Part shown: piece after piece, positions 1 through 64,000 of the stretch
How positions within the stretch are numbered: position 1 is the stretch's first letter
Layout of the letters: the number at the start of each line of letters is the position of its first letter
DNA from: a phage
Direction: 5' to 3' (one strand)
Length of the DNA stretch: 64,000 nt
Assembly (NCBI GenBank): GCA_025677605.1
Contig: GCA_025677605.1_4110.1
Made by a program: the position numbers and the translations under genes
The notes under the pieces: generated by a model
Told to the model about the DNA's origin: nothing
Seen by the model: the letters and a program-made list of their open reading frames with translations, nothing else
Databases searched by the model: none

Positions 1-203
1 ACTTGATGCATAACTTCCCAAAGTTCAACAGAAGCTTGTCCACGACCCATAACTAAATCGGTTACAGCAGATACATATGCTTCTGGAAGTGAGTCACGAT
101 ACACAACAAGACAATGATCATGATCATCTGGAAGTGAACGCCAAACAACGAAAACACGAGAACCAGTATTACGAATTACACCTGTGTGACGAATAGCAGC
201 CAT
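1..203 (-). CDS. hypothetical protein, 5' part only (gene runs off the window start)
   Basis: ATG at 203-201 overlaps the stop of the upstream gene (TAATG coupling); frame stays open to position 1. Not in the ORF track because truncated. Confidence 0.3.
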   Translation of the reverse strand, partial: MAAIRHTGVIRNTGSRVFVVWRSLPDDHDHCLVVYRDSLPEAYVSAVTDLVMGRGQASVELWEVMHQ

Positions 204-445
204 TATTCTTCCCCTTCTGTACCAGCGGTATCTTGTGCTTGAGCAGCAGCTTCTTCACGTTCTTTGATATCAGCAAGTGCTTTATCAGCAAATTTAACGA
301 ACTTGGAAACAATTGGTGCTACGTTCACTAGTTCATCAACTTGAAACGCATTACGTGCAACCGCAGATTCCATAATACGAGCAGCGTTGATTAGGTCAAC
401 TAGGTCTAGGATTACTTCGTCTTGTGCATTGTTTTCAGTACTCAT
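203..445 (-). CDS. hypothetical protein (80 aa)
   Basis: ORF in track; ATG at 445 preceded by GGAGAG RBS; promoter-like element just upstream. Confidence 0.5.
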   Translation of the reverse strand: MSTENNAQDEVILDLVDLINAARIMESAVARNAFQVDELVNVAPIVSKFVKFADKALADIKEREEAAAQAQDTAGTEGEE

Positions 446-478
446 ATATTACTCTCCATGTATGTTATTACAATTTCC

Positions 479-506
479 ATTATATCATAGTTAATTGGGT
501 TGTCCC
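479..506 (-). promoter_or_regulatory. sigma70-like promoter: -35 GGGACA (501-506), 16-nt spacer, extended -10 TGaTATAAT (479-487)
   Basis: Read on the minus strand as AATTGGGACA-N16-TATAAT; sits between the terminator at 511-542 and the ATG at 445. The same AATTGGGACA/TATAAT arrangement recurs at 30396-30423. Confidence 0.45.
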
Positions 507-510
507 AATT

Positions 511-542
511 ATAAAATAAAAGAGAACGACGAATCGTTCTCT
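511..542 (-). terminator. rho-independent terminator
   Basis: Perfect 8-bp stem AGAGAACG/CGTTCTCT with 6-nt loop (521-542), followed on the minus strand by a U-rich run (plus 511-520), about 10 nt after the stop of the VWA gene. Confidence 0.6.
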
Positions 543-552
543 ATATTTATTT

Positions 553-1956
553 TTACGAACGTTGGCGTTTTTTGTCCGCTTCATATTCGTAGTGAACAGT
601 TTCACCAAATGGTGCTACTTTGTTCGGGTTACTGTGAATCACAAACAGTGTTTTACAGTAGTTAGGATCACCCCATGACTGCCACGGTTCACCATCGGTA
701 AACATGATAAGCTGTTTAGGCTTATAATTGTCATGCTTCATGTGAACCCAAACTGCTTCAAAGTCAGTACCGCCACCACCTTTTACTGGATATTCAAGAA
801 TCTTACGTTCTTCACCAGTTTTATAATCCATCACAGTATAAACTTCAGTATCAAATGTCATGATACGAATTTTAAACTGCTTGAATTGTTTAGTGATGCC
901 TAGTACTTCACTGATGAAATCACGAAGCATATCTTCACTGATAGAGCCTGATGCATCGAGTGCAATTGCAATATCAATATCGTCATCTGGTTTCATGCCT
1001 GGGAAGATTGGATTCCCGTAGAATGAACCGTTAGAACCAAAACCAGCACCCCACGAACGGCGGCTTGGGCTTTGATAGGTCGCATCGGACTTCAACCAGC
1101 TACGAAGAGTACGTTGAAGTTTAGAACGCCAGTCAATTTTTGGTTCTTTAAAGTTATTGATCATACGAGCGATTTCAGCAGGAGTACCACCTGCACGAGC
1201 AGCATTCATCATTGCTGTTTTGAAATCGTCCATGTATTCACGTTTTTGTGCTTCAGATGCACCACCTTCACCATCTTGTGGTACATCGTGTTGGTCAATG
1301 GTAGTGCCTTTGCCTTTACCATTTTGGATATCACCAAAAGTACCGCGTGATTTACCTTCACCTTCACCACTACCAGATTGTGGTTGTCCTTCACCTTCAC
1401 CTTGTTCTTGTTTATCTTCTTCTTCTAGAAGAATATAAATCTCTTCTGCGGTCATACCATCATACTTCTTATCATACAACCATTGACTTTGAATCTTACC
1501 AATTTTTTCACGAACAATAATTTGGTTGATTGCATAGTCTGCTGCACGGTTGTATCGTTGTGGATCACGCATCCCACGACGAAGGAAGTGATCGTATGCA
1601 CAGTGAAGAATTTCATGACAGATAACTGCAATCAGGTTTTCATCAGTCAAACCTTCGGTCATTTCTTTCAATTGTTCTTCAGTTACTTCAGGATGCTTCT
1701 CACGAATTGCTTCTTCGTATGCTTCTTTCTTGCTTGGGTCTTGAATACCCATGATAAATTCTACGTTATAGAATAAATGTTTACCATCTACTGCTAAGGT
1801 ACGACACCATGTATTGTTTGCAACTGGACGCAGACGTGAAGCCAGTACACCAAAGAATGGAGCAGTTAACATCAGAGAAGTACGAGCAAGAATCAAACGG
1901 TCTTGGCATTCTTTCTGGAGTTGTGGTGTTACGTCGCTAAATTTCTTATCGGACAT
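553..1956 (-). CDS. VWA-domain protein with N-terminal HExxH metallopeptidase-like domain
   Basis: HEILH zinc-protease motif in the N-terminal half; C-terminal MIDAS-like motif (DIAIALDASGSISEDM). ATG at 1956 has a GAGGAAA RBS; the track's longer start at 2019 lacks one. Confidence 0.7.
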   Translation of the reverse strand: MSDKKFSDVTPQLQKECQDRLILARTSLMLTAPFFGVLASRLRPVANNTWCRTLAVDGKHLFYNVEFIMGIQDPSKKEAYEEAIREKHPEVTEEQLKEMTEGLTDENLIAVICHEILHCAYDHFLRRGMRDPQRYNRAADYAINQIIVREKIGKIQSQWLYDKKYDGMTAEEIYILLEEEDKQEQGEGEGQPQSGSGEGEGKSRGTFGDIQNGKGKGTTIDQHDVPQDGEGGASEAQKREYMDDFKTAMMNAARAGGTPAEIARMINNFKEPKIDWRSKLQRTLRSWLKSDATYQSPSRRSWGAGFGSNGSFYGNPIFPGMKPDDDIDIAIALDASGSISEDMLRDFISEVLGITKQFKQFKIRIMTFDTEVYTVMDYKTGEERKILEYPVKGGGGTDFEAVWVHMKHDNYKPKQLIMFTDGEPWQSWGDPNYCKTLFVIHSNPNKVAPFGETVHYEYEADKKRQRS

Positions 1957-2030
1957 GATATTTCCTCGTTTAGTTAAGATAAAAGAAGGATACCATGTGG
2001 CATCCTTCTTGTCAAACATTCTTTTAGTTA

Positions 2031-3356
2031 TTAACCAAGAGAACGTGCTTTGCGTACTAGGTCAGAGTACTTCATAACGAAGTCTTTGAACGCTGGAACA
2101 TCTTTGTACGCAATCGCTACCTTATGTTGAGTGATGGTACGAATTGCTAGTACTGCCAGTTCTGCCTGAGTTTCGGAGAAGTTACGGTCCAGGAAGGTGA
2201 TGAAGTTGTTGCACAGCTTGCCCCACTCTTCAACTGGAAGACGTTGTTCTTGCTTCTCATTGTACAGGTCGATAATTTTATAAACCAGATTCAGAGAGAT
2301 GAAGTAGTTCGCAGAAATATCCAGCGTTGCATCAATCTCTTTAATCTCACCCTGTAGGATGGACATAGTATCTGGTAGTTTAGATACGTTTTCTACGTAT
2401 TCGATATATTCAGTTGCTACACCTTCACCAACACGACCAGCGATTAGAGCACGGAACACTTCTTTATCAATGTTGTTGCCTTTCTTCAGGTCTTCGTAGC
2501 GTGCTACTGCTTCCCATGAACGTGGAGAAGTACCACCACTGTGAGAAGGATCTTGTGGGCTAAGGGTGTTGAAGTACTTAGCACCAGTGTTGTTGATGAA
2601 CGCAACAGTACCTGGGTTCAAACGCTTAGCAATCGCGTAATCGTCAATCCAATCTTGATGGTAAGGAACCATTTCGATGTGGGTCATACGGTCACGTAGT
2701 GGCGTTGCCAGAGAGAACGTTACGCCGCCATCAGTTTCACGGTTACCTGCTGCGAGAATCAGTGCAGTCTTAGGTAGCTTCATCTCACCAACACAACGGT
2801 CGAGGATTAGCTGATAAGACGCTGCCTGTACAATCGGCATAGCAGAGTTAATTTCGTCAAACAGGATAACACCTTTCCAATCTGGAGACAGTTTCAGTAC
2901 TTTAGGTGCTGCCCATACAACTGCTGTTTCAGCGATATAATCTTTAGCTGTTTCCAGTTCAGATTCAATCAGTTGTTTGCCATCCATATCCAGGAACACT
3001 TTTTCAGGGACTGGGATACCACGTAGGTCACTTGGTTCAATCTGTGACAAACGGAAGTCGATGAAGTTAGTGTCTTGGTCAATCAGTTTTGCTTCAAACG
3101 CTGCCAGTTCGCGGCGAAGTGCATCAGCATTTTCAGTATCAACTTCAATTTGTTGTTTCATGAACTCGATTTTAGCCAAGTTATCCTTACGAAGAGGATA
3201 GTTCTCGTCAGCGTATTGACGTGCAATCGCAGACTTACCGATACCAGGGCTACCCCAAATCATCAGACTATCCTGAATTTTATCTGCCAGAGCCATAGCC
3301 ATTTTTGCTTTCTTAGGAGTCAGTTTTACGTTCAGGATATCTTGTTGTTCGCTCAT
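2031..3356 (-). CDS. MoxR/CbbQ-like AAA+ ATPase
   Basis: Walker A GSPGIGKS and Walker B ILFDEINSA; 441 aa; RBS AAAAGGAAAA before ATG at 3356; immediately upstream of, and co-oriented with, the VWA gene. Confidence 0.8.
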   Translation of the reverse strand: MSEQQDILNVKLTPKKAKMAMALADKIQDSLMIWGSPGIGKSAIARQYADENYPLRKDNLAKIEFMKQQIEVDTENADALRRELAAFEAKLIDQDTNFIDFRLSQIEPSDLRGIPVPEKVFLDMDGKQLIESELETAKDYIAETAVVWAAPKVLKLSPDWKGVILFDEINSAMPIVQAASYQLILDRCVGEMKLPKTALILAAGNRETDGGVTFSLATPLRDRMTHIEMVPYHQDWIDDYAIAKRLNPGTVAFINNTGAKYFNTLSPQDPSHSGGTSPRSWEAVARYEDLKKGNNIDKEVFRALIAGRVGEGVATEYIEYVENVSKLPDTMSILQGEIKEIDATLDISANYFISLNLVYKIIDLYNEKQEQRLPVEEWGKLCNNFITFLDRNFSETQAELAVLAIRTITQHKVAIAYKDVPAFKDFVMKYSDLVRKARSLG

Positions 3357-3523
3357 GTGTATTTTCCTTTTGTTGGATAAAAAACTAGGTTTATATTATA
3401 ACCAATCCGTTGGCAAAAGTAAAGGAACTGTGTTAAAAGTATTTTAACTTATCAGTTCCTTATCTTCAGTGAATCATCCGTGTGTTTAAAAAGGTCAATC
3501 TTGTTTGCCGTCTTGATGTGGTC

Positions 3524-3551
3524 ATTATATCACATCGTTCAGGCTTGTCAA
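3524..3551 (-). promoter_or_regulatory. consensus sigma70 promoter P-A1: TTGACA-N16-TGaTATAAT
   Basis: Minus strand: -35 TTGACA (3546-3551), 16-nt spacer, -10 TATAAT (3524-3529) with extended TG; A-rich UP-like tract upstream; about 170 nt upstream of the AAA+ ATPase start. Confidence 0.6.
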
Positions 3552-3616
3552 CAACTTTTTTTCTTTCTTTTTCAATCTCACATCTTGTGATTTTGAAATC
3601 TTGCTTCGTGACGTTC

Positions 3617-3644
3617 ATTATATCACGTTAATCTGTACTGTCAA
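3617..3644 (-). promoter_or_regulatory. consensus sigma70 promoter P-A2: TTGACA-N16-TGaTATAAT
   Basis: Minus strand: -35 TTGACA (3639-3644), 16-nt spacer, -10 TATAAT (3617-3622); shares the 12-mer GTGATATAATGA with P-A1, 93 bp away. Confidence 0.6.
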
Positions 3645-3708
3645 CATCTTTTTCATTTTTATTTTCGAAGCGTTCTACATATGCATCGAAAATAACTGCT
3701 TGAAATCA

Positions 3709-4053
3709 TCACCGACACAATGTTAATTCAGTAACTACCATTGCGTCGGAGAGATATATGTAGTAGCCATCAACATAATAAGGACTTCTACATATTCTAT
3801 CAAGCGATGTAAATATTATAGAGCTTTTGAACTCTCTTAGCAAGGGGATTTTTGTAAATTCATAAAGATTATTTTCTTCACAAATCATAAATCCATACTT
3901 ACTAAGCCTCAAACCACCACCAGTTCTGAAGTTTTCAAAAATAGACATCAGAAGCATTCTGTCAGTGATTTCAGCGTCCGATTCATGTACTTCTTTAACT
4001 TTTATAAGTACTTCATTTTGAAATTCAGTGCTGTTAGTGGGTTGTGGTATCAT
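3709..4053 (-). CDS. hypothetical protein (114 aa)
   Basis: ORF in track; co-oriented and tightly packed with neighbours. Confidence 0.45.
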   Translation of the reverse strand: MIPQPTNSTEFQNEVLIKVKEVHESDAEITDRMLLMSIFENFRTGGGLRLSKYGFMICEENNLYEFTKIPLLREFKSSIIFTSLDRICRSPYYVDGYYIYLSDAMVVTELTLCR

Positions 4054-4055
4054 AA

Positions 4056-4457
4056 TTACATCCCCACAAAACCTTGTCTGGCAGCATAAGAAGGAGCATC
4101 TTTAACTTTATAGCTACGATGACCTTCACTGTCAACTTTAGGAGCCATATCTTCAGTACCGAAATCTTCTTCAATTTCTTTAGTACTGTCTTTTGCTTCT
4201 AAGTCATCATTATATTCCACATCTGCCAAAATGTCACATGCTTTTTTAAGTTTTTCTGCGATTTCTTTATGGTCAGAACCTTCTTCTTTTGCTTTATCAA
4301 CTAAAGCAACTAAAGATGTAGTGATTTCCTTTAGTAAATCAACGATAACGTTGTCCGAATCTTCTTGGACAACGATACCATTTTCTTCTTGAGGAACTTC
4401 TTCTTCTGCCATAATCGCATCTAGTGATTCCACTAGTTCACGATAGTTGTATGACAT
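4056..4457 (-). CDS. acidic hypothetical protein (133 aa)
   Basis: ORF in track; strongly D/E-rich composition. Confidence 0.5.
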   Translation of the reverse strand: MSYNYRELVESLDAIMAEEEVPQEENGIVVQEDSDNVIVDLLKEITTSLVALVDKAKEEGSDHKEIAEKLKKACDILADVEYNDDLEAKDSTKEIEEDFGTEDMAPKVDSEGHRSYKVKDAPSYAARQGFVGM

Positions 4458-4458
4458 A

Positions 4459-5403
4459 TTACTTATCTCCTAGAAACTTATTGTACTTACTTTGGAGACT
4501 TTCAAAAATGTCTTCTACAGATTCGTCTTCTTCAGACTCTTCTTCTTCAGCTTCGTAAACATTAAGTGGGTTATCACCTAGAGCAGTACCAGGTGCTTTT
4601 GGCTTGAATTCATGTACACGATGTACATTGCCTTCATTATCATATTCTTCTGGATTTGGAACATTGTCAAGTTCTTCTTGAACAACACGTCTCCAGTAGA
4701 ATTGGTTTCCTTTAGGAACTACGATGAAGTTATCACCTTCAACACCATTGGTTTTAGCTTGACCATCTTGAACAGCATCGTATTCAGAACGGAAAGGACC
4801 AAAATCAGTTGTGTCAAGTGCTGGACTCTCTTCTTCTAGACTTAGGTCAGGAAGGATTTGAGATTCAGTAACTTCTTCTTCAATTTCTTCTTCATCTTCA
4901 TCTACTGCTTCAGTAACAGGAAGACCAGCTAGAGACATCATACGACCGAAATCGAATTCTTCTTCAATAACTTCTTCGTCTTCATCTGATAGAGTAGATT
5001 CTAGCTTAGGTTGACCACTCATGTCAAGAGAAAGTTCATCTTCTTCACCAGGAGCTTCAACATCGATAACTGGAATGTCAGCTTCACCTTCTGCATCAGC
5101 ACCGAAATCAGTTACTGAACCAGATAGATCATCAACAGCTTGTGCTAGTGGGTCTTCTTCACCAATTTCTGGAACAGGTGCTACATCAGCACCCATTTCT
5201 GGAGCAACAACTTCTGGTTCTTCCGCTGAACCACCAAAAGAACCGAAGTCAAGTGGAGCGATTGGAGAAACAGTAGGTGCTACGGATGATTGCTTTTCAG
5301 CTTGACCAGCTAGTGCAAGCATACGGGATAGTGCTTCTAGATCATCAGATTCTAGACCAGCAATATCAATTTTAACCTGTGCTTCATTAATTTTTTTTGC
5401 CAT
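4459..5403 (-). CDS. highly acidic protein (about 314 aa)
   Basis: Extremely D/E-rich with long acidic runs; ATG at 5403 (the track's 5409 start is TTG); AAGGA upstream. Confidence 0.5.
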   Translation of the reverse strand: MAKKINEAQVKIDIAGLESDDLEALSRMLALAGQAEKQSSVAPTVSPIAPLDFGSFGGSAEEPEVVAPEMGADVAPVPEIGEEDPLAQAVDDLSGSVTDFGADAEGEADIPVIDVEAPGEEDELSLDMSGQPKLESTLSDEDEEVIEEEFDFGRMMSLAGLPVTEAVDEDEEEIEEEVTESQILPDLSLEEESPALDTTDFGPFRSEYDAVQDGQAKTNGVEGDNFIVVPKGNQFYWRRVVQEELDNVPNPEEYDNEGNVHRVHEFKPKAPGTALGDNPLNVYEAEEEESEEDESVEDIFESLQSKYNKFLGDK

Positions 5404-5422
5404 TTTCAATAAATCCTTTTAG

Positions 5423-6895
5423 TTATTCATCATTATTATTTAATGATTTTAAAATCTGCACTACTTCATCTTTATTACCAGCTAATAGAATGTCAGCGGC
5501 TAGTAAAGAAACCTTATCACCACGGGTTAGCAGTACTGTAATCTTTTTCGCATAAGGAGAAGATTTAATTTGTGATGCAAGTGCTTCCATACCATTCCCT
5601 TGCTCAACTTCTGGTTCAGGGGTCGGTTCTGGTTTAGGCTCTTCCTTTGGTTCTTCTTTCGGTTCAGCCTGTGCTTCAGGTTTAGGTTCTTCTTGTGCTT
5701 TTGGTTCTTCTTGTGGTGCGTCATTTGGTTTAGGTTCATTCTCTGATTTAGAAGATTCAAAACGATCCAGAATAGCTTGTGCAGCACTTTTTGGAATCAT
5801 TTTACCATCTGGACCAATGAATCGATCACCACCAACGTATACATATTCTTTACCTTTCTTAGAAGTAACTTTTGTTCCGATTTTCATTGCACCGGATTCG
5901 TTATGTTTAAGAATAGCTTGTTGTGCAGCACGCTCAATACTTTGTGCAGCACCTGAATTTAATTGTTTTTTAGTTTCAACATCAAACCAAGCACCACGTT
6001 GTTTAGCATAAGTTTTGTTTTTACCAGAAGTAAAACGGTATCCATCTGGTACACCAACTGCTGGTTCATCTTCAGCTTCGGTAACTTTTTCTGGCTTCTG
6101 TACAGAACCAAAACGTTGTTCTTCACCAGTACTAGCACCAGTTAAAGAAGGGAAATCTTCAGGATTTGCCTTAACGAACTGTGAATATGCTTGGAAAATA
6201 GCTTTCGAGCCTTGTTCAGATACTACCACATTACCGTCATTATCGCAAAATTCTTTACCGTTCCATTCAGAACGAACATTACCTTGAATCAATACAGATT
6301 TCAATGGGATTAGCTTATTGTTTGTAGATAATTGGCGAGCAATGCGAAGACCTTCTTCACTTAGCTTACGTGTCATTTCTGGGCTTACAGGGCGACCGCT
6401 TTTTAGTTCAACAAAGCGATGACTGTTAGGAATAAACTTATATCCTTGAACTACCATACCTGCTGGGATAGAAATATCTTGTGCATGTGGGGGTAGAATA
6501 TAAAATTTCAAAGTACTCCACTCTTTTTGTAGAGTTTCTTTGGAAACTTGATATACACGTTGTTCATCACCCATTAGTTCTGTAATCACTTCACTTTCAG
6601 AAAGAATAGTACCGTCATCACTATGGAAGCGGCTTTCACCGATGAACGTACACTCTTTTCCATTGTGAAGATAGTTTTCGCCAATTTTAAATGCAGTGTT
6701 TGATTTATTGTTGTGCTCAACAATTTGTTGTCGAGCACAAGCATACATATTTGGATATTTTTGTGGATCAACCATCATCATATTACTATCATTGAACCAC
6801 ATACCTTCTAAGAAGACATATTTTGCTCCAGTATGGGAAGTATAGATATACCCATTAGGAACTACCGTACTTTCAGTACTGAATAATTTAAGCAT
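5423..6895 (-). CDS. hypothetical protein with internal repeats and an EPK-rich linker (490 aa)
   Basis: RBS AAGGGGA before ATG at 6895; four copies of a G-K-x-Y/T-x(3)-G-x(2)-F-x(2)-DG-like motif; low-complexity P/E/K linker near the C-terminus. Confidence 0.5.
   Translation of the reverse strand: MLKLFSTESTVVPNGYIYTSHTGAKYVFLEGMWFNDSNMMMVDPQKYPNMYACARQQIVEHNNKSNTAFKIGENYLHNGKECTFIGESRFHSDDGTILSESEVITELMGDEQRVYQVSKETLQKEWSTLKFYILPPHAQDISIPAGMVVQGYKFIPNSHRFVELKSGRPVSPEMTRKLSEEGLRIARQLSTNNKLIPLKSVLIQGNVRSEWNGKEFCDNDGNVVVSEQGSKAIFQAYSQFVKANPEDFPSLTGASTGEEQRFGSVQKPEKVTEAEDEPAVGVPDGYRFTSGKNKTYAKQRGAWFDVETKKQLNSGAAQSIERAAQQAILKHNESGAMKIGTKVTSKKGKEYVYVGGDRFIGPDGKMIPKSAAQAILDRFESSKSENEPKPNDAPQEEPKAQEEPKPEAQAEPKEEPKEEPKPEPTPEPEVEQGNGMEALASQIKSSPYAKKITVLLTRGDKVSLLAADILLAGNKDEVVQILKSLNNNDE
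5590..5720 (-). repeat. low-complexity coding repeat (E-P-K rich)
   Basis: Reiterated gaa/cca/aaa-type codons encoding EEPKPE-like units inside CDS 5423-6895. Confidence 0.4.
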
Positions 6896-6907
6896 TGTAT
6901 TATCCCC

Positions 6908-7459
6908 TTACGAAATCATTCGAAGTAGTTGCTCACGTTCAGCAGGACTTAGACCTTGTAGAATACCAGCAATACCTTGTGATTGGGTAGATGGATTCGC
7001 CGCTGGTTGTGGTGGTTCATTTGAAGCTTGTGGTGCTGCTGCTGGTTCACTTTGTGGTTTAGCTGGTGCTGGCTCTTCTTGATCACGATATGTGTTCATG
7101 TATTCACGAGCAGCCTGTAATAGAGCGTTACCAACATCTTTTGGTGTAAAAGAACGGCGTTGATTATTACCGAGGAATTTCACATCCAATTGATTACCTT
7201 TGAAGAATTGTGCAACATCAGCATATGGAACAGAGCTTTGTGCTTTGCCATATTTTTTACCAATATATCGTTTAAATTCAGCCCATAGGCGGTTAGCTTC
7301 TGCACCAACTTCCTGTGCACCTTGCTCAATCTGCCCACTACCGAACATACCTTTTACTTTCCCTTTAGCACTATCAATAGCACTTTGAGAACGACTATAA
7401 GGACGAGCTTCATTCAGTTCATTGTCCTCATACTCAAACATTTCATTAAGTATACTCAT
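6908..7459 (-). CDS. hypothetical protein (183 aa)
   Basis: ORF in track; ATG at 7459. Confidence 0.45.
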   Translation of the reverse strand: MSILNEMFEYEDNELNEARPYSRSQSAIDSAKGKVKGMFGSGQIEQGAQEVGAEANRLWAEFKRYIGKKYGKAQSSVPYADVAQFFKGNQLDVKFLGNNQRRSFTPKDVGNALLQAAREYMNTYRDQEEPAPAKPQSEPAAAPQASNEPPQPAANPSTQSQGIAGILQGLSPAEREQLLRMIS

Positions 7460-7462
7460 CGT

Positions 7463-7993
7463 TTATTCCTTTTTACCAAAACCAGCACTCATATATTGAG
7501 AGTATTTATTATCACGTTTAATCTCTTCTTTTGCGTCTTCAACTGCTTTATCAGCACGTTCTTGACCAGAAATACCAGTACTATCTACTGCATCACCGAA
7601 ATCTTTTCCGATAACACGAATTTCGTCAAAATCAACGTCATCTTCACTGATTGACATTTCGATTTGACGTGGTTCATCTTTACCGCGAACACGAATAAGT
7701 GCTTCAGTAACAGATAGAAGGTTTCCAATTTCATACATTAGTACATTAGACTGTACACCACGATTACATTTGAAATCAAACATCCAGATTTCACCACAAT
7801 CTAGTTCATAAAAGTCTAGTGGTTTTTCCATGAAAATAGTTTTCTTCAGAGCACCAACTTCGAAAGCATCATAGCGATCTACTAGACGTTGGGTAACTTT
7901 ACTCAATTGTTCAGTACTAGGTTCAAATGCAAATTTGACACGATATTCATATACAGGTTTATTTTCTGTTAGAATTTGTTGTAGTTTGTTCAT
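7463..7993 (-). CDS. hypothetical protein (176 aa)
   Basis: ORF in track; 3-nt spacing to the downstream gene. Confidence 0.45.
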   Translation of the reverse strand: MNKLQQILTENKPVYEYRVKFAFEPSTEQLSKVTQRLVDRYDAFEVGALKKTIFMEKPLDFYELDCGEIWMFDFKCNRGVQSNVLMYEIGNLLSVTEALIRVRGKDEPRQIEMSISEDDVDFDEIRVIGKDFGDAVDSTGISGQERADKAVEDAKEEIKRDNKYSQYMSAGFGKKE

Positions 7994-8021
7994 TTAATAA
8001 CTCCATTAATGGTCGTTTAAG

Positions 8022-10135
<2,114 letters not shown>

Positions 10136-10146
10136 AGTACTTCTCC

Positions 10147-10923
10147 TTAAAATCCTATATTACCGAATACACGGTCAATGATATCTAGTCCTTGATTAAC
10201 TTTTTCTGGTAGTAATGAATTAATGCGAGTACTATACATTTCTTCAATATTATCAAATTGAATACAATTATCAGGCTTAATTGTAATATCCATAGTTACT
10301 GGTGCACTAGAGCTATATTCCAATGTATCGTAACTGATATTGGTGATGATACACCCTGTAAGAACAAAGTATTCCATTACACCAGCACTGTTATAGTTTG
10401 AGCCACCAATGAACTGATCTACTGCATTAACTAACCCACCATTATTTGTCACAGCGGTTGCAGCAGAAACAGCCGTATTTCTTGCCAAATCTTCAATACT
10501 ATCATCTGTGTTACGTCCATTTAGCATTTGAATAACCATACCAAATTTATACGAACCATAGTCTTGTTCACTTCTGGAGGTAATACGTCTTTGAAAATCT
10601 AATTGTTTTTGTAACTGTCTAGACAATGCTTTAGCACTTTCATTGCCAATTGAATCACGAATTGTTAGTGTGATGGGTTCCCAGTTATGATTACCAATAT
10701 ATGTAGTATTGGTAGTAAAATGGTTCAATTTATGAGTACTGAATGTTACTGTTGGTCTATCAACTTTATCAACATCTAATGCGATGTGATCACGCTCATC
10801 AATATCAGTACCGAAATTATAAACAATAACTCTAAATTTGTACTTCGCTTTAGGTTGTAGCATTGTTTTATTTCTTCCTGATGGTAATGGAACGCCATAT
10901 TTACTAATCATGTTTTTTGCCAT
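10147..10923 (-). CDS. tail tube protein paralogue (258 aa)
   Basis: N-terminus (M..YGVPLP.G...M.QPKAKYKFRVI) is paralogous to the adjacent tube protein; RBS AAAGAGG before ATG at 10923. Confidence 0.55.
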   Translation of the reverse strand: MAKNMISKYGVPLPSGRNKTMLQPKAKYKFRVIVYNFGTDIDERDHIALDVDKVDRPTVTFSTHKLNHFTTNTTYIGNHNWEPITLTIRDSIGNESAKALSRQLQKQLDFQRRITSRSEQDYGSYKFGMVIQMLNGRNTDDSIEDLARNTAVSAATAVTNNGGLVNAVDQFIGGSNYNSAGVMEYFVLTGCIITNISYDTLEYSSSAPVTMDITIKPDNCIQFDNIEEMYSTRINSLLPEKVNQGLDIIDRVFGNIGF

Positions 10924-10965
10924 AGCAACCTCTTTTAATTTAAGGTATTATACTTTATTTAGCAT

Positions 10966-10993
10966 AAAAAAAGCCCCGAAATAGTTTCGAGGC
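10966..10993 (-). terminator. rho-independent terminator
   Basis: Minus-strand hairpin GCCUCGAAA-CUA-UUUCGGGGC (one G-U pair) followed by UUUUUU; lies between the two tube paralogues. Confidence 0.5.
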
Positions 10994-11010
10994 TTTAGAA
11001 GTATCTTTAA

Positions 11011-11694
11011 TTAATCAAAGAAGTTTGTATCAGGTAGTGTAGTACTACTAATGTTGGTTTGTGCACCACTAATAGAAGATGCAGTACTTGGATTACCGAA
11101 ACCAGTAACTTCATCACCGAATGCTTCACCGTTTGGACCCAACTTAGCACAACCATCTGGTTGAACAGTCATAGTAATAACTTGTGCTTCGCTTGAAGAA
11201 TAATCCCAATCACCAAAGTTGCTGGATTCAATAAAGCAACCCTGACAAACCCAAGTACTTAGAGTACCTTCAAAAAGGTTTGTTGCATTTTCGCTATTAG
11301 AACCATCTAGTTCTTGAATCCACATTTCAAATTTAAACTGGGAATCAGTCATACGTGATTCTTGACTATAGTAGTTGAATTCTTTACGCATTTGGTTGTA
11401 AAGTGCTTTTGCTGAAGCATTACCAACTGAATCACGGAAAGCAACTTCAATCGCATCCCAAGTATATTTGCCTTTATAGTGTGCGGAACTGTTATAACTA
11501 TGAACAGTTACGTTTTCATGCGATACAGATACTGCACCAACAGTGTTTGTATCTAGTGTAATCATGTTGCCATCATCATTGGCACCAAAACCAAAGAAAA
11601 TTACACGGAATTTATATTTTGCTTTTGGTTGTTTCATTGAAATACGACCACCACCAGCAAGCGGAACGCCATATCGATCTAGCATAGTAGCCAT
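11011..11694 (-). CDS. tail tube protein (227 aa)
   Basis: Immediately downstream of the sheath gene; size and position typical of a myovirus tube protein; strong RBS AGGAGAA before ATG at 11694. Confidence 0.6.
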   Translation of the reverse strand: MATMLDRYGVPLAGGGRISMKQPKAKYKFRVIFFGFGANDDGNMITLDTNTVGAVSVSHENVTVHSYNSSAHYKGKYTWDAIEVAFRDSVGNASAKALYNQMRKEFNYYSQESRMTDSQFKFEMWIQELDGSNSENATNLFEGTLSTWVCQGCFIESSNFGDWDYSSSEAQVITMTVQPDGCAKLGPNGEAFGDEVTGFGNPSTASSISGAQTNISSTTLPDTNFFD

Positions 11695-11840
11695 TAATTA
11701 ATTCTCCTATTAGGAAATGAGATCTTTATATTATTTATAAAAATTAACATACTTTATGTAGTACTTAATGATATGTTTTATCTATAGGGAACCAATCCAT
11801 ATTAATACAATATGTGTACTGGAATTCACCAGTATATAGC

Positions 11841-12011
11841 TTAAACCTTACACCGAACTGACCATCTGCCATTTGTATAAGCAGAAAAATCACTCACAAT
11901 ACCCACATCTTTTAATACTTCCATTAAGGCTTCTATAAGATTTTGGGCTTCTTCTTGTGATTCTGAATTAAAGGCCAATTCTTGCAGGATACTTTTAATT
12001 ATTTCGTCCAT
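11841..12011 (-). CDS. small hypothetical protein (56 aa)
   Basis: Unlisted ORF (below track size cutoff): ATG at 12011 with GAGAGGGA RBS, in the 395-bp gap between sheath and tube genes. Confidence 0.3.
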   Translation of the reverse strand: MDEIIKSILQELAFNSESQEEAQNLIEALMEVLKDVGIVSDFSAYTNGRWSVRCKV

Positions 12012-12054
12012 ATATCCCTCTCACCTTACTGAATATATGGTATTTAATTTAAAC

Positions 12055-12081
12055 AATAAAAAAGGGAACCATATGGTTCCC
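12055..12081 (-). terminator. rho-independent terminator after the sheath gene
   Basis: Perfect 7-bp stem GGGAACC/GGTTCCC with ATAT loop, 8 nt after the sheath stop, followed by UUUUUU on the minus strand. Confidence 0.6.
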
Positions 12082-12089
12082 TTAGTGTG

Positions 12090-14753
12090 TTATTGAGTCT
12101 TTTCAATACGAATCGGTACGTAAATGAAGTTGATAGACTTAGTAGGTTGGATTGCGATATCCATCCAAAGTTCGTTACGGTCAATACGCTCGGAGGTGTT
12201 GTTACTTTCATCACAAACAACTGCGAAGTTATATAGACCTTGTTGTTGAACGATTTCAGCTAGGAAGCTATTAACTACACCACTGAATTCCTGACGAGTA
12301 CTTGGAGTATTCAAACGGAATAGGAATGGTTCAGAAATAATTTCTAGTTGACGACGAATATAAACAACTAAACGTGCAACGTTAACACGGCTTAATGCGG
12401 AAGTTTGGTTAGGAGATAGTGTTTTATCACCATATACTAGCAAACCACGATTTGGACGCATTGCAATTGGGTTAATGTTGTTGGTGTACATTACATCACG
12501 TTGACCTTGGTTATAAACTACTGGCTGATATTCACCTTCATCATTGATGAAGCCAACAGATGCAGCGTTTGTTACAACACCACGAGTAGTACCAGCAGGT
12601 GGATACCATACATAACTTACGCTGTCGCTGTATGCATAGGTACGCATTGCAATAGTACTGCCAGGAACTGCAACTTCTTCACCATCAACGTTAGTACTTA
12701 AGCACCAGCCCATATATTGAGCAGCATAATCATATGCAGTAGTACGACCAACATCACCATTACTTGGTGCGTTATTTGCGTTAGTTGCCCATTGTTGAAC
12801 AGCATTACCGTTACCAGTTGGGTTCAAACGTGCTGGAACATCAGTTACGATGAAAGCAGTTTCTTTACGGTCGGTGTTTAGGGTCACACACTCATCTAAA
12901 CATTCAACATAACCAGGAACAGAAATTAGGTTAAAGTCAATGAATTCAGAACGGATATCATCGTTTCCAACGATAACTGCATTTAGTGCTTCTACAACCA
13001 ATTGGCGTTGAGCAGCACGACCAAACAAGCCATTCCCATCAAGACCAACACCACTGACAACATGCCAAAATCCATCGATCATTTTCTTAACCACACCTTC
13101 AGTATTTCCAAGGTCGATTGCGAGCATACCGTTTTGGTATAGAGCAGCCGCTGGAACTTGTTCAGGGAAGTTAAAGTCTTTGAAGATCATACCGTTTAGT
13201 GTACTTTGATCAGTACTGTCAAGTTTAACCCACTCACCATTAACATTACGATAGAAATCGTAGCCATCAATACCTTGTGATTTAGGAGAAACCCAGATTG
13301 TACGGTCAGCAGCAGGTTCGTCAACTTGCACATATTTGTTAGCTTCGTCAACTTCAACCCATTTGTCATTAGCAACATCAGCTAGATACATGGTAACATT
13401 TAGATTATCAGAATTACTGAAATCATACCATAGAGTACCTTCTTTAGCGATACTACGTGGAACGTTACTATCAACACGGAAATTGTTAACGTTAATCAAA
13501 GCATAGTTATTACTATCAACAGTTAGTTTTGCAAATTCATCTTCATCAAATAGTACACTACCACTTTGTGCAGTTTTGAAACTATAACCTTTAGAACTAT
13601 TAATTACTAGGCCACCATTACTTTCTCTTTTAAATTTAAAGCCATCATTGATTAGTTCAGATGAAGCATTTAGATTGTCAAGAATAGTTTGGGTGTTGAT
13701 AACACCACCTAGTGCAACTGCTAGTACTTTAACAGTTTTGGTCAAATAAGAGAAAGTCAAGTAAGAATCTTGGTCTGCTTGAACAACTACAGTTTCACCA
13801 ACTGGAATCGCTGGAGCACTTAGTGCTGGTAGTTTTGCACTTTGAATATAGAAAGAGAAACTCTTACTATCCCAGTCAAAACGAGTAGCGATGAAGCTGT
13901 TATTTAGAACACCACTTTTGGATTCAATTTCTTGGAAACTGTTACCAGTGAATGCTTGTACTTGATTCCAAACTTGAGTTAGGGATGCATAACGTTTAAT
14001 AACAAAACGAGTACCGAAGTAATTAGCACCATTTTGAGTGTAACCATCACGAATCCAGATATTACCTTTCTCAACTGTATTACCTACTGGTACTTTGTTG
14101 ATTGGTGAAAGGTAAGTTTCAACTTGAACTAGACCAGATGCTGCACGTTTGTACATTAGCATTTGACCATTGCTTGGCTTATAACGTAGTACTAGATCGT
14201 CAACGTTAATACCAACTAGGCTAACATCACTAACTTCTTCAGCACTAACAATAGTTACTGGTTTTAGTTGCCAGTCATAGAAACTGGTTGGTGAATCCAC
14301 TTTAGAAACATATGCTTCAACTTGTGATTGAGCAACATCTAGCCACAATGTACCGTTTGGTACTGGACCAGTTGGAGCAGTAGCAGAAGGTGATAGTTGT
14401 GCCAAGTCGATATCTGCACGTACAACATAAGCACGGTTAGTAATACCAAGGTAAGAATAAGCAGCATGTAGGCCGTATTCGTTTAGTTCGTCACCTTGAA
14501 CAACTGAACCATTACTTGATTGAAAAATCGGTGTGCCGTAAGTGTCTAGTGAACTTTTCTGAGAAGTTAGAAGTTGCAACTTACCAGCATTTGCTTTTGT
14601 GGTTCCAGCAGCGATTGTGTTGCTACCTGGTACTAATTTATCTTCTGCGGTAGCAATGATGAATAGTGGTACTGTTCCAGGTGCGGAAGCAGTGCTCATA
14701 CTTTCATCAGTAACTGAAATGGAAACGCCAGGCGATAGGAGTTCTCCTGCCAT
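12090..14753 (-). CDS. tail sheath protein (887 aa)
   Basis: C-terminal domain (SRVNVARLVVYIRRQLE...FAVVCDES...IQPTKSINFIYVPIRIEK) matches the conserved contractile-sheath C-terminus as recalled from T4 gp18; strong RBS GGAGGA; tube gene follows. Confidence 0.85.
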   Translation of the reverse strand: MAGELLSPGVSISVTDESMSTASAPGTVPLFIIATAEDKLVPGSNTIAAGTTKANAGKLQLLTSQKSSLDTYGTPIFQSSNGSVVQGDELNEYGLHAAYSYLGITNRAYVVRADIDLAQLSPSATAPTGPVPNGTLWLDVAQSQVEAYVSKVDSPTSFYDWQLKPVTIVSAEEVSDVSLVGINVDDLVLRYKPSNGQMLMYKRAASGLVQVETYLSPINKVPVGNTVEKGNIWIRDGYTQNGANYFGTRFVIKRYASLTQVWNQVQAFTGNSFQEIESKSGVLNNSFIATRFDWDSKSFSFYIQSAKLPALSAPAIPVGETVVVQADQDSYLTFSYLTKTVKVLAVALGGVINTQTILDNLNASSELINDGFKFKRESNGGLVINSSKGYSFKTAQSGSVLFDEDEFAKLTVDSNNYALINVNNFRVDSNVPRSIAKEGTLWYDFSNSDNLNVTMYLADVANDKWVEVDEANKYVQVDEPAADRTIWVSPKSQGIDGYDFYRNVNGEWVKLDSTDQSTLNGMIFKDFNFPEQVPAAALYQNGMLAIDLGNTEGVVKKMIDGFWHVVSGVGLDGNGLFGRAAQRQLVVEALNAVIVGNDDIRSEFIDFNLISVPGYVECLDECVTLNTDRKETAFIVTDVPARLNPTGNGNAVQQWATNANNAPSNGDVGRTTAYDYAAQYMGWCLSTNVDGEEVAVPGSTIAMRTYAYSDSVSYVWYPPAGTTRGVVTNAASVGFINDEGEYQPVVYNQGQRDVMYTNNINPIAMRPNRGLLVYGDKTLSPNQTSALSRVNVARLVVYIRRQLEIISEPFLFRLNTPSTRQEFSGVVNSFLAEIVQQQGLYNFAVVCDESNNTSERIDRNELWMDIAIQPTKSINFIYVPIRIEKTQ

Positions 14754-14847
14754 ATTAAATCCTCCAAAAATAATTGGTTATTCGAATATATTTCGTATAG
14801 TCTTATTTATTGGTGGATTTAATTGACTTGAGCTAATTGATTTTTTA

Positions 14848-15474
14848 TCAGTTTTTCGTATAAATAATATCCAGTGCTTTGTTTTCTAGGTCTTTTATAG
14901 TTCCATTATTCTTGATAATATAATGTGGGTTGTTAATACCAATCCATGCCCATTCAGATTCATGTACTGATTCCAGTTCAACTGGTTTCATTTGGATATC
15001 ACCTTTATTGTATGATGCTGCTAGACCATACCAGAATGGTAAATTGCGTTGAACTTCAATGATGATACCGTTATTTTCACGAATCATTTTCAATTCATTT
15101 GGAAAACGACAATCAGTAATGATAATGTTACCTTCTATGTCCATCATAGAACGTTCTAAACTGAATACCCAAATGTCATTATGCAAATAACGACGAACTA
15201 CATTAGTACCGTAATTTTGCAGTACCCAACGTGGTGAAACATCATCACGTCCTAATTTATTACACCAGTACTGATCCGGTTGTTCACGAATAGCACGACC
15301 TTCTTTAGTAGTTCCTTCTAGCATTTCCCTGTCCCAGCCAAAAATAGCTGCAACTGAATCTTTCAGGTTCTTTGCAAACGACATACGGGTATATCCATTA
15401 TCGATGAATGTTTTAGCGTATGTATCTTTACCACTTCCTATTGAGCCATTGATGGCTACGATTTTTCTTTCCAT
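14848..15474 (-). CDS. deoxynucleoside monophosphate kinase (T4 gene 1-like)
   Basis: P-loop GSIGSGKDT at the N-terminus and overall resemblance to the T4 dNMP kinase pattern; 208 aa. Confidence 0.65.
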   Translation of the reverse strand: MERKIVAINGSIGSGKDTYAKTFIDNGYTRMSFAKNLKDSVAAIFGWDREMLEGTTKEGRAIREQPDQYWCNKLGRDDVSPRWVLQNYGTNVVRRYLHNDIWVFSLERSMMDIEGNIIITDCRFPNELKMIRENNGIIIEVQRNLPFWYGLAASYNKGDIQMKPVELESVHESEWAWIGINNPHYIIKNNGTIKDLENKALDIIYTKN

Positions 15475-15476
15475 AG

Positions 15477-15734
15477 TTACACTTCCTTCATATATTCATC
15501 ACCAACTAAGCTTCTAACTATATCAATAATAGTTTCATTACCGTTGTATACTGACACATATACAACATAAAATGTTTTTCCATTATCATCCCTGCATATA
15601 CTTGCCCATGCGTTAATTACATCCCTGGTGAATACATCAACTAATGCATTTTTGATAAATCGCCAGTACTGTTCTGATTCGAAATAATTGTCGCTTAATT
15701 TTCCACATCTGAATTTTGCATATTCAATTGTCAT
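15477..15734 (-). CDS. hypothetical protein (about 85 aa)
   Basis: ORF in track trimmed to ATG at 15734, because the longer version would run through a terminator hairpin; the ATG sits inside a GTGATATAATG motif, so the start is uncertain. Confidence 0.35.
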   Translation of the reverse strand: MTIEYAKFRCGKLSDNYFESEQYWRFIKNALVDVFTRDVINAWASICRDDNGKTFYVVYVSVYNGNETIIDIVRSLVGDEYMKEV

Positions 15735-15750
15735 TATATCACCGTATATG

Positions 15751-15779
15751 AAAAAAGACCCCAACATGGAGTCTTTTTT
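15751..15779 (-). terminator. rho-independent terminator
   Basis: Minus-strand hairpin AAAGACUCC-AUGUU-GGGGUCUUU followed by UUUUUU, just after the stop of CDS 15784-16575. Confidence 0.5.
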
Positions 15780-15783
15780 TATT

Positions 15784-16575
15784 TTAACCAATAATCATAC
15801 CAAGTGGTTCACCACCATCTTTGTATCTCTTCAACTGTTCTTTAAGTTGTTCCTGGAGTTGCATACCTTCATTACGAAGTGTATCACCATCCATTGAAAA
15901 TGTTCCTTGTGGTCCTGGTAAAGAAGCAAACTTAGCACGGTTGCGACCTAACATAATCATCGCTTCCGATAAAGCCCAATCACGAAGCCACGGATAACTC
16001 ATTTGACGTTGGAATAGTAGTGGTTCTGGGATGTTATGATACACATGAACCAGTACTTCTTCTGTGCCGCGAATATCACGGTCAATAACCAGTTTCTTAG
16101 TCATAGGGTTAAACTGGAAAATAATCTCACGTCCAAACATACGTCCTACTAATTCCTGAAACTGGAAACTGAAGTCATAGGTTGTTAAATCATAACCACC
16201 AGCGTTGCGAGCAGACGTTAGTAGATATGTGTTTGTAAATGCAATTGAAAATGGATCAACTGAGTTACCACTACCAGAACTCAAATAACCATTACCATAA
16301 CGATAAATTTTCTTAACAATTTCCACTTCAGTTGGTAACATGTAAACTGATTGAGAATCATAGAATTTCATGCTTAAAAAAGCTTCTTCTTTTGATGCAG
16401 AACTCCATGCTCTGTAGTTTGATACCGCATTATCGATTGCGATTTCTAATTGTCCATCAGTAATTTCAACTTCAACAGCACCAGCACCCAACATTTGTGT
16501 AATCACATCTTTTAATTTTTCACGGTGATCGTAATTTGGGGCATCTGGATTTCCACCCATATAGTCATATGACAT
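15784..16575 (-). CDS. hypothetical protein, possibly virion-associated (263 aa)
   Basis: ORF in track; ATG at 16575 with the SD AGAGGTG lying in the 3' arm of the upstream terminator hairpin. Confidence 0.5.
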   Translation of the reverse strand: MSYDYMGGNPDAPNYDHREKLKDVITQMLGAGAVEVEITDGQLEIAIDNAVSNYRAWSSASKEEAFLSMKFYDSQSVYMLPTEVEIVKKIYRYGNGYLSSGSGNSVDPFSIAFTNTYLLTSARNAGGYDLTTYDFSFQFQELVGRMFGREIIFQFNPMTKKLVIDRDIRGTEEVLVHVYHNIPEPLLFQRQMSYPWLRDWALSEAMIMLGRNRAKFASLPGPQGTFSMDGDTLRNEGMQLQEQLKEQLKRYKDGGEPLGMIIG

Positions 16576-16620
16576 AAAAAAGCACCTCTTTAATGTTTAT
16601 ATACATTATTTAGAGGTGCT
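16576..16620 (-). terminator. terminator/attenuator hairpin embedding the downstream SD
   Basis: 9-bp perfect stem AGCACCTCT/AGAGGTGCT with 22-nt loop, followed on the minus strand by UUUUUU then AUG at 16575. Confidence 0.45.
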
Positions 16621-16626
16621 ATTGAT

Positions 16627-16839
16627 TTAGCTTAGTCTATCGTACCAACAACGCAAATAAACTAAGTTAACAAAGTGTTCAGTATCTATCATATCAAGGA
16701 AACCAAATATACTAACTGAATATATATGTTTCCCATCATGATAGTATATTATATAGTCTTGATTTGGCTCAATCCAGTAATGAGTATTTCCGACTATTAA
16801 TTTATGATTATAAACACCTGTTAAAAGATGATCGCTCAT
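16627..16839 (-). CDS. hypothetical protein (70 aa)
   Basis: ORF in track; TAATG overlap with the upstream gene. Confidence 0.4.
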   Translation of the reverse strand: MSDHLLTGVYNHKLIVGNTHYWIEPNQDYIIYYHDGKHIYSVSIFGFLDMIDTEHFVNLVYLRCWYDRLS

Positions 16840-17216
16840 TAACTTATCTTTGTACAGTTAGTGACAATGTGTTCAATATCTTTTTTAGTGAAGGGGCCGA
16901 GTACTAGAACCTCTTCCCCATTACCAAACATACTTAGTGGTACTGACTGCTGATTCGCAAGATATTCAATCTGCATCATTTCATCCATGTCATCTGCTTC
17001 ATAGACAACTTGTTCCAGTTCATTGTCTTTAATCCATGAATCCCAATGAGCTTTAAACTGTTTGGCTTCATATTCTTGAACATAGTTAGGGGATGCTGGG
17101 TTGTACTGATGTAGCATAGTCATGCCAGCCATAACCAATTCTTTTGGTGATGGGGTTTTACCTTTCAGTACTACGATAGCTTGAATAGTTTTTGCTTTCA
17201 CTTCATTAGCAGCCAT
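16839..17216 (-). CDS. hypothetical protein (125 aa)
   Basis: ORF in track; ATG at 17216. Confidence 0.45.
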   Translation of the reverse strand: MAANEVKAKTIQAIVVLKGKTPSPKELVMAGMTMLHQYNPASPNYVQEYEAKQFKAHWDSWIKDNELEQVVYEADDMDEMMQIEYLANQQSVPLSMFGNGEEVLVLGPFTKKDIEHIVTNCTKIS

Positions 17217-17228
17217 TTTATACCTCTA

Positions 17229-17537
17229 TTATAGGATGATTTTGTTGTCAGGGACAATCAACGCTGGCTTATCTTCTAGAGTCTTAATTGCTTCAACATA
17301 AGCATCAACCAGTGCAGGGTTTGCATCACTGATACTGATGATGTTAGATTTGAAGAAAATAACACCTTTTTCTGAACTAATAAATTCTAGATAATCACGT
17401 AGAATGATTTCACCTTTTTCGTCAGTACCTAGCTGTGCTGGGTAGTTAACTACTACTGCTTCTGGAGCATCGGTTTGTAGAACTGCTAGTACTGGGCCAA
17501 CGTTGTTGATGTTTAGTAGTTTAACGGTAATAGTCAT
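17229..17537 (-). CDS. hypothetical protein (about 103 aa)
   Basis: Track ORF trimmed to internal ATG at 17537 (RBS AAAAGGA) to remove a 130-nt overlap with the macro-domain gene. Confidence 0.4.
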   Translation of the reverse strand: MTITVKLLNINNVGPVLAVLQTDAPEAVVVNYPAQLGTDEKGEIILRDYLEFISSEKGVIFFKSNIISISDANPALVDAYVEAIKTLEDKPALIVPDNKIIL

Positions 17538-17556
17538 TTTTGTCAAGTCCTTTTGT

Positions 17557-18033
17557 TTATTTGAGAATATATAAATGTTTTTCAGCATTAACCAGCCTGT
17601 GGTCAATGATTTCTTTGATAACGTTCCAGTTACCACCGCCCAAATCGGCTCCAATTTTCGGAAAGTGTACATGAACATTTCGTTCAATTTTACAGAAAAA
17701 ATTCAAATGCATGAAAACGTCATCAATGGCATCATAGCTTACGTATTTTGCACCATCAGTTCCGTACCATTTTTGAGTAATGCAGTTTGCGATAATCAAA
17801 TCATCATTAATTGCTGAATATGCAATTTGTCCGGTTCTTAGAAAACCCATTCTCTTTTCATATTCTTTATAATCATCATATGCCTTTGGGTACTGCATTC
17901 TGAGTTCTTTTGCAAAACCAGAACCCATTTTACCTTGAGCATTACAACCATGAGCTATAATATGTAATGCAGTATGATCATCAGTTACAGTACTGAATAA
18001 TTCAAACAGATTACCGTGATGTTCATGTATCAT
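17557..18033 (-). CDS. macro domain protein (ADP-ribose binding/processing)
   Basis: Macro-like motifs HIIAHGCNAQGKMGSGFA and C-terminal FPKIGADLGGGNW; ATG at 18033 with GGAG RBS (the track start at 18069 is TTG). Confidence 0.6.
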   Translation of the reverse strand: MIHEHHGNLFELFSTVTDDHTALHIIAHGCNAQGKMGSGFAKELRMQYPKAYDDYKEYEKRMGFLRTGQIAYSAINDDLIIANCITQKWYGTDGAKYVSYDAIDDVFMHLNFFCKIERNVHVHFPKIGADLGGGNWNVIKEIIDHRLVNAEKHLYILK

Positions 18034-18087
18034 GTGTTCTCCGAAAAGAAAAGGACTCGAATATATCAAGTCCTTTATATTATTAGG

Positions 18088-18330
18088 TTATTCTTCTTCA
18101 CCGAAACGAATTTTCTTCAATTCTTTTCGATGCTTTCTTGCTATTGTACTTTTGTGAAGTCTATTACTACGTTTTGTGTCTTTTTCAATATACCAGCTAT
18201 CTTCTGGTGGATTGAAGTCACAATAACCATCTTCCGTAATTGTTCCTAAGAATGCAGATTTTTTAGGAATATTTGTTTGAGCTTTAGTCTGAAATTGACC
18301 TTTTGCTAATTGTTCACGAAAACTGAGCAT
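18088..18330 (-). CDS. hypothetical protein (about 80 aa)
   Basis: ORF in track; ATG at 18330 with GGGAGA RBS. Confidence 0.4.
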   Translation of the reverse strand: MLSFREQLAKGQFQTKAQTNIPKKSAFLGTITEDGYCDFNPPEDSWYIEKDTKRSNRLHKSTIARKHRKELKKIRFGEEE

Positions 18331-18380
18331 AATAGTATCTCCCAAATTGTTAAGAAGAACTTGTTGTTCTTCAATATTAT

Positions 18381-18620
18381 TTAGGGGTTTTTTACAACCT
18401 CATGTGAAGCAATAAATGCTAAAATATCATCTTTACTAAACACTTCAATAATGTGAGAAATAGCAGCATCGTATTCTTCACGTCTTGATGTGTATTCTTT
18501 CATTTCATGAATTTTCTTTTGAGCTTTTTGTTTTGATTGGTTGATATCTGGAGTTTCAAATTTAACTCCCAAACTGTCAGCCAATGCACGTGCTCGTGAT
18601 GATACCTTATCGATATTCAT
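18381..18620 (-). CDS. hypothetical protein (79 aa)
   Basis: ORF in track. Confidence 0.4.
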   Translation of the reverse strand: MNIDKVSSRARALADSLGVKFETPDINQSKQKAQKKIHEMKEYTSRREEYDAAISHIIEVFSKDDILAFIASHEVVKNP

Positions 18621-18868
18621 TAGTTCCAGCGACCTTCTTTTAGCCCGTTAACAAAACCAGTACATCCACCAGGAACATACTCATCATTTACGAAAATTTG
18701 TGGAACTTGACGAACTGGCTCACCGCAAATTTCTGATAGTTTAGCACCATCAATACCTTCAGAAACCACATCGATAAAATCCATTTCAAATGAATTGTTC
18801 TCACAAATTGCTTTTGCTGTATCACAGAAATTACAACCAGTCGTGCGACCATAAATTTTCACTTTCAT
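18620..18868 (-). CDS. glutaredoxin/NrdC-like thiol-disulfide oxidoreductase
   Basis: CxxC active site (CNFC) near the N-terminus, 82 aa, C-terminal VPQIFVNDEYVPGG pattern typical of phage glutaredoxins. Confidence 0.65.
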   Translation of the reverse strand: MKVKIYGRTTGCNFCDTAKAICENNSFEMDFIDVVSEGIDGAKLSEICGEPVRQVPQIFVNDEYVPGGCTGFVNGLKEGRWN

Positions 18869-18872
18869 ATAA

Positions 18873-19289
18873 CTATCCTTTATTTTTTTGAAACAATTTA
18901 ACAGCTTTAATTATACTGTTACACATTCGTTCGGTCAAATACTTTTGACAATCTTGAACATCAATGTACATGAATTTATCCAATTCTGGATGGCTTTTAC
19001 CATATCGATTGGTATAAGTACTGTTACACTTCAGTTCATCCGGTTCGGGTTTGTATTTAGCTGTATAGAAAAATAAAACTAATCTTTTCCCTTTCCTGTA
19101 TGATACATCACCTAATAAGAGAAGATCCTTTTCATCAATCTCAAATCCTGTTTCTTCATAGCACTCACGAACAGCAGCTTCAGCAAATGTTTCATTGCCC
19201 TCGGTTTTACCTTTTGGTAAATCCCAATGCTTCTGTCCGTGTTGTGTGTCCAACAAGTATCTGACCATCACGATAAAATATAATGCCAC
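18873..19289 (-). CDS. NUDIX hydrolase
   Basis: Canonical Nudix box GKTEGNETFAEAAVRECYEETGF (GX5EX7REUXEEXGU). Confidence 0.8.
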   Translation of the reverse strand: MALYFIVMVRYLLDTQHGQKHWDLPKGKTEGNETFAEAAVRECYEETGFEIDEKDLLLLGDVSYRKGKRLVLFFYTAKYKPEPDELKCNSTYTNRYGKSHPELDKFMYIDVQDCQKYLTERMCNSIIKAVKLFQKNKG

Positions 19290-19341
19290 AACTATAACGC
19301 ATAATCTTATCTCTTAATAGCAATGATGCCCAGATACAATT

Positions 19342-19350
19342 ATTATATCA
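19342..19350 (-). promoter_or_regulatory. extended -10 element TGaTATAAT (no clear -35)
   Basis: Minus-strand TGATATAAT about 50 nt upstream of the NUDIX ATG, in the 86-bp gap after the CCA gene; same 9-mer as the consensus promoters at 3524 and 3617. Confidence 0.3.
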
Positions 19351-19375
19351 GAAGTCGTTCTCTTTTCCCAGAGTT

Positions 19376-20488
19376 TTAAAACATTTGTTGAATTGCTTCA
19401 CAACGTAAAACTGAAACAAAATCACGGATTTCAGATGCTTCTAACTCACCGTCTTTTACCAGTTGTTGAATATCTGGAAGTACTACATCAGTGTAACGAT
19501 CATATACCTTAATGATTAAATCTTCAAGGTCTAAATCAATCTCTTTACGTAGAATAAAATATTCCAGTACTTTGTAAAGGAATTCTTCACCGCCGTTATT
19601 CTTGATATTCATATCCAGTAATAATTGTCCCATTTCATTTGGGGTCTTTTTACGGAATGCCTTGATATCATCACGGAAACGTTTGATGTAATTACTGAAT
19701 TTAACGTACTTAACGGGCATTTTAATAGCACCATTCAGTACTGAATCCTCACCAATTTCTTCTTTCTCAAGAAGCACAGACCATAAGAAATATGGCTTAT
19801 ATGCTTCAGTACAATTATCAGAGATATGATCAATGAGTTCCAATGACTTTTTGGTTAATGTAGCATTAAATGCTTTTTCATAGTAACCAAACTTACTTAG
19901 TGTTTTAAGGAACTTAGCTGGCTTTTCTTCTGACAGTGCTTTTTCAAATTCAACATAAACACGGTCTGGAACAAGGTGATTTAGCTCACCAGACGCTACC
20001 ATATCGATTGCAAGTGCTTCAGTAGTCTCGTGTATAGAGAAATCAGAATAACGCGTAGCAAAGCGAGCTAGACGTAATACACGCAATGGATCTTCTTTGA
20101 AGTGTTCGGATACATGACGTAGTACTTTATTCTTGATATCAGCTTTACCACCGTATGGGTCGATGTGAATTTGCAGTACTGGATCATACGCGATTGCATT
20201 AATTGTAAGATCACGACGATACAAATCTTGTTCCAGTGTTACACCTTTTGTATCCACTTCGAAGCCACCGTATCCAGTACCAGTTTTTCGTTCAGTACGG
20301 GCTAATGCGTGTTCGTTACCTTCTGGGCTTAGATAAACTGGAAAATCTTTACCAACCTGTTTATATCCAATACTTTCTAAGTATTTGATATCAGATTCAG
20401 TTGCACCAACAATGACATAATCTTTGTCCTTTGCACGAATGCCCATTAGACGGTCGCGGCAGTATCCACCAACAAGGTATTTTTTCAT
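19376..20488 (-). CDS. cca: tRNA nucleotidyltransferase (CCA-adding enzyme)
   Basis: N-terminal LVGGYCRDRLMG with DxD-type nucleotidyltransferase motif; about 370 aa; ATG at 20488 with GGGAGAA RBS. Confidence 0.8.
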   Translation of the reverse strand: MKKYLVGGYCRDRLMGIRAKDKDYVIVGATESDIKYLESIGYKQVGKDFPVYLSPEGNEHALARTERKTGTGYGGFEVDTKGVTLEQDLYRRDLTINAIAYDPVLQIHIDPYGGKADIKNKVLRHVSEHFKEDPLRVLRLARFATRYSDFSIHETTEALAIDMVASGELNHLVPDRVYVEFEKALSEEKPAKFLKTLSKFGYYEKAFNATLTKKSLELIDHISDNCTEAYKPYFLWSVLLEKEEIGEDSVLNGAIKMPVKYVKFSNYIKRFRDDIKAFRKKTPNEMGQLLLDMNIKNNGGEEFLYKVLEYFILRKEIDLDLEDLIIKVYDRYTDVVLPDIQQLVKDGELEASEIRDFVSVLRCEAIQQMF

Positions 20489-20624
20489 TCTTATTCTCCC
20501 ATCAACCAATCACGCAGACTTTCCCAGAAGCCTTTTGGCTTGTATTCTGGAACTTGATATTCGTCGGTTCCTTGTTCAGAAACACCCCAATCTTCTTCTA
20601 ACATTGCAATCATAAAGCCTCCAA

Positions 20625-21047
20625 TTAAATTAATCTGTCACGCAAGCGGGATTCATATTGTTTATGTATAGATAGTATATACTGAAATGAAGAATAGTCA
20701 ATACCAAATGTGTCATCAATGAACATATACTGGGCCAGTACTTCAGGTCCATCATCAACTACAGGCAATGAACCTGCTTTTTTTTCTAACACATTCCATG
20801 CAAACTCATCGGAAGTATCAAATCTATGGTATTGTAGTTCTATCTTACTTTTTCTTAGTATAATTAATAATTCATCACCATCATCATATGCATTACGGAT
20901 TTTAATACGTACTGTTCCTTGTAACTGGTTAGTATACATTACGCGATATTGGTTGTATGTGACTAAACCACGTCTTTCAGTACTGAACTCTTGTTCAGAA
21001 AAGTACTTTAACGTTTCGTTGAATTTGGGTATTTTAGTAACGTCCAA
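20625..21047 (-). CDS. hypothetical protein, tandem paralogue A (140 aa)
   Basis: C-terminal region (QYMFIDDTFGIDYSSFQYILSIHKQYE) is paralogous to the next gene; apparent TTG start at 21047 with GAGGA RBS. Confidence 0.45.
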   Translation of the reverse strand: MDVTKIPKFNETLKYFSEQEFSTERRGLVTYNQYRVMYTNQLQGTVRIKIRNAYDDGDELLIILRKSKIELQYHRFDTSDEFAWNVLEKKAGSLPVVDDGPEVLAQYMFIDDTFGIDYSSFQYILSIHKQYESRLRDRLI

Positions 21048-21444
21048 TTACGTAATCCTCATACTGTTCGTATACACGCATTATACTCTGATATGTCACA
21101 AAGTCAATACCAAAGGTATCATCAATGAACTGATATTGCATAAACTCTTCCTCGGTAGCACCAATAGGAAGTGTGCCGTTTCGTTGATCGTTTGATTGAA
21201 CATCTTCAATGTACATCAAACCTATACTTTCATCTAAAGTGATATCTATCATAAAAACATCTTCACTATAAAACATGTTATATGAACGGATGAAAAGATT
21301 ACCAGTTCTATCAAAACTTGATACATGTGTTTCAACGTAGGTTCTATCTAAACTAAAGAATAAACCAGTACCATCGGGTTTTCGTTGGTCTTTCAATTTA
21401 ATTTCGATAGCATCAAATATCGGTTTAATATTAAACTTTTTCAT
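21034..21444 (-). CDS. hypothetical protein, tandem paralogue B (about 136 aa)
   Basis: Paralogue of 20625-21047; ATG at 21444 overlaps the stop of the upstream gene (ATGA). Confidence 0.45.
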   Translation of the reverse strand: MKKFNIKPIFDAIEIKLKDQRKPDGTGLFFSLDRTYVETHVSSFDRTGNLFIRSYNMFYSEDVFMIDITLDESIGLMYIEDVQSNDQRNGTLPIGATEEEFMQYQFIDDTFGIDFVTYQSIMRVYEQYEDYVIGRY

Positions 21445-21629
21445 AAGCAAATCACATACTTATTACTATGTGGATCGTAACAGTAAGAGTCGTTCACCTT
21501 AATGCCAGGTTTGAGTTCCAGGGTTGTACCCATTTCAGTACTGGGTTCTGCATCAAAGTAAATCATCACACCAATGCCACCGAGTAAGGCTATGATACAT
21601 ATAACTGCACCTATTGTATATTCCATCAC
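21441..21629 (-). CDS. small membrane protein (62 aa)
   Basis: One predicted TM helix (IGAVICIIALLGGIGVMIYF); ORF in track. Confidence 0.4.
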   Translation of the reverse strand: MMEYTIGAVICIIALLGGIGVMIYFDAEPSTEMGTTLELKPGIKVNDSYCYDPHSNKYVICL

Positions 21630-21643
21630 TATACCTCTGTTAT

Positions 21644-21729
21644 AAAAAGTAATTATACATTTTATTGTACAATATAAAAAGGTCTTAAAAAGTAATTATA
21701 CATTTTATTGTACAATATAAAAAGGTCTT
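21644..21729. repeat. perfect 43-bp tandem direct repeat (2 copies), each with the 12-bp palindrome TATTGTACAATA
   Basis: Copy 1 at 21644-21686 and copy 2 at 21687-21729 are identical; the repeat overlaps the 3' end of CDS 21662-22075. Confidence 0.8.
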
Positions 21730-22075
21730 TCACATTATCATAAGTAATGTTAGATAGATCATAAATCAATGATAACTGAAAAAATGAAGCTTCGTCTATA
21801 TCTACTGGGATTATAACATCATCATCTTCTGCCATTTTATTATCGTAGTATTTTATGTGGTCTTCATTAAACTCAATAGAGATTGATACTGCGTTGGATT
21901 TCATATCTTCAATTAATCCAATCAAATTAGATTTATCATTAATAAAAAATCCAATTCCAACCCTACGGTCCTCTGGATATGGATAGTACCATCTATTAAA
22001 TACTAGACTATCTGGTAAATCAACATCATGTGTTGATACGAGAGATTTTACAATTTCCATCCAAGCATAATTCAT
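21662..22075 (-). CDS. hypothetical protein (137 aa; C-terminus encoded by the tandem repeat)
   Basis: ORF in track; the last approximately 22 codons lie inside the duplicated 43-bp unit. Confidence 0.4.
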   Translation of the reverse strand: MNYAWMEIVKSLVSTHDVDLPDSLVFNRWYYPYPEDRRVGIGFFINDKSNLIGLIEDMKSNAVSISIEFNEDHIKYYDNKMAEDDDVIIPVDIDEASFFQLSLIYDLSNITYDNVKDLFILYNKMYNYFLRPFYIVQ

Positions 22076-22089
22076 AATTAAAACTCCAT

Positions 22090-22117
22090 AAGAAAAGGGA
22101 CAGAATTAATCTGTCCC
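22090..22117 (-). terminator. putative terminator hairpin after hpf
   Basis: 7-bp perfect stem GGGACAG/CTGTCCC with 7-nt loop directly after the HPF stop; the U-run is short. Confidence 0.35.
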
Positions 22118-22126
22118 TTTATTATA

Positions 22127-22459
22127 TTACTCTTCTTCGTCAGTTACATCAACTACAACTGGACGGTCTGGATGGTTTCGGCGGTGCAATTTAATGCTTT
22201 TGTCTTTACTGAATACAGTTTCCATTTTTTCGAATGAATCGACAATCGCCTTGTATAAATCTGCATCATCGGCAGTAACAGACTTACCACCTGATGTTAA
22301 AGTTACTGCGTACTGTGTCTTATGCTCTTTTTTCACATGAACACCAATATTCAGTACTGAAGAATCACTAAATTTATTTAGAGTGTTTGCTTCTTGATGA
22401 ATTGCGTCATGGATTGCTGGAGTAATATCAACATTACCTTGAATAACTAGATTTAGCAT
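22127..22459 (-). CDS. hpf: ribosome hibernation promoting factor (HPF/YfiA/RaiA family)
   Basis: 110 aa; N-terminus MLNLVIQGNVDITPAI and the DLYKAIVD core align with the bacterial HPF pattern as recalled; RBS AAGGAAGG. Confidence 0.75.
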   Translation of the reverse strand: MLNLVIQGNVDITPAIHDAIHQEANTLNKFSDSSVLNIGVHVKKEHKTQYAVTLTSGGKSVTADDADLYKAIVDSFEKMETVFSKDKSIKLHRRNHPDRPVVVDVTDEEE

Positions 22460-22473
22460 ACTTCACCTTCCTT

Positions 22474-23400
22474 TTAGATTGAGCTTAACAAAGTATCCGC
22501 TCTGTTTGTTACTTGCCTATACCATAAGGAATTTTTGATTTCTCTTTTAAACTTCTTATGATTTTCAGCTTCAGCACTTCTCCATAGTTTATTAAATGAG
22601 GCCAACTTATCAACACCCATCGTGTAAGCCATGTCAAAGAGAATACGTTGTTGGTCTTTTGTAAGATTTACTGCATTTTTTTTCTTCATTAGAGTTGTAA
22701 AGTCATTATATGTCCTTTTCAAATCTTGAAGTAATAGTTTATGTGCTTGTGCGTTGGTAATACCGTTTCTGTACTTAATTGCATCAGATTCTTTCTTACC
22801 TAAGTAATGTCCATAACCTATTGTATAATTACCTTTCATATCCTTATAAGGATGAAATTTTGAATTGTAGAAAGGAACTCCAACTTTTCCCCCAAGTAAA
22901 CGTCTTTTGTTCTTGGACTGAAATTCAATTGAACCTTCAGCTTCTTTGATGTGTGCTACTATTTCAGGATCATTATAATCGAAAAGTACTACCACATCAG
23001 GTAACAGTACGTCTTTCAAATCCTCTTTTGTTGGGATAAAGATACCCTGCGATGTATGAAGTTTAGCATTAAGATTGATATTCTTCAATACTGTAACGTA
23101 ATCTTCAAACAACACATTATGCGGTTTAAACTTCTTAGCTATCGAATGATAACTATCACCGTATTCAACAGTATAATGTTTCTCGCTGCCTGGAACTACT
23201 TTAGGTGTATACCCTTTAGGTAATTCCTGCTTTTGAATTTGTGTAACTTGCGGTTTTAAATTGTGCACCTGACTTTCGCCCGATGATGATGCACGATCAT
23301 GTTGAGAAAAACCATAAAATCCAAACGCAGCGATGATAACAAGTGAAACTAATAAGCCTATAGCTGTCTTAGTTTTAGGTGTTTGTATCGCTATTGTCAA
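22474..23400 (-). CDS. membrane-anchored lysozyme (T4-type GH24 fold) with LysM-like segment
   Basis: N-terminal TM/signal-anchor (LLVSLVIIAAFGFYGF), LysM-like YTVEYGDSYHSIAKKF, lysozyme motif NYTIGYGHYL; strong RBS AAGGAGG before a TTG start at 23400. Confidence 0.7.
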   Translation of the reverse strand: MTIAIQTPKTKTAIGLLVSLVIIAAFGFYGFSQHDRASSSGESQVHNLKPQVTQIQKQELPKGYTPKVVPGSEKHYTVEYGDSYHSIAKKFKPHNVLFEDYVTVLKNINLNAKLHTSQGIFIPTKEDLKDVLLPDVVVLFDYNDPEIVAHIKEAEGSIEFQSKNKRRLLGGKVGVPFYNSKFHPYKDMKGNYTIGYGHYLGKKESDAIKYRNGITNAQAHKLLLQDLKRTYNDFTTLMKKKNAVNLTKDQQRILFDMAYTMGVDKLASFNKLWRSAEAENHKKFKREIKNSLWYRQVTNRADTLLSSI

Positions 23401-23647
23401 AAACGCCTCCTTTGTTTGCGTGTTATGATGAGCAATTACAAAGAGGGCTTATGAGGCCATTTGCAAAAGCCTCATCGGACTTTCTACAATACTTTCAGTA
23501 CTGAAAAGGTAACTTTCATTCTGTACATGTAAGTAGTATAGCATCTTTCAATTTCATATCAAGTAAAATCTTGATATTTCTTTTGGTTATAATTATGGGT
23601 ATATTAATACCCATTTTATTTAGCCAATTGTATGACAAACCTATAGG

Positions 23648-24058
23648 TTAGTCGTAGTACGTTCTCCCTACTGTGAGGTGATAACGTAAGTACTTTGATT
23701 GTAATCCTAGTTCATTGCGAATGTGTCCAATGAATTCATCATCGAACTCTATGATAAAGAACGAGCCTGGTTTCTTTTTATCTTTCACTTGAACAATATC
23801 AGGATTGAATTTTATTTTAATTTTTTGACCATCGTACTTTTTCCAGTACTCTGGATTTGGTGGCACTTCACCTCGAACAATACTGACGTGTGCTCCCCAT
23901 TGTGGGTCTTTAACATCAATGTGTAGATCAGTTCTGATGAAGTACTGGTAGTATCTAACCAACTGTAATGGAAGTTGCAGTACTAACCAGAAGTCCTTCT
24001 TCTTTTTCATAGTGCCACGGTCTGGATCATACACCAGAGTTCCTTCCATTTCAATCAT
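23648..24058 (-). CDS. 2H phosphoesterase superfamily protein (LigT/cyclic phosphodiesterase-like)
   Basis: Two H-x-S/T-x motifs (HVSIV near residue 57, HLTVG near residue 127) at the spacing typical of the 2H fold; 136 aa. Confidence 0.5.
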   Translation of the reverse strand: MIEMEGTLVYDPDRGTMKKKKDFWLVLQLPLQLVRYYQYFIRTDLHIDVKDPQWGAHVSIVRGEVPPNPEYWKKYDGQKIKIKFNPDIVQVKDKKKPGSFFIIEFDDEFIGHIRNELGLQSKYLRYHLTVGRTYYD

Positions 24059-24065
24059 ATTTTAC

Positions 24066-24269
24066 CTATAAATGTACATATATGTTTTTATTTTCAATAC
24101 GAACATATGTTTCCAAAACATCTTTTGGAATTTTATTACTTGTTTTGTACCATGTAGTATTATCTACTAAAACAAAAGTTTCACCGTCAGTTTCACCAAA
24201 TGTACTCAATGCATAAATGAAGTAATTTGGTGCTGCACTACAATAGATATCAGCATTAATTTCAATCAT
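24066..24269 (-). CDS. hypothetical protein (67 aa)
   Basis: ORF in track. Confidence 0.35.
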   Translation of the reverse strand: MIEINADIYCSAAPNYFIYALSTFGETDGETFVLVDNTTWYKTSNKIPKDVLETYVRIENKNIYVHL

Positions 24270-24272
24270 ATT

Positions 24273-24407
24273 TTACACCACTACAAAGCTTAACACAACT
24301 AATGTAATAAACACACCGACAATGGCGGTCATTTCTGGATTTGCATCATAAGTGTAGCGAATACACTTAACAAAATCCGATCCAAATTTCTTTAATCCTT
24401 TCATCAT
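24273..24407 (-). CDS. small membrane protein (44 aa)
   Basis: Unlisted ORF: ATGATG at 24407 with AAGGAAAAA RBS; hydrophobic C-terminal helix. Confidence 0.3.
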   Translation of the reverse strand: MMKGLKKFGSDFVKCIRYTYDANPEMTAIVGVFITLVVLSFVVV

Positions 24408-24456
24408 TTTTTTCCTTTTTTAACATCAAACATAAAGACTTCTACGTATACCACGG

Positions 24457-24843
24457 TCAATTCCCCAAATCTGATAAGATATCTAAGATTATATCATGAA
24501 TTTCGAAATCTGTGTAAGAAAAGTTTCGTGTGAGCTTATCATTAACTTCATCAATGGACAACATTTGATATCCGACTAGTACACCCTGAACACGACTGCG
24601 TTTAACTCTTGAGTACAGGTAAGAAGGTACTGAAATACGAGTCCCAAGAAATGTAGTACCTTCCCCATATAACTCTACTGTATATCGGTTCTTACTTTTG
24701 TTTCTTACATTAACATAGCATTGTGGATAACGTCTAGGTGTAATACTTTCATACAACATAGATGCAAAACTATCTTTAGAATTATAATACTTTTTGACGA
24801 TCTCAGTAAATCGTTTAGTATGTCTTTTTTTCCATCTCATCAT
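24457..24843 (-). CDS. hypothetical protein (128 aa)
   Basis: ORF in track. Confidence 0.4.
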   Translation of the reverse strand: MMRWKKRHTKRFTEIVKKYYNSKDSFASMLYESITPRRYPQCYVNVRNKSKNRYTVELYGEGTTFLGTRISVPSYLYSRVKRSRVQGVLVGYQMLSIDEVNDKLTRNFSYTDFEIHDIILDILSDLGN

Positions 24844-25301
24844 TTAGATCCTATAAAAACTAATGGAAAATATATCTCATCATAAGTTGAGAGTGATTTA
24901 CATTTCTGAATCATCTCATAATGGATAATTTCAGATTCAATATTAGGATATGGAACAGGTGTAGGTGTGGATGGTTGTAATGCATAAAATGTATCTAATC
25001 TATTATATTCACCCATTGGTGTATTACTCCCATCTGGATATCTAACTTCGATCATAACCTGACAATTCGTTGTGTCATCCCACACATAAAATAACTCTTG
25101 TGCTACGCATTGGACTGAATAATTACCATCAAATGCACTAAACATCGCACCGTCATAGTATCGGAATTGAGGATTTGTATATCCAAGAATTTCAGCTAAT
25201 ATATTAGCTTTGTGTTCATAAAAATCCATTTTCAATAGATTAGTATCTTTACAAACATCAACCAAACGATACAAGCATTGCAATATTTCACGATTAATCA
25301 T
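24840..25301 (-). CDS. hypothetical protein (153 aa)
   Basis: ORF in track; 4-bp overlap with the downstream gene. Confidence 0.4.
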   Translation of the reverse strand: MINREILQCLYRLVDVCKDTNLLKMDFYEHKANILAEILGYTNPQFRYYDGAMFSAFDGNYSVQCVAQELFYVWDDTTNCQVMIEVRYPDGSNTPMGEYNRLDTFYALQPSTPTPVPYPNIESEIIHYEMIQKCKSLSTYDEIYFPLVFIGSK

Positions 25302-25347
25302 AATATTACCTTAAAAATATTCCCCACATAGTGAGGAATATAAAGTT

Positions 25348-25581
25348 TTAGTCATCTTTATCAAGCAACTCTTGCAATTCTTCACGATATGTGAAATACG
25401 AGATGATGATAAGTAGAACGACAATTGCAGTAATTACAATCCATACTGGTACAAAATGTAATACTAATGCGAACATCAATATTACTAAAATGCTCATTGC
25501 AGTACTGAATAGTAGTTTCACTGTATCAACAAAACCATCCAACAAGCGTACTGCAATATTTTTAAGTAGTTTATCAACCAT
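25348..25581 (-). CDS. small membrane protein with two TM helices and charged C-terminus (holin-like topology)
   Basis: 77 aa; two hydrophobic helices then EELQELLDKDD tail; overlaps the tdk stop by 8 nt. Confidence 0.4.
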   Translation of the reverse strand: MVDKLLKNIAVRLLDGFVDTVKLLFSTAMSILVILMFALVLHFVPVWIVITAIVVLLIIISYFTYREELQELLDKDD

Positions 25582-26158
25582 TTTTATTCCTCATATAGTT
25601 TTTATAACATTTTCTACACAGGCTCTTATATGATTCATCACCACCAATAAACACTTTATCAGTACTATCTACGATGCGAGCATTCATTATGGCATTTCTT
25701 CCGCACTTTTGATTTTCACATACGTTCTTTAATTCATGGATCTCATCTGCTATTTCAAATAACCTTTGAGAACCTTCAAATGTATTTGATTCAAAATCGG
25801 TTTTAATACCATAACAATATACATCAACCATATGCTCATCAGCAATATCGGCTAATAAATCAATTTGTTTTCGATTTAAAAACTGACATTCATCAACGTA
25901 GATACTATTATAATCATTGTCAACCTGTAATAGTTTTATTACGTCATGAATAACGCTTAGGTCATCTTTTGGAATAACTTGAGCTTCAGATTCTATACCG
26001 ATTCTCGATGTTATTTTACCAGTACCATAACGATCATCTAATGCACTCGTTAAGTAGATGACTTTCATCCCGTTCTTCTTGTGGTTATATGCGTTCTGTA
26101 AAAGATGTGTACTCTTTCCTGATGACATACTCCCACTAAAGAAAATAAGTTTACCCAT
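25574..26158 (-). CDS. tdk: thymidine kinase
   Basis: P-loop GSMSSGKST, C-terminal zinc-ribbon cysteines (CENQKC...CRKC); ATG at 26158 with AAGGA RBS. Confidence 0.85.
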   Translation of the reverse strand: MGKLIFFSGSMSSGKSTHLLQNAYNHKKNGMKVIYLTSALDDRYGTGKITSRIGIESEAQVIPKDDLSVIHDVIKLLQVDNDYNSIYVDECQFLNRKQIDLLADIADEHMVDVYCYGIKTDFESNTFEGSQRLFEIADEIHELKNVCENQKCGRNAIMNARIVDSTDKVFIGGDESYKSLCRKCYKNYMRNKNG

Positions 26159-26335
26159 AACCAATCCTTAGTTTATAAACTTGTTTCTGTTGTACTAATT
26201 ACACTACCTCCGTATAGTAATTTTACAGTAATGCGTTTATGTGGTGAAGTACTACCATCACTATTCCACAGTTCTACATCTTCTGATTCTATTTCTACAC
26301 TAAGATTATTTCGAATTAGTAATTCTATATCTGTT

Positions 26336-26671
26336 TCATCCATTTTTAATTCTCAAAAAAGTATGTTTACATTTTACTCTTTGTCCGTAATAAGAAACAC
26401 CTTCATTGAACATTTCAATCTTACCTTCTTTAAGAAGACGTAAGATATCAGGGTCATTCTTCGTTTGAACACAATGTTTTCCATTAACCTGTAATTCTGC
26501 ACCGCTTTTCAGAATTTCATAAATCAATTTGCGGCGTTTCCCGCCATAAGGTGCATCACGCACTGTATCAAGTAATACCTTACATTCAGGCTTTAAATCT
26601 CGGTGTAGTTTTCCATCTTTCGAAACGTATGTTTCAAAAGCATTATAGTTCTTACTACCTCTAAGTGCCAT
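26336..26671 (-). CDS. hypothetical protein (111 aa)
   Basis: ORF in track. Confidence 0.4.
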   Translation of the reverse strand: MALRGSKNYNAFETYVSKDGKLHRDLKPECKVLLDTVRDAPYGGKRRKLIYEILKSGAELQVNGKHCVQTKNDPDILRLLKEGKIEMFNEGVSYYGQRVKCKHTFLRIKNG

Positions 26672-27158
26672 AATTTTTCACCATATCAGGATACTTTTCC
26701 ATTAGTTCAGTAAGACGTTTACGTTCTTGTTCTTCAAGTAAGCTATTAGAATATAGTGTTTTTAACTTTATACCTAATACATTTTCTTCGTTTTTAATTC
26801 GCTCACAGAAAACATAATTTTTTGAGAATTTCTTACTTTCTGATAACATTATATCACCAACATCGAAAATGTACTTTTCTTCTTCAGTACTGAATTCTGG
26901 TGCTTCAGCAACTATATAGATATCTTCAGAATATTGTGGGTACGTACTAAAAACTTTACCATTATACAAGGCAGTGATTGCAATATCAGCAAATACATTC
27001 GTTGGTTCAGAACGTACACGGTAATGTTCAGTTCGTACAATCTCTTTAATGGTATCAATCGCATCTGATGTACTATGTGCGTAATCAAAACTCATTATAC
27101 CATCAGTTGCACAATCAGATTCACCATATGAACTACGCAATAATATAATTGTATACAT
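26661..27158 (-). CDS. hypothetical protein (165 aa)
   Basis: ORF in track. Confidence 0.4.
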   Translation of the reverse strand: MYTIILLRSSYGESDCATDGIMSFDYAHSTSDAIDTIKEIVRTEHYRVRSEPTNVFADIAITALYNGKVFSTYPQYSEDIYIVAEAPEFSTEEEKYIFDVGDIMLSESKKFSKNYVFCERIKNEENVLGIKLKTLYSNSLLEEQERKRLTELMEKYPDMVKNYGT

Positions 27159-27165
27159 AAAACCT

Positions 27166-27447
27166 CTACATTGCTGGTACTGTACTCAACATTAGAAGTA
27201 CTGCATTTTCATCAAGGGACTCTGCTGAATCCATAATTACAGAGTTAAACAAATCAGAATCATACTCAAATGCTTCGTAGTCTGTGTCATTAGGGATAAG
27301 CTGGTACGTATAGACGATATCGAATGTATCATCGTCAGTGGTTTTCTTGAAATGCTTTAAATCATTTACATTTTCAAGGATTGCATATTCTTCAAAGCCT
27401 TTAGTACCATCATTCATCAACATCCATGCTACGCCAACAATTTTCAT
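27166..27447 (-). CDS. hypothetical protein (93 aa)
   Basis: ORF in track. Confidence 0.4.
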   Translation of the reverse strand: MKIVGVAWMLMNDGTKGFEEYAILENVNDLKHFKKTTDDDTFDIVYTYQLIPNDTDYEAFEYDSDLFNSVIMDSAESLDENAVLLMLSTVPAM

Positions 27448-27462
27448 ATATTTGAATCCTTA

Positions 27463-28032
27463 TTATTTGTTTACAAAGAAATTACGTGCTTCTTCAAAGG
27501 TCATTGAAGTATATACTGGATTCCACGCATCGTCAACAGAAGTCAGTACTTTAACTTCCATTACATCTTGTGGTGTATAGAATTGCCATGTATTGTGATC
27601 TGGCTCATAGTTAGGGTCCAGAACAAAAACTGTTCCATCCTGACCATAAACTTGACCATCCTCGAATAGCTCACGGAAGAAGTCTTCCCCAGTAGTTGGG
27701 TCTTCGTATGCATTATAAAAACGAAAAACAACATTCTCAACATCAGTTCTGGTAGTACCATCGTCTTCATCATATTCTACCAAACGGTCCTGATGAAATA
27801 CGAGGTCAATAGCACCAATGCGAGGTTTATTATGTGGAGTTTTGATTTCTTGCTGGGAATTGAAATCAACACGTTCAGTACTGATGAATACACCACTTGG
27901 AGTAATTTCAATACCAGTGACATTTTCAGCAGAATAGTAAACCTCACACATATCATCAATGTGCATGTGCTCATGATACACTTCCATTTCAGGATTCTGC
28001 ATCAACAGTGCTGCTAAGTCTTTTGCTTTCAA
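27463..28032 (-). CDS. hypothetical protein (189 aa)
   Basis: ORF in track. Confidence 0.4.
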   Translation of the reverse strand: MKAKDLAALLMQNPEMEVYHEHMHIDDMCEVYYSAENVTGIEITPSGVFISTERVDFNSQQEIKTPHNKPRIGAIDLVFHQDRLVEYDEDDGTTRTDVENVVFRFYNAYEDPTTGEDFFRELFEDGQVYGQDGTVFVLDPNYEPDHNTWQFYTPQDVMEVKVLTSVDDAWNPVYTSMTFEEARNFFVNK

Positions 28033-28421
28033 TCTTCAATCTCCATAGAATTATCATCATCATAATCGTCACTTGTGTACTTAGTTTTTACCTCAATACC
28101 ATTCTCGTGAAGGTATGTGATAAAACCATTACCATAAACGAATTGATTATAGTAAATGTTTTCTTCCACATGAGTGTCATATTCATCTTCATAATATGTG
28201 GGCATTGTAACATCATGCCCTGCACTTTGCAAGTACTGGAACAACTCTTTCAGTACTACTTCAATATCACCTTCTTCTGTACCATAACAATACGCAGGTT
28301 CACCATGTGTGAATTTGAATCCTTTACAGGAAACTGTAAAAATATCACTCATACACATACCACAGTCATCACATTCATGAATTGAGCAATGCTGATGGAA
28401 TTTAATTTTTTTGATTTGCAT
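28029..28421 (-). CDS. hypothetical cysteine/histidine-rich protein (130 aa)
   Basis: ORF in track; N-terminal HQHCSIHECDDCGMC cluster suggests metal binding. Confidence 0.4.
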   Translation of the reverse strand: MQIKKIKFHQHCSIHECDDCGMCMSDIFTVSCKGFKFTHGEPAYCYGTEEGDIEVVLKELFQYLQSAGHDVTMPTYYEDEYDTHVEENIYYNQFVYGNGFITYLHENGIEVKTKYTSDDYDDDNSMEIED

Positions 28422-28755
28422 TCAGGAAATCACCGATTTCAGTAGTTGACATTGGACTATCAGCACCATCATACCATAAAGATACATAAGGCTTAATAGA
28501 AGAAGTATCAATGCAAAGACCTTCTCGTTCACATTTAGTACTGAATTCTGTACTGTCACTTGGTTCTCCAATGAGAATATCAAACTCGTACATTGTAACA
28601 TCTTTATCAGTACTGTACACTAGCATACCATCATAAGAAATATGAAGGTTTACATCTGCTTGAAACAGACGGTCAGTGATAGATTCCCAATCTTCTCGTG
28701 GTACTGGATCTACTAAACGTGCAATAAGACCTGCTGTTATGCGATAATCACTCAT
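28402..28755 (-). CDS. hypothetical protein (about 117 aa)
   Basis: ORF in track; ATG at 28755 with GAGG RBS; terminator upstream. Confidence 0.4.
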   Translation of the reverse strand: MSDYRITAGLIARLVDPVPREDWESITDRLFQADVNLHISYDGMLVYSTDKDVTMYEFDILIGEPSDSTEFSTKCEREGLCIDTSSIKPYVSLWYDGADSPMSTTEIGDFLNANQKN

Positions 28756-28775
28756 AGTCAACCTCTTTTTTATAG

Positions 28776-28806
28776 TAAAAGAAAAGGAGAGTCAAAATGA
28801 CTCTCC
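28776..28806 (-). terminator. rho-independent terminator
   Basis: Perfect 9-bp stem GGAGAGTCA/TGACTCTCC with AAA loop, followed on the minus strand by UUUUCUUUU; 10 nt after the stop at 28816. Confidence 0.6.
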
Positions 28807-28815
28807 ATGTTTATA

Positions 28816-29277
28816 TTATTCAAGATACTTAAGTTTATATAAAGTACCCTCAATGAAACTCATTATATCTTCAAGGGTATTAGTACTGCCATAGTCTTCA
28901 GCTTCTTCAAGCATAGCATGAACGTACTTACATTGTTCACAGTATTCTTCAAGAATCGGAATACACTGTTCAATTGGTGTGAACTTATAACTGTGTCCAG
29001 TACCAATTTGTAAAGCACCACGAGTGTTCATAATTCCTTCAATGAACGCATCGACATATTCTGGTAACTCTTTATACAACTCATCTAATTGTAGATGTTT
29101 TGTGTAGTGTTTACTTTGTAAATGCCAGCTATGTGCAATTGCTGGTAGTATAATGCTGTTTTCAATAAATGTCAATAGTACTTCATCATAAGCACTGTCT
29201 TCTTCAGTACAGCCAATGAAGTCCATAACATGTCGCAAGTCGTTAATATTTTCCATAAAATCTCTCCAGGGAGTCAT
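28816..29277 (-). CDS. hypothetical protein (153 aa)
   Basis: ORF in track. Confidence 0.4.
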   Translation of the reverse strand: MTPWRDFMENINDLRHVMDFIGCTEEDSAYDEVLLTFIENSIILPAIAHSWHLQSKHYTKHLQLDELYKELPEYVDAFIEGIMNTRGALQIGTGHSYKFTPIEQCIPILEEYCEQCKYVHAMLEEAEDYGSTNTLEDIMSFIEGTLYKLKYLE

Positions 29278-29288
29278 TCTATGTCTAT

Positions 29289-29705
29289 TTATTTGATCAG
29301 AAATGTAAATTCGGGATTCATATCTCTTATTACTGAATTACGTCTTCTATCCCATACAACTTTACTAAAATACTCGGAGTCATCACATACTATCAGTATA
29401 CAATTCCTAAGAGAACTCGTTGTGTAAGTACTTAAATCATTTTCTGTAATGAAATGAACATTCCTGTTGACTTGTACTGGATAATCTCGTTTAAAAAACA
29501 AAACTACTATAGGTCTTTCAGTACTCAATGCATTAATAAATTCAATTACACTATCATAGATTTCAGTACGGATATTATTAGTTTTTATTGTACTTATGTA
29601 ATTCTGTTTAATTCCGTACTCTTCATTGATTTGATACTCAAAAAACTTTTTAAACAATTCTTTGGTTAAATCAGATGAATTTTTAATATTCGTTGCGTTA
29701 CTCAT
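29289..29705 (-). CDS. hypothetical protein (138 aa)
   Basis: ORF in track. Confidence 0.4.
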   Translation of the reverse strand: MSNATNIKNSSDLTKELFKKFFEYQINEEYGIKQNYISTIKTNNIRTEIYDSVIEFINALSTERPIVVLFFKRDYPVQVNRNVHFITENDLSTYTTSSLRNCILIVCDDSEYFSKVVWDRRRNSVIRDMNPEFTFLIK

Positions 29706-29846
29706 TCACTTCGTTCTCTCGTAACTCAAGAATTCGTTTCGTTATCTACGATAACTCACTCATTCATATTAATTAATATTGTATTGTACTTTTAAAGATT
29801 GACGGGATTTGTTGAGGACATTTTCATCCCCCCGCAGGGGAATGAT

Positions 29847-29872
29847 ATTAAAAAAGAACCAATGAAGGTTCT
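29847..29872 (-). terminator. rho-independent terminator
   Basis: Minus-strand hairpin AGAACC-UUCAUU-GGUUCU followed by UUUUUU. Confidence 0.45.
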
Positions 29873-30389
29873 TGATTTTGACGCTGATGGCATCGGAATT
29901 TATCGAATTGCGAATTTCTCCATATTTTGGACGGATCAAGGGTGTCCAATTTTTGGAGAACGAAAGCGGGTTGCTCTGTTTCTCTCTATCGCAGTCATAT
30001 GCAACGGTCGCAGGTATTTTCATCCCCTGCACTAAAGTACTGGAACTATTCGATCAATTCAGTACTCGTTTTACTCAAATTTTGGGTGCAACTTTCCCGT
30101 AGAAAAATTGACCGCTTGTTTTAAGTAAAACTCCCTTAGCAAATCTGGTAAGGTGCGATCCTTATACATCTATCGAGGAACTCTCTGTATGCTTATCGGA
30201 GTTCTTTATTGAGCCGTGTCGCCGTGTGATCCGTGTCTTATTTCGCGTTTGTATGAATGCACTTGGATGGTACTAACGGGTTTCTTTTGCTCATCGCCTC
30301 AGTGGGAAGGCTCATCTATCCTTTACATTTTCAAGAGAAGTAGGTTCTTCTTGTCCGTTGTTAAAACGTCCACTGACATTTTCCATTAC
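29847..30389 (-). ncRNA. candidate promoter-to-terminator transcript without a convincing ORF (structured RNA or leader)
   Basis: Bounded by the promoter at 30396-30423 and the terminator at 29847-29872; GC-richer than flanks; strong hairpin 29824-29845; three ACACGG repeats (minus strand) at 30203-30228; only short or overlapping ORFs. Confidence 0.3.
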
Positions 30390-30395
30390 AATATA

Positions 30396-30423
30396 ATTAT
30401 AGCACAATATAAAGTATTGTCCC
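30396..30423 (-). promoter_or_regulatory. sigma70-like promoter: AATTGGGACA-N16-TATAAT
   Basis: Minus strand: -35 GGGACA (30418-30423), 16-nt spacer, -10 TATAAT (30396-30401); begins right after the stop of CDS 30426-30839 and points into the ORF-poor region. Confidence 0.45.
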
Positions 30424-30425
30424 AA

Positions 30426-30839
30426 TTACATATAAACTTTTTTCAATTCTTTGCTGCTTCGTTCAAATACTGTTTCAATGAACTCAATATCCTGAAGAAG
30501 CTGAAGAGTACTGGCATCTGTCTCATTGCGTGACACATTTCTGTACTTTTGTTCAGGGTGATTGAATACCACCTTGACTACACTATTTAGGTCTACAAAA
30601 TTTGACGTTTTTTTCGTATAGGAAGCCTGAAGCTTAATATACTTCCCATTATCTTGTAGATTAGTTTTATGAATTAGTTCTTCAATACCTGTAAGATGTA
30701 AATAACTATCTTCTTCTTTGACAAATGTAATAGTTAACAGTACTGTCTTTTCGTCTCCCATGTCAGAGATATTTTTCACAGCACTAACAATTTCTAAGTT
30801 TGAAAAATCTAAATCTTTAAGCATTACACATATTTCCAC
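30426..30839 (-). CDS. hypothetical protein (137 aa)
   Basis: ORF in track. Confidence 0.4.
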   Translation of the reverse strand: MEICVMLKDLDFSNLEIVSAVKNISDMGDEKTVLLTITFVKEEDSYLHLTGIEELIHKTNLQDNGKYIKLQASYTKKTSNFVDLNSVVKVVFNHPEQKYRNVSRNETDASTLQLLQDIEFIETVFERSSKELKKVYM

Positions 30840-31180
30840 AAAGTTCTATAAGTGATAATTTCTTCTCTGGTAACAGAAACTTCATTGCACTTAACACCAT
30901 CCGTTTCATACTCGAATGGTCGTTGTGGTCGATATTCTGTTAAACCTCGTTCATACGTACAATGATAATACTTGTTCTCGTTCATGTCAAGAAAAACAAG
31001 ATCAAATTCTTCAGTAAATCGTCTATGCCCTTTACTTTCATTGCAAATGATTTTGTACTGCACATCTGGACCAAAGGTTTCAGTACTGTCATCCCATGTA
31101 CCATAGTCAGTATACACATCATCTTCATCTAACTCTGCAAGATGCCACATTAACTGTGGTAAAAAGATTTTTGATTTCAT
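30824..31180 (-). CDS. hypothetical protein (118 aa)
   Basis: ORF in track. Confidence 0.4.
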   Translation of the reverse strand: MKSKIFLPQLMWHLAELDEDDVYTDYGTWDDSTETFGPDVQYKIICNESKGHRRFTEEFDLVFLDMNENKYYHCTYERGLTEYRPQRPFEYETDGVKCNEVSVTREEIITYRTLWKYV

Positions 31181-31233
31181 TTATTTTCTCCATTAAAAAA
31201 GGACTTGATTTCTCAAGTCCCTATTATAACATA

Positions 31234-31845
31234 TTACTCATGTTTATCCAACAGCTTTTGTGCCTTTTTTAATGCTTTCATGTGTCGCCCGTACTCACGA
31301 ACATGCCACAGATGATCGTTATCCCATAGCTCTTGACGCAATCTACGTTCTTCGAGCATTTCTGGTGTAGGACGTTTACTTTCCTTCTCAATCTTATTGA
31401 AATAACGATTCATATGTTCTTCAAGAAGATTACGTCCCTTCACTTTATCAAGAAATTCATCAACTGTTTCAGTTTTATTTGAACGCAACTGATTACATCT
31501 CGCACACATAGTATTGAAGTTTGACTCCAAATCAGCACCACCTTTAGATGCAAGATGATTATGATCTACAGTCATCATAACTTCATAAAGACCACATACT
31601 GCATACACATTTAAATGCGGTTTACCATATACCGGATCACTACAGTTAGAACGTTCGATTCGAACTTCTGTAGCCTCGATGCCACAAGCAACGCACTTAC
31701 AATTCTTAACGAATGTTAGTACTTTTTGTGGAAAGTATCTGAAAGTAATACCATTATAAGTATAACGTTTCATTTTGGTACTAGTATGATTGAGTTCATC
31801 TAGTAAACTCAATTTGGTTACATAATAAACATGATATTTAGACAT
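31234..31845 (-). CDS. HNH endonuclease (free-standing, homing-endonuclease-like)
   Basis: HNH core TVDHNHLASKGG...NFNTMCARCN with a Cys-rich zinc-binding region; 203 aa. Confidence 0.7.
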   Translation of the reverse strand: MSKYHVYYVTKLSLLDELNHTSTKMKRYTYNGITFRYFPQKVLTFVKNCKCVACGIEATEVRIERSNCSDPVYGKPHLNVYAVCGLYEVMMTVDHNHLASKGGADLESNFNTMCARCNQLRSNKTETVDEFLDKVKGRNLLEEHMNRYFNKIEKESKRPTPEMLEERRLRQELWDNDHLWHVREYGRHMKALKKAQKLLDKHE

Positions 31846-31846
31846 A

Positions 31847-32161
31847 CTATTCCTTAACTTTTATGTTAACACGAATATTTTGGTCTTGGAGTTTGCGAAT
31901 TGTATCAATTAGTGCATCATATCTCAGTGCACATTCATTGTACATGGAATCCCAACGCGTCAGAACGTTAAGAATTTCATCACCAGCATATCCTCTATTA
32001 CCATGTGAGTCAACAACAATTTTTTTAGGAATTGGTGTATCTTCTTCGCATCGTTCTAATAAGATTTCCTGGGTGATTATTGGTGACGCTTGAACTGGAA
32101 CCTTATTAGAACACCCAGTGATAAACATAAAAGTAATCAAGAATGTTAATATGTATTTCAT
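31847..32161 (-). CDS. lipoprotein, o-spanin-like
   Basis: Signal peptide with lipobox FITGC; 4-bp overlap with the upstream membrane protein gene. Confidence 0.45.
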   Translation of the reverse strand: MKYILTFLITFMFITGCSNKVPVQASPIITQEILLERCEEDTPIPKKIVVDSHGNRGYAGDEILNVLTRWDSMYNECALRYDALIDTIRKLQDQNIRVNIKVKE

Positions 32162-32532
32162 TTAAATTTCTCTCTAGCTGCAAGTGAATTTTGTTTTAGA
32201 TCATTCAAAAGTTTTACCCCTTCTTCATCTAAACATACATTTCTATACACTTCACGCTCAATAATAACTGGTACTTTAGTTTCTATTACCTTTGCATTAT
32301 TTTGCATTATCTGTTTAGTTTCTACATAGTTTTTAGTATTTTGGCTTTCAATTTTACTTAAAGCCGCATCTACTTTCTTCTCTATTTTTAATTCAATACT
32401 TTCTTTATACCCAGTATAAAAAGTATTAGCCTTCCAGCCACCAAAAGTACATGATGCCATCAGGAGAACAAACGCAATTGGTTTCCAGAACGGTATCAGT
32501 ACTTTTGAAACAATAATATCTAGTACACTCAT
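32158..32532 (-). CDS. type II membrane protein, i-spanin-like
   Basis: N-terminal TM helix then charged coiled-coil periplasmic domain; 124 aa; overlaps the lipoprotein gene. Confidence 0.45.
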   Translation of the reverse strand: MSVLDIIVSKVLIPFWKPIAFVLLMASCTFGGWKANTFYTGYKESIELKIEKKVDAALSKIESQNTKNYVETKQIMQNNAKVIETKVPVIIEREVYRNVCLDEEGVKLLNDLKQNSLAAREKFK

Positions 32533-32577
32533 AATAATATCTCCTATAGATGATGATATTATTTAGAGTGCTGAAAA

Positions 32578-33003
32578 TTATCGTTTATCGATCATTGTTT
32601 GTACATGTGCTACGAGATGTACGATTCTGGTATCACCTGATTCATACTTATCTTCGATCTCAACCTTAAATTCATCTTCAAGTTCCATGATCATTTCTAC
32701 CCAGTCCAGTGAATCAAATTTGAATTTTTCTTCAATTTCTAAGGAGGTTAAATGTAAATTCATCAGTACATCTTTCTCTGATACATCACTATAACGACCA
32801 GAAATGAATTTTGCAATTGCTTTTTCAACGTCAGATGGTTCACGTGTACGGTATTCTGGTTCAAGGAACCATTCACCCTTATTGATAGCTTCTAATTCTA
32901 GTTTAATTTCATGCATTACTTTATAACGATCAGTACTTTTATGGATGCGACTAACTTCGCGATTCAGTACACGTAGTGCGTCTTTGATTTGTTCGTTTAG
33001 CAT
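32578..33003 (-). CDS. protein with C-terminal acyl-carrier-protein-like (phosphopantetheine attachment) domain
   Basis: C-terminal FDSLDWVEMIMELEDEFKVEIED matches the ACP DSL motif around the 4'-PP serine; ATG at 33003 with AAGGTGA RBS. Confidence 0.5.
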   Translation of the reverse strand: MLNEQIKDALRVLNREVSRIHKSTDRYKVMHEIKLELEAINKGEWFLEPEYRTREPSDVEKAIAKFISGRYSDVSEKDVLMNLHLTSLEIEEKFKFDSLDWVEMIMELEDEFKVEIEDKYESGDTRIVHLVAHVQTMIDKR

Positions 33004-33015
33004 TTTTTTCACCTT

Positions 33016-33048
33016 ATAAAAAAAGAGAACCTCTCATGAAGTTCTCTT
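33016..33048 (-). terminator. rho-independent terminator
   Basis: 8-bp stem AAGAGAAC/GTTCTCTT with 10-nt loop, followed on the minus strand by UUUUUUAU; about 30 nt after the stop of the 927-aa gene. Confidence 0.5.
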
Positions 33049-33078
33049 AGTTTATATCACTGTTTGTTGGTTGTCAAC

Positions 33079-35862
33079 TTATAATTCACTATAACGATTG
33101 TGTGAGTTCAGTCTGTACATTGAGTACAAACCAAGACCACGCATGATTTCACCAGCCCAAAATCCAAAGAACATCCCATTGTCTGAATCTTCTCGAACTG
33201 CTGGACTCCATGAGCCGTTCATCGGTGAACCTGGTTTTGTTATTACATAGTTATTTTGCAATTCATCAACCAATCTGTCAACCATTTCTGGTAAGCGTTC
33301 AATCTTGCACCCAGCTAAGCCACATGCACTACCACCTGCCAACCACAATCCACACATATGTCCTGTGAAATCCCATGCTGGGCCTTCAACTGTTCCATCT
33401 TTATTAAAGATTGTTGGTGAACGACCTTCATTTTCATCCTGGAATTGAATTAAAAAGTTAATCCAGTTCTCACAGAACTCAACCAATTCAACTGGTGGTT
33501 CTTCACCACGCTCTGCTAATTCTTGCCAGCAACGAGCCGCCCCAAAGAATGCACGTGGTTCATATCCACTCCATGCTTCATCACCCCAGTGTAACATTGT
33601 AAACGTATCAGGTTCACCATATTTGAGGTTGTCCCAGCGGTTCCATACATATGCCTGTGCACAAGGACCAACTGTACCGAATTGGTTTGTAAACCATTCT
33701 TGTGAATCTTTCATAAAATCCAACATATTACCCATTCTTGTATGGTCTACTGGTTCGTCTTTAAAGCAGTAAATTACTGGGTATTGGTATCCAGGATATG
33801 GTAGTCCACGCCACCCACCGTACTGATTTGCATATGGGTCAGTAATATTTGAAAATGGAATAGTACCAGGAGTGTAACGTAACGAATTTAATTCATAATC
33901 TTTAATTACACAATCCCCCAAATACGCCGAATATGCTGCTGTTCCAGAAACAGTAATAGAGAATGTCATTGTATAGTCATCGCCATTTTCGGATGTATAT
34001 AGTGGTGGAATATCATTTATACAATACCATTGGATTTTAGCAGTCCCATTGATTGGTGTTGTATCGGGTAATAGAGTGAAATCTTCCAATTCACTATATA
34101 CTGGGGCTTCTGGGTCAGGATCATCGCTGTGATTTGGCTGATACCCAGAAAGATGTAAATCCTCTGGTTTCAATTCTATTGTGGTCCATTCGCCATGTGT
34201 AGCAGGAATCATCCACCACCAACGCCATCCATTATCATCTTCGATTCTGATATTAAAATCATCATCATATGAACGATATGTAAAAGAATTAATAGGTGCT
34301 TTTTCTGAATCCAGTAGCCAGAATCCAACAACTATACCACCATCTTCACCAGTACTGATATCGCATATAGTATCAACTCTGGAACCAAGAATATCAGTAC
34401 TATATTCCATTTTATATATAGCCCCACCATAATCCACTACTGAACGACTGTCAGCCATAATATAAGAGCTACCATCATCTTTCTTCTCACGGACAAAAAC
34501 ACTTAATGGAGTTTCAGAGTGTTTAATTTCAGTACTGGTACTCAGTGGTAAACCACAACGGTATCTTATAGCATCATTATCACTTTTTGTTTTTGATAAG
34601 TCAAGTACTGGCTTAAATGTTAATGGAGAACCATCATCACATATTCCACCATAATCAACAACCAATTTCGAATCAGAATTTAGTCTGAACCATATTGCTT
34701 GCTGTTCAAGAGTACTTTGTGCACTTTGTTCCTGGCGTATTCTGATATAACCATCAACGTTGCGGGAATATGTAGCAATCGCATCACTTGGATAAAAATA
34801 ATCATATGAAATACCATCAGTAAATGGCGTAGATACTTTAGTACTTTGTCTGAAGAATTTATCAAATGCATCAATGTCACCATATGCATAACAAGTAAGT
34901 AAAGAACATTTCCATCCAAGATAATGTTTTCTTTCCTTTGTTATTTTATATAACAAGTAAGAAGCATCACTGAACCATAATTCAGCATCAGATGCGTTAT
35001 CAGCAAAGTCAAGCGTAATAGGAACATGTAATGGACGGTTGTGTTGCATCTGATTACGTGCGATGTACGTACCACCAAATTCAACAGGTTGTCTATTAGC
35101 GAAGTTTAATTTATAAACACCATTTAATGTTCTGTCTTTTACCTGTACTGTTCCTTTTTCTGACTCATAGTGTCCAGTACTGATAATATCCCCATTATAA
35201 TCTACTTTACGTCCTAAGTAATCAATTACCCAATCAACATCATATTGTTCACCAGGGTTATCCCAGTCAGTACTACCATCTGGTAATATTGCCTGTACTG
35301 ACGCGTTAATCTGATTCCATGCAAGTGCACCTTTGAATGCAAAAGTAACTTTATCAAGGAATTGACCATAATACGGCTCATCATGTGGAATACGACATTG
35401 ACCATCTATGAAATTAAATTCTACGCCTTTGAATCCACCGTGAGTAGGCCAATCATCATCTGACAAAGGCCAGTTAGCAAGTATTGGTTCTTTAGCATTC
35501 ACAATCCAGTTACATTGTAATGGACGTGGTGGATCTGGAAACTGTCTATTAGCATAAAAATATTTGTGATATGCGTCCCAATAATACTTAGCTTTATCCA
35601 AAAACATTTCATCATTAGTTGCAAGATAAGCATAGATATAACCAATGATCAAAAGACTTTGACCCTCAGTTGTCCCGTCACCATTTGGTTGACCTTCCAT
35701 TGCACTGAAATTAATAAAATGACGGTTATTTGCTAATACACCTTGATCGTTTATTACGTAATGCTGTTTTGTTGGATCTACTGTATCACCTGTATTTCTT
35801 TCTAAAAATCTATGATGACCATAAAGTAATTGTATAACGTTATCTATGTTATATTTTGTCAT
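33079..35862 (-). CDS. large virion-associated protein, possible polysaccharide-degrading enzyme (about 927 aa)
   Basis: ORF in track; ATG at 35862 removes a 50-nt overlap with the upstream gene; W/Y/G-rich C-terminal half reminiscent of glycoside hydrolase folds (inference only). Confidence 0.45.
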   Translation of the reverse strand: MTKYNIDNVIQLLYGHHRFLERNTGDTVDPTKQHYVINDQGVLANNRHFINFSAMEGQPNGDGTTEGQSLLIIGYIYAYLATNDEMFLDKAKYYWDAYHKYFYANRQFPDPPRPLQCNWIVNAKEPILANWPLSDDDWPTHGGFKGVEFNFIDGQCRIPHDEPYYGQFLDKVTFAFKGALAWNQINASVQAILPDGSTDWDNPGEQYDVDWVIDYLGRKVDYNGDIISTGHYESEKGTVQVKDRTLNGVYKLNFANRQPVEFGGTYIARNQMQHNRPLHVPITLDFADNASDAELWFSDASYLLYKITKERKHYLGWKCSLLTCYAYGDIDAFDKFFRQSTKVSTPFTDGISYDYFYPSDAIATYSRNVDGYIRIRQEQSAQSTLEQQAIWFRLNSDSKLVVDYGGICDDGSPLTFKPVLDLSKTKSDNDAIRYRCGLPLSTSTEIKHSETPLSVFVREKKDDGSSYIMADSRSVVDYGGAIYKMEYSTDILGSRVDTICDISTGEDGGIVVGFWLLDSEKAPINSFTYRSYDDDFNIRIEDDNGWRWWWMIPATHGEWTTIELKPEDLHLSGYQPNHSDDPDPEAPVYSELEDFTLLPDTTPINGTAKIQWYCINDIPPLYTSENGDDYTMTFSITVSGTAAYSAYLGDCVIKDYELNSLRYTPGTIPFSNITDPYANQYGGWRGLPYPGYQYPVIYCFKDEPVDHTRMGNMLDFMKDSQEWFTNQFGTVGPCAQAYVWNRWDNLKYGEPDTFTMLHWGDEAWSGYEPRAFFGAARCWQELAERGEEPPVELVEFCENWINFLIQFQDENEGRSPTIFNKDGTVEGPAWDFTGHMCGLWLAGGSACGLAGCKIERLPEMVDRLVDELQNNYVITKPGSPMNGSWSPAVREDSDNGMFFGFWAGEIMRGLGLYSMYRLNSHNRYSEL

Positions 35863-35863
35863 T

Positions 35864-36493
35864 TTATACCCCTGCTCGAATAAGAGCACCGTACCATGTA
35901 ATACCACCATCATAGGTTTCTAGGGAAATTATATCTTTTTGGGATTGTTCATATGAAAGAAGAACTTGACGATTGAATGACCATTTCACATTAGAACTCC
36001 AGCTTACAAGATTTGAACCTGTGCCTTGTTCTATGATAACAGTGCAATCATATACTTGAGTTTTAGCATTAGGAAGGATATTAATTGTAGTGTTTGGTTT
36101 GTTTAGAGTTAAATTAAAAACTTTATTACCAGTACTGGTATCTATATCGTAACTATCAGCTTGTGGTAATACTGTCACAGTACTGTTGGAGCTATCATAT
36201 AATGTAACCCATTCAGTACTGTTTGTGTCATTTGTTGTGCGTGCTTGTATTTTAACACCGTTATTAGTCTCTGTCATCCCAGCCCACGCAGCAATCTGTA
36301 ACGATTGGTTGCTATCTGTTCCTAGTGTTGTAATCACTGAATTACTTAAATGATTATCTGCACCAGAAATTTCGTGTGTTCTGATAATATTAAAAGACGA
36401 TGTATCAAATGTTAATATTGGTTTTTTAAATTCAGCTTTCGAGAATTTAACAACACCAGTAACTTCCATTGTGGTGTAAAAGGAAATAGCCAT
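35864..36493 (-). CDS. hypothetical structural protein (209 aa)
   Basis: ORF in track; T/S/N-rich beta-type composition typical of fibre or adhesin proteins. Confidence 0.4.
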   Translation of the reverse strand: MAISFYTTMEVTGVVKFSKAEFKKPILTFDTSSFNIIRTHEISGADNHLSNSVITTLGTDSNQSLQIAAWAGMTETNNGVKIQARTTNDTNSTEWVTLYDSSNSTVTVLPQADSYDIDTSTGNKVFNLTLNKPNTTINILPNAKTQVYDCTVIIEQGTGSNLVSWSSNVKWSFNRQVLLSYEQSQKDIISLETYDGGITWYGALIRAGV

Positions 36494-36577
36494 AATCCAT
36501 CCTTAAATTAGTTATTATTGGGTATTTATTGGTCTAAGTGGATTTTTTAGACCCATTTAGACCAATATTCAATAATA

Positions 36578-37819
36578 CTATTTCTTACCGTACCACTGCA
36601 TTTCTCGAATATCGATTAGAACTTTTGCAGCTAGTTGAATGTTTGGTTTCTTTGGTAGAACTGACTTAGGATACACCACATTGCGGATATAGTCAACCTT
36701 TTCATTGAAATAATCCATGACTTCTTCATACTTCCATTTACCGTTGCGGATATCCATTAGCATATCAGCATCAGGACGTTTAACAAGGATAATACCGCTT
36801 TGTAATGCTTCTTCGGCACTATTTAGCAGCCTGATCGTATGCATAGCATGTTTTAGATCGAAGCCGTGCTGTGATTCCATAAGAGCACGTTTAGCATTAC
36901 GATTCTCTTTCCATTTGTGATAACTTTTACGGTTCTCACTGTTCTCACTGTATTCTTTTTCATTGAATTTGACAATGAGTTCAGGTCGTACTTTCAATTC
37001 TTCAGTACTGCGTTCTTTGTTGAAATAACGTAAAGAACCATCAGCGTTAATTGTACTTTCATTAGGATTGATAATAACACCAAAGATATTTTCACCGTAA
37101 TGAATTAATTCGTACCCATTGTTATAATCCAATAAGTTGAAATCACGGTCTAGTACTTTATCAGTACTGTAATTATGTACTAAACGTACAAAATGATACT
37201 GTTTCAACGGATGAGTTGAAACTAACTGCAATGAAGTATCACGCATGTATTTTTCAAAATCTATTTTCTTAGCATTAAATGGATGTAGTTTAGAAGTATC
37301 TAAACGTTCTACCAAATAGTGTGGGAAGTTTTCATACATCCATGCTAAAGTTTCATCTACTGGAAAATCTTCTAAGATTTCATTTAGACGTTTTTCAGCA
37401 ATACGCTCTTTATCCATCCACCCGTGGTGATTGGACATACGCTTAACCTGATTATATGCATAACCGGTATAAGAGAATGCAATCTTAGAACTAAGTAATT
37501 GTTGATTGAATGTACGTAGATAATCATAGATTTCAGTACTTTCTACGATGTGTTCAGGATCAACCCATAGTGATTCAAGGATATTTGGGTTAGCCTCTGT
37601 GTATAGTCTTAAGTACTGATTTAGTTCATAGAATTTAGTATCTTCTTCTCTTGAATCAGAAACTTCTTTTACATTATAAAAAGGTGTCAGAATGAACTCT
37701 TTGTTAGCAAGAAAAATACCACGATAATCCGTATCACTTTCAGGTGTACTGGTTCCATACGCTTGTGAACCTGCTAAGTGCTTCACAATTGTTTGTTCAA
37801 GAAATTTGTTATTATTCAT
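36578..37819 (-). CDS. polymerase-beta superfamily nucleotidyltransferase (413 aa)
   Basis: N-terminal hG[GS]x9-13Dh[DE]h motif (LAGSQAYGTSTPESDTDYRGIF); ATGA overlap with the upstream gene. Confidence 0.55.
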   Translation of the reverse strand: MNNNKFLEQTIVKHLAGSQAYGTSTPESDTDYRGIFLANKEFILTPFYNVKEVSDSREEDTKFYELNQYLRLYTEANPNILESLWVDPEHIVESTEIYDYLRTFNQQLLSSKIAFSYTGYAYNQVKRMSNHHGWMDKERIAEKRLNEILEDFPVDETLAWMYENFPHYLVERLDTSKLHPFNAKKIDFEKYMRDTSLQLVSTHPLKQYHFVRLVHNYSTDKVLDRDFNLLDYNNGYELIHYGENIFGVIINPNESTINADGSLRYFNKERSTEELKVRPELIVKFNEKEYSENSENRKSYHKWKENRNAKRALMESQHGFDLKHAMHTIRLLNSAEEALQSGIILVKRPDADMLMDIRNGKWKYEEVMDYFNEKVDYIRNVVYPKSVLPKKPNIQLAAKVLIDIREMQWYGKK

Positions 37820-38217
37820 AGATGTAATGTTAGCTCCTTAAGAAACCCATTATAGTACTTCATGAAATCTTTATGAAGAACTTTGTATTCTGATAAACTA
37901 AAACCTAGATTGATTATAGTATCTTCTTGAAAGAACTTTTCTTCTTCGGATAAATCCAGAGAAATAGATTGTTTGCCACCATTTAATATTTTAGTAAAGT
38001 GTAAACCATCATTATTGATTTCAACGTACATGAAGTTATTTTCACGGTCACGAGGGCAAACAATATTAATGGAACTTTCACCAGTATCATCGTATTCGAA
38101 TGATATTACATCATACTCCCCGATTCCATAAAATTGTTTATCACTCTTGTAACCACTATATACTTTTTTATACGAATCCATCTGTCTTATGGTGCTATAC
38201 ACATCATCAAGATCCAT
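37816..38217 (-). CDS. hypothetical protein (133 aa)
   Basis: ORF in track. Confidence 0.4.
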   Translation of the reverse strand: MDLDDVYSTIRQMDSYKKVYSGYKSDKQFYGIGEYDVISFEYDDTGESSINIVCPRDRENNFMYVEINNDGLHFTKILNGGKQSISLDLSEEEKFFQEDTIINLGFSLSEYKVLHKDFMKYYNGFLKELTLHL

Positions 38218-38220
38218 ATA

Positions 38221-38724
38221 TTAACTCCTGTAATATTGTAAGTATTCGTTCTTTGCATCATCCAATTCTTTTTGTTCCTGAATTTTATTGTCGATATCTT
38301 TCACGTTAGTAATACTGTTATATAGTGCGTGAAGTACAAGAAAATCAGATACAGAAGTTGAAAAATCCTTCCACCCAACCGATATTTTAATACGCACACG
38401 TATATCACGTCCGTCCATCCAGAACATGAACCCTCGATTCCCACGTAAATCATTAATCATATACACTTTAAAACAAGAATCTCGTGTGCTGCTTTCTAGT
38501 CTTTCAAAATCTACATGAATACTGAACAAGTTTTTTGAACAGTACTTACAAAATGCATAGATAACAGGATCACATTTTGAAAGAAGATATTTGTTTTGGA
38601 TAATTTCTCTGCGATCTTTGTCTGATTTAATATTAGGTACTAATAAAGTACTTTTGTTTAAAATCAACGCAACTAAGTACTGAATAATATCATTATCTTT
38701 TACTTTATGTTTACCGAAGATCAT
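38221..38724 (-). CDS. hypothetical protein, member 3 of a tandem paralogue trio (167 aa)
   Basis: Shares N-terminal (…SD/TD-x-D/E-R-R/K…LS-K/S-H/C) and C-terminal (L-x-L/F-H-x-L…) blocks with the two adjacent genes. Confidence 0.45.
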   Translation of the reverse strand: MIFGKHKVKDNDIIQYLVALILNKSTLLVPNIKSDKDRREIIQNKYLLSKCDPVIYAFCKYCSKNLFSIHVDFERLESSTRDSCFKVYMINDLRGNRGFMFWMDGRDIRVRIKISVGWKDFSTSVSDFLVLHALYNSITNVKDIDNKIQEQKELDDAKNEYLQYYRS

Positions 38725-39224
38725 TAGTATAATCCTTTTAGTTTATTAAATTCATTAAGTTTATGCTGCTCGTATTCTAACTTCTTGTACTTTGTTTCAA
38801 GCTCACGAAGTGCAACGAGTAAATGAAACAAAAACATTTGTTCATGTTTAGGTAGAATATTCGCATCTCCGTTAATATAAACAAATGTATGTTTTTCATC
38901 ATAATCTTTAGATGAATATGTTACTGCATTAAAATCAACCTTAGTTTCGGTATCAAACAATTTTACACGGTTGATATGATTACCATATATGAATACTGGT
39001 TCATATAACCAACGTTCACCGTATGGTTCTTTAACTAGGTCTGTGATTAGTTTCATTAGAGAATGAGAACTTAACATTTCTTTAATTTTAAGTATAGTTC
39101 TACGATCTTCATCAGTACGGATAATTTCTTTTAAAGAATAGCTTTTCATCAGTACTGGAAGAATTAATGTACACCACTCTACATTTTCTCTTTTGTGATC
39201 ATTATTTTTCTTTTTGAAAAACAT
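38724..39224 (-). CDS. hypothetical protein, member 2 of a tandem paralogue trio (166 aa)
   Basis: SLKEIIRTDEDRRTILKIKEMLSSH and MFLFHLLVALRELE blocks paralogous to neighbours. Confidence 0.45.
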   Translation of the reverse strand: MFFKKKNNDHKRENVEWCTLILPVLMKSYSLKEIIRTDEDRRTILKIKEMLSSHSLMKLITDLVKEPYGERWLYEPVFIYGNHINRVKLFDTETKVDFNAVTYSSKDYDEKHTFVYINGDANILPKHEQMFLFHLLVALRELETKYKKLEYEQHKLNEFNKLKGLY

Positions 39225-39233
39225 AGTAACCTC

Positions 39234-39794
39234 TTAATATAAATCAGTTATTCTCTTTTGGATTTTGAATTTACGCTGTTCTTCTTCAATTTGTGATAAC
39301 TTTTCTTTAATATCTTCAGCACCAATAATCACATGGAACAGGATCATTAACTCATCGTCATCAAGCATATCATAATGAACACCGAAGTTTGAAGAAACAA
39401 CACATGATAAATCTCTTGATTGAATGATAGTTTCTTCGGTTCTGTGTTCAATCCCTGCTGGTGTATAATCGACCTTAAACATGATTGCATTTTTTAAATC
39501 ACGTAGTGTGAATTCTTCATCACCACCCCACAGTTTTTTTTGAACCATAGACCAACGATCACTGAATGGATTTTGGGTGTATTCTGCCAGTAATCCATAT
39601 AGTTTATGCTTACTTAACTTGTACTTAAGTTCGATAAGTGATTTACGTTCATTATCGGTTTTCACAAAATCTTTAAGAGTTACACTTTTGCATAGCAAAC
39701 GAACTACTAGGGTATTCTGAAAGTGCTGCTCTTTTTCTTTTAAACGTTGTAACTGTGCTGGTGACAGCGGTGGTCTAAAACGTGATTGTACCAT
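39234..39794 (-). CDS. hypothetical protein, member 1 of a tandem paralogue trio (186 aa)
   Basis: TLKDFVKTDNERKSLIELKYKLSKH and LMILFHVIIGAEDIKE blocks; strong RBS AGGAGGA; consensus promoter immediately upstream. Confidence 0.45.
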   Translation of the reverse strand: MVQSRFRPPLSPAQLQRLKEKEQHFQNTLVVRLLCKSVTLKDFVKTDNERKSLIELKYKLSKHKLYGLLAEYTQNPFSDRWSMVQKKLWGGDEEFTLRDLKNAIMFKVDYTPAGIEHRTEETIIQSRDLSCVVSSNFGVHYDMLDDDELMILFHVIIGAEDIKEKLSQIEEEQRKFKIQKRITDLY

Positions 39795-39816
39795 AGTTTC
39801 CTCCTAGTTTTTTAGC

Positions 39817-39845
39817 ATTATACGGATAAAAGAAAAGCCTGTCAA
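39817..39845 (-). promoter_or_regulatory. consensus sigma70 promoter TTGACA-N17-TATAAT
   Basis: Minus strand: -35 TTGACA (39840-39845) inside the terminator hairpin, 17-nt spacer, -10 TATAAT (39817-39822), about 20 nt upstream of the ATG at 39794. Confidence 0.55.
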
Positions 39846-39866
39846 TAGACAGGCTTAATTTTTTTA
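39835..39866. terminator. bidirectional rho-independent terminator
   Basis: Perfect 9-bp stem AAGCCTGTC/GACAGGCTT with AATA loop; T-runs on both sides; overlaps the tail-fibre stop codon. Confidence 0.6.
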
Positions 39867-42605
39867 ACTCCAACGAGTACCAGATTGTGATGGTAACCCA
39901 GAACTAGCTGGGATAGCAGAACCACGATTGTAGGTACTTGGGCGGTATAGCAAGAATCTGGACACTTTTTCAGACTCGATTGATGCAATACCATTAGCAT
40001 CAGTTACTATCTTACCAATGTAGGTTGATGTCATAGTTTCTGATAATTGATATAGTGATATCTGATACGAAGCTGTAGATGTACCTCTATCCATAACCGC
40101 ATATATGTAGAATGTTGAATTATCTGGTGTAGTACTTATGGTAGATAAGTCTATCATAGTCGGTGGTATCTTTGCAAACTTTCCACCCAAGAAAACTGGT
40201 ACTTCTTGTGAAAAGTACACGTTGAACCCTTGTGCCACATCCTGTGAAGCAACAACTAAGTACTGTGATATCGTTTCATTACCAGATATTAGTTTATCCA
40301 TATCTGCTTCAGTAGTACCACATACAGCAAAAACTGATTTAGTTTGATAATCGTTTTTGTTCATTTGGTAATATCCAAACCCAATCCCTGGAATTGTACC
40401 TATATCAAATTGTGCGTTTGAAATATAAGTTGTTTCCATATATCGTTGACTTGAAATAATACCATTTTTCACTTTAGCAATCATGTTAGGATAACGAGTC
40501 CAACCTGGGGTATCAATGCCATATAAAATGTTCACACCTAAGTAGTTAAAACCACTAAACTTAGCAACAGTCATACCAGCCCAACGTTTGATCATTTCAT
40601 TTGGTGAAATTTGGAATGTATTCGTGATTGATGTATATCTTGCTGTATCAACACTAATACCACGTAAAATTATAGTACCACTTGTACCCAGTGCACTACA
40701 TGATATTTCGGAAAAAATAATATAACACACGTTGGTAGTACCGTTTAGTGCAGAAGTGACTGCAATAGATTTAGAATATGTAGTATCAGGTACATAATAA
40801 AAAACAGTTTTATGTTCAGTTATTCCAGTCAATCCGGCTTTAGCAACGGCATTATAACCTATACCTGATAATGTAGTTCCTGAAATTTCATATCTATCAC
40901 TGTTAAAGTCCATTGTAACAGGGTCGAATTTTCCATAAGCTGGTTTATCGATACCTTCTATTAAAGAAGATCCATAAGTGCTGACATTTCCATTGGCATC
41001 AACCAATGTTACCATACCTGCATATTTGTAATCAGTACTTAAATAGTGTCTATTACCTGATGGTGCAAAACCATTCATTGTGGTATTTTGTTCCAAGTTT
41101 TTATAACTATAAGTTGGATTCTCACCTATTTCAGTAAAAACTGTACTATCATAACCATAAGAAATTCCATCAGCAGTACCAGAACATGCAACAAGTATCT
41201 TACGTTTATCTACGAAACGAACACCTATTAAGTTTTCACCGACAGGGGAGCCATAAACTGGCATTACTTCTACACGTTTTAAATTACTACCAGTACGTGT
41301 TTTAGCAACCCAACTATCATAAGGTGTACCAGAAACTTTGTATGTTTGTACTGCATAGGTCGGCATGGATGACCATCTTGCTTTGGTAGTGAAAACAAAA
41401 CCATCAGAAGTTTGACAGATTGAACCATAGTTACCAAGTGCACCATCATAAAACCCTGTAAAGTTTTCCATATTGATTGAAAACGGGTTACTCACTGTTA
41501 TACTACCAGTTGATGTATTAGCTGATACTCTGATTGGACCACGTTCAGAACCGTCAAGTGTCATTGTTTTAGTACTGATATCATATGTAAAGCTGATACC
41601 AAGTGCATATACACCAGATGTTTTTGTTGCGGTAAAGACACGAAACCCTGGATATATCGCTACTCTTATTTTTGTACCATCAGGACTGATAACTGCTTGT
41701 GTATTAAATGCGTTATTTTCCCAATAATCTATTCTGGAAACACCATTATCATATGCTATTAGTGCATCACCACCTGAACCCAACACTGAATAACTATCAT
41801 AAACACGAATATTATTAGATGCAGTGTATGTTACATTTCTTATAGTTCTTCCTGAATAACCACTAATCTGTGTTACTGTCGAAACTGAACCAGTATTAAA
41901 TGCAGTTAAAGGTACTGTGTATATGATAAATGCACACCCGCGAACACTACTCAATACACTTGAATCCATACACCATATATAAACTGAATCATTTACGATG
42001 TGTGCATAGATTGGTTTATTTGTTATTGCTGTTTTTGGAATTCTGCAATGTTTGTGTGCTGATTCATTTAATGTTTCATTTGTTAATGTAAGGTAGTATG
42101 ATGCTCTATCAGTTGATTCCCAAAATAGTAATTCATATGCATTTGACCCATAAAATTCATAAATGTAATCAGTGCTTGGTAGCACAGAAGGTCTATACAT
42201 CGTGTTGGTTGTAATTATATTATCTTGAGTTAGTGTTTCTATATCTCTTATATTTTTAATATAAGCATAATAGTAACCATACGAACTTCCATTTGTACCT
42301 GCACGTAAAATTACACCAGTACCATCATTTTCAATGATACAAGGTTGCATTATTTTTGCAAATGAAAAGGAAGAAGCACCTTCAAATGTACCGTTAATAC
42401 TCATCGGTAGGTAATCTTGATCACCTACCCTTGAAACTGGAAGCATATCAAACATCTGATCTACTTCCGCTTTGTCATAATATTGGTAAGTGATTTTACC
42501 AGCAGAATCAGCAGGGAATCCATTAAAGGAACGTAATGCATACTTTCCATTAATTTTCAAATTCCCTAGTATTTCTGCGTTTCCTATAATTCGTCTCGAA
42601 GCCAT
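39864..42605 (-). CDS. tail fibre protein (about 913 aa)
   Basis: N-terminal and C-terminal domains paralogous to the 894-aa fibre; C-terminal approximately 190 aa shared with two other genes and ending in a Trp; ATG at 42605 with AAAGGAA RBS. Confidence 0.6.
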   Translation of the reverse strand: MASRRIIGNAEILGNLKINGKYALRSFNGFPADSAGKITYQYYDKAEVDQMFDMLPVSRVGDQDYLPMSINGTFEGASSFSFAKIMQPCIIENDGTGVILRAGTNGSSYGYYYAYIKNIRDIETLTQDNIITTNTMYRPSVLPSTDYIYEFYGSNAYELLFWESTDRASYYLTLTNETLNESAHKHCRIPKTAITNKPIYAHIVNDSVYIWCMDSSVLSSVRGCAFIIYTVPLTAFNTGSVSTVTQISGYSGRTIRNVTYTASNNIRVYDSYSVLGSGGDALIAYDNGVSRIDYWENNAFNTQAVISPDGTKIRVAIYPGFRVFTATKTSGVYALGISFTYDISTKTMTLDGSERGPIRVSANTSTGSITVSNPFSINMENFTGFYDGALGNYGSICQTSDGFVFTTKARWSSMPTYAVQTYKVSGTPYDSWVAKTRTGSNLKRVEVMPVYGSPVGENLIGVRFVDKRKILVACSGTADGISYGYDSTVFTEIGENPTYSYKNLEQNTTMNGFAPSGNRHYLSTDYKYAGMVTLVDANGNVSTYGSSLIEGIDKPAYGKFDPVTMDFNSDRYEISGTTLSGIGYNAVAKAGLTGITEHKTVFYYVPDTTYSKSIAVTSALNGTTNVCYIIFSEISCSALGTSGTIILRGISVDTARYTSITNTFQISPNEMIKRWAGMTVAKFSGFNYLGVNILYGIDTPGWTRYPNMIAKVKNGIISSQRYMETTYISNAQFDIGTIPGIGFGYYQMNKNDYQTKSVFAVCGTTEADMDKLISGNETISQYLVVASQDVAQGFNVYFSQEVPVFLGGKFAKIPPTMIDLSTISTTPDNSTFYIYAVMDRGTSTASYQISLYQLSETMTSTYIGKIVTDANGIASIESEKVSRFLLYRPSTYNRGSAIPASSGLPSQSGTRWS

Positions 42606-42615
42606 ATATATTCCT

Positions 42616-43206
42616 TTACCATTCTGTCCCACTATTCACATCTGGTGTACCAGAACTGATAGGGATAGCTGAACCAATTTTTGTAGCACTTACTCTGAAG
42701 TCGTCAAATCTTGACACTTTATTTATACTGACCCCTGTAATGCCATCTGGGAAAACTGTCAGTTGTCCTATGTACATATTAACACTACTTTCAGGGCGTT
42801 GAGTTTTAGAAATGAGGTAGTCAGCTACCCCAACATCTAATATAACATATACATAATGTGTTTCAATATTAGTACCAGTAACTCCTGGGTCCGTTATTGT
42901 TTTAGCAGGGAGGGTATAAACCGCTCCCGCCATGAACAATGGTAATTCTTTACTGAAAGTCAATTTGAATCCAGCGGCAGTAATACCTAATGGTTCATTA
43001 CTGTAAAGTGAACCAAATTGTGATAACGGAAAGGAACTGGTAATGTAATTCACATCATCTGTACTCATGAGTGGTACATCAACATTCCCATTAGCATCAG
43101 CTTGATACACATTACCAGAACGATCAGTTATCGTGGTCCCAGTATTTTTTCCTTGTGATTTAACGGAAGCATACGCTTCCACATCAGATCTAAATTTATA
43201 AGCCAT
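42616..43206 (-). CDS. tail fibre C-terminal-domain paralogue (196 aa)
   Basis: Aligns with the last approximately 190 aa of both long fibre proteins (…KVSRFDDFRV…SSGTPDVNSGTEW); GGAG RBS. Confidence 0.5.
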   Translation of the reverse strand: MAYKFRSDVEAYASVKSQGKNTGTTITDRSGNVYQADANGNVDVPLMSTDDVNYITSSFPLSQFGSLYSNEPLGITAAGFKLTFSKELPLFMAGAVYTLPAKTITDPGVTGTNIETHYVYVILDVGVADYLISKTQRPESSVNMYIGQLTVFPDGITGVSINKVSRFDDFRVSATKIGSAIPISSGTPDVNSGTEW

Positions 43207-43216
43207 ATTATCTCCA

Positions 43217-45901
43217 TTACCAATTCACATTACCAGAACTTGAAGGGAACCCAGAACTAACTGGGAAGGAACTTCCGGCAGCGTCGAATGATGAACCAAA
43301 CAGGTCTAAACGCGAACGTTTTGCTATATTAATTTCGGTTATTTGTAAATTATCAGTTTTCACTGTACCAATCCAGAATATTGAATGAGTTTCAGCTAAT
43401 TCAGTTGTTGATATATGATAGTTTGCAATACCCTGTACTAATTTAATATACACATAAAATGTAGTATTGGCAGGATTTGCTTTCACAGTTGTTAAATCTA
43501 TATTTGATATTGGTAATGTATAGTGTTTACCGGATATCAGTACTGGTGTCTCTTCGGTGAAGTATATAATAAAACCTTGAGCAACATCTTGGGAAACAAG
43601 ACATATAAATGGATTTCCTTTATCAGTCCATGCATTATAATCCGCTAATGTTGTACCATATGTTCTAAAAATTGTTTTGTTATTATTATCTATACTTTGA
43701 AGAATACCAAACCCAATGTTAGGTAAAGCGAATGGTTGACCATCTAATGCATAGATCGGACGTGCACCAGCTATATGGAAATTATTAAATTGGGCTGTCG
43801 CTTTATCCACTGTAGCACGGAAAAATGGAGAGTTTGTATTACCAACTGTATTAAAGAAACCAGGAATACCACCACCAATGAAGTAGAAAGAACCCGCATC
43901 ATATATAGTAATACCAATACTTCCACTATCAAGATGATATGCGGTATCTGTTTTGTAATCCCCAGCTTGAACACTTTCATGTACTAAACGTTTGAACGAC
44001 CATGTTGTAATATCACCAGTTCTTGTATTGACATTCAATTCAACAACTCGAATATATAGACCACGGGCTGTAGTAGATGCTGCAAGAACACCAAAAACAG
44101 GAATATCAGTTTGTTGTGGAACAAATACAGATAATGTTTTTATTGATGCTGGTGATATATTCCATGAACTAGCAACTTTAGCAAATTCGGAATTTCTAAT
44201 GGAATTCATTATATCTTGTGACATACTGATTGTACCATTATTCAGTACATTACCTTTATAATCAAAACTAATTGGCGTTGATGTTCTATTATCAGCCACC
44301 AAAACACCACCATTAGTCGTTACCGTTGAACCAGAAATTGAACTTATAAAAATTCTAGATTCTGGTGTAGTTATAAACGCTCGGTCTGGTGTTGGTTCAT
44401 AGCCAAGAACATTACCATAGTCTAGAGACTTAAATGTAAAGTTCGGGGTAGCTTTATGTACAGCATAGGATGGATAAAAACGACCATCACCTGAACGTCT
44501 TGAATATTGCTTAGTACTGTTATTTGGTAATAACTCCACACCCACTTGGAATGAACCAACTGCTGAACCAAATCTTGGTGATACGACACCATTAATAAAA
44601 TCAGTTGCCGATACACTTCTAACATCCATTAAATCAAATAATGATTTGGGTGGGTATTTTGCATATGATATATTCAATGCTTCTGCAAGGTTTGGTGAAA
44701 ATGAGCAAAACGCATCCCCAGTTGATGGAACATAGCAATAATTACTGAAAATGTTACGTCCACCTGCGTGAAGATAAAACGGGTCAGTTGTTAAACATGG
44801 ACCAGATTCATTCATGCTTGTACCATTATCATAAACAGCAACTGGTGTAGTAGTTGTCATATTATCCAATGCACATTGCTTAGTAGCAATATCAAAAGTC
44901 ATACTAAAACTGTGTTGTGGTCGTATATCATATCTGCCGTTAGTCATCCACATATCGCCACATAATCTAAATTTAAATGTAGTTGTACCTGATTTCTGTG
45001 CAACATATAAATCTGGATCTGTCATATAAATACCAAACCCAATAATACCACTTGGAATTAAAACGTATGGATTATCATTGGTATTTGTTGAATTTATTTT
45101 CATAGTTGGAACAATATTGTCATCATATACCATTGCATTATAAAAAGTTCTTGTGGCCCAACCAGTAATTCTAGTAACACTATAAGTACCACCACCTGGG
45201 TTATTACTTGGACTAAAAGTAACTTTAACCACTGATATTTTAAGAGTATTGCTTGGTGTATCTAAACTGAAAAAGTATAATGCACCATCTTCTGCACGAA
45301 TAACAAATTGTACTTCACCAATTGGCCTAACTGAAGCATAGTCATCAATTAAAATTCCGGTATGCATTGCATCGTTCATTGTGCCATTATTAACGGATAC
45401 AAAAAGTTTATTAATTGAACCATTACTTGCCATACCACATGTAATATCATCACTACATGAATATAAATGGTATGCATAATAATCACCAAAATAATTTGGT
45501 TTATATGCACGAGTAGTATTAACCATACGACTTGTATTTGTTGTACCAACCGCCTGGGTCATATAACTATAATAAACCCCTTGTGTACTCCCATTTGTAC
45601 CAGGACGTAGCATTACTAAAGTGTTATCATCTTCCAAAAATAATTTTGTATTTCTGGATTTAGTATTTTCTGAAGAACCAACTGTTGTACCATTGACACC
45701 AGCAGGTAGATAGTTTTGTGTACCATAACGAGAAATGGGTAACATACCAACCATTTCCAGCATATCATCTTGTGTATATGCATCTATTGTGAGATTGCCA
45801 TTTTCATCAAATACGTTATCATTGATGCTCTGAACACTTCTCTTACCTTTGACTGTTACATTATGTGTAACATCAATGCCACCATATATTTTCTTTGCCA
45901 T
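43217..45901 (-). CDS. tail fibre protein (894 aa)
   Basis: Paralogue of the 913-aa fibre; 5' UTR AAAGGGATATAT-ATG nearly identical to that of the paralogue. Confidence 0.6.
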   Translation of the reverse strand: MAKKIYGGIDVTHNVTVKGKRSVQSINDNVFDENGNLTIDAYTQDDMLEMVGMLPISRYGTQNYLPAGVNGTTVGSSENTKSRNTKLFLEDDNTLVMLRPGTNGSTQGVYYSYMTQAVGTTNTSRMVNTTRAYKPNYFGDYYAYHLYSCSDDITCGMASNGSINKLFVSVNNGTMNDAMHTGILIDDYASVRPIGEVQFVIRAEDGALYFFSLDTPSNTLKISVVKVTFSPSNNPGGGTYSVTRITGWATRTFYNAMVYDDNIVPTMKINSTNTNDNPYVLIPSGIIGFGIYMTDPDLYVAQKSGTTTFKFRLCGDMWMTNGRYDIRPQHSFSMTFDIATKQCALDNMTTTTPVAVYDNGTSMNESGPCLTTDPFYLHAGGRNIFSNYCYVPSTGDAFCSFSPNLAEALNISYAKYPPKSLFDLMDVRSVSATDFINGVVSPRFGSAVGSFQVGVELLPNNSTKQYSRRSGDGRFYPSYAVHKATPNFTFKSLDYGNVLGYEPTPDRAFITTPESRIFISSISGSTVTTNGGVLVADNRTSTPISFDYKGNVLNNGTISMSQDIMNSIRNSEFAKVASSWNISPASIKTLSVFVPQQTDIPVFGVLAASTTARGLYIRVVELNVNTRTGDITTWSFKRLVHESVQAGDYKTDTAYHLDSGSIGITIYDAGSFYFIGGGIPGFFNTVGNTNSPFFRATVDKATAQFNNFHIAGARPIYALDGQPFALPNIGFGILQSIDNNNKTIFRTYGTTLADYNAWTDKGNPFICLVSQDVAQGFIIYFTEETPVLISGKHYTLPISNIDLTTVKANPANTTFYVYIKLVQGIANYHISTTELAETHSIFWIGTVKTDNLQITEINIAKRSRLDLFGSSFDAAGSSFPVSSGFPSSSGNVNW

Positions 45902-45946
45902 ATATATCCCTTTTATCTAGATATCCATAGTGTATTTATAATAGTA

Positions 45947-45970
45947 TAAAAAAAGCACCCAAAGGGTGCT
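45947..45970 (-). terminator. rho-independent terminator
   Basis: Perfect 7-bp stem AGCACCC/GGGTGCT with AAA loop, followed on the minus strand by UUUUUUU; 8 nt after the small ORF stop. Confidence 0.6.
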
Positions 45971-45977
45971 TCTTCAT

Positions 45978-46137
45978 ATTAACCGCCGTGTTTAGAAAAT
46001 TCAACTGCTCTTAATTGTTTAAGTGCTTCTTTTCTGGTTGGGTGACGACCGAGAACTTTCTTCCCTGTGTGGTCAGTAACAACCCACTCATTTCCACGTT
46101 TCTGTATCTTTTCAGAAATAATATCAAGATAACGCAT
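45978..46137 (-). CDS. small hypothetical protein (52 aa)
   Basis: Unlisted ORF with strong RBS AAAGGAG before ATG at 46137; followed by the terminator. Confidence 0.35.
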
Positions 46138-46603
46138 AATCTACTCCTTTACGAAGAATACGTTGATTATTAGAGCCTCTAAATGGTAATTCTAAATTCT
46201 TTTCTTCAAGAATAAATTTACCATCAACTAATACATCAATGTACTCTAGTATTGCGGAGGCATGATTATTTATTATTTCCTCTAAAGTATAACCACTCCA
46301 GCACCAAATATCTTTATTTGGATATTTTTCTTTTACTACTTTACATAACTCAATAACAGTACTGATATTCTTTGGCATCAATGGATCACCACCTAAAAGG
46401 GATAATCCTTGTACATATGGCTTGTTAAGTTCATTCAGGATGATTTCAACTGTTTCAGTACTGAATACTTCCCCACTGCGATAATCCCATGCTTTTTCGT
46501 TGAAGCATTCTTCACATCCGTGGCTACACCCTGAAACAAAAAGGGAGCATCTAACTCCCTCCCCATTAACTAAATCATCCTTGATTATCGTTTGGTAATT
46601 CAT
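46124..46603 (-). CDS. nrdG: anaerobic ribonucleotide reductase activating protein (radical SAM)
   Basis: Radical-SAM cysteine motif CSHGCEEC near the N-terminus; 159 aa; in the nrdD cluster. Confidence 0.85.
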   Translation of the reverse strand: MNYQTIIKDDLVNGEGVRCSLFVSGCSHGCEECFNEKAWDYRSGEVFSTETVEIILNELNKPYVQGLSLLGGDPLMPKNISTVIELCKVVKEKYPNKDIWCWSGYTLEEIINNHASAILEYIDVLVDGKFILEEKNLELPFRGSNNQRILRKGVDYALS

Positions 46604-46910
46604 CTAATATTGCACTCACTATTTCCACAAGAACATCACCATGACATGATTTTGGCTTACAAAAGCACCCAAGACGCTTCCCAGCCAATTCAAGTAGTTC
46701 TTCGATAGTAACCTCACCATTTTCAATTCTTTGGATAAGATACTCTCTGAACTTCTCAATCGACTCTTCTCGTGTCGGAACTATAAACTCTGCCTTTGTT
46801 TGTTTGTCATTAATGTGGGTAAATGGATTTCCCCATTTGGACCCACGACCAATATACACATCATATGGTTCTTTATATTTGTTAACTACAATTGGTTTTA
46901 AGTCCATCAT
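46575..46910 (-). CDS. conserved hypothetical protein with G-x-W-G-N-P-F and C-x-C-x-P-x-x-C-H-G-D motifs
   Basis: 111 aa; motifs [12 protein letters not shown] and [14 protein letters not shown]; sits between grcA-like and nrdG. Confidence 0.45.
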
Positions 46911-47269
46911 AGACCTTTAGTAAAAGTACGATTGATTACATCATCTTGTTGTTCTTTTGTTAGTGAATTGAAACGAACTGCATAACCACTAACACGAATT
47001 GTAAGTTGCGGATACTTTTCTGGATTATTTTGTGCATCAATGAGTTGTTCTTTAGATAGAACATTTACATTCAAGTGCTGACCACCTTCAATATTCGGTG
47101 CGTGTTGAATTTCCACATCACGCAGTACCTCGCCATCAAAAGTACTCAAAAGTACTTCATCATCTTCGGAAAAGGTCTTTGATACAATAATACGTGCAAT
47201 ATCATTTTCTATTAGCATGATAGTTCCACGGTGCTCACCTGACATGACTTGTTTACCTTGAATTGACAT
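46907..47269 (-). CDS. grcA: autonomous glycyl radical cofactor (GrcA/YfiD-like)
   Basis: C-terminal half ([11 protein letters not shown]…[32 protein letters not shown]) closely matches E. coli GrcA as recalled, including the RVSGYAV glycyl-radical motif. Confidence 0.85.
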
Positions 47270-47278
47270 AATATCTCC

Positions 47279-49084
47279 TTACATGTGTTGTATACGTTGA
47301 ATAACTTCAGCTTGTTTACCTTTATTGAACGGGCGACTATTTGGTGCACTAAGATATCCTGATACTCTGCGAATAACCGACATTGTACGTTCATTGCGGT
47401 TGTCACATACCGGACAATGGAAACCATTTTTATCTACACTAAATTCACCCTCAAAATCACATTCAAAACACTTATCGACCTTCTGATTAATACCAAAATA
47501 TGGAATTTTAGTATAAGCAAAATTTATTAATGTTTCAAGTGCTTGTATATTATTAGCTAGATTTGGTGTTTCGACATAGCTAATATTACCACCATTGCTT
47601 AGATAAGCAAAGTTTTCCTCATAATCCCATTTAGCAAAAGGTGTACTTTCAACCCATACTGGTTGATGGAATGAGTTAGTGATAAAGTCACGTTTCAGTA
47701 CTGAAGGATGTTTTGCCTCAATACAACGTGCAAATTTATAACATAGTGATTCTGCTGGTGTACCGTAAAGACTAAATGCAATGTTACTCTCTTTTTTGAA
47801 TTCATCACATTTTGCTTTCATGTAGTTCAAAATACTCATACAGAACTCTTTACTAATTGAACCAGTGAGGATCTCTGAGCACTCAGATAACCCAACATAA
47901 CCAATACTGATACTAGCATAACCATTATAAAATAAATGGTCAATAGTGTCTTCAGGATCAAGACGTGCAATCGCACCTTCAGCGAAAAGTATAGGGTTTT
48001 GTTTTGCCTTTGTACCTTTTAAACGTTCTACACGGTTCATCTGTGCTCTGTAAGCAATATTCATGTGCTCGTCAATCTTATCAAAGAAATCACCATCAGA
48101 CTCACTCTCAAGAGCAATTAGTGGTAAGTTGATAGACACAACGCCAAGGTTGAATCTACCATTGTATTTTTCTTCTCCTTGTATATTTTCCCATTTCCCT
48201 AAGAAACTTCTGCATCCCATAGGAGTAACAGGAATAGTTGTGCTTCCAGTAACTTTTTGATTCAAAGGTACTGATACAAAATCAGGATAGATGCGTTTAG
48301 CTGCACAACGCATAGCTAATTGTTTTAAGTCATAATTACAATCAGTACTGTTCATATTAATTCCATCCTGAAGAAAGAATATTACTTTAGGGAATACTGG
48401 AGTAATCTTATCTTTACCTAGTCCATTTTCATGTACTTTCAAATATTGTTCAGTGATTAGTTTTTCAAATTTAGATGTACCTAATCCTAAACTCAAAGAA
48501 ATGAACGCAGCCTGACCATTAGTACTGATCATTGAGTTTGTTTGATATAGAATTGTTTGACAACCGTCATAAACTTCCTTACGCAACTCATCTTCGATGA
48601 ATTCAGTACTAAGATTGTATTTCTTTTGTTTTTCTAGAAGTTTATCCCATGACTTTTGTACATATGGTGCAAGGCCAGTGTCAATGTGAGCCAACGACTG
48701 ACCACCGTACTGTGAACTTGCCACAGCCTGAACAATCTGTGTTAGTACTGTACAAGCTACCCCAAAGCTTTTTGGTTCTTCAATCTTGGCACAACCAATC
48801 ATGAAGCCATTAGCAAGCATATCAGGATAATTAACTAAACAACAGTTTGTTAATGGGCTAATGTAATAGTCTAAATCATGAATATGACCGTAACCTTCAT
48901 TATGCCACTTCATCAATTCATCAGGAATCACATCTTGGGAATAATGTTTAGAAAGAATACCTGCCAATAAATCACGATGTGTATTAACACATTTAGCGTC
49001 TTTATTTGCATTTTCGTTTGTTAAATCAGCGTTACTCTGGTTGAGGAAGTTAGTTACGTCCGTATATAATTTATCTATTTGCAT
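47279..49084 (-). CDS. nrdD: anaerobic ribonucleoside-triphosphate reductase (class III)
   Basis: 601 aa; C-terminal zinc ribbon (CFECDFEG…CPVCDN) followed by the glycyl-radical motif RRVSGYLS. Confidence 0.9.
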   Translation of the reverse strand: MQIDKLYTDVTNFLNQSNADLTNENANKDAKCVNTHRDLLAGILSKHYSQDVIPDELMKWHNEGYGHIHDLDYYISPLTNCCLVNYPDMLANGFMIGCAKIEEPKSFGVACTVLTQIVQAVASSQYGGQSLAHIDTGLAPYVQKSWDKLLEKQKKYNLSTEFIEDELRKEVYDGCQTILYQTNSMISTNGQAAFISLSLGLGTSKFEKLITEQYLKVHENGLGKDKITPVFPKVIFFLQDGINMNSTDCNYDLKQLAMRCAAKRIYPDFVSVPLNQKVTGSTTIPVTPMGCRSFLGKWENIQGEEKYNGRFNLGVVSINLPLIALESESDGDFFDKIDEHMNIAYRAQMNRVERLKGTKAKQNPILFAEGAIARLDPEDTIDHLFYNGYASISIGYVGLSECSEILTGSISKEFCMSILNYMKAKCDEFKKESNIAFSLYGTPAESLCYKFARCIEAKHPSVLKRDFITNSFHQPVWVESTPFAKWDYEENFAYLSNGGNISYVETPNLANNIQALETLINFAYTKIPYFGINQKVDKCFECDFEGEFSVDKNGFHCPVCDNRNERTMSVIRRVSGYLSAPNSRPFNKGKQAEVIQRIQHM

Positions 49085-49210
49085 TTCACATTCCTTGTAT
49101 GTTATTCGTTTGGGTGAATTTATTTAACTTCAACAAAGAGCATTATAGCCTCATATTGGCCTTTTTCTCTTGACCTAAATCAAGGAAAAGTGCAATTGAT
49201 TAAGTACTGT

Positions 49211-49240
49211 ACAAACACAAAAAGCACCACTTGGGTGCTT
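49211..49240 (-). terminator. rho-independent terminator
   Basis: 7-bp stem AAGCACC/GGTGCTT, followed on the minus strand by UUUUGUGUUUGU; between CDS 49319-49504 and nrdD. Confidence 0.45.
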
Positions 49241-49318
49241 TTATAGAATAGACAAAATAACAACTGACCAGATTAGCATAACATATAAATTGCAATTGCA
49301 CTGCAACCAATGAATAGT

Positions 49319-49504
49319 TTAATTAGTCTCATCTGGACTCCATGTAATAGTTACAGTAAATGTACCTTCCTGGAATCCATACTCATCTTGTGGAATTTGA
49401 GCAACTAATGGATTGAATCTGGAATTAAACGCTTCATGTACATCACGTTGGATATCACAGATACTTTCACCATCATATTCTTTTTTAAAAATTTCAATCT
49501 GCAT
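49319..49504 (-). CDS. hypothetical protein (61 aa)
   Basis: ORF in track. Confidence 0.35.
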   Translation of the reverse strand: MQIEIFKKEYDGESICDIQRDVHEAFNSRFNPLVAQIPQDEYGFQEGTFTVTITWSPDETN

Positions 49505-49904
49505 TTAAACGTAATGACCCTCGTATTGTCTCTGGATAACTGTCTAATAGATCGATTAGCCTATTAAACGCATGAGTACTGATGAATGGATGTTTCTTCG
49601 CGAGTTCGATGCGTTTCTCAAAATCCATTAATGTAATCTCGGTTCTATTGAAACTACCTTTACGTCTGTACGTTAGTAAACGCTCTTTGTGTCCATTAAG
49701 CTGGAAATCAAAATATGTTGTTGCAGTATAATCACTATCATCACTGATAGGCTTTGAAATATCCAGATTATACGTAGATCCAAATGCGAAAAAGAAACCA
49801 CCATCTTCCAATGGGATATCTTTATCGCTTAGATTGAAATCTGTTTCATCACCTAGTATATCAAATATCTTTCTACTTAATTTTAGAAACTCATCTTCTA
49901 ACAT
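49494..49904 (-). CDS. hypothetical protein (136 aa)
   Basis: ORF in track. Confidence 0.4.
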   Translation of the reverse strand: MLEDEFLKLSRKIFDILGDETDFNLSDKDIPLEDGGFFFAFGSTYNLDISKPISDDSDYTATTYFDFQLNGHKERLLTYRRKGSFNRTEITLMDFEKRIELAKKHPFISTHAFNRLIDLLDSYPETIRGSLRLNAD

Positions 49905-49906
49905 AG

Positions 49907-50128
49907 TTATTCCTCGTTTTCATTTGGAATACAATATACAAATACTAAATGCTTAAAGTGATCAGTACTGGAATATAATGCCAATTCATGTAATGGGAAA
50001 TTGGTATCTTTAAATTTACCATTTTCGTATATAGTTATTTGTAACGAATGTTTTGGCTCAAAAATATAATAGTACATTATTGATTCACCAAACAGTACAG
50101 TATGGTGCTGATATCGTTCAATTTTCAT
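49907..50128 (-). CDS. hypothetical protein (about 73 aa)
   Basis: Track ORF trimmed to ATG at 50128, which overlaps the deaminase stop (ATGA). Confidence 0.4.
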   Translation of the reverse strand: MKIERYQHHTVLFGESIMYYYIFEPKHSLQITIYENGKFKDTNFPLHELALYSSTDHFKHLVFVYCIPNENEE

Positions 50129-50493
50129 GTATGGATAATCTCTTTTACCCCGTACTCCTGAATTGCTAATGTACAAATCTCACAAGGTTTTGCTGAAACT
50201 GGAATTCCATCTTTACTTACACGAGCGATAAGAAGAGTATGTACTTCAGCACGAGCAGCAAGAAGACACGAAATTTCAGCGTGTAAAAATTCCCCTTGAG
50301 GGCGACCAGCACGAATTGCAAAGCCTTTCTGCTTAGGGTGAGTCTGTGTGTAAGAGTTGGTACGAGTAGCCAGTACTCGACCTTTCTTATCCAGTGCACG
50401 AGCAATTACTCTATACCGTTTGTAATTGCCAACTTGTTCAATCGGCGGCATCTCACGGAGTTCTTCTACCAGTTTAAGCAATTTCGGGTTCAT
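50125..50493 (-). CDS. zinc-dependent nucleoside/nucleotide deaminase (CDA fold, TadA/dCMP-deaminase-like)
   Basis: HAE…PCxxC zinc-binding signature (HAEISCL … PCEICTLAI); 122 aa; ATGA overlaps on both sides. Confidence 0.6.
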   Translation of the reverse strand: MNPKLLKLVEELREMPPIEQVGNYKRYRVIARALDKKGRVLATRTNSYTQTHPKQKGFAIRAGRPQGEFLHAEISCLLAARAEVHTLLIARVSKDGIPVSAKPCEICTLAIQEYGVKEIIHT

Positions 50494-51107
50494 ATGTTGT
50501 AGTCTATGCCTTTTCTAAGTGATTCCTCAAGCACCCATAGTTTACATTCCTCGGATTGTAAATGTTTGTTTGCCTCTTCTTGTTCTTCTATTGTACAAGT
50601 TTTGAGGAATTCTTTCAAGGCTTTTATTGTACCTTTAATGTTTTCAATATCACCTGGAATATAATCAAGTTCAATTTCAGATAATTTTGAGTTCTCCCAT
50701 GTGTTACGAAGTTCTGCTGGTTGGAACATTGATGAAGGAAAAGCACTTTTCGTCACTACACGCTGATGTACAGCATCATACTTAGCTTCCGCTTCTTCTT
50801 GTGTGTAATCACCGTACTTTTCTAGGATCTTGGTGTATAAATTATCAATTGCTTCTTCATATGTATCACCACCACAATCCAACTCGTACTCATGTCCACG
50901 AACGAACTTCCCTTCGTCTTCATCGAAAAACGGAGTTAGCATTTCGATCCAGTACTGTGTTTTTGTATTCAGTGCCGGATAATCTTCAATACGATTGGTG
51001 ATAGGACATACATCGTGTGGCTCAACATCAATGCGAGCATCAACGTAGTCTTTATTGATAAATTCAGGGTGTCCCAAAATCCACCAGTACTTTTGTGATG
51101 TTGTCAT
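50490..51107 (-). CDS. hypothetical protein (205 aa)
   Basis: ORF in track. Confidence 0.4.
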   Translation of the reverse strand: MTTSQKYWWILGHPEFINKDYVDARIDVEPHDVCPITNRIEDYPALNTKTQYWIEMLTPFFDEDEGKFVRGHEYELDCGGDTYEEAIDNLYTKILEKYGDYTQEEAEAKYDAVHQRVVTKSAFPSSMFQPAELRNTWENSKLSEIELDYIPGDIENIKGTIKALKEFLKTCTIEEQEEANKHLQSEECKLWVLEESLRKGIDYNI

Positions 51108-51114
51108 GATATCC

Positions 51115-51474
51115 TCAAATGTAACGTTTCTTTTTATAATCGTACCCTATTGCTTTGTAAAAGTCAAATAACGAAGCATGTTCAAACGTAGGTAATAGAT
51201 CATATGGGTGCTGATAGTTTGCAATGCCAACAATTTTAAGCATTGATACCGCAGTTCTTGCATTCTCTTCATCCCATTCGTCTAAACGCCAAAGGGAACA
51301 AAGTACTGCTCGTTCATGTTGCTTACCGAGAAAGAATTCAGCTTCACGGTCACGGAATGCACCTACGCTGATAGTACTTTTGTACCAGTCTTTCTCACCA
51401 TAAGCTGGTAGACGAATGATGTGCTTTTCTTCAGCTTTACCAAAACGATGTAGGAATGCAACATAATCACTCAT
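51115..51474 (-). CDS. hypothetical protein (119 aa)
   Basis: ORF in track. Confidence 0.4.
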   Translation of the reverse strand: MSDYVAFLHRFGKAEEKHIIRLPAYGEKDWYKSTISVGAFRDREAEFFLGKQHERAVLCSLWRLDEWDEENARTAVSMLKIVGIANYQHPYDLLPTFEHASLFDFYKAIGYDYKKKRYI

Positions 51475-51496
51475 AGTTTATATCCCATTACGTCTT

Positions 51497-51730
51497 TCAT
51501 TGAGCATCCTTTGGGACTGTTGTTAAGCGTTTGCGGTTAACAATTTTGCGACACATAAGATTTAGATCCTGTCCGTGACGCATCTCATGACAGGCATAGA
51601 GTGTGCCATTATGATTCAGTTTAGTTAAGTCCTTACGGATCATTTCTGCATCCATCTCGTTAACTTTAGGTGCACAGCCTACGAGTAAGGTTGCCCCAGC
51701 AACTAAACAAGAAATGATAATCTTTTTCAT
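51497..51730 (-). CDS. small lipoprotein (77 aa)
   Basis: Signal peptide with lipobox LVGC. Confidence 0.45.
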   Translation of the reverse strand: MKKIIISCLVAGATLLVGCAPKVNEMDAEMIRKDLTKLNHNGTLYACHEMRHGQDLNLMCRKIVNRKRLTTVPKDAQ

Positions 51731-51733
51731 GAA

Positions 51734-51919
51734 TTAATCCTCTTTGCAAATGTATTGTAATTTTGTTTCACCATTAATGACATACATCTGATTACTTTCT
51801 AGTAAACAGTTATCTGGTGCTTCTTCAAACACTGAATAGTATTGTGTACTGTATTTAAAGTCCATTAGTGAACAAGATGATATTAACATTAATACTAATA
51901 CATATGCAAGTCTTTTCAT
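51734..51919 (-). CDS. small lipoprotein (61 aa)
   Basis: Signal peptide with lipobox ISSC. Confidence 0.4.
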   Translation of the reverse strand: MKRLAYVLVLMLISSCSLMDFKYSTQYYSVFEEAPDNCLLESNQMYVINGETKLQYICKED

Positions 51920-51937
51920 GATTATTTTCCAATGTTT

Positions 51938-52588
51938 TTAAGTTTTGGTCTTAGCTAATGCAATCTGGATTCGTGTAATGAACTCACGCTCAATTTCATC
52001 GGCATTTGTACCTTGGTATTGCGTCTTGAATAGTTCCATAGCTTTAAGTGCCATTTGTACTGAAATGTCAGCAATGCTCTCAGTACTGGAATTGTCAAAT
52101 ACACATTTGAGGCTTAGTTCACCGTCACTTACATCATCTACTAAAATTGGCGTTTTGTTCTGTTCATCAATGTAACGCAACGCTTTGAACTCTGCTTTGG
52201 TTAGATTTTCATACCAACGTGGATGGTTGAACAAATCATACATTGTAACTTTCGCTGATTCCATGAGAAGCAATAGCTCTTCATTTCTGCGAATATGTTT
52301 TTCTTCACCTTTGTGATTTTTGTAAGCATATGCACAACGCATAATGGCTAAACGAACTTCACCTGCTTTGGTGATAGTATATGAATGTGTTGCATTATCA
52401 TAATCACTTTCCCATTGCTGTCCAGCGTATTCATACCAAAGAACATTAGTTTCCCATTTCAGGAAATCAAATTCCAATAAATTATCAATCAACTTAGCCA
52501 TATGACCAACGTATTCTCGGCTAATAATATTGAAAGAACCGTTATGTTTAGCGTGATACAGAATCTTTTCTTGAGTTACATTTTTCAT
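51938..52588 (-). CDS. hypothetical protein (216 aa)
   Basis: ORF in track. Confidence 0.4.
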   Translation of the reverse strand: MKNVTQEKILYHAKHNGSFNIISREYVGHMAKLIDNLLEFDFLKWETNVLWYEYAGQQWESDYDNATHSYTITKAGEVRLAIMRCAYAYKNHKGEEKHIRRNEELLLLMESAKVTMYDLFNHPRWYENLTKAEFKALRYIDEQNKTPILVDDVSDGELSLKCVFDNSSTESIADISVQMALKAMELFKTQYQGTNADEIEREFITRIQIALAKTKT

Positions 52589-52917
52589 TACATGTAATCC
52601 TTGATATATTTTAGAAGTTTAGATTTCTCTTCAGTACTTAATGATTTCTTGTTCATTAAATGTTTCATTTCTTGACGTTCAATTTCTTCGCGACGTTGTG
52701 ATTCTAACTGCAAACGGATATTGTATTCTTCATCCGTTTCTTCTCGTGTCCAAATTACATTGTATCCATCGAAACCGCCGTAACCACCGTCTGGTGAAAG
52801 ACTAATGTGTCCCTTGTACTCTGCACGGTACTTATTAAGAGTGTCAATCAATGTATCAATACAACACTGTTCAATTTCAATATAGCCAATAACTACATCA
52901 ACATCAACTTTGCTCAT
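52588..52917 (-). CDS. hypothetical protein (about 109 aa)
   Basis: Track ORF trimmed to ATG at 52917 to remove the overlap with the upstream gene. Confidence 0.4.
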   Translation of the reverse strand: MSKVDVDVVIGYIEIEQCCIDTLIDTLNKYRAEYKGHISLSPDGGYGGFDGYNVIWTREETDEEYNIRLQLESQRREEIERQEMKHLMNKKSLSTEEKSKLLKYIKDYM

Positions 52918-52945
52918 AACGTTTAACCTATAAAAATAGGGAGCA

Positions 52946-53503
52946 TTAGCTCCCTTTGTATTGTTTTTTACGCTTAGTACTGTATTTCCAGCCAGTACTG
53001 TGTCTTGTTCTAAAATCGTCCCAATATGTCGGTAGTGAACGCATCTTGCGTTTTCCACGAATATCAGGTTCACCATCATCCTTCAGTACTACACACGCCA
53101 TACGACGCTCTTGTTGGGTCTTAGGACGTTTGTAGCGAGAATGGTTATGCTTGTACATGTAAGAGCGTTTGTGTCGCCATTCGGTGTCACGGGCCTTACG
53201 TTTATGTTCCCAGTACTCATTATAGAGAACCATGTATTCACCCATAAGTAAATCAGGCGATACTAATAAACCTTTTTCAGTACAGAGATAATAACCGACA
53301 AACTTTTCAGGATACATTTCGTAATAGAAACGATTTTTCCAGAATGATTCACGATTCTTCTTGTTGAACTCGGATAAATCAAATTTCATTTTGCTGTGAA
53401 ATAGTTCAACCCCTTCGTGGTCAGCAATATATTGTAGAAGATTATCAACAATCTCTACTTTTCCAGAATCATGGTACAACGTAAATGTTTGGTCAAAGAA
53501 CAT
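52946..53503 (-). CDS. hypothetical basic protein (185 aa)
   Basis: ORF in track; K/R-rich C-terminal third. Confidence 0.4.
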   Translation of the reverse strand: MFFDQTFTLYHDSGKVEIVDNLLQYIADHEGVELFHSKMKFDLSEFNKKNRESFWKNRFYYEMYPEKFVGYYLCTEKGLLVSPDLLMGEYMVLYNEYWEHKRKARDTEWRHKRSYMYKHNHSRYKRPKTQQERRMACVVLKDDGEPDIRGKRKMRSLPTYWDDFRTRHSTGWKYSTKRKKQYKGS

Positions 53504-53566
53504 ATTATTTTCTCCATTAAGTTAAAGTTCCTTAATGGAAAGTCATGCGACCTCTGAAAGTATCTT

Positions 53567-54313
53567 TCATACATCCTCCTTGGGGTATAATTTTCTAAAT
53601 TCAGTCATCAGTTTGTTACGAATCGGTTTCGCATAATCAATAACAGCTTGTGCTTTTACATGATAATCACCATATGTTTCATCATATATCTTATAGATGT
53701 TGTCGCGAATGTTCAGCATTTCAAGCACATCAAACTCTTGTTTCATTGACGCAATATTCATTTCATGTTCAGTATTGGATCTGTACAGATTGTAATAATG
53801 CGTAATGATATAGATGAAGTGAATGCTATGCCAGATGTTCTTCAGTCCTAACATCTTATCGTAATCTTCCAGTACTGTCAACTTCTTTTTTCCTTTATTA
53901 AAGGCTTTATCTGATGCAGTACTGCAAATTTTACGAATCTCACTGTTACGGCGTGTCATCATAACCGAACCGATATGACCAAGGTACATCAAAAGATGAT
54001 TTGCACATTTCGGTACAATAGTACCAAAACCGATGGTATAGTATTTAACATCACCACGCATTAATTCGACACGAAGATGATTGAGAGTCATACATTCAAT
54101 ATTGACAGGTATATCAATACAATCTAATTTTACAGAGAACTCACCTTCTTCAAACTCTTCTGGTACTATATTAATAACATCAATATCATTTGGTAATTTG
54201 TCATCATACTTATACAAACAAAAAGTATTCCACGAACCATAGATAAATGGGCATTTATAACCAATTTTGATTAGTTCGGTGATGATTGCTTCGGTTTGTT
54301 TTTCAAGATCCAT
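53567..54313 (-). CDS. hypothetical protein with possible nucleotidyltransferase-like motif (248 aa)
   Basis: N-terminal FIYGSWNTF…DIDV resembles the G[SG]…DxD NTase pattern (weak); GGTGG RBS before ATG at 54313. Confidence 0.4.
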   Translation of the reverse strand: MDLEKQTEAIITELIKIGYKCPFIYGSWNTFCLYKYDDKLPNDIDVINIVPEEFEEGEFSVKLDCIDIPVNIECMTLNHLRVELMRGDVKYYTIGFGTIVPKCANHLLMYLGHIGSVMMTRRNSEIRKICSTASDKAFNKGKKKLTVLEDYDKMLGLKNIWHSIHFIYIITHYYNLYRSNTEHEMNIASMKQEFDVLEMLNIRDNIYKIYDETYGDYHVKAQAVIDYAKPIRNKLMTEFRKLYPKEDV

Positions 54314-54326
54314 AGTTTACCACCAA

Positions 54327-54354
54327 TAAAAAATCCCTGCCAATTGACAGGGAT
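54327..54354 (-). terminator. rho-independent terminator
   Basis: Perfect 7-bp stem ATCCCTG/CAGGGAT with 8-nt loop, followed on the minus strand by UUUUUUAUUGG. Confidence 0.5.
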
Positions 54355-54457
54355 GAAAAACTTACTGAAATAACACATGGAGTTCTTTTTAAATTCATAA
54401 AAAGTATTATTATTCTTATGAAAGTATTTATTAAGAACTCCAAAAAAACGCGTTAAA

Positions 54458-54646
54458 TCAAAAACCTTTTTGTGCAACCAGTTCACGATATTGTGCACGT
54501 GTTAGTACACCTTGCTTACGTAGAGACTGAAGCCCACTTAAAGTTTCAGCTTTACGTAGCTCATAAGTGCGTTGTTCTTTGGATTGAATAACTTTCACTT
54601 TTTTAACTTTAACTTCTGGTTCTTTTTTCTTAGGTTGTTTAGCCAT
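54458..54646 (-). CDS. small basic protein, possible nucleic-acid binding (62 aa)
   Basis: K/R-rich N-terminus (MAKQPKKKEPEVKVKKVKV); RBS GAAGGAAG before ATG at 54646. Confidence 0.45.
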   Translation of the reverse strand: MAKQPKKKEPEVKVKKVKVIQSKEQRTYELRKAETLSGLQSLRKQGVLTRAQYRELVAQKGF

Positions 54647-54714
54647 GATTTACTTCCTTCTTCGATAATGGTGTGTTCATTATAGCAATGAACACATTTA
54701 ATGTCAATAATAGA

Positions 54715-56154
54715 TTACATATTTTCTTCTGCAAACTCTGCAAGTGCAGAACGTACAACACCTTCCAATTCAATGATACGACACCCTTCCCAATCTTTGA
54801 ATTTTTCAGTTACATATGTCAAACCACTATTAACTGGACTAATAAACTTACTATCAATCTGTGCTAAGTTACCCATAATGATAACCTTACAGTTTTGACC
54901 TGCACGGGTAAGAATAGTTTTTGCCTGTGCAGGGGTGATGTTCTGGAATTCATCAACAATTAGAATTGTATTAGTAAAAGAACGACCACGAATAAAGTTC
55001 AATGCTTTAAACTGCATTACGTTACGTTTGAGAATCTCTTCAATGCTACCTTGTGGGTTAGCATCATCTTTGTGTAGATACTCTAGAGCATCGATTGCAG
55101 CCCCACAGAATGGGATGACCTTTTCAGCTTCAGAACCGGGTAAGAAACCAATTTCTTCAAATTGTGAATCTTGTGTTTTGGAGAAGATGATACGATCGTA
55201 TTTACGCTTCTCTAGTACTAATTCGAGTGAAGTAGCAACAGTAATCAATGTTTTACCAGTACCTGCTGAACCAAGTAGTACTGTCAAATGTACATCAGGG
55301 TCAAGAATACTGTTAATTGCTAGTGCCTGTTGAATATTCTTTGCTTTAATATCCCAAACTTTAGCACGAAGAGCGATACTTTGACCAATATCCTGGAATA
55401 CCAAAATATCTTCAGGTGTTAGTGAACCGTCTTCTTCTTCGATAGCAGATTGACCTTCGTATACGAATAGTACATCAGCATTATCATATAGATAATCACC
55501 AATACATAGATTATCTGGAAGAACATCTTGAATCAATGCGGTTGGAATATAGTGATATAGACGGCGACCTTCTTGTTGGGATTTAATTTCAGCATTGTTA
55601 ACTTCACTGAATGTTTTCCAGAAATCAATATCAAGGTGGTGCTGCCCAATATGAATCAACTCACTATCTTCGATTGCAACGTCATGACGGTAATCTTGTA
55701 CCTCAACACCGTAGCTCATTGCTTTGATACGCATGTTAATGTCGCGAGTTACCAGTACTGATTGTGATGCCAAAGCCACTAGAATGATTTTGTCATCTGG
55801 TACAGTACTTTTAAGTAGAGTTTCTACTTTATCTTCACTGCCGCCCATACGAATAAGTGCTTCAGCTTCTTCATTCGTCATAACGAATAGCTTACTGGAT
55901 GCATCCATATTTTTGTGGATATTGGCAATATTAACACCAGTACTGCTGATTTCTTCATGAGTAGCATCTTTCAAAATTGCATCGATGTTACGGATTGCGA
56001 AACGTGCATCACGTGATACGTCAACATTACGGCTCTTGATTGAATCAAGTTCTTCAAGAACAGTGAATGGTAGAATCACTGCTGCCCCATCAAATGCTAC
56101 GGTTGCATTTGGATCGGATAGTAGTACGTTTGTGTCAATTGTGTATTTTTTCAT
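54715..56154 (-). CDS. phoH: PhoH-like ATPase with N-terminal PIN domain (PhoH2-type)
   Basis: N-terminal PIN-like segment (YTIDTNVLLSDPNA…), Walker A GSAGTGKT, Walker B ILIVDEFQN; ATG at 56154 with AAGGA RBS (the track start at 56178 is GTG). Confidence 0.8.
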   Translation of the reverse strand: MKKYTIDTNVLLSDPNATVAFDGAAVILPFTVLEELDSIKSRNVDVSRDARFAIRNIDAILKDATHEEISSTGVNIANIHKNMDASSKLFVMTNEEAEALIRMGGSEDKVETLLKSTVPDDKIILVALASQSVLVTRDINMRIKAMSYGVEVQDYRHDVAIEDSELIHIGQHHLDIDFWKTFSEVNNAEIKSQQEGRRLYHYIPTALIQDVLPDNLCIGDYLYDNADVLFVYEGQSAIEEEDGSLTPEDILVFQDIGQSIALRAKVWDIKAKNIQQALAINSILDPDVHLTVLLGSAGTGKTLITVATSLELVLEKRKYDRIIFSKTQDSQFEEIGFLPGSEAEKVIPFCGAAIDALEYLHKDDANPQGSIEEILKRNVMQFKALNFIRGRSFTNTILIVDEFQNITPAQAKTILTRAGQNCKVIIMGNLAQIDSKFISPVNSGLTYVTEKFKDWEGCRIIELEGVVRSALAEFAEENM

Positions 56155-56218
56155 AAAACATCCTTGAGTTATGAGCACATCCTTGTGCTCTACGGTAGAT
56201 TATAGACTCAGACACTTC

Positions 56219-56518
56219 TTATTGTGGCTCATAGTCAACGTAGCAGCGGTGACCGCGAGCCTTTTCTGTCCAGCATTCATTGTAAACAATTTGCCCAACT
56301 GAAACTGGTTTCCTTGATGCTCCATACTTAATAGACCCATCTTCAGTCTTATAAGTAAATGAACATGTATTTTCTTCACACTGCCCTATGTCAGTAACAA
56401 CAGCAGTACGGTAGTATATATCTCTGTGTTTGGTTTGATCTTGATGATAAAAGAACCAAAACCCAATAAGAAATATAATACTTGTGATTATAAAGCTTTG
56501 TATATGATGTTTTGTCAA
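56219..56518 (-). CDS. small membrane protein (99 aa)
   Basis: N-terminal TM helix (FIITSIIFLIGFWFFY), Cys-rich C-terminal part. Confidence 0.4.
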   Translation of the reverse strand: MTKHHIQSFIITSIIFLIGFWFFYHQDQTKHRDIYYRTAVVTDIGQCEENTCSFTYKTEDGSIKYGASRKPVSVGQIVYNECWTEKARGHRCYVDYEPQ

Positions 56519-56847
56519 TTGTCCCCTCTCAAAAATCTAAAACCATTCTGTAAGTACGTGTCAATGTTGACCTTCCCTACAGGATTACTGCTATGGATGA
56601 TATAATCGAATTCAGTACTGATATTGTTTTCGACCATATAATCAATTAGAAATTTTGCAAATGAATACCCTGTCTTTTCATCCTCCCCAACATCACCTAA
56701 GTCATGATCGAAGCTAATAAATTGTGGTAAACCATGTTCATTTACATAAGCACATGCACTTTCATAATCACGACATAAAACCATGTTTTGATTTGGATAA
56801 TACTTTTCAGGATCACGAATATCATCCAGAAACATTGAGTAAGACAT
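56515..56847 (-). CDS. hypothetical protein with FLDDIRDP and FDHDLGD motifs (110 aa)
   Basis: ORF in track; co-transcribed immediately downstream of the NUDIX-like and SIR2 genes. Confidence 0.4.
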   Translation of the reverse strand: MSYSMFLDDIRDPEKYYPNQNMVLCRDYESACAYVNEHGLPQFISFDHDLGDVGEDEKTGYSFAKFLIDYMVENNISTEFDYIIHSSNPVGKVNIDTYLQNGFRFLRGDN

Positions 56848-56858
56848 TATAATTCACC

Positions 56859-57407
56859 TTATAAGTAACTAATCAGTAAATTCTCGGATTGAACAAGATG
56901 TTCTAATTCCATTTTAGCAGTTCCTATGAAGTTTTGTGTCATAAGATTATTATATCCTGCTTCTCGGTTTTGTCCCTTTGAATAACGAGAAATGTGACAT
57001 AAATTAACACCAGCCACTTCTGCACTTGCATGTTTAGCAGTACTGTATCCATCGCGAATCGCTTTCAATTCTTCGTAAGTAACTTCATAACTATAGCTAT
57101 GGGTATGTGCTCCTAGATATAGTTCGTAAGTTTTCAATGGTTTCAATTGTTCGATGAAAATATTATAATTCATCTCTTCCTGAATTTCACGGAATAGTGC
57201 ATCTTCTAAGGTGGCATCGGTATCTTCGACTGTTCCACCACAACCACCCAGTAAACCATCCCAACGAAGCTGGAGTAATACCAGATTCACAACAGGGATA
57301 TCATTTAATTCATAACCTTTATATGGGTTACAATTTCGAGCAAAGAAGTAACAGAATACAAAGTTTGCTCGTTTACCATACTCACCTAGAGGTACTTCTC
57401 GAATCAT
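56859..57407 (-). CDS. NUDIX-like hydrolase (degenerate Nudix box)
   Basis: Segment GGCGGTVEDTDATLEDALFREIQEEM contains the REUxEE core with non-canonical spacing and no trailing Gly; ATG overlaps the SIR2 stop (ATGA). Confidence 0.5.
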   Translation of the reverse strand: MIREVPLGEYGKRANFVFCYFFARNCNPYKGYELNDIPVVNLVLLQLRWDGLLGGCGGTVEDTDATLEDALFREIQEEMNYNIFIEQLKPLKTYELYLGAHTHSYSYEVTYEELKAIRDGYSTAKHASAEVAGVNLCHISRYSKGQNREAGYNNLMTQNFIGTAKMELEHLVQSENLLISYL

Positions 57408-58156
57408 TTCATTCTATCCTTAATGATAGTTTCCAGTACTGGAATCGCTTTTGTAGCTGGTTTTATAATTTTTTCATTGAACATGAAATCGTTATCATTT
57501 TTTCTGATGTTGATATTAATACTAAAGCATGGCAAACAAGCAACCAGATGTGACCATTTCAGTACTGTGTCACTGCTACCAATGACTACAACTGTATCAT
57601 CTTCTGTTAAGGATTGCAATACTAAATTACGCTCATCGTATATTGGGAGTTTTTCACCATCAACATAACGATAATATTCACCAATGAACACTACGTTTGG
57701 TTTCGCAAAGACACCTTCTTTCGGAATGTACGGTTCATAACCACAATCCACAATACTATAATCGTCACCACCAATTGTAAAATTCTCAATAACTTCTTTT
57801 AAATTACCATGTAACTTTAATTCATTGCCACCAATACGAGTATAGAGATCATCCATATTCGAAGTCATATGTAAAAAGTTATCACCGTATGTATCTTCTA
57901 GAGATTTGATATAATAATGCATATCATTAGGAACACAATCTTTCATTTTAACACGTAATGTGTTATAGAAAGTATGCACTAAATGGTACTTAGTACTAAG
58001 ACGTGCAATGTTACATACATCATTTATTTGAAATTGATCCCATAGGCCATCGTCCATGCGAAACGGTTCCATCCCACTTTCAACGGATAGACCTGCACCG
58101 GAAATAACCAATACACGTTTATTACCTTTATTTTTTATAAAAGAGTCAGAAATCAT
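57404..58156 (-). CDS. SIR2-family (sirtuin-like) NAD-dependent protein
   Basis: Sirtuin catalytic motifs in order: GAGLSVESGMEPFR, TSNMDDL (NID-like), LHG (catalytic His), GSSDTV; no zinc-ribbon cysteines seen; 250 aa. Confidence 0.7.
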   Translation of the reverse strand: MISDSFIKNKGNKRVLVISGAGLSVESGMEPFRMDDGLWDQFQINDVCNIARLSTKYHLVHTFYNTLRVKMKDCVPNDMHYYIKSLEDTYGDNFLHMTSNMDDLYTRIGGNELKLHGNLKEVIENFTIGGDDYSIVDCGYEPYIPKEGVFAKPNVVFIGEYYRYVDGEKLPIYDERNLVLQSLTEDDTVVVIGSSDTVLKWSHLVACLPCFSININIRKNDNDFMFNEKIIKPATKAIPVLETIIKDRMK

Positions 58157-58365
58157 AGCTTACCTACTGTACCTAATGAACTCAAATCGTATACAAATAA
58201 GATACACACAACCGAGATGACAATGTGATATATCATCCATCCATTGAATTTCTCTTTGTTTTTGATAATTTTATATATACATTTAATATTATTGTACGCT
58301 ACAACTGCTAGAAATACAACAACAAAATAAACAAAGCATAGTGAAAAGTAATTGATAGTTATCAT
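58153..58365 (-). CDS. small membrane protein (70 aa)
   Basis: Two predicted TM helices; ATGA overlap with the SIR2 start. Confidence 0.4.
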   Translation of the reverse strand: MITINYFSLCFVYFVVVFLAVVAYNNIKCIYKIIKNKEKFNGWMIYHIVISVVCILFVYDLSSLGTVGKL

Positions 58366-58425
58366 AGTTATAATACTCTCCTTATTAAATTAATATAGGG
58401 GATTATAAGAATCCCCTTTTTTGTA

Positions 58426-59028
58426 TTACAGCTTAGGATAGCTTAGTAAATCATACTCAGCACTAACGCTGGTAACATTATCACTTACAATTTTGAAGAT
58501 AGAATCGGTGCGATCAACCATCTTAACACCTGTTTCTTTTTGAACTTCAATATATGCTTGCATAGCTGCAATTGCATGATATGTACCACTACCAACAGAT
58601 GTAATTTGTGTCTTAGGTTGGAGTACTGAAAAATCCTCTTGAACTTCATAAATTGTATGATTATGAAGAATAATAAACTGTCCACCACCAACGTCTTGAG
58701 TTGTATCACGAGCACCCCATTCTTCTTTAAATAGTGTGCGAATACGTGGGATTACCTCAAGTACTAAGTACTGTGAGAATGTTTGGTTTGATTGCTGTTC
58801 AGGTAAATCAAGTTTATACGTCAGCAATTGTCCCATGCGGAAGCTCGACGTGTATCCCATTGCCATAACTTCTTTGGTGCGATTCAATCCACTTTCATCG
58901 ATTTTGATGAATTCTTTTTCAAACACTTTTGGTTCAGTTTGAATTGCTTTAGTGAAACCATTACTACCCAGTTTGTCACCCGCGATAAAAGATGTGTTAC
59001 CATCAGTGTAAGCAATAATACAAGTCAT
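58426..59028 (-). CDS. Ntn-hydrolase, proteasome beta/HslV-like peptidase
   Basis: Thr at position 2 (MTCIIAYTDGNTSFIAGDK) and later SVGSGTYHAIAAMQA follow the HslV/proteasome-beta pattern; GGAG RBS. Confidence 0.5.
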   Translation of the reverse strand: MTCIIAYTDGNTSFIAGDKLGSNGFTKAIQTEPKVFEKEFIKIDESGLNRTKEVMAMGYTSSFRMGQLLTYKLDLPEQQSNQTFSQYLVLEVIPRIRTLFKEEWGARDTTQDVGGGQFIILHNHTIYEVQEDFSVLQPKTQITSVGSGTYHAIAAMQAYIEVQKETGVKMVDRTDSIFKIVSDNVTSVSAEYDLLSYPKL

Positions 59029-59039
59029 TGATATCTCCG

Positions 59040-59336
59040 TTATAAAAGATGCATTACATCTAAGATTGTGTACATGAAATACAATAGTAAACCCAAAATT
59101 ATGAGTAAAATTGTATACGAAATTTTAAAGAAATAATAAAAGTACTTTTCAGTTTTAGAAGAAAACTCACCATTTTCTTCAAGAAAACCACTCTTGAAAT
59201 CACTTGCCATAATCACTGATAAAAGAACAATGATTCCATATGTAACTATAGTAGCATAGAAGATGAACTCTGTCCAGCCTTGAAGATGTGATAATTCTGT
59301 CATTTTTTGTTTCCTTGGTTGATAATGTACAACCAT
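59040..59336 (-). CDS. small membrane protein (98 aa)
   Basis: Two to three predicted TM helices. Confidence 0.4.
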   Translation of the reverse strand: MVVHYQPRKQKMTELSHLQGWTEFIFYATIVTYGIIVLLSVIMASDFKSGFLEENGEFSSKTEKYFYYFFKISYTILLIILGLLLYFMYTILDVMHLL

Positions 59337-59430
59337 TATATCTTAAAATCGGGTGGCAGTACACCACCCTTAACCAAAATCATGAATTAGTATTAGGATT
59401 ATATCATTGCTTCATAAAAAATACAACTTT

Positions 59431-60036
59431 TTATTGAATGATTCCCCATTTAACGAGATCTGATCTTCGTAATACAACGATATCCTCACCATGTTTAGTA
59501 CTGATATCAATGAGTGTTTCAGCGGGGATACCGTTATGTGCGTACAGTGTAAAAAGATACCCAACTTTAGTTGAGACTTGATGTGTAAACTCCATCAACT
59601 GTCTAACTGAAACGAATGTCGTATCTGGATCTGCACCATTCGTAGATACTAGTGAGATGTTATGTAAACCCATCACTGCGGTATCACTCATATCCCTACG
59701 TTCAGATGATGCAGAGAAAAAAACCAGACTACAAGACGAATTACATTGCTTTGGGACATAAACAGTTAACTTTTTAGCAGCCACAAAAAATCCCAAATCT
59801 AATCCTGCATCAAAATCTCCACCAGGTGATGTTATTGTTATAATTTTAAATCTTGTTTCTTTCCACAACTTCTTCACTTCTTGTACAGTTTCATCATTTA
59901 GTTCACCATCAATTGACACAACATGTTCATTTAATAGAAAAACAGATGATTTTTTTGAAACTTCTGCCGCTGCCGGAAAGTTTAATGCAGCGATTAAAAC
60001 AACGGTTTGTACAATCTCTTTCAAGATTCGTTTCAT
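59431..60036 (-). CDS. exported ClpP/S49-like serine peptidase
   Basis: Signal peptide (…LIAALNFPAAA-EV) then ClpP-like ITITSPGGDFDAGLDLGFF block; GAGG RBS before ATG at 60036. Confidence 0.5.
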   Translation of the reverse strand: MKRILKEIVQTVVLIAALNFPAAAEVSKKSSVFLLNEHVVSIDGELNDETVQEVKKLWKETRFKIITITSPGGDFDAGLDLGFFVAAKKLTVYVPKQCNSSCSLVFFSASSERRDMSDTAVMGLHNISLVSTNGADPDTTFVSVRQLMEFTHQVSTKVGYLFTLYAHNGIPAETLIDISTKHGEDIVVLRRSDLVKWGIIQ

Positions 60037-60164
60037 TGATTACCTCGGATTTGAGTTAAGGAACATAAATAATAGTACAATAATTGATCAATTATGTCAA
60101 GTGCAAAACTGAACAATTATGACTGTAGTATCAAGTGTTTTTGTTAAGTTCATTGATTTACCAA

Positions 60165-60193
60165 TTGACCATTTGAACTATGGTATCATATTG
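60165..60193 (+). promoter_or_regulatory. candidate promoter for the plus-strand island (TTGACC-N16-CATATT)
   Basis: Good -35 but weak -10, in the divergent intergenic region; low confidence. Confidence 0.25.
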
Positions 60194-60234
60194 GGAGGCA
60201 GTTTACAATCCCATTTTTAAGGTAAGGAGATGTT

Positions 60235-60750
60235 ATGAAACCAATAGCTGGCTTAGATCAATTTCCATTTGTTATAGGTGGATTGCAGGTTACTGCTGCA
60301 AAGATAGAAGGGCAAGTATTTGTTAAAGAATTGTATGTTATAAAACAAAGAACATTCGATTCATATGATTTAATATCTGAAAATTTCAAGATTTACAAAG
60401 ATATAAAAATCACAGGTAGAAATAAAGATAAATCAACATTGTTGTATGATGATGACGATGCTGAAATTGCTAAATCTTTAGCAAATAATACATTTTGCAT
60501 AAAAGAAGCTGATGCTATTAATAATAAGTATGGTTTTGGTATTCAATATCAAAGTAATAAAATAAAATTACATAATGGTGAAATAATTTTCAGAAGAACG
60601 AACGTGGAGCCAAATTCGTTGTCTAAAGTTATAATAAAGCCAGATGATTTTGTTCTTTATTCAAATGATAAAATGCAATTCACTGCTTACTTCTCTCCGA
60701 AAGATTGGCCTGACCAAACCAGATTTCCACCGTATGCTCGTTTCCAATAA
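60235..60750 (+). CDS. hypothetical protein, paralogue 1 of the plus-strand island (171 aa)
   Basis: RBS AAGGAG 6 nt before ATG; N-terminal approximately 130 aa paralogous to 60855-63023 and 63081-63455; followed by a terminator. Confidence 0.55.
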   Translation: MKPIAGLDQFPFVIGGLQVTAAKIEGQVFVKELYVIKQRTFDSYDLISENFKIYKDIKITGRNKDKSTLLYDDDDAEIAKSLANNTFCIKEADAINNKYGFGIQYQSNKIKLHNGEIIFRRTNVEPNSLSKVIIKPDDFVLYSNDKMQFTAYFSPKDWPDQTRFPPYARFQ

Positions 60751-60761
60751 CTTTATATTTT

Positions 60762-60788
60762 AAGGAGTCTTCGGACTCCTTTTTTTAA
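60762..60788 (+). terminator. rho-independent terminator
   Basis: Perfect 8-bp stem AAGGAGTC/GACTCCTT with TTCG loop followed by TTTTTTT. Confidence 0.7.
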
Positions 60789-60811
60789 TCCTAAAATACT
60801 TTTGGTATAAT
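60783..60811 (+). promoter_or_regulatory. extended -10 promoter (TTTTAA-N17-TGgTATAAT)
   Basis: TGgTATAAT at 60803-60811, about 40 nt upstream of the ATG at 60855. Confidence 0.4.
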
Positions 60812-60854
60812 ATAAATAATATAACACTACAATACAATTTATAAAGGAAAGTAT

Positions 60855-63023
60855 ATGAAAGCAATATCTAGTGAAGGTAAATTGCCTTTTGGTATTGGTG
60901 GTATTAAAGTTTCTGTCGCTAAAATCGATGGTAAGGTGTTAACCGAAACTTTATATATTAACCGTCAACGTTCCGGTAACGTGTATGATCTCATCAATGA
61001 TAATGGTGATATCTATTACAAAGTTTCCATGCGTTGGTATGATACTCGTGGTATCGACATTCCAAATTCTGTTGAACCAGCAGACGCAATTAATATGGTT
61101 CAAGACAATTCATTCATGATCTATGTTGATGATGGTATTAGCATGGGATATACTATGCTTTATATGGGTCGTGTTATTAAATTAAATAATGGTCGCATCG
61201 TAAAACGCGATTATGTTAATGCTGATATCCCCGTAACTGGTGTTGTAATTACACCCAAAGATGCATCTCTTAAAGTTGGTGCAACAAAACAACTATCAGC
61301 CCAAGTAGTTCCATCTAATGCAAAAGACAAGGCAGTAACCTACTCTTCATCTGCTCCTACAATCGTTGAAGTTGATGCTCAAACAGGTCTAGCAACTGCA
61401 CTTGCAAATGGCAATGCTGATGTAACCGTAACAACTCACGATGGTGATTTCACAGATGTGTGTTCTATCGTTGTCAGTACTGGTGTTACAGGTGTTACTG
61501 TTTCTCCTAAAACTGCAACGGTGAATGTTGGAGAAACTCAACAATTGTTAGCTGAAGTTTCTCCTGCATCTGCAACTGATAAGAAAGTTACATGGGCTTC
61601 ATCTGCTCCATCCGTTGCAACAGTTGATAAAGATTCTGGGTTGGTAACAGGTGTATCCAATGGTGATGTTACTATTACTGCAACAACTGAAGATGGTTCA
61701 TTGACTGATACTTCTTCTATTAAAGTTCAAACAGCAGTAACTGGTGTTACGTTAACACCTGAAACATATACATTCACTACTATTGGTGCAAATGAACCAT
61801 TAACAGCAACGGTACTACCAAGAACTGCATCAAATCAGGAAGTTCGTTATGAATCTTCTGCACCTACAGTAGCAGAAGTTGATGATGACGGTTTAGTAAC
61901 TTCTGTTAATAATGGTACTGCCACTATTACCGTAACAACTATTGATGGTGAAAAAACCGCACAATCAATTATTGATGTGACGATCCCAGTAACTGGTATT
62001 AACCTAACACCTGCAACCGCTTCATTAACTTCTGTTGGTGCAACACAGCAATTAACTGCAACTGTTCTACCAGCTAATGCTCGTAACAAAGCAGTAACAT
62101 ACGCAACTTCTGCTGCTGGTGTTGCAACCGTTAGTACAAGTGGTTTAATCACTGCGGTAGCGAATGGCACTGCTAATATCACGGCTACTACTGCTGATGG
62201 TGGCTTTAGTAAAGTTTGTGCAGTAACTGTAGCAATTCCAGTTCCAGTAACAACTATTAATGTTACTCCAGCAACTAAAACATTGACTGCTGTTAACGCA
62301 ACTCAAGCAATGGCTGCTGAAGTTCTTCCAGCTAACGCAACTAATAAAGCTGTAACATGGTCTTCTAGTGCACCTGCTGTAGCGAAAGTTGATGCTAGTA
62401 CTGGTGTTGTAACTGCGTTAACTAACGGTACTGCAAACATTATCGCAACTGCCGCTGATGGAAGTGGTAAAACAGGTCAAGGTGTCATTACTGTGTCAAT
62501 CCCAGTTCCTGTAGCTAGTGTTTCTGTTTCTCCAACAACAGCAACATTAACATCTGTTGGTGCAACTCAACAACTAACACCAACTGTACTACCAGCTAAT
62601 GCTACTAACAAAGCAGTAACTTATAGTACTTCTGCTGCTGGGGTCGCAACTGTTAGTGCAAGTGGTTTAATCACTGCTGTTGCAAACGGTACTGCTGATA
62701 TCACTGTAAAAACTACTGATGGTGCAAAAACTGCAAAATGTGCTGTAACTGTTAATATTCCAGTACCAGTATCCAGCGTTGGTTTAACACCTAAAGCCAC
62801 TGATCTTTCACTATCAGGTACTAAAACAGTTCAACTAGTTCCAGAAGTTCTTCCAGCTAACGCAACTAACAAATCAGTAACTTATAGTGCAGATGAACCT
62901 ACTAAAGTATCTATTAGTGATGATGGATTAGTAACTGCTCTAGAAGAAGGTACTGTAGTCATTACAGTGACTACTGTGAATGGCAATAAAACTGATACTG
63001 CAACTGTAACAATCAGTGCTTAA
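60855..63023 (+). CDS. Ig-like (Big_2) repeat protein with paralogue N-terminal domain (722 aa)
   Basis: N-terminal approximately 130 aa paralogous to neighbours; then about seven tandem approximately 80-aa repeats with the Big_2-type pattern (VTGVTVSP…VTWSSSAP.VATVD..GLVT.V.NG.A.ITATT.DG); RBS AAGGAAA. Confidence 0.7.
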   Translation: MKAISSEGKLPFGIGGIKVSVAKIDGKVLTETLYINRQRSGNVYDLINDNGDIYYKVSMRWYDTRGIDIPNSVEPADAINMVQDNSFMIYVDDGISMGYTMLYMGRVIKLNNGRIVKRDYVNADIPVTGVVITPKDASLKVGATKQLSAQVVPSNAKDKAVTYSSSAPTIVEVDAQTGLATALANGNADVTVTTHDGDFTDVCSIVVSTGVTGVTVSPKTATVNVGETQQLLAEVSPASATDKKVTWASSAPSVATVDKDSGLVTGVSNGDVTITATTEDGSLTDTSSIKVQTAVTGVTLTPETYTFTTIGANEPLTATVLPRTASNQEVRYESSAPTVAEVDDDGLVTSVNNGTATITVTTIDGEKTAQSIIDVTIPVTGINLTPATASLTSVGATQQLTATVLPANARNKAVTYATSAAGVATVSTSGLITAVANGTANITATTADGGFSKVCAVTVAIPVPVTTINVTPATKTLTAVNATQAMAAEVLPANATNKAVTWSSSAPAVAKVDASTGVVTALTNGTANIIATAADGSGKTGQGVITVSIPVPVASVSVSPTTATLTSVGATQQLTPTVLPANATNKAVTYSTSAAGVATVSASGLITAVANGTADITVKTTDGAKTAKCAVTVNIPVPVSSVGLTPKATDLSLSGTKTVQLVPEVLPANATNKSVTYSADEPTKVSISDDGLVTALEEGTVVITVTTVNGNKTDTATVTISA
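61230..62990 (+). repeat. tandem coding repeats (approximately 240-bp period) encoding the Big_2 Ig-like domains
   Basis: Reiterated Ig-like domain units within CDS 60855-63023; copies are diverged, not identical. Confidence 0.6.
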
Positions 63024-63037
63024 TTTTTAATAATATA

Positions 63038-63059
63038 GTGCATGAAAATTATCATGCAC
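63038..63059 (+). promoter_or_regulatory. inverted repeat (GTGCATGA-N6-TCATGCAC) between paralogues 2 and 3
   Basis: Perfect 8-bp inverted repeat in the 57-bp intergenic spacer; possible operator or RNA hairpin. Confidence 0.3.
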
Positions 63060-63080
63060 TTTACTTGGAGAAGTATAATA

Positions 63081-63455
63081 ATGGGTAAACCAATTGCATT
63101 AACCGGAAGACTTCCTTTTTCTATTAATGGTATCGAAATTACTGGTGCTAAAATTAATGGAGCAGCTATTCTTGGTAAACTATATATTTTAAAACAACGT
63201 TCAGCACATACTTATGATCTAATCGATGAAAGCGGTAAGGTTTATGAATATGTTCAGATGGTGTATAGAAATAAAGATTCATATATCATGAATTTCGAAG
63301 ATTCAGATGAAAGCCTTGTAGAAAGCCTAAGAGATAATACTTTCTTCATTAAATTGAAAGATGAAGAAGCAGGTATTGAAGGGTTTTGCACTATGTACAT
63401 GATTCACAAAATTAAATTACATAATGGACAATACATCCTACGTAAAAAAGCATAA
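63081..63455 (+). CDS. hypothetical protein, paralogue 3 of the plus-strand island (about 124 aa)
   Basis: ATG at 63081 with GGAGAAG RBS; paralogous to the N-terminal domains of 60235-60750 and 60855-63023. Confidence 0.5.
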   Translation: MGKPIALTGRLPFSINGIEITGAKINGAAILGKLYILKQRSAHTYDLIDESGKVYEYVQMVYRNKDSYIMNFEDSDESLVESLRDNTFFIKLKDEEAGIEGFCTMYMIHKIKLHNGQYILRKKA

Positions 63456-63460
63456 TAAAA

Positions 63461-63487
63461 AAGGAGCCATAGGCTCCTTTTCTCATT
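63461..63487. terminator. bidirectional rho-independent terminator between convergent genes
   Basis: Perfect 8-bp stem AAGGAGCC/GGCTCCTT with ATA loop, A-run upstream and T-run downstream. Confidence 0.65.
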
Positions 63488-63743
63488 TATTTAACTTTTC
63501 AACAACATAATCAACATCAATTTGGTTATCATAGTAAATTGTAAAGCCAAATCTACCAGTTACTTTCATTTCACGACCAGTAGTGTGGCTAACATTCACA
63601 ATGTAGTACTTGTTATTATGCGGGGAAAAACGTACTTGATAATTCTTATTACCACGCATTGAATAATCAGTATCAACTAAACAATAGATAGCAAACAATA
63701 CAAATATAACAATACAACCTAGAAACAAATATACCATTGTCAT
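63483..63743 (-). CDS. small membrane protein (86 aa)
   Basis: N-terminal TM helix (VYLFLGCIVIFVLFAIYCLV); ORF in track. Confidence 0.4.
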   Translation of the reverse strand: MTMVYLFLGCIVIFVLFAIYCLVDTDYSMRGNKNYQVRFSPHNNKYYIVNVSHTTGREMKVTGRFGFTIYYDNQIDVDYVVEKLNK

Positions 63744-64000
63744 TTATTGAGTCCATTATCATAGATACAATTTACAATAATCCCAGCATCTTCCAGTACT
63801 TTAATAGCTTCTGGTGGAGTGCGAGGATACGATTTTTCGTAAATTACACGAGAAATACCACTACCAGCGATTAACTTAGAACAAGTATAGCACGGTTGGA
63901 GTGTGGTGTAAAGTGTTGCACCCTGACGTTCTTGTGGTGAACTATATAGTAATGCATTCATTTCCGCATGGATCTCATGAATGTTGCTCCACTCGTGATG
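63740..64000 (-). CDS. dCMP deaminase, 3' part only (N-terminus beyond the window end)
   Basis: C-terminal zinc motif LYTTLQPCYTCSKLIAGSGISRVIY; frame stays open to the window edge and reads …IHAEMNA… (the HAE motif) just upstream. Confidence 0.75.
   Translation of the reverse strand, partial: HHEWSNIHEIHAEMNALLYSSPQERQGATLYTTLQPCYTCSKLIAGSGISRVIYEKSYPRTPPEAIKVLEDAGIIVNCIYDNGLNK

What the first reader, a model, noticed from the sequence alone, without database searches (positions are those of the whole stretch)
36578..39845. Pol-beta nucleotidyltransferase followed by three tandem paralogous approximately 170-aa proteins under a consensus promoter
CDS 36578-37819 has a clear NTase motif (GSQAYGTSTPESDTDYRGIF) and is translationally coupled to a 133-aa gene. 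Directly upstream, three paralogues (39234-39794, 38724-39224, 38221-38724) share N- and C-terminal blocks but are diverged in between, a pattern typical of fast-evolving accessory or anti-defence loci. Their perfect TTGACA-N17-TATAAT promoter has its -35 box inside the tail-fibre terminator hairpin, so the terminator and promoter are physically nested.
Basis: partly seen in the sequence, partly recalled or inferred. Interest (0 to 1): 0.55.

Follow-up and report, generated by a model that had tools for sequence, protein, structure and literature searches.

The report
Jumbo-phage RNA-repair operon with paralogous accessory genes
This is a five-gene operon of a giant E. coli phage that ends in a known type of RNA-end-repair enzyme (RlaP, the relative of phage T4 NrdC.11), preceded by three uncharacterised sister proteins that, in the giant-phage loci examined, always sit just upstream of a long form of that enzyme.

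Summary
All five ORFs, the paralogy, the NTase motif, the ATGA overlap and the perfect TTGACA-N17-TATAAT promoter inside a terminator hairpin are present as described.

The window is an Asteriusvirus (121Q/RaK2-like) jumbo phage, 96.9% identical to phage A4. The NTase is an ordinary RlaP-family (PF10127) RNA 3'-end nucleotidyltransferase, homologous to T4 NrdC.11. It is not a cyclic-nucleotide synthase.

The three paralogues form a small family:
- Only 43 representatives were found among 1.84 billion proteins.
- The predicted fold has no solved relative.
- Homologues were absent from the phAPEC6 virion proteome.
- They do not co-vary with the adjacent tail fibre, so a fibre-chaperone role is unlikely.
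- In 13 of 13 IMG/VR loci with the long, insert-bearing RlaP, 2-4 paralogues lie directly upstream. In 7 of these they are interleaved with Thg1. None of 67 short-RlaP loci has them.
- Phage EJP2 is an exception: it has the coupled gene pair but no paralogues.

The terminator hairpin that holds the -35 box is conserved with compensatory changes in Asteriusvirus genomes, 7t3, EJP2 and two metagenomic relatives.

Best reading: an early counter-defence RNA-repair operon. The accessory role of the paralogues is inferred, not shown. Interest is moderate.

The parts
39835..39856 (-). Intrinsic-terminator hairpin (9-bp stem, 4-nt loop, then TTCTTTT) that ends the upstream late tail-fibre operon
   Evidence: Terminator scan. 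RNA fold -15.4 kcal/mol, z=-4.4. Covariation across 8 lineages: 4 of 9 pairs compensatory.
39817..39845 (-). Sigma-70 consensus promoter TTGACA-N17-TATAAT. The -35 box (39845-39840) lies in the loop and 3' arm of the terminator hairpin; the -10 box is 39822-39817.
   Evidence: 12/12 consensus match. The TTGAC and the -10 box are conserved in register in relatives.
39234..39794 (-). Paralogue P1 (186 aa), orthologue of 121Q gp502. AGGAGG ribosome-binding site upstream.
   Evidence: (phrog_18641).
38724..39224 (-). Paralogue P2 (166 aa), orthologue of 121Q gp503
38221..38724 (-). Paralogue P3 (167 aa), orthologue of 121Q gp504 and RaK2 ORF002. AF2 model: four N-terminal helices, a five-strand beta-meander and a long C-terminal helix.
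   Evidence: (phrog_7868).
37816..38217 (-). Acidic 133-aa protein (pI 4.6, phrog_22376), translationally coupled to the NTase by an ATGA overlap
36578..37819 (-). RlaP-family (PF10127) RNA nucleotidyltransferase, 413 aa, homologue of T4 NrdC.11, with a jumbo-phage-specific insert of about 80 aa (about residues 135-215)
36527..36567 (-). Stable hairpin just after the NTase stop codon, with no U-tract. It may mark the operon's 3' end or stabilise the mRNA. It is followed by AATAAATA, which resembles a T4-type late promoter for the next tail-fibre module.
   Evidence: Fold -24.1 kcal/mol over the 92-nt intergenic stretch, z=-4.1. The stem is retained with different sequence in 121Q and ph0011.

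Best explanation
The locus is a self-contained, host-RNA-polymerase-transcribed (probably early) operon of a RaK2/121Q-like jumbo phage, and it serves RNA (most likely tRNA) end repair as a counter-defence.

Transcription. A consensus sigma-70 promoter, built into the terminator of the upstream late tail-fibre operon, drives five tightly packed genes.

The enzyme. The last gene encodes an RlaP nucleotidyltransferase. [quoted passage not shown] The ligase and kinase are inferred to lie elsewhere in the genome: RaK2 encodes both, but neither was looked for in A4 or in the rest of this phage.

The accessory proteins. The acidic 133-aa protein and the three basic paralogues are non-virion accessory proteins of this module. 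Each paralogue has a conserved basic N-terminal helical part, a variable beta-sheet middle and a long C-terminal helix. This suggests a common docking end and a variable recognition surface. My favoured inference is that they work with the long, insert-bearing RlaP, either selecting or presenting damaged RNA substrates or neutralising the attacking nucleases.

What is shown: gene structure, family membership, promoter and terminator anatomy and their conservation, linkage statistics, lack of virion detection in a relative, and purifying selection.

What is inferred: early timing, RNA-repair activity of this particular enzyme, and any physical or functional link between the paralogues and RlaP.
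For: NTase identity:
- PF10127 RlaP, E=2.1e-17, 64.1 bits against a cut-off of 23; phrog_388, E=1.3e-73.
- Homology to T4 NrdC.11 in both the N-terminal (E=3e-13) and C-terminal (E=2e-5) parts. PMC12776372 places T4 NrdC.11 in the RlaP family.
- G17, S18, D29, D31 and D60 are invariant across 13 homologues.
- RlaP biochemistry is from PMC12776372. RlaP in jumbo phages was described in PMC7824862.

Operon:
- Overlaps and gaps of 9 nt or less; a single consensus promoter and terminator, conserved with covariation.
- A T4-type late motif TATAAATA precedes the upstream fibre gene at 45933-45940, so the flanks look late and this operon looks sigma-70-driven.

Linkage:
- 13 of 13 IMG/VR loci with a long RlaP (410-432 aa) carry 2-4 paralogues directly upstream on the same strand.
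- Seven of these have Thg1 (PF04446) embedded among the paralogues; six have the 133-aa gene instead.
- 0 of 67 short-RlaP loci have paralogues, and 18 of those have a CCA-adding enzyme within about 3.5 kb (upstream in 17).
- In ph0011 the paralogues, the 133-aa gene and the NTase follow the 121Q type, while the adjacent fibre follows the A4 type. The block is therefore inherited as a unit.

Other support:
- Homologues gp316c and gp318c-321c were not detected in the phAPEC6 virion, although the flanking gp314c, gp315c and gp323c were.
- dN/dS is 0.04-0.18 for 121Q vs ph0011.
- RaK2 encodes polynucleotide kinase, RNA ligase and a CCA-adding enzyme elsewhere. The window itself has a CCA-adding enzyme at 19376-20509.
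- The paralogues are basic, pI 7.8-9.4, with N-terminal parts of pI 9.1-10.2.
- The most variable RlaP segment (residues 151-180) lies inside the insert found only in paralogue-associated RlaPs.
Against: - No RNA ligase or kinase is adjacent, and none was identified in the window.
- All paralogue-bearing loci belong to one phage clade, so the 13/13 linkage could reflect inherited synteny rather than functional coupling.
- Phage EJP2 keeps an intact DUF4326, 133-aa and RlaP gene set with no paralogues, so RlaP does not strictly need them.
- No transcriptome was found, so early timing rests on a consensus match.
- No RlaP from any phage has been assayed.
Confidence: 0.55

Rival explanations
1. 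The paralogues are independent early host-takeover or anti-defence proteins, for example inhibitors of host immune or metabolic proteins. They would merely share a promoter with RlaP and have no mechanistic connection to RNA repair.
For: - Small, lineage-restricted family with multiple copies and fast between-clade divergence.
- A strong sigma-70 promoter.
- EJP2 has RlaP without paralogues.
Against: - The position immediately upstream of RlaP is kept across deep divergence (RlaP 49-60% identical, paralogues about 20-30%).
- In seven loci the tRNA-repair enzyme Thg1 sits inside the paralogue array.
- No member was found away from an RlaP operon wherever enough context was available.
- Paralogues co-occur only with the insert-bearing RlaP form.
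Confidence: 0.27
2. The paralogues are tail-fibre assembly chaperones or adaptors for the neighbouring fibre genes.
For: - They lie between two tail-fibre modules, directly after a 922-aa fibre-like gene.
- Chaperones are often absent from virions, so the negative proteomics does not exclude this.
Against: - A terminator and a separate sigma-70 promoter split them from the fibre operon.
- ph0011 shares a 95%-identical fibre with this phage, but its paralogues are only 33-38% identical.
- ph0011 lacks the second fibre module yet keeps three paralogues. RaK2, with many fibres, has only two.
Confidence: 0.05
3. The NTase is a signalling or toxin-type enzyme (a CD-NTase-like cyclic-nucleotide synthase, or a MenT/AbiEii-like tRNA-modifying toxin), and the upstream small proteins are its regulators or antitoxins.
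For: The generic pol-beta G-S...DxD motif is shared by these families (sequence). An acidic small protein translationally coupled to an NTase resembles a toxin-antitoxin layout.
Against: - The Pfam assignment is specifically RlaP, well above its cut-off.
- There is full-length homology to T4 NrdC.11.
- PADLOC and NCBIfam give no hit to CD-NTase, AbiE or MenT models.
- Relatives sit next to CCA-adding enzyme or Thg1, not defence effectors.
Confidence: 0.03

Closest known systems
RlaP family (PF10127): Pseudomonas PfRlaP/PaRlaP and phage T4 NrdC.11
   Same: - Same Pfam family with the same G-S / DxD / third-Asp signature.
- N-terminal NTase part plus a homologous C-terminal part.
- The phage context fits counter-defence RNA repair, as proposed for jumbo phages in PMC7824862.
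   Different: - Carries an insert of about 80 aa (about residues 135-215) that is absent from the ~350-aa phage forms and from T4 NrdC.11.
- Is not next to RtcB or another RNA ligase.
- Is preceded by lineage-specific small proteins that no described RlaP operon has.
- Activity has not been tested.
Phage T4 Pnk-Rnl1 tRNA repair, which counters the PrrC anticodon nuclease
   Same: The proposed logic is the same: a phage-encoded repair of host-cleaved tRNA that restores translation. This is established knowledge for T4. RaK2-like phages encode Pnk and an RNA ligase.
   Different: The enzyme here would restore missing nucleotides rather than heal or seal ends. The ligase and kinase are not part of this operon. 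No host nuclease target is known for these phages.
RlaP operons of other phages that carry a CCA-adding enzyme or Thg1
   Same: The NTase is co-located with other template-independent or 3'-5' tRNA end-repair polymerases (L012, L014, L024-L031). The GAP32-like and related loci have the same paralogue family.
   Different: In the window, neither Thg1 nor the CCA-adding enzyme is in the operon. The CCA-adding enzyme lies about 17 kb away at 19376-20509. The slot next to RlaP is held by the 133-aa acidic protein instead.
Tail-fibre assembly chaperones (T4 gp38/gp57A, Mu/P2 Tfa)
   Same: Small genes located next to fibre genes, whose products are not detected in the virion.
   Different: No sequence or fold similarity, separate promoter, and no co-variation with the fibre.
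XRCC4-like head plus coiled-coil stalk

Membership tests
RlaP (PF10127) nucleotidyltransferase | Match to the family HMM above Pfam's gathering score | tested here: met
   64.1 bits against a cut-off of 23, E=2.1e-17, residues 15-132. 120 listed homologues, nearly all pre-annotated PF10127.
RlaP (PF10127) nucleotidyltransferase | Pol-beta catalytic signature: hG[GS] followed by DxD and a third conserved Asp | tested here: met
   G17, S18, D29, D31 and D60 are invariant in a 13-sequence alignment that includes T4 NrdC.11. PMC12776372 reports three strictly conserved Asp residues in the family.
RlaP (PF10127) nucleotidyltransferase | C-terminal helical domain that forms the RNA-binding cleft with the NTase domain | tested here: inconclusive
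   The C-terminal 70 residues align to T4 NrdC.11 (E=2e-5) and conserved blocks run to the C-terminus. No structure was predicted for the NTase, and no RlaP chain was found in the PDB by sequence.
RlaP (PF10127) nucleotidyltransferase | Gene neighbourhood with RNA ligase or other RNA-repair genes (the origin of the family name) | tested here: not met
   No ligase lies in the operon or in the A4 annotation of the window region. Relatives show a CCA-adding enzyme or Thg1 nearby. RaK2 has Pnk and an RNA ligase elsewhere in its genome. This feature describes context and is not required by the Pfam definition.
RlaP (PF10127) nucleotidyltransferase | Adds 1-2 NMP to RNA 3'-OH ends, Mn2+-preferring | not testable with these tools
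   Needs a biochemical assay; known only for the Pseudomonas enzymes.
   No PADLOC hit at E<=0.1. The only Pfam family hit is RlaP.
Tail-fibre assembly chaperones | Sequence or fold similarity to a known chaperone family, and co-variation with the cognate fibre | tested here: not met
Known anti-defence protein families (Acr and similar) | Significant sequence or structural match to a characterised inhibitor | tested here: not met
Paralogue family (phrog_18641 / phrog_7868) | All three window proteins belong to one homologous family | tested here: met
   Pairwise BLASTP. Reciprocal PHROG cross-hits. A joint HMM scores all members at E<=1e-37 and nothing else in the window.

The most novel reading that the evidence does not exclude
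The paralogues are a new family of RlaP-associated specificity subunits. Each would dock through its conserved basic N-terminal helices, possibly on the hypervariable insert unique to jumbo-phage RlaP. Its variable beta-domain would recognise a different damaged tRNA, or dictate which nucleotide is restored. That would turn a promiscuous 3'-end NTase into a multi-target, sequence-faithful tRNA repair machine.
Probability: 0.15. Interest if true: 0.7.

Novelty: new variant of a known kind. Interest (0 to 1): 0.4.

Why it matters
RlaP has only just been characterised in bacteria, and its promiscuity is unexplained. It accepts any NTP and adds one or two nucleotides, so it is unclear how it could restore a tRNA faithfully.

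Giant phages of the RaK2/121Q group pair a distinct, insert-bearing RlaP with a private family of diversifying small proteins. In half of the lineages they also add Thg1. If these proteins confer substrate or nucleotide specificity, or block the attacking nucleases, they would be a new component of phage counter-defence against tRNA-cleaving immunity. They would also offer a handle on RlaP's real substrates.

The conserved terminator-embedded promoter is a compact late/early boundary element. It also coincides with a recombination junction between fibre and repair modules.

Tried and rejected
Searches and models that gave nothing usable:
- Word-indexed homologue searches for the paralogues returned only 2 and 7 proteins.
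- The exhaustive HMMER scan found 43 representatives. All were short single-domain proteins, except one spurious 1157-aa repeat protein, P0129.
- Context look-ups for the distant members P0155 and P0133 hit contigs under 1.2 kb.
- The search for related loci with the paralogue alignment failed because no stretch was conserved enough. I scanned with the RlaP alignment instead.
- The afdb50 fold library was unavailable.
- Single-sequence AF2 of the 133-aa protein gave pLDDT 49 and was not used for fold search.
- PDB sequence searches with single proteins and with profiles were empty or non-significant for the NTase, the 133-aa family and the paralogues.
- PADLOC and NCBIfam gave nothing.
- There is no Rfam family in 35500-40500 and no tRNA gene anywhere in the window.

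Ideas rejected:
- The 133-aa protein as a truncated fourth paralogue: hhalign probability 0.1%.
- Fibre chaperone and CD-NTase or toxin readings, rejected as set out under the rival explanations.
- EJP2's NTase as a pseudogene that lost its partners: its N-terminus is intact and only the annotated start is wrong.

Correction:
- My first ungapped dN/dS for P3 (0.78) was an artefact of two compensating 3-nt indels. The codon-aligned value is 0.52, based on 14.5 nonsynonymous and 6.5 synonymous changes.
Full report
WHAT THE WINDOW IS

Megablast of 36400-40000 finds Escherichia phage A4 (Asteriusvirus, 355 kb) at 96.9% identity over the full length. About 35 other 121Q/PBECO4-type jumbo phages match only over the NTase and 133-aa genes, at about 80%. 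Every gene in the region is on the - strand. A4, ph0011, 121Q and phAPEC6 carry the same five-gene block. It is annotated as 'hypothetical' four times plus 'nucleotidyltransferase'.

CHECK OF THE OBSERVATION

- The five ORFs, their lengths and the motif GSQAYGTSTPESDTDYRGIF are as stated.
- Spacing is operon-like. P1 and P2 are 9 nt apart, P2 and P3 overlap by 1 nt, and P3 and the 133-aa gene are 3 nt apart. The 133-aa gene and the NTase share an ATGA overlap.
- P1 and P2 are clear full-length paralogues (E=4e-15). P3 is more distant: E=8e-6 and 0.006, in the N-terminal part only.
- Reciprocal PHROG hits and a joint HMM unite all three. The HMM finds no further member in the window.
- The promoter is a 12/12 consensus match at 39845-39817, with an AGGAGG ribosome-binding site before P1.
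- Sites with up to one mismatch are enriched in the window: 8 against 1.76 expected, and all 8 lie on the coding strand.
- The hairpin at 39856-39835 plus a T-run is a good intrinsic terminator. It contains the -35 hexamer.

THE NTASE

- Pfam places it in PF10127 (RlaP, 'RNA repair pathway DNA polymerase beta family') at 64 bits against a cut-off of 23. PHROGs gives phrog_388, nucleotidyltransferase, over the whole length.
- It aligns to T4 NrdC.11 at both ends, including GSxxYGTSTPESDxD. The 2025 RlaP preprint names T4 NrdC.11 as a viral RlaP.
- In a 13-sequence alignment, G17, S18, D29, D31 and D60 are invariant. This fits the three catalytic Asp residues reported for the family.
- The same preprint shows that Pseudomonas RlaP adds one or two NMPs to RNA 3'-OH ends, prefers nicked-tRNA mimics, and can restore aminoacylation of a tRNA that lost a nucleotide.
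- Iyer et al. 2021 already listed RlaP as the most prevalent end-restoring NTase of jumbo phages.
- The NTase is therefore a known kind of enzyme. PADLOC and NCBIfam give nothing, and no CD-NTase-type model matches.
- One new detail: the jumbo-phage form carries an insert of about 80 aa (about residues 135-215) that is missing from the ~350-aa phage RlaPs and from NrdC.11. The most variable stretch of the protein among RaK2-like phages (residues 151-180) lies inside this insert.

THE PARALOGUES

- Orthology is one-to-one with 121Q gp502, gp503 and gp504. RaK2 has two members and 7t3 has three.
- The family is tiny. An exhaustive HMMER scan found 43 representatives among 1.84 billion cluster representatives, essentially all 150-210 aa.
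- Conserved positions sit in an N-terminal motif (KS..LK....D..RK.LI..KY.LSK) and at the C-terminal ...LY. The middle is variable.
- An AF2 model of P3 (pLDDT 79.7, pTM 0.70) shows four N-terminal helices, a five-strand meander and one 40-residue C-terminal helix.
- The proteins are basic, especially the N-terminal part. The 133-aa protein is acidic, pI 4.4-4.6 in three phages, and is unrelated to the paralogues.

EVOLUTION

Amino-acid identity of the window proteins to their counterparts in 121Q and ph0011:

| Gene | 121Q | ph0011 |
|---|---|---|
| NTase | 87% | 85% |
| 133-aa protein | 60% | 60% |
| P3 | 38% | 38% |
| P2 | 33% | 33% |
| P1 | 35% | 34% |
| Upstream 922-aa fibre | 50% | 95% |

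- The fibre and the repair block therefore have different histories, and the junction falls at the conserved terminator/promoter.
- The paralogues travel with the NTase, not with the fibre.
- Within the 121Q type, dN/dS is 0.07 (NTase), 0.04 (133-aa), 0.08 (P3), 0.18 (P2) and 0.17 (P1). This is purifying selection, somewhat relaxed for P1 and P2.
- Between the window and A4, P3 alone shows a cluster of changes at residues 76-93, with two compensating codon indels. dN/dS is 0.52 on small counts.

LINKAGE TO RNA REPAIR

I scanned IMG/VR with the RlaP alignment (80 loci) and searched them with HMMs.

- All 13 loci with a long RlaP (410-432 aa), 11 of them on contigs of 346-378 kb, have 2-4 paralogues immediately upstream on the same strand.
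- Six of the 13 have the 133-aa gene. Seven instead have a Thg1-family 3'-5' tRNA-repair polymerase sitting among the paralogues (PF04446, E about 1e-30).
- None of the 67 short-RlaP loci has a paralogue. Eighteen have a CCA-adding enzyme within about 3.5 kb (upstream in 17), and in L012 it overlaps the RlaP gene.
- Relatives also place a DUF4326 gene in the operon (7t3, EJP2, L014, L015). Aravind's group predicts this domain to be a rhodanese-phosphatase-type ribose-phosphate phosphatase. Such an enzyme could supply the 3'-OH that RlaP requires; this is my inference.
- RaK2 encodes Pnk, an RNA ligase and a CCA-adding enzyme elsewhere. The window has its own CCA-adding enzyme at 19376-20509.
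- The exception is EJP2, which has DUF4326, the 133-aa gene and an intact RlaP but no paralogues.

NOT STRUCTURAL

In the phAPEC6 virion proteome, the flanking gp314c, gp315c and gp323c were detected. The NTase (gp316c), the 133-aa homologue (gp318c) and the paralogues (gp319c-321c) were not.

THE PROMOTER/TERMINATOR ELEMENT

- The hairpin and the TTGAC of the -35 box are in register in the window, A4, ph0011, 121Q, phAPEC6, 7t3, EJP2 and two metagenomic relatives, although the stems differ. Examples are AAGCCTGTC/GACAGGCTT, AGGACAGTC/GACTGTCCT and GAGGTTGTC/GACAGCCTC.
- Four of 9 pairs have changes on both sides, 91.7% of cells pair, and neither the shuffles nor the slid controls approach this.
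- Klebsiella phage Muenster (Alcyoneusvirus) instead has a separate terminator plus TTGACA-N17-TAAAAT.
- The hairpin acts in RNA coming from upstream, while the hexamer acts in DNA for transcripts that start downstream. The nesting is therefore compaction rather than a switch. The conserved 30-nt element is also a plausible recombination hotspot.
- TATAAATA, the T4 late-promoter motif, lies 25-45 nt before three structural-gene starts, including the fibre operon at 45933-45940. This supports a late/early boundary here, by inference.
- After the NTase stop there is a stable hairpin without a U-tract, conserved in shape in 121Q and ph0011. It is followed by AATAAATA before the next fibre gene.

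VERDICT

The NTase is an already-described family. The cluster is best read as an early RlaP-centred RNA-repair operon. Its three paralogues are a clade-restricted, non-virion, fast-diverging accessory family of unknown fold. Their link to RlaP rests on conserved operon position and on co-occurrence with the insert-bearing enzyme and with Thg1; no direct evidence supports it. Novelty lies in that association and in the conserved nested regulatory element. Interest is moderate.

Noticed in passing
window 19376-20509 (-): A CCA-adding enzyme (PF01743 plus PF12627) lies about 17 kb from the RlaP operon. A4's annotation of the same stretch also lists macro-domain, Nudix, Sir2-like and PhoH-like proteins. 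The window therefore holds several RNA- and NAD-related conflict genes outside the finding.
   Followed up: partly
window 46575-46910 (-); L006 5706-6014; L007 5688-5999; L014 2816-3115; L015 4846-5154: A DUF4326 gene sits inside the RlaP operon in 7t3, EJP2 and two metagenomic relatives. In this phage it lies instead between the anaerobic ribonucleotide reductase genes. The domain is predicted in the literature to be a ribose-phosphate phosphatase, which might heal RNA 3' ends for RlaP.
   Followed up: partly
window 45933-45940, 11732-11739 (-) and 60811-60818 (+): The T4-type late-promoter motif TATAAATA lies 25-45 nt upstream of three structural-gene starts. The motif is not enriched overall (6 found against 9.9 expected). 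A one-mismatch copy, AATAAATA, precedes the 209-aa fibre gene at about 36520-36527.
   Followed up: partly
window 39800-39870 compared with L002 (ph0011) and L003 (121Q): There is a mosaic junction. ph0011 matches this phage at 88-95% in the three upstream fibre genes, but carries 121Q-type paralogues, 133-aa gene and NTase. A recombination breakpoint therefore falls at or near the conserved terminator/promoter element.
   Followed up: partly
window 38440-38500 (P3 residues 76-93): Compared with phage A4, P3 has a local burst of substitutions plus two compensating 3-nt indels. P2 and the 133-aa gene are identical between the two phages. This may be a hypervariable loop or a short recombination patch.
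   Followed up: partly
window 36527-36567 (-): A stable hairpin without a U-tract follows the NTase stop codon directly (z=-4.1). Its stem is kept with different sequence in 121Q and ph0011. ph0011 adds a canonical terminator further downstream.
   Followed up: partly
window 32578-33012 (-): A 144-aa protein gives a sub-threshold PP-binding (acyl-carrier) hit, E=0.0012 and 19.4 bits against a cut-off of 20.8. It is annotated as an acyl carrier protein in phAPEC6 and as a carrier-domain protein in ph0011, and it lies just downstream of a tail-fibre module.
   Followed up: no
window 33079-35913 and 39864-42632 (-): The mechanical ORF starts overshoot. By comparison with A4's annotation, the 944-aa ORF probably starts at 35862 (MTKYN...), which removes its 50-nt overlap with the 209-aa gene. 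The 922-aa ORF probably starts at 42605.
   Followed up: partly
L007 (EJP2) 6387-6492: The deposited EJP2 annotation starts its RlaP gene about 35 codons too late and so cuts off the catalytic G-S/DxD motif. The full ORF starts at about 6387 and overlaps the end of the 133-aa homologue.
   Followed up: yes
L008 (T4) 11436-15206; L004 (RaK2) 1851-8239: In both T4 and RaK2-like phages, the RlaP gene lies within a few kb of an HNH homing endonuclease and an rI.-1 ('starvation-inducible') homologue. The order relative to the direction of transcription is reversed between the two.
   Followed up: no
window 54679-54707 (-): This is the only other perfect TTGACA-N17-TATAAT in the window. It is also preceded by TAT (TATTGACA) and lies in an intergenic gap on the coding strand, but it is not inside a hairpin.
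   Followed up: partly

What the first reader, a model, noticed from the sequence alone, without database searches (positions are those of the whole stretch)
39864..45901. Three tail-fibre genes sharing one C-terminal domain, including a stand-alone 196-aa copy
The 913-aa and 894-aa fibre proteins are paralogous at both ends and have near-identical 5' leaders. A separate 196-aa gene between them corresponds to just the shared C-terminal domain (each ending in a Trp). This may be a domain-swap reservoir for host-range switching, or a fibre assembly or attachment module.
Basis: seen in the sequence. Interest (0 to 1): 0.45.

Follow-up and report, generated by a model that had tools for sequence, protein, structure and literature searches.

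The report
Three baseplate-type virion paralogs, one miniaturised
In this jumbo coliphage, three neighbouring late genes encode related virion proteins whose conserved ends are predicted to form a baseplate-docking "shoulder" fold; the 196-aa middle gene is a full-length paralog that lost its ~720-aa central part, not a spare host-range cassette.

Summary
The window is 99.4% identical to Escherichia phage A4, a 355-kb Asteriusvirus. The three genes exist as described: 894, 196 and 913 aa, on the minus strand.

The two long proteins are paralogous over their whole length (25% identity, E 3e-53). The 196-aa protein shares the C-terminal ~120 aa (36-39% identity).

In sister genera (CBB, XbC2) the same locus holds three full-length paralogs. 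The 196-aa protein is the ortholog of the middle one, with an in-frame loss of about 720 residues. Other phages have made similar cuts independently in the other two paralogs. All three window genes are under purifying selection (dN/dS 0.17-0.25).

Orthologs of both long proteins were detected in virions by mass spectrometry. The short one has not been detected.

The domain-swap reservoir idea is not supported: the three coding regions share only about 50% DNA identity. The attachment-module idea is supported at fold level. This is a new variant of a known kind, of moderate interest.

The parts
45953..45971 (-). Terminator hairpin (AAGCACCC-TTT-GGGTGCTT followed by a T-run on the minus strand) ending the upstream nrdG-side transcription unit; upstream boundary of the three-gene unit
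   Evidence: Read directly; hairpin listed.
45933..45940 (-). TATAAATA, a T4-type late-promoter-like motif 32 nt upstream of the p894 start codon
   Evidence: The same motif sits 37-38 nt upstream of the tail-tube gene (11732-11739) and of an Ig-domain structural gene (60811-60818). ATAAATA is reported before structural genes in CBB and GAP32 (PMC5259590). Promoter function is inferred, not shown.
45897..45913 (-). Translation-initiation leader AAAGGGATATATATGGC of p894
43217..45901 (-). p894 (paralog 1; A4_495): ortholog of CBB_147, 121Q_499, phAPEC6 gp323c and JP4_233
   Evidence: phrog_3573 E 1.7e-198. Virion MS detection of the orthologs: phAPEC6 gp323c (PMC7247149) and JP4_233 (PMC12648861 suppl. 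2).
45677..45901 (-). p894 N-terminal module (aa 1-75), including the predicted helix aa 44-51 and the LPxSxYG...YLPxGV motif
   Evidence: Conserved across orthologs (0.72-0.74 majority fraction) and 35% identical to p913. Low model confidence for aa 1-61.
43592..45676 (-). p894 central payload (aa 76-770): all-beta, with a 5/6-bladed beta-propeller resembling lectins and sialidases, plus further beta domains
43217..43591 (-). p894 C-terminal module (aa 771-894 plus stop): eight-stranded beta-sandwich (aa ~774-860) and a conserved tail (aa 864-894, ending in W) that is predicted disordered
42616..43206 (-). p196 (paralog 2, miniaturised; A4_496): ortholog of 121Q_500 and JP4_CDS0587, and of full-length CBB_148 and XbC2_140
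   Evidence: phrog_26864 E 1.5e-43. BLASTP to CBB_148 in two blocks. N-terminal tree 97% bootstrap, with a shared 5-6-residue insertion. dN/dS 0.25 against ph0011.
42979..43206 (-). p196 N-terminal module (aa 1-76), with predicted helix aa 49-58
42616..42978 (-). p196 C-terminal module (aa 77-196 plus stop): beta-sandwich aa ~75-161 (pLDDT ~90) and a low-confidence tail aa 168-196 ending in W. The deletion junction is around PLGITAA|GFKLTF
42601..42617 (-). Translation-initiation leader AAAGGAATATATATGGC of p913; it overlaps the p196 stop codon region
39864..42605 (-). p913 (paralog 3; A4_497): ortholog of CBB_149, XbC2_141 and JP4_235. N-module 42381-42605, central payload 40245-42380, C-module 39864-40244
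   Evidence: phrog_3573 E 2.5e-206. JP4_235 detected in virions.
39835..39856 (-). Terminator hairpin 8 nt after the p913 stop; downstream boundary of the unit. A perfect sigma70-type promoter (39845-39817) for the next genes overlaps it

Best explanation
The three genes form one late-expressed unit that encodes three paralogous, low-copy virion proteins of a family conserved in Rak2-like and other jumbo phages (PHROG 3573/26864).

Each long protein has three parts: a conserved N-terminal ~75 aa, a variable central ~700 aa built around a lectin/sialidase-like beta-propeller, and a conserved C-terminal ~120 aa. The C-terminal part is an eight-stranded beta-sandwich followed by a conserved tail that ends in Trp.

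The conserved ends are predicted to form the 'shoulder' fold known from lactococcal phage receptor-binding proteins, SPP1 gp22 and T6SS TssK. That fold comprises a helix and two four-stranded sheets. In solved systems, three copies form a trimer that clamps a loop of a baseplate protein.

The most likely mechanism is that each paralog trimerises through this module and docks on a baseplate (or baseplate-proximal) loop, while the propeller projects outward as a glycan-binding or glycan-cleaving head.

The 196-aa protein is the middle paralog after an in-frame deletion of the whole payload (about residues 77-797 of the CBB_148-type ancestor). It is a shoulder-only protein that can probably still trimerise and occupy its docking site without a head.

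Shown: paralogy, orthology, the deletion, purifying selection, the transcription-unit boundaries, and virion presence of the orthologs of the two long proteins. Inferred: the fold assignment (from models), trimerisation, the docking site, carbohydrate binding, and virion incorporation of p196.
For: - Identity of the window: 99.4% to Asteriusvirus phage A4.
- Paralogy.
- Orthology to the three full-length genes of CBB: p894 to CBB_147 (41%), p913 to CBB_149 (36%). p196 matches CBB_148 in two blocks: aa 1-~76 to 1-~76 (E 1e-15) and aa 79-196 to 798-916 (E 1e-22). XbC2 has the same three long genes.
- The N-terminal tree joins the p196 clade with CBB_148/XbC2_140/MG7_918 at 97% bootstrap, and they share an insertion.
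- Independent deletions in a 355-kb metagenomic phage: a 215-aa protein made of CBB_147 aa 1-59 plus 779-902, and a 568-aa protein made of CBB_149 aa 1-442 plus 786-916. Tree placement agrees.
- Short forms are common: 43 of the best 146 representative clusters are 150-260 aa, and 39 of these have a Trp within the last three residues.
- Selection: dN/dS is 0.17 (p894), 0.25 (p196) and 0.18 (p913) against ph0011.
- The shoulder fold is described as two four-stranded sheets plus a helix that docks on Dit, TssG or arm-scaffold loops (PMC7291167; PMC6300606; PMC13433997).
- The ends are the most conserved parts of the family.
- Virion MS: phAPEC6 gp323c; JP4_233 and JP4_235 at similar low abundance.
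- Unit boundaries and late-promoter-like motif.
Against: - RMSDs are high for the top hits (7.8 Å for p2 RBP), because the termini of the p196 model are poorly defined.
- In known RBPs and TssK the shoulder is N-terminal and contiguous. Here the sandwich is C-terminal and the helix would come from the far N-terminus in the long proteins. That packing is not confidently modelled (pLDDT <50 for p894 aa 40-61, ~58 for the p196 helix).
- The C-terminal-domain tree does not resolve where the p196 clade attaches (support 20-30%).
- p196 orthologs have never been detected in virions. The JP4 protein was absent from the 49 detected, and the phAPEC6 gene was not annotated.
- CBB's own MS table does not list CBB_147-149.
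- The oligomeric state, docking partner and location on the virion were not tested.
Confidence: 0.6

Rival explanations
1. Heterotrimer model. One chain from each of the three genes assembles through the shared N- and C-terminal modules into a single asymmetric complex. In Asteriusvirus this complex would carry two propeller heads and one blank subunit.
For: - The array has exactly three members in every Rak2-like lineage examined, even when one or two are drastically shortened.
- All shortened forms keep both end modules.
- The two long orthologs have similar MS abundance in JP4 (1.8e6 against 2.3e6).
- The end modules are much more alike between paralogs (35-47%) than the middles (17-20%).
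Against: All solved shoulder-domain proteins named in the cited reviews are homotrimers (PMC7291167). Identity of 36-43% between the modules is equally compatible with three homotrimers that bind related loops; TssG and the phi812 arm scaffold each carry two such loops. No direct test was possible.
Confidence: 0.15
2. p196 is a non-structural helper. It would act as a chaperone or assembly factor that transiently pairs with the homologous modules of the long proteins to aid their trimerisation or attachment, and would not be part of the virion.
For: - Its size (196 aa) and its position right after a large fibre-like gene resemble tail-fibre assembly genes such as lambda Tfa or P2 G (own knowledge).
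- It was not detected in JP4 virions.
Against: - There is no similarity to Caudo_TAP or any other Pfam family.
- Its ortholog in CBB, XbC2 and the metagenomic phage is a full-length paralog, and CBB and XbC2 have no short gene at all, so a dedicated chaperone is not a conserved requirement.
- In the metagenomic phage the short gene comes first and derives from a different paralog.
- The JP4 MS is shallow: only 2 peptides for each ~98-kDa neighbour.
Confidence: 0.12
3. Domain-swap reservoir. p196 would be a silent or spare cassette that recombines with the 3' ends of the flanking genes to change host range.
For: The gene lies between two genes that share the same domain.
Against: - DNA identity among the three C-terminal coding regions is about 50%. 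The longest near-matches are 30-36 nt at 73-83%, so there is no substrate for homologous recombination.
- The domain is the conserved part of the family, not the variable part.
- p196 has its own RBS and ATG and is under purifying selection, including its N-terminal module.
- No inverted repeats or invertase or DGR-type features were seen in the unit.
Confidence: 0.03
4. p196 is a decaying remnant of the middle paralog with no function.
For: It arose by loss of about 80% of the ancestral gene.
Against: - The ORF is intact and 195-196 aa long across the genus despite divergence to 41-47% amino-acid identity.
- dN/dS is 0.25.
- Equivalent short forms arose independently and are numerous.
Confidence: 0.03
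5. The proteins belong to, or anchor, the unusual 'hairy' whisker fibres seen at three rings on the tail sheath and on the capsid of phAPEC6 and CBB, rather than to the baseplate.
For: phAPEC6 shows fibres at three annular positions, and their proteins are unidentified (PMC7247149). There are three paralogs, and the family is restricted to jumbo phages.
Against: - The models are globular propeller proteins, not ~120-nm filaments.
- GAP32, which is not reported to have whiskers, has all three genes.
- CBB's MS, which came from whisker-rich virions, does not list CBB_147-149.
- The family also occurs in phages not described as hairy, such as EL and Ea35-70.
Confidence: 0.05

Closest known systems
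CBB_147/148/149 and GAP32_143/144/145 (Mimasvirus and relatives); 121Q_499/500/501; PHROG 3573 and 26864
   Same: This is the true family. The locus is syntenic (after nrdD/nrdG), identity over the full length is 36-41% for the long proteins, and the three-gene array is the same.
   Different: In CBB, XbC2 and GAP32 all three are ~900-917 aa. In Asteriusvirus the middle one is 195-196 aa. None has an assigned function, and none is discussed in the papers I read.
[quoted passage not shown]
   Different: - No sequence similarity was found.
- There the shoulder is N-terminal and followed by a neck and head. Here the sandwich is C-terminal, and the payload lies between the N-terminal helix and the sandwich.
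- This family has an extra conserved ~30-aa C-terminal tail ending in Trp.
- The host phage is a myovirus of Gram-negative bacteria.
T6SS baseplate protein TssK (and Francisella IglD)
   Different: TssK has an N-terminal shoulder, a helical neck and a membrane-complex-binding head. It has no propeller, and there is no sequence similarity.
Bacillus phage SPP1 gp22 (PDB 2XC8)
   Different: gp22 has no known long paralogs beside it. p196 has an extra N-terminal ~45 aa and the C-terminal Trp tail, and is demonstrably derived from a long paralog.
Tripod proteins and docking loops of Staphylococcus phage 812/A511 baseplates
   Different: The domain composition and sequences are different. I did not establish which phi812 protein chain 9euf_0 is.
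Staphylococcus phage phi11 RBP Gp45 (5EFV)
   Same: The overall logic is the same: an anchor module, a beta-propeller platform and further beta domains. It is a weak Foldseek hit (E 7e-5).
   Different: TM-score is only ~0.15. Its anchor is an N-terminal helical stem, not a shoulder.
Tail-fibre assembly proteins (lambda Tfa, P2 G, Mu U; Pfam Caudo_TAP) and C-terminal intramolecular chaperone domains (Peptidase_S74)
   Same: Only superficial resemblance: a ~190-aa gene next to large fibre-like genes, and a domain shared at the C-termini of different fibres.

Membership tests
PHROG 3573 / PHROG 26864 (jumbo-phage proteins of unknown function) | Significant match to the family HMM over most of its length | tested here: met
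   p913 E 2.5e-206 and p894 E 1.7e-198 to phrog_3573; p196 E 1.5e-43 to phrog_26864 over 1-195 of 195 positions.
RBP-shoulder / TssK N-terminal shoulder fold | Fold: two four-stranded antiparallel beta-sheets plus a long helix (PMC7291167) | tested here: met
RBP-shoulder / TssK N-terminal shoulder fold | Sequence-level homology to known shoulder-domain proteins | tested here: not met
   No PDB chain was found by phmmer or by profiles A1 and A5 at E ≤ 1. No Pfam family was found.
RBP-shoulder / TssK N-terminal shoulder fold | The domain lies at the N-terminus and is followed by a neck and head | tested here: not met
   The sandwich occupies the last ~120 aa, and the variable payload precedes it. 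The architecture is therefore permuted or split relative to p2 RBP and TssK.
RBP-shoulder / TssK N-terminal shoulder fold | Homotrimer whose three shoulders clamp a triangular loop of a baseplate protein (Dit, TssG, arm scaffold) | not testable with these tools
   Only monomer prediction was available, and the baseplate wedge genes lie outside the window.
Virion structural protein | Detected in purified virions | tested here: inconclusive
   Orthologs of p894 (phAPEC6 gp323c; JP4_233) and p913 (JP4_235) were detected by MS. The p196 ortholog was not among the 49 JP4 proteins and is unannotated in phAPEC6. No data exist for phage A4 itself.
Tail fibre in the strict sense (elongated trimeric fibre) | Elongated repetitive beta-helix, coiled-coil or collagen-like shaft | tested here: not met
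   The model is a compact all-beta multidomain protein with a propeller (pTM 0.80). No fibre shaft appears among the hits for the long protein.
Beta-propeller lectin / sialidase / GH43-type carbohydrate-active domain | 5- or 6-bladed propeller fold | tested here: met
Beta-propeller lectin / sialidase / GH43-type carbohydrate-active domain | Conserved catalytic or sugar-binding residues | not tested
   Sequence identity to the hits is 5-12%. No residue-level superposition was available.
Tail-fibre assembly chaperones (Caudo_TAP; T4 gp38 type) | Match to the family profile; not homologous to the fibre it serves | tested here: not met
   No Pfam hit. p196 is homologous to both neighbours.
C-terminal intramolecular chaperone domain (Peptidase_S74) | Match to Peptidase_S74 / an autocleaving C-terminal domain | tested here: not met

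The most novel reading that the evidence does not exclude
The shoulder fold in this family is split. Its helix lies in the N-terminal module and its sandwich in the C-terminal module, with a ~700-aa head inserted between them. Excising the head therefore regenerates a compact, functional shoulder. Jumbo phages would exploit this repeatedly, with independent deletions in each of the three paralogs. The result is head-less 'blank' trimers (or blank subunits in heterotrimers) that keep a baseplate docking site filled while changing the valency or the mix of receptor-binding heads. This would be a previously undescribed way of tuning an adsorption apparatus.
Probability: 0.2. Interest if true: 0.55.

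Novelty: new variant of a known kind. Interest (0 to 1): 0.35.

Why it matters
Rak2-like jumbo phages are used and studied as therapeutic and biocontrol agents, yet most of their adsorption apparatus is unassigned. These three genes are 'hypothetical' in A4, 121Q, JP4 and phAPEC6.

Assigning the shared ends to a baseplate-docking shoulder fold and the middle to a glycan-binding propeller gives a testable map. It predicts which part anchors (the ends) and which part contacts the host (the middle).

The finding also corrects the natural reading that a small gene sharing a fibre's C-terminus is a host-range cassette or a chaperone. Recurrent in-frame loss of the head with retention of both ends suggests that the anchor alone has a role. 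That may also bear on the unexplained stand-alone shoulder protein gp22 of SPP1.

Tried and rejected
- Sequence searches of all three proteins, and of profiles A1 and A5, against PDB chains returned nothing.
- Pfam returned nothing, even at E ≤ 1 for all 17 members of A5.
- A global MAFFT alignment of p196 with the long proteins scattered its N-terminus spuriously (A2). I replaced it with A4 and A5, built from short proteins plus window fragments.
- The C-terminal-domain NJ tree did not resolve which paralog p196 derives from. The N-terminal tree and the shared indel did.
- I first took the CBB_148/149 'structural protein' labels as MS evidence. CBB's MS table does not list them, so the labels are homology-based.
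- The Eneladusvirus MS supplement could not be mapped to these genes.
- I considered whether Agricanvirus proteins carry a contiguous helix+sandwich shoulder. BLASTP showed that the apparent contiguity was alignment overhang, and the idea was rejected.
- The count of TATAAATA in the window is not above chance (6 against 9.9 expected). Only its placement before three virion genes is suggestive.
- The neighbouring 927-aa 'tail protein I' and the 209-aa 'tail fiber' gave no Pfam or PDB hits, so no link to a P2 gpI/TssG-type docking partner could be made.
Full report
**What the window is.** The 6-kb region is 99.4% identical to Escherichia phage A4 (ON286972, 355 kb, genus Asteriusvirus) and 91.9% identical to phage ph0011. 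In A4 the three genes are A4_495, A4_496 and A4_497, all annotated 'hypothetical protein'. They lie between the anaerobic ribonucleotide reductase genes and a set of small genes, a nucleotidyltransferase and two tail-annotated genes.

**Checking the observation.**
- 43217-45901, 894 aa.
- 42616-43206, 196 aa.
- 39864-42605, 913 aa from the ATG that carries a good ribosome-binding site. The mechanical ORF starts at a GTG 9 codons upstream.

The two long proteins align from end to end (25% identity, E 3e-53). Identity is uneven: 35% in aa 1-75, 17-20% in the middle, 43% in the C-terminal domain and 47% in the last 32 residues.

p196 aa 77-196 aligns to the C-terminal ~120 aa of both long proteins (36%, E 7e-18; 39%, E 8e-21). 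tblastn of the three proteins against the window found no further copy.

The 'near-identical leaders' are real but short. AAAGGRATATATATGGC occurs only before the two long genes (2 matches against 0.01 expected) and is simply the ribosome-binding site, spacer and first codons.

Two details need correction:
- p196 also shares its first ~65-75 residues with the N-termini of the long proteins (E 2e-5 to p894). It is therefore 'both ends without the middle', not 'the C-terminal domain alone'.
- p913 ends in Trp-Ser, not Trp.

**Origin of the 196-aa gene.** In Pectobacterium phage CBB and Xanthomonas phage XbC2 (both Mimasvirus), the syntenic locus just after nrdG holds three full-length paralogs:
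- CBB_147, 148 and 149: 902, 916 and 916 aa.
- XbC2_139, 140 and 141.

BLASTP gives clean orthology:
- p894 matches CBB_147 (41% identity, full length).
- p913 matches CBB_149 (36%, full length).
- p196 matches CBB_148 in two blocks: aa 1-~76 to 1-~76 (33%, E 1e-15) and aa 79-196 to 798-916 (38%, E 1e-22).

A neighbour-joining tree of the first 80 residues joins the p196/121Q_500/P0043 clade with CBB_148/XbC2_140/MG7_918 at 97% bootstrap. These proteins also share a 5-6-residue insertion absent from paralogs 1 and 3. The tree of the last 125 residues recovers the three paralog clades (83-100%) but does not resolve where the long-branched p196 clade attaches.

The parsimonious reading is an in-frame deletion of about 720 codons in the middle paralog, in the lineage leading to Asteriusvirus. 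The junction is near PLGITAA|GFKLTF.

The gene is not a remnant:
- It is 195-196 aa in 121Q, PBECO4, JP4, Munch and others, at 40-47% identity.
- Its dN/dS against ph0011 is 0.25 (0.19 in the C-module). The neighbours have 0.17 and 0.18.

**The same kind of cut has happened independently.** A 355-kb metagenomic Mimasvirus-like phage (L007) has the array short-long-medium:
- 215 aa, made of CBB_147 aa 1-59 plus 779-902.
- 918 aa, a full-length CBB_148 ortholog.
- 568 aa, made of CBB_149 aa 1-442 plus 786-916.

In the trees, these short forms fall in the clades of paralogs 1 and 3 respectively.

In all three events the C-side breakpoint lies within about 12 residues of the start of the C-terminal sandwich. 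The two complete head losses end the N-side just after the LPxSxYG...PxGV motif.

An exhaustive profile search found 590 representative clusters carrying the module (407 at E ≤ 1e-10). Of the best 146, 43 are 150-260 aa, 40 of these start with Met, and 39 have Trp within the last three residues. Their N-termini come in at least three kinds. Short 'ends-only' proteins are therefore a common, recurrent class in metagenomic phages, although unnamed (PHROG 26864, unknown function).

**Structure of the long proteins.** An AlphaFold2 model of p894 built on 32 sequences is confident (pLDDT 83.9, pTM 0.80) and all-beta. The exceptions are aa 1-61 and the last 31 residues, which have pLDDT below 50.

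- GH43, GH62 and GH130 enzymes.

Whole-chain Foldseek gave only weak propeller hits, including the phi11 RBP. These proteins are therefore not fibres in the strict sense. They are globular, propeller-bearing proteins of the kind phages use to bind or cut surface glycans. Catalytic residues were not assessed.

The part common to p2 RBP, 1358 RBP, gp22 and TssK is the 'shoulder' domain. It is described as two four-stranded antiparallel sheets plus a long helix from each of three subunits. The trimer clamps a triangular loop of Dit (p2, 1358) or TssG (T6SS) (PMC7291167; PMC6300606). In phage 812, tripod-protein trimers likewise bind docking loops of the arm scaffold (PMC13433997).

The module here has the same inventory. 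There are eight strands in p894 aa 778-859 and nine in p196 aa 75-161. One helix comes from the N-terminal module.

I therefore read the conserved ends as a docking module and the middle as the payload. This fits the conservation profile: across 29 p894-type sequences the ends score 0.72-0.79 and the middle 0.51-0.64.

There are limits. This is a fold-level resemblance from predicted models, with no sequence-level link. The order is also unlike the known family: the sandwich is at the C-terminus and the payload comes before it. Whether the N-terminal helix packs onto the C-terminal sandwich in the long proteins is not confidently modelled.

**Expression and virion association.** The three genes form an insulated unit:
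- A terminator hairpin (45953-45971) ends the upstream genes.
- TATAAATA lies 32 nt before the p894 ATG.
- The genes are separated by only 10 nt, and each has its own ribosome-binding site.
- A second hairpin follows the p913 stop (39835-39856). It overlaps a perfect sigma-70 consensus promoter for the next genes.

TATAAATA is not over-represented in the window (6 against 9.9 expected). However, three of the six copies sit 32-38 nt upstream of virion genes in the correct orientation: the tail tube gene, p894, and a protein with seven Big_2 domains. The CBB paper reports ATAAATA before structural genes and a gp55-like sigma factor (PMC5259590). Late expression is therefore likely but inferred.

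Mass spectrometry has found the following in virions:
- The p894 ortholog in phAPEC6: gp323c, 4 peptides (PMC7247149).
- Both long orthologs in JP4: JP4_233 and JP4_235, 2 peptides each, with similar abundance (PMC12648861 supplement 2).

The 195-aa JP4 protein is not among the 49 detected. In phAPEC6, the p196 and p913 orthologs are present in the DNA but unannotated, so they could not have been identified. The 'structural protein' labels of CBB_148/149 are homology-based, because CBB's MS table does not list them.

**Interpretation and rivals.**

Best supported (about 0.6): three paralogous, low-copy, baseplate-type virion proteins anchored by a shoulder-like module. p196 is a shoulder-only derivative that still occupies its site.

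Not excluded:
- A heterotrimer of one chain from each gene (about 0.15). The strict conservation of three genes, and the retention of both ends in every shortened form, are suggestive.
- A non-virion helper role for p196 (about 0.12).

Rejected or unlikely:
- The domain-swap reservoir. DNA identity among the three C-terminal coding regions is only about 50%, with no long exact match. The domain is conserved, not variable. p196 is an independently translated gene under selection.
- A decaying remnant.
- A role as the 'hairy' whisker filaments of phAPEC6 and CBB. The fold is globular, and the genes are present in GAP32 and in phages not described as hairy.
- Tail-fibre assembly proteins and intramolecular chaperone domains, which have no profile or fold support.

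**Novelty and score.** The family itself is catalogued (PHROGs) but functionally unassigned, and I found no paper that discusses these genes. What is new:
- The assignment of the shared ends to the RBP/TssK shoulder fold, in an unusual C-terminal or split arrangement.
- The demonstration that the 196-aa gene is a head-less paralog.
- The recurrence of such head losses.

That makes it a new variant of a known kind. It would be useful to people working on jumbo-phage adsorption but does not overturn anything. Interest is 0.35.

Noticed in passing
window 38221-39794 (- strand): Three tandem small paralogs (186, 166 and 167 aa; phrog_18641/phrog_7868, unknown function) lie immediately downstream of the unit. 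They are preceded by a perfect sigma-70 consensus promoter, TTGACA-17-TATAAT, at 39845-39817, which overlaps the terminator hairpin of the p913 gene.
   Followed up: no
window 11732-11739 (-), 45933-45940 (-), 60811-60818 (+): TATAAATA sits 32-38 nt upstream of the tail tube gene (11011-11694), of p894, and of a 722-aa protein with seven Big_2 Ig-like domains (60855-63023). This looks like a T4-type late promoter, although the motif is not enriched overall: 6 copies against 9.9 expected.
   Followed up: partly
L002 (phAPEC6 MK817115) 10709-11293 and 11313-14036; L009 (121Q) 8382-11042: The phAPEC6 record leaves the orthologs of p196 and p913 unannotated, although intact ORFs are present, so its published virion proteome could not include them. 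The annotated start of 121Q_501 appears 23 codons too short compared with JP4_235.
   Followed up: partly
window 33079-36493 (- strand): A 927-aa 'tail protein I' (phrog_2871; its phAPEC6 ortholog gp314c was detected in virions) and a 209-aa 'tail fiber' (phrog_32568) lie 3.4 kb downstream. Neither has a Pfam or PDB sequence match. The 'protein I' label (P2 gpI/TssG-like) could not be verified, so a possible link to a docking partner remains open.
   Followed up: partly
L005 (Erwinia phage Ea35-70) 878-7870; representative hits P0128, P0136, P0146, P0160, P0196: In Agricanvirus and in some metagenomic proteins the module is not terminal. Ea357_020 carries the conserved '...W' at residue 1000 of 1150, and several 1300-1600-aa proteins have the module around residues 860-1030, followed by 150-600 further residues. 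The family therefore tolerates C-terminal extensions as well as N-terminal ones.
   Followed up: no
representative hits P0071, P0076, P0089, P0096, P0112 etc.: A distinct class of ~225-240-aa stand-alone proteins joins the same C-terminal module to a different N-terminus. That N-terminus is predicted to be helical and contains an 'NPH' motif also seen in the 975-978-aa relatives P0040 and P0041. Their genomic context was not examined.
   Followed up: no
window 12090-14753 (- strand): This is the tail sheath gene (887 aa; phrog_10581, Pfam Phage_sheath_1C). It is adjacent to the tail tube gene in the same window, so the window mixes structural and nucleotide-metabolism genes.
   Followed up: no

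Follow-up and report, generated by a model that had tools for sequence, protein, structure and literature searches.

A jumbo phage of the genus Asteriusvirus probably deploys its anaerobic ribonucleotide reductase together with a repair protein for a host enzyme. The best explanation of the sequence is that nrdD, grcA, a DUF4326 gene, and nrdG form an FNR-switched unit, in which GrcA would repair host pyruvate formate-lyase (PFL) and PFL would provide formate for NrdD. This genomic context gives a concrete, testable reason for a phage to carry grcA, namely, PFL formate for a formate-type NrdD. The reductase gene and the repair gene appear to share a transcript in these jumbo phages, made from a promoter that reads host FNR. 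If true, this would be a clear case of a lytic phage using a global regulator of its host to deploy an oxygen-specific metabolic module. Such a case would bear on how phages replicate in the gut and on their therapeutic use against E. coli, Klebsiella, and Salmonella there, and it would provide a defined system for the study of DUF4326/NrdA.1, a very common phage protein.

Phage-encoded GrcA is an already known kind of protein. The gene itself is no discovery: work on T4 Y06I in 2001 made phage GrcA known, and the gene is already annotated in relatives. The new elements are the conserved FNR box, the linkage of grcA to nrdDG in two lineages, the formate rationale, and the assignment of the DUF4326 protein to the NrdA.1 family.

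Operon structure

The DNA analyzed (the window) is a 64-kb stretch with ~99% identity to Escherichia jumbo phage A4 (Asteriusvirus), in which the grcA gene is already annotated. It contained the following features.

49220..49242, minus strand: intrinsic terminator-like hairpin AAAAGCACCCAAGTGGTGCTTTT with a T-rich tail, from the terminator scan; ends the upstream transcription unit
49170..49183, minus strand: FNR-box-like palindrome TTGATTTAGGTCAA, one mismatch to TTGAT-N4-ATCAA (9/10 half-site positions)
49142..49147, minus strand: -10 hexamer TATAAT, 22 nt downstream of the FNR box; TAT.AT invariant in 7 phages
49113..49127, minus strand: conserved block TTAAATAAATTCACC, presumed 5' leader; TAAATAA invariant in 7 phages
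47279..49084, minus strand: nrdD, class III (anaerobic) ribonucleotide reductase, 601 aa
46907..47269, minus strand: grcA/vs.6-type autonomous glycyl radical cofactor, 120 aa, Gly95
46575..46910, minus strand: DUF4326 protein (T4 NrdA.1 family), 111 aa
46124..46603, minus strand: nrdG, radical-SAM activase of NrdD, 159 aa
45979..46137, minus strand: orf52, a 52-aa ORF, the last gene ahead of the terminator
45946..45971, minus strand: intrinsic terminator AAGCACCCTTTGGGTGCTT followed by TTTTTT; closes the operon

The genes lie on the minus strand in the order nrdD, grcA, DUF4326 gene, nrdG, orf52. They are tightly packed, and an intrinsic terminator is present on each flank. The upstream hairpin is kept in the alignment of relatives. 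A gap of 9 nt separates the nrdD stop from grcA, which is preceded by a GGAG ribosome-binding site of its own. The grcA stop and the start of the DUF4326 gene share 4 nt (ATGA), nrdG overlaps the DUF4326 gene by 29 nt, and orf52 overlaps the end of nrdG by 14 nt. The four open reading frames of the initial annotation are all present on the minus strand with the coordinates it gave, and the 9-nt gap agrees with its placement of grcA (CDS 46907-47269) immediately beside nrdD. The genes from nrdD to orf52 probably form one transcription unit in the Asteriusvirus phage, running from terminator to terminator behind an FNR-dependent promoter. No match to orf52 was found in the Pfam or NCBIfam profiles. 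Its counterpart in A4 is annotated as A4_494, and K64-1 (gp667) and the Erwinia phage each have an ORF at the same position.

Ribonucleotide reductase and activase

NrdD matched Pfam NRDD (E = 7e-163) and NCBIfam NF006732, the E. coli-type equivalog, with 766 bits against a cutoff of 657. It is identical to E. coli NrdD at 268 of 598 residues and has no ATP-cone. Its glycine loop is RRVSGYL, and Gly576 aligns with E. coli G681. The Zn ribbon (C539, C542, C557, and C560) aligns with the four Zn cysteines of E. coli. C81, M289, and C291 correspond to E. coli C175, M382, and C384. The roles of the thiyl Cys and of the Cys/Met pair of the formate mechanism were reportedly set out by Wei et al. in 2014. 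By score and by residues, NrdD is classified as a class III enzyme of the formate type (E. coli/T4-like), and it is predicted to use formate. NrdG matched TIGR02491 with 199.7 bits (cutoff, 126.1) and contains the cluster motif C26-x3-C30-x2-C33 (CX3CX2C).

E. coli and T4-type NrdD use formate as reductant (PMC4493059). A 2026 review noted that PFL formate could be consumed by a formate-dependent class III ribonucleotide reductase. The linkage of grcA to nrdDG may thus be explained by PFL, which makes the formate that a formate-type NrdD uses as reductant.

Identity of the GrcA-like protein

The 120-aa protein is assigned from its sequence to the phage Vs.6/Y06I clade of autonomous glycyl radical cofactors. 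Such cofactors are free-standing proteins of ~120 to 127 aa with a glycyl-radical domain as the C-terminal half, a duplicate of the PFL C-terminus (PflB ~693 to 759). Residues 61 to 101 matched Pfam Gly_radical (E = 1.9e-17), and the best NCBIfam match was TIGR04365 GrcA (E = 2.9e-37). The score against this equivalog model was 127.8 bits, under the curated cutoff of 170. T4-genus Vs.6 (153.3), the K64-1 protein (135.8), and a T5-like copy (118.3) also scored under 170, and E. coli GrcA scored 233.9. TIGR04365 is tuned to bacterial N-termini. Phmmer searches against PDB sequences matched the protein to E. coli PflB residues 669 to 758 (E = 4.5e-30) and to E. coli GrcA 6OWR (E = 5.7e-30). BLASTP against E. 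coli GrcA gave 62% identity over 99 aa (E = 7e-39). The Pfam, NCBIfam, phmmer, and BLASTP matches agree with the initial annotation, which had reported a spare glycyl-radical protein of the GrcA type, encoded alongside nrdD and nrdG.

The last 60 residues are identical to PflB 700 to 759 at 48 positions and to E. coli GrcA, in its structured C-terminal half, also at 48. The protein has the RVSGYAV motif recognized by PFL activase, in which the radical glycine is Gly95. A 13-residue stretch is the same in the phage protein, GrcA, and PflB. This region had been described earlier as near-identical to host GrcA and was found to be fully identical over the 13 residues. The proposed alignment to host GrcA showed the RVSGY glycine to be conserved, and the profile search confirmed the relationship to GrcA. 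The N-terminal ~25 residues are unrelated to those of E. coli GrcA, and the host gene is monocistronic and outside any nrdDG operon.

T4 Y06I (vs.6) is among the closest known systems. RB32 Vs.6 also contains 120 aa and is 61% identical over 118 aligned residues (E = 3e-48). The N-terminal half is identical to RB32 Vs.6 at 25 of 58 residues versus 16 of 60 for E. coli GrcA. Both phage proteins contain the phage-type N-terminal motif Q-I/V-L/M-x-G-x-H-x-G-T-I ... ARIIVSKTF and a PFL-type C-terminal radical domain with RVSGYAV. They differ at the C-terminus, which is SLTKEQQ in A4-type GrcA (as in PflB) and SLTPEQQR in Vs.6 (as in E. coli GrcA). They also differ in location. In the T4 genus, the gene is found in the e-vs-regB region, distant from nrdD and nrdG and with no FNR box nearby, whereas the A4-type grcA comes second in the nrdD-nrdG operon, downstream of a candidate FNR-type promoter.

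Client of the phage GrcA

T4 Y06I was shown in 2001 by Wagner et al. to repair oxygen-cleaved host PFL, and its radical was installed by E. coli PFL-AE (as cited in PMC8683613). The validated spare parts for PFL are T4 Y06I and E. coli YfiD (PMC13450708 and PMC8683613). The likely client of the A4-type GrcA is also host PFL and not NrdD, because its C-terminus is of the PFL type (48/60 to PflB), its match to NrdD is found only around RVSGY, and it has no Zn ribbon.

The alternative is that GrcA is a spare part for phage NrdD, providing a new glycyl-radical loop after oxygen cleavage at Gly576. We consider this very improbable. It would fit the position of grcA, which adjoins nrdD and shares an operon with nrdG, the recurrence of the linkage in two lineages, and the RVSGY common to the GrcA-like protein and phage NrdD. 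Spare parts for other glycyl radical enzymes have also been speculated on (PMC8683613). However, alignment to the NrdD C-terminus, a check proposed with the initial annotation, showed similarity around the glycine loop only, with 14 of 36 residues in common (pairwise E = 0.016), against the 48 of 60 shared with PflB. At E ≤ 0.01, phmmer matched no ribonucleotide reductase in the PDB; all matches were to PFL, GrcA, or PFL-like glycyl radical enzymes. GrcA contains no cysteine and so would be unable to replace the Zn ribbon that precedes the NrdD glycine loop. The PFL-type C-terminus is unchanged in phages with grcA far from nrdD. The RRVSGYL loop is found in NrdD of relatives with and without grcA, and a correlation of the loop with grcA presence was rejected on fEgEco12, which has the same loop and no grcA. 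As of 2026, the known spare parts are limited to formate lyases among the glycyl radical enzymes (PMC13450708).

NrdD was rejected as the main client on the loop-level similarity, the missing Zn ribbon, and the missing ribonucleotide reductase match. The extreme version, in which GrcA would additionally patch oxygen-cleaved NrdD, is nearly excluded by these comparisons. The initial annotation had left the client as either NrdD or a host enzyme. The host enzyme is favored by the PFL-type radical domain and the kinship to Vs.6, and the NrdD half of that proposal is disfavored by its loop-only similarity.

Candidate FNR-dependent promoter

The nrdD operon appears to be switched on by the host oxygen sensor FNR from a candidate class II promoter upstream of nrdD. 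The start is placed near 49135 from the -10 element, and the center of the box would then lie at about -41.5, which is class II geometry. With an alternative -10 element, TAAATA at 49126-49121, the FNR box would lie near -62. In FNR-activated promoters, the site is mostly at -41.5 ± 4, and host yfiD is FNR activated from a site at -40.5 (PMC3688515). Host yfiD, focA-pflB, and nrdD belong to the FNR regulon (PMC3688515). The FNR boxes of host grcA are visible in locus L004. The candidate resembles the E. coli FNR class II promoters (yfiD, focA-pflB, and nrdDG) in its TTGAT-N4-ATCAA-type box ~41.5 nt upstream of the inferred start, its lack of a -35 element, and its consensus -10 element. It differs from them in that it lies on a lytic jumbo-phage genome and would drive phage genes. 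The literature search found no description of an FNR class II-type promoter for phage genes of this kind.

TTGATTTAGGTCAA is the sole intergenic box with ≤1 mismatch in the window. An FNR box was present at the same place in 7 of 7 annotated relatives and in 11 of 11 IMG/VR jumbo relatives. In the alignment, both half-sites are kept in phages of Escherichia, Klebsiella, Salmonella, and Erwinia, and the flanks diverge. Among 81 phage nrdD loci, a box plus a -10 element in the -150 to -40 window was observed 14 times versus 0.07 expected, with the expectation derived from the rest of these loci. The IMG/VR nrdD loci were collected with an alignment query; a query with a single NrdD protein gave 1 locus.

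No FNR boxes were found near grcA in T4-like, T5-like, or Slopekvirus phages. Putative FNR control is a trait of the nrdD operon and not of grcA generally.

Other candidate elements were rejected. The T4-like loci contain an FNR box at -266/-227 upstream of nrdD, which is inside coding sequence. In L047 and L058, two IMG/VR contigs, this T4-like box encodes VDFDQ within an N-terminal extension of NrdD. The extension is probably an ATP-cone. The TTAAATAAATTCACC block was rejected as a general phage promoter, being present as a single copy in the window. The FNR boxes of host grcA are visible in locus L004.

Distribution and origin of grcA

GrcA homologues were retrieved from 1585 of 50,697 phage records. 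Linkage of the gene to nrdDG was seen in two phage lineages, and the gene order differs between them. In Rak2-like jumbo phages, it lies between nrdD and nrdG. In contigs L047 and L058, it follows nrdG (nrdD-nrdG-grcA). T4-like and T5-like phages have grcA away from nrdDG and without an FNR box, so function does not depend on the linkage. The FNR-box nrdD operon is kept, and grcA is missing, in most Asteriusvirus relatives and in several other jumbo ones, which indicates that GrcA is dispensable for NrdD function.

This patchy distribution, with a close copy in only 4 Escherichia Asteriusvirus records, would suit grcA as a neutral or decaying passenger, acquired from the host or another phage and placed beside nrdD by accident. 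The dS values between A4 and ph0011 could be read in the same way. They were 0.48 for grcA, far under the 1.45 of nrdD and the 1.87 of the DUF4326 gene, and hint at a separate recent exchange. A passenger is nevertheless a very unlikely explanation. The frame is intact and has its own ribosome-binding site, and the dN/dS of 0.12 to 0.24 indicates purifying selection. grcA is found at the same position in phages infecting four host genera, and its 73 to 75% aa identity is similar to the 72 to 73% of NrdD. Recent capture from the host was rejected because DNA identity to E. coli grcA is just 71.6% over 176 nt.

Proposed mechanism

In an oxygen-poor host, the active [4Fe-4S] FNR dimer would bind the box near -41.5 and recruit sigma-70 RNA polymerase. 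Such FNR-dependent recruitment would mean that the operon is expressed when a class III ribonucleotide reductase can work. NrdG would then put the radical on Gly576 of NrdD, and NrdD would make deoxynucleoside triphosphates with formate as the reductant, as shown for the family. Traces of oxygen would cleave host PflB at Gly734, and phage GrcA would dock in place of the lost C-terminal radical domain. The docked GrcA would gain a glycyl radical on Gly95, installed by host PflA in the published cases, and PFL activity would be restored. These rescue steps were shown for T4 Y06I and E. coli YfiD, and we infer them for A4-type GrcA. Restored PFL may sustain the production of acetyl-CoA and ATP and, above all, the supply of formate for NrdD. 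The DUF4326 protein would be a coexpressed accessory.

A variant of this mechanism has GrcA repairing host PFL with a radical installed by phage NrdG rather than host PflA. It is compatible with the best explanation and differs from it solely in the activase. We consider it unlikely. In its favor, Munch has grcA abutting or overlapping nrdG (ATGA overlap), and contig L047 has the gene ~10 nt past nrdG. NrdG is a homologue of the activase PflA and also matches the PFLA model (E = 2.7e-09). The NrdD loop of the jumbo clade has the RVSGY pentapeptide of GrcA and PFL, and that of E. coli NrdD is RVCGY. Against this variant, T4 Y06I was activated by E. coli PFL-AE (PMC8683613), RVSGYL is also present in NrdD of relatives without grcA, and T4-like and T5-like phages have grcA away from nrdG. 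The wider reading is also unlikely: an FNR-switched anaerobic kit, complete in itself, in which NrdG activates both NrdD and GrcA and the formate supply is restored without host PflA.

DUF4326 protein

The 111-aa protein matched Pfam DUF4326 (E = 5.4e-25) with 88.3 bits against a cutoff of 25. It contains the motifs GSKWGNPF and CxCxPxxCHGD. The second motif is as in the initial annotation; the first had been given as GxWGNPF, and its spacing is GxxWGNPF. N28, P29, C82, C84, P86, C89, H90, G91, and D92 are invariant in 32 homologues. The protein had also been described as inserted between grcA and nrdG. A DUF4326 gene between nrdD and nrdG is the common Asteriusvirus state, and grcA is the rarer gene. 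Both genes are accessory across the wider clade.

Aravind's group predicted a phosphatase-like role for DUF4326 on ADP-ribose derivatives (PMC9503650). The AF2 model (pLDDT, 91.3) had no significant fold match in the PDB, and this search neither confirms nor refutes the prediction.

The protein is a member of the T4 NrdA.1 family and no peculiarity of A4-type phages. It is homologous to T4-like NrdA.1 (46% identity to that of JS98), and both are encoded beside ribonucleotide reductase genes. The neighbors are the class III genes nrdD and nrdG in the A4-type phage versus the class Ia genes nrdA and nrdB in T4-likes. A general association of DUF4326 with ribonucleotide reductase was only partly supported. 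It did not hold in 8 other contexts, and in most other lineages sampled the gene was not next to nucleotide metabolism genes. The association holds in T4-likes (td-nrdA.1-nrdA) and Rak2-like jumbo phages, and the gene lies beside thyA in Xoo-sp13.

Structure of the nrdD operon

The window carries an operon for class III ribonucleotide reductase (RNR; NrdD) and its activase (NrdG). It contains the following features.

47279-49084, minus strand: nrdD, 601 aa; Pfam NRDD 7e-163; E. coli-type NCBIfam equivalog, 766 bits (cut-off, 657)
46907-47269, minus strand: grcA-like gene, 120 aa; Pfam Gly_radical 1.9e-17
46575-46910, minus strand: DUF4326 gene, 111 aa; Pfam DUF4326 5.4e-25
46124-46603, minus strand: nrdG; TIGR02491, 199.7 bits (cut-off, 126.1)
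45979-46137, minus strand: 52-aa ORF, final gene of the operon; basic product MRYLDIISEKIQKRGNEWVVTDHTGKKVLGRHPTRKEALKQLRAVEFSKHGG; no family match
49242-49220, minus strand: intrinsic terminator hairpin before the operon
45971-45946, minus strand: intrinsic terminator with a T6 tail, after the 52-aa ORF

All ORFs of the initial annotation were found at their positions on the minus strand, with grcA directly beside nrdD as it had described. The gap between the nrdD stop and the grcA start is 9 nt and contains a GGAG ribosome-binding site. The overlaps are 4 nt (ATGA) for grcA and the DUF4326 gene, 29 nt for the DUF4326 gene and nrdG, and 14 nt for nrdG and the 52-aa ORF. The genes from nrdD to the 52-aa ORF are thus packed as a single unit. 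Phage K64-1 (gp667) and an Erwinia phage have a small ORF in the position of the 52-aa ORF, annotated in the latter as "minor tail protein."

Positions 45900-49600 were 99.4% identical to Escherichia phage A4 (ON286972.1), a 355-kb Asteriusvirus whose isolation host was E. coli LF82. Identity to other Rak2-like jumbo phages (ph0011, UE-S1, K64-1, and PBECO4-type phages such as fEgEco12) was 72-81%. The A4 operon genes are annotated as anaerobic ribonucleoside-triphosphate reductase, "pyruvate formate-lyase," DUF4326 domain-containing protein, and anaerobic NTP reductase. An 851-bp segment of A4 (11211-12061 of its locus, L001) is missing from the window at 51111, so the window represents a close relative of A4 and not A4 itself. 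The segment encodes A4_484, a hypothetical protein of 267 aa with a CxxC...C-rich N-terminal start.

Identity and client of the GrcA-like protein

The product of 46907-47269 is a GrcA homologue, which confirms the initial finding as real and correctly named. A phmmer search of PDB sequences retrieved E. coli PflB 669-758 (4.5e-30) and E. coli GrcA 6OWR (5.7e-30). The radical glycine, Gly95, is conserved, and the 13-residue glycine region, first noted as near-identical, is fully identical in the phage protein, GrcA, and PflB. Over the C-terminal 60 residues, identity was 48/60 to both E. coli PflB and E. coli GrcA and 48-52/60 to other phage copies.

The protein was first proposed to serve either the phage's own NrdD or a host enzyme; of the two, a host enzyme, probably pyruvate formate-lyase (PFL), is the one supported. 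Against the 48/60 for E. coli PflB and GrcA, the phage's own NrdD C-terminus was identical at 17/55 positions. BLASTP aligned the two phage proteins only around the glycine loop (14/36 identities; E, 0.016). PDB matches at E <= 0.01 were confined to PFL, GrcA, and PFL-like glycyl radical enzymes; none was a ribonucleotide reductase. NrdD has a four-cysteine Zn ribbon (C539/C542/C557/C560) before its glycine loop, whereas the GrcA-like protein is cysteine-free. NrdD is therefore unsupported as a client.

The protein is 61% identical over its full length to Vs.6 of the T4-genus phage RB32 (E, 3e-48). The two share an N-terminal motif that is absent from E. coli GrcA. T4-type phages have a single GrcA homologue, annotated vs.6, and Vs.6 should therefore correspond to T4 Y06I. 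The experimentally validated spare parts are Y06I and E. coli YfiD; both are activated by the PFL activase (PFL-AE) and restore oxygen-cleaved PFL (PMC8683613). A 2026 review still limits known spare parts among glycyl radical enzymes to formate lyases (PMC13450708). The PFL-type C-terminus, the kinship with Vs.6, and the lack of a Zn ribbon or an RNR match point to host PFL as the likely client. PFL repair has been demonstrated for the T4 orthologue, and the present protein would act by analogy.

The protein scored 127.8 against the NCBIfam GrcA model, below the cut-off of 170. RB32 Vs.6 (153.3), the K64-1 copy, and a T5-like copy also fell below it, and E. coli GrcA scored 233.9. The threshold mirrors bacterial N-termini, and a low score is no sign of function loss. 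Among jumbo-phage grcA copies, dN/dS was 0.12-0.24.

Candidate FNR-type promoter

Two elements lie upstream of nrdD.

49183-49170, minus strand: sequence resembling the box of the host oxygen sensor FNR, TTGATTTAGGTCAA, between the upstream terminator and nrdD; one mismatch to the consensus TTGATnnnnATCAA
49147-49142, minus strand: -10 element, perfect TATAAT, 22 nt after the box

With an assumed start about 7 nt beyond the -10 element, the box would be centered at about -41.5. This position is used in 19/23 FNR-activated E. coli promoters, and the host FNR regulon includes yfiD (-40.5), focA-pflB (-40.5), and nrdD (PMC3688515). The box is the sole intergenic one with at most one mismatch in the 64-kb window, and the sole one with a -10 element at such spacing. 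In an alignment of seven phages of Escherichia, Klebsiella, Salmonella, and Erwinia hosts, TTGAT, TCAA, and TAT.AT were invariant and the flanks varied; four of the seven had a perfect consensus box. Each of the 11 jumbo relatives in IMG/VR (NrdD identity, at least 69%) had the box, 90-103 nt upstream of the ATG.

We surveyed 81 phage nrdD loci from IMG/VR for the composite pattern (box, 21-23 nt, TAnnnT). It occurred 14 times between -150 and -40, whereas its frequency in the rest of these loci predicts 0.07 (Poisson P, ~2e-27, which overstates independence since related sequences were counted). It was absent from the T4-like nrdD loci of the survey. From these sequence features we infer an FNR-type promoter for the operon. 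A literature search found no paper on FNR control of a phage nrdD operon. The pattern also occurred in five non-jumbo IMG/VR contigs of 45-153 kb (L033, L036, L072, L075, and L077), 69-94 nt upstream of nrdD, and FNR-controlled phage nrdD may be wider than the Rak2-like group.

The jumbo relative L037 has a different promoter architecture. A perfect FNR box, TTGATTTATATCAA, lies about 130 nt upstream of nrdD and is followed by a terminator-like hairpin, ACCCCATTATTTGGGGTTTTTT, with no recognizable -10 element. A further block, TTAAATAAATTCACC (49113-49127, minus strand), is located after the -10 element and before the nrdD ribosome-binding site. It occurs once in the window, and seven phages from four host genera share its core, TAAATAA, without change. 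Candidate roles are a leader element, a second operator, and a T4-late-like promoter core (TAAATA).

Distribution and position of phage grcA

Phage GrcA is widespread, is already annotated in A4, and is a well-known kind of gene. Homologues were found by tblastn in 1585 of 50,697 phage records, among them T4-like (vs.6), T5-like, Slopekvirus, and jumbo phages. Many carry the label "autonomous glycyl radical cofactor," and phage GrcA was characterized in T4 in 2001 (cited in PMC8683613). Placement of the gene beside nrdD and nrdG is less frequent. The gene lies away from nrdD and nrdG in RB32 (between e and regB), the T5-like phage rutana (after a tRNA cluster), and Miro (among small early genes). 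It lies between nrdD and nrdG in the Rak2-like jumbo phages K64-1, Erwinia phage pEa_SNUABM_12, and Munch. The best tblastn matches in RaK2, Muenster, 7t3, and SE_PL were at or beside annotated nrd genes. Two contigs of the 81-locus survey (222,006 and 233,234 bp) have the order nrdD-nrdG-grcA, with grcA directly after nrdG and its PFL-type C-terminus kept. That two lineages link these genes in different orders speaks for a functional connection.

Gene orders in the clade, including IMG/VR and comparison loci (L numbers), were as follows.

nrdD-grcA-DUF4326-nrdG: A4, ph0011, UE-S1, K64-1
nrdD-grcA-nrdG: Munch
nrdD-DUF4326-nrdG: fEgEco12, L025, most Asteriusvirus records
nrdD-nrdG alone: L026, L030, L031, L037

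Both grcA and the DUF4326 gene are accessory in the clade. Among Escherichia Asteriusvirus phages, close DUF4326 copies (at least 80% identity) were found in about 43 records and close grcA copies in only 4. Between A4 and Klebsiella and Salmonella phages, amino acid identity was 73-75% for GrcA and 72-73% for NrdD. This similar divergence fits vertical descent with loss better than a recent insertion. Between A4 and ph0011, dS was 0.48 for grcA, about 3-4 times lower than for the flanking nrdD (1.45) and DUF4326 gene (1.87), which hints at a separate recent exchange or synonymous-site constraint.

NrdG, rather than host PflA, might activate GrcA, an arrangement compatible with PFL repair. In its favor, NrdD of the jumbo clade carries the RVSGY loop of PFL, and Munch and contig L047 have grcA directly next to nrdG. 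Relatives without grcA have the same loop, however, and we consider activation by NrdG improbable.

Formate connection

The phage NrdD has no ATP-cone and shares 45% identity with the E. coli enzyme. Residues equivalent to E. coli C175, M382, C384, and G681 are conserved, and we take them to mark the formate-using subtype; TPMGCRSF is identical. PFL is the cellular source of formate. Formate is the reductant of E. coli and T4 NrdD (PMC4493059). According to a recent review, formate-dependent class III RNR may consume PFL formate. From a formate-type NrdD and PFL as the formate source, we infer an explanation for the linkage of grcA to nrdDG. At low oxygen, host FNR would switch the operon on. 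NrdG would activate NrdD, and GrcA would keep host PFL running through oxygen transients. Rescued PFL would supply ATP, acetyl-CoA, and above all formate, which NrdD would consume. The new value lies in this operon context, where the conserved putative FNR-type promoter, the recurrent nrdDG linkage, and the formate connection give a specific testable hypothesis.

DUF4326 protein

The 111-aa protein between grcA and nrdG belongs to Pfam DUF4326. It has the 11-residue Cys motif reported for it and GSKWGNPF, which makes the other motif GxxWGNPF where GxWGNPF was first given. The protein collection contained 3312 homologues at E <= 1e-5. Matches by tblastn were found in 2292 phage records, including T4-like NrdA.1, which is encoded between td and nrdA. 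DUF4326 is thus an RNR neighbor in two lineages that are unrelated and differ in RNR class. In Xanthomonas phage Xoo-sp13, it adjoins thyA. DUF4326 genes had no such neighbors in Ackermannviridae, N4-like phages, Otagovirus, Certrevirus, Thalassavirus, Thermus P23-45, and two metagenomic giant contigs.

Neighboring genes

About 1 kb upstream of the operon is a gene of the dCMP/cytidine deaminase family (50125-50493, minus strand; Pfam E, 3.4e-07). The arrangement is kept in A4, K64-1, ph0011, and fEgEco12, and the Erwinia phage has a putative dCMP deaminase just upstream of nrdD. This conserved neighbor makes the locus part of a small nucleotide-metabolism neighborhood.

The T4-late-promoter-like octamer TATAAATA occurs at 45933-45940 and 42720-42727 (minus strand), just before two large genes of 894 aa (43217-45901) and 922 aa (39864-42632). 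It is not enriched within the window (6 matches versus 9.9 expected). The counterparts of both genes are hypothetical in A4, and positional neighbors are annotated as structural or tail genes in the Erwinia phage and K64-1. Three consecutive genes at 39864-45901 (minus strand) encode proteins of 894, 196, and 922 aa that are similar at both ends (N-terminal …NGK…S.N…DENG/SAGK… and C-terminal …SSG.P…G….W). Their resemblance suggests a paralogous set of tail fibers or receptor-binding proteins.
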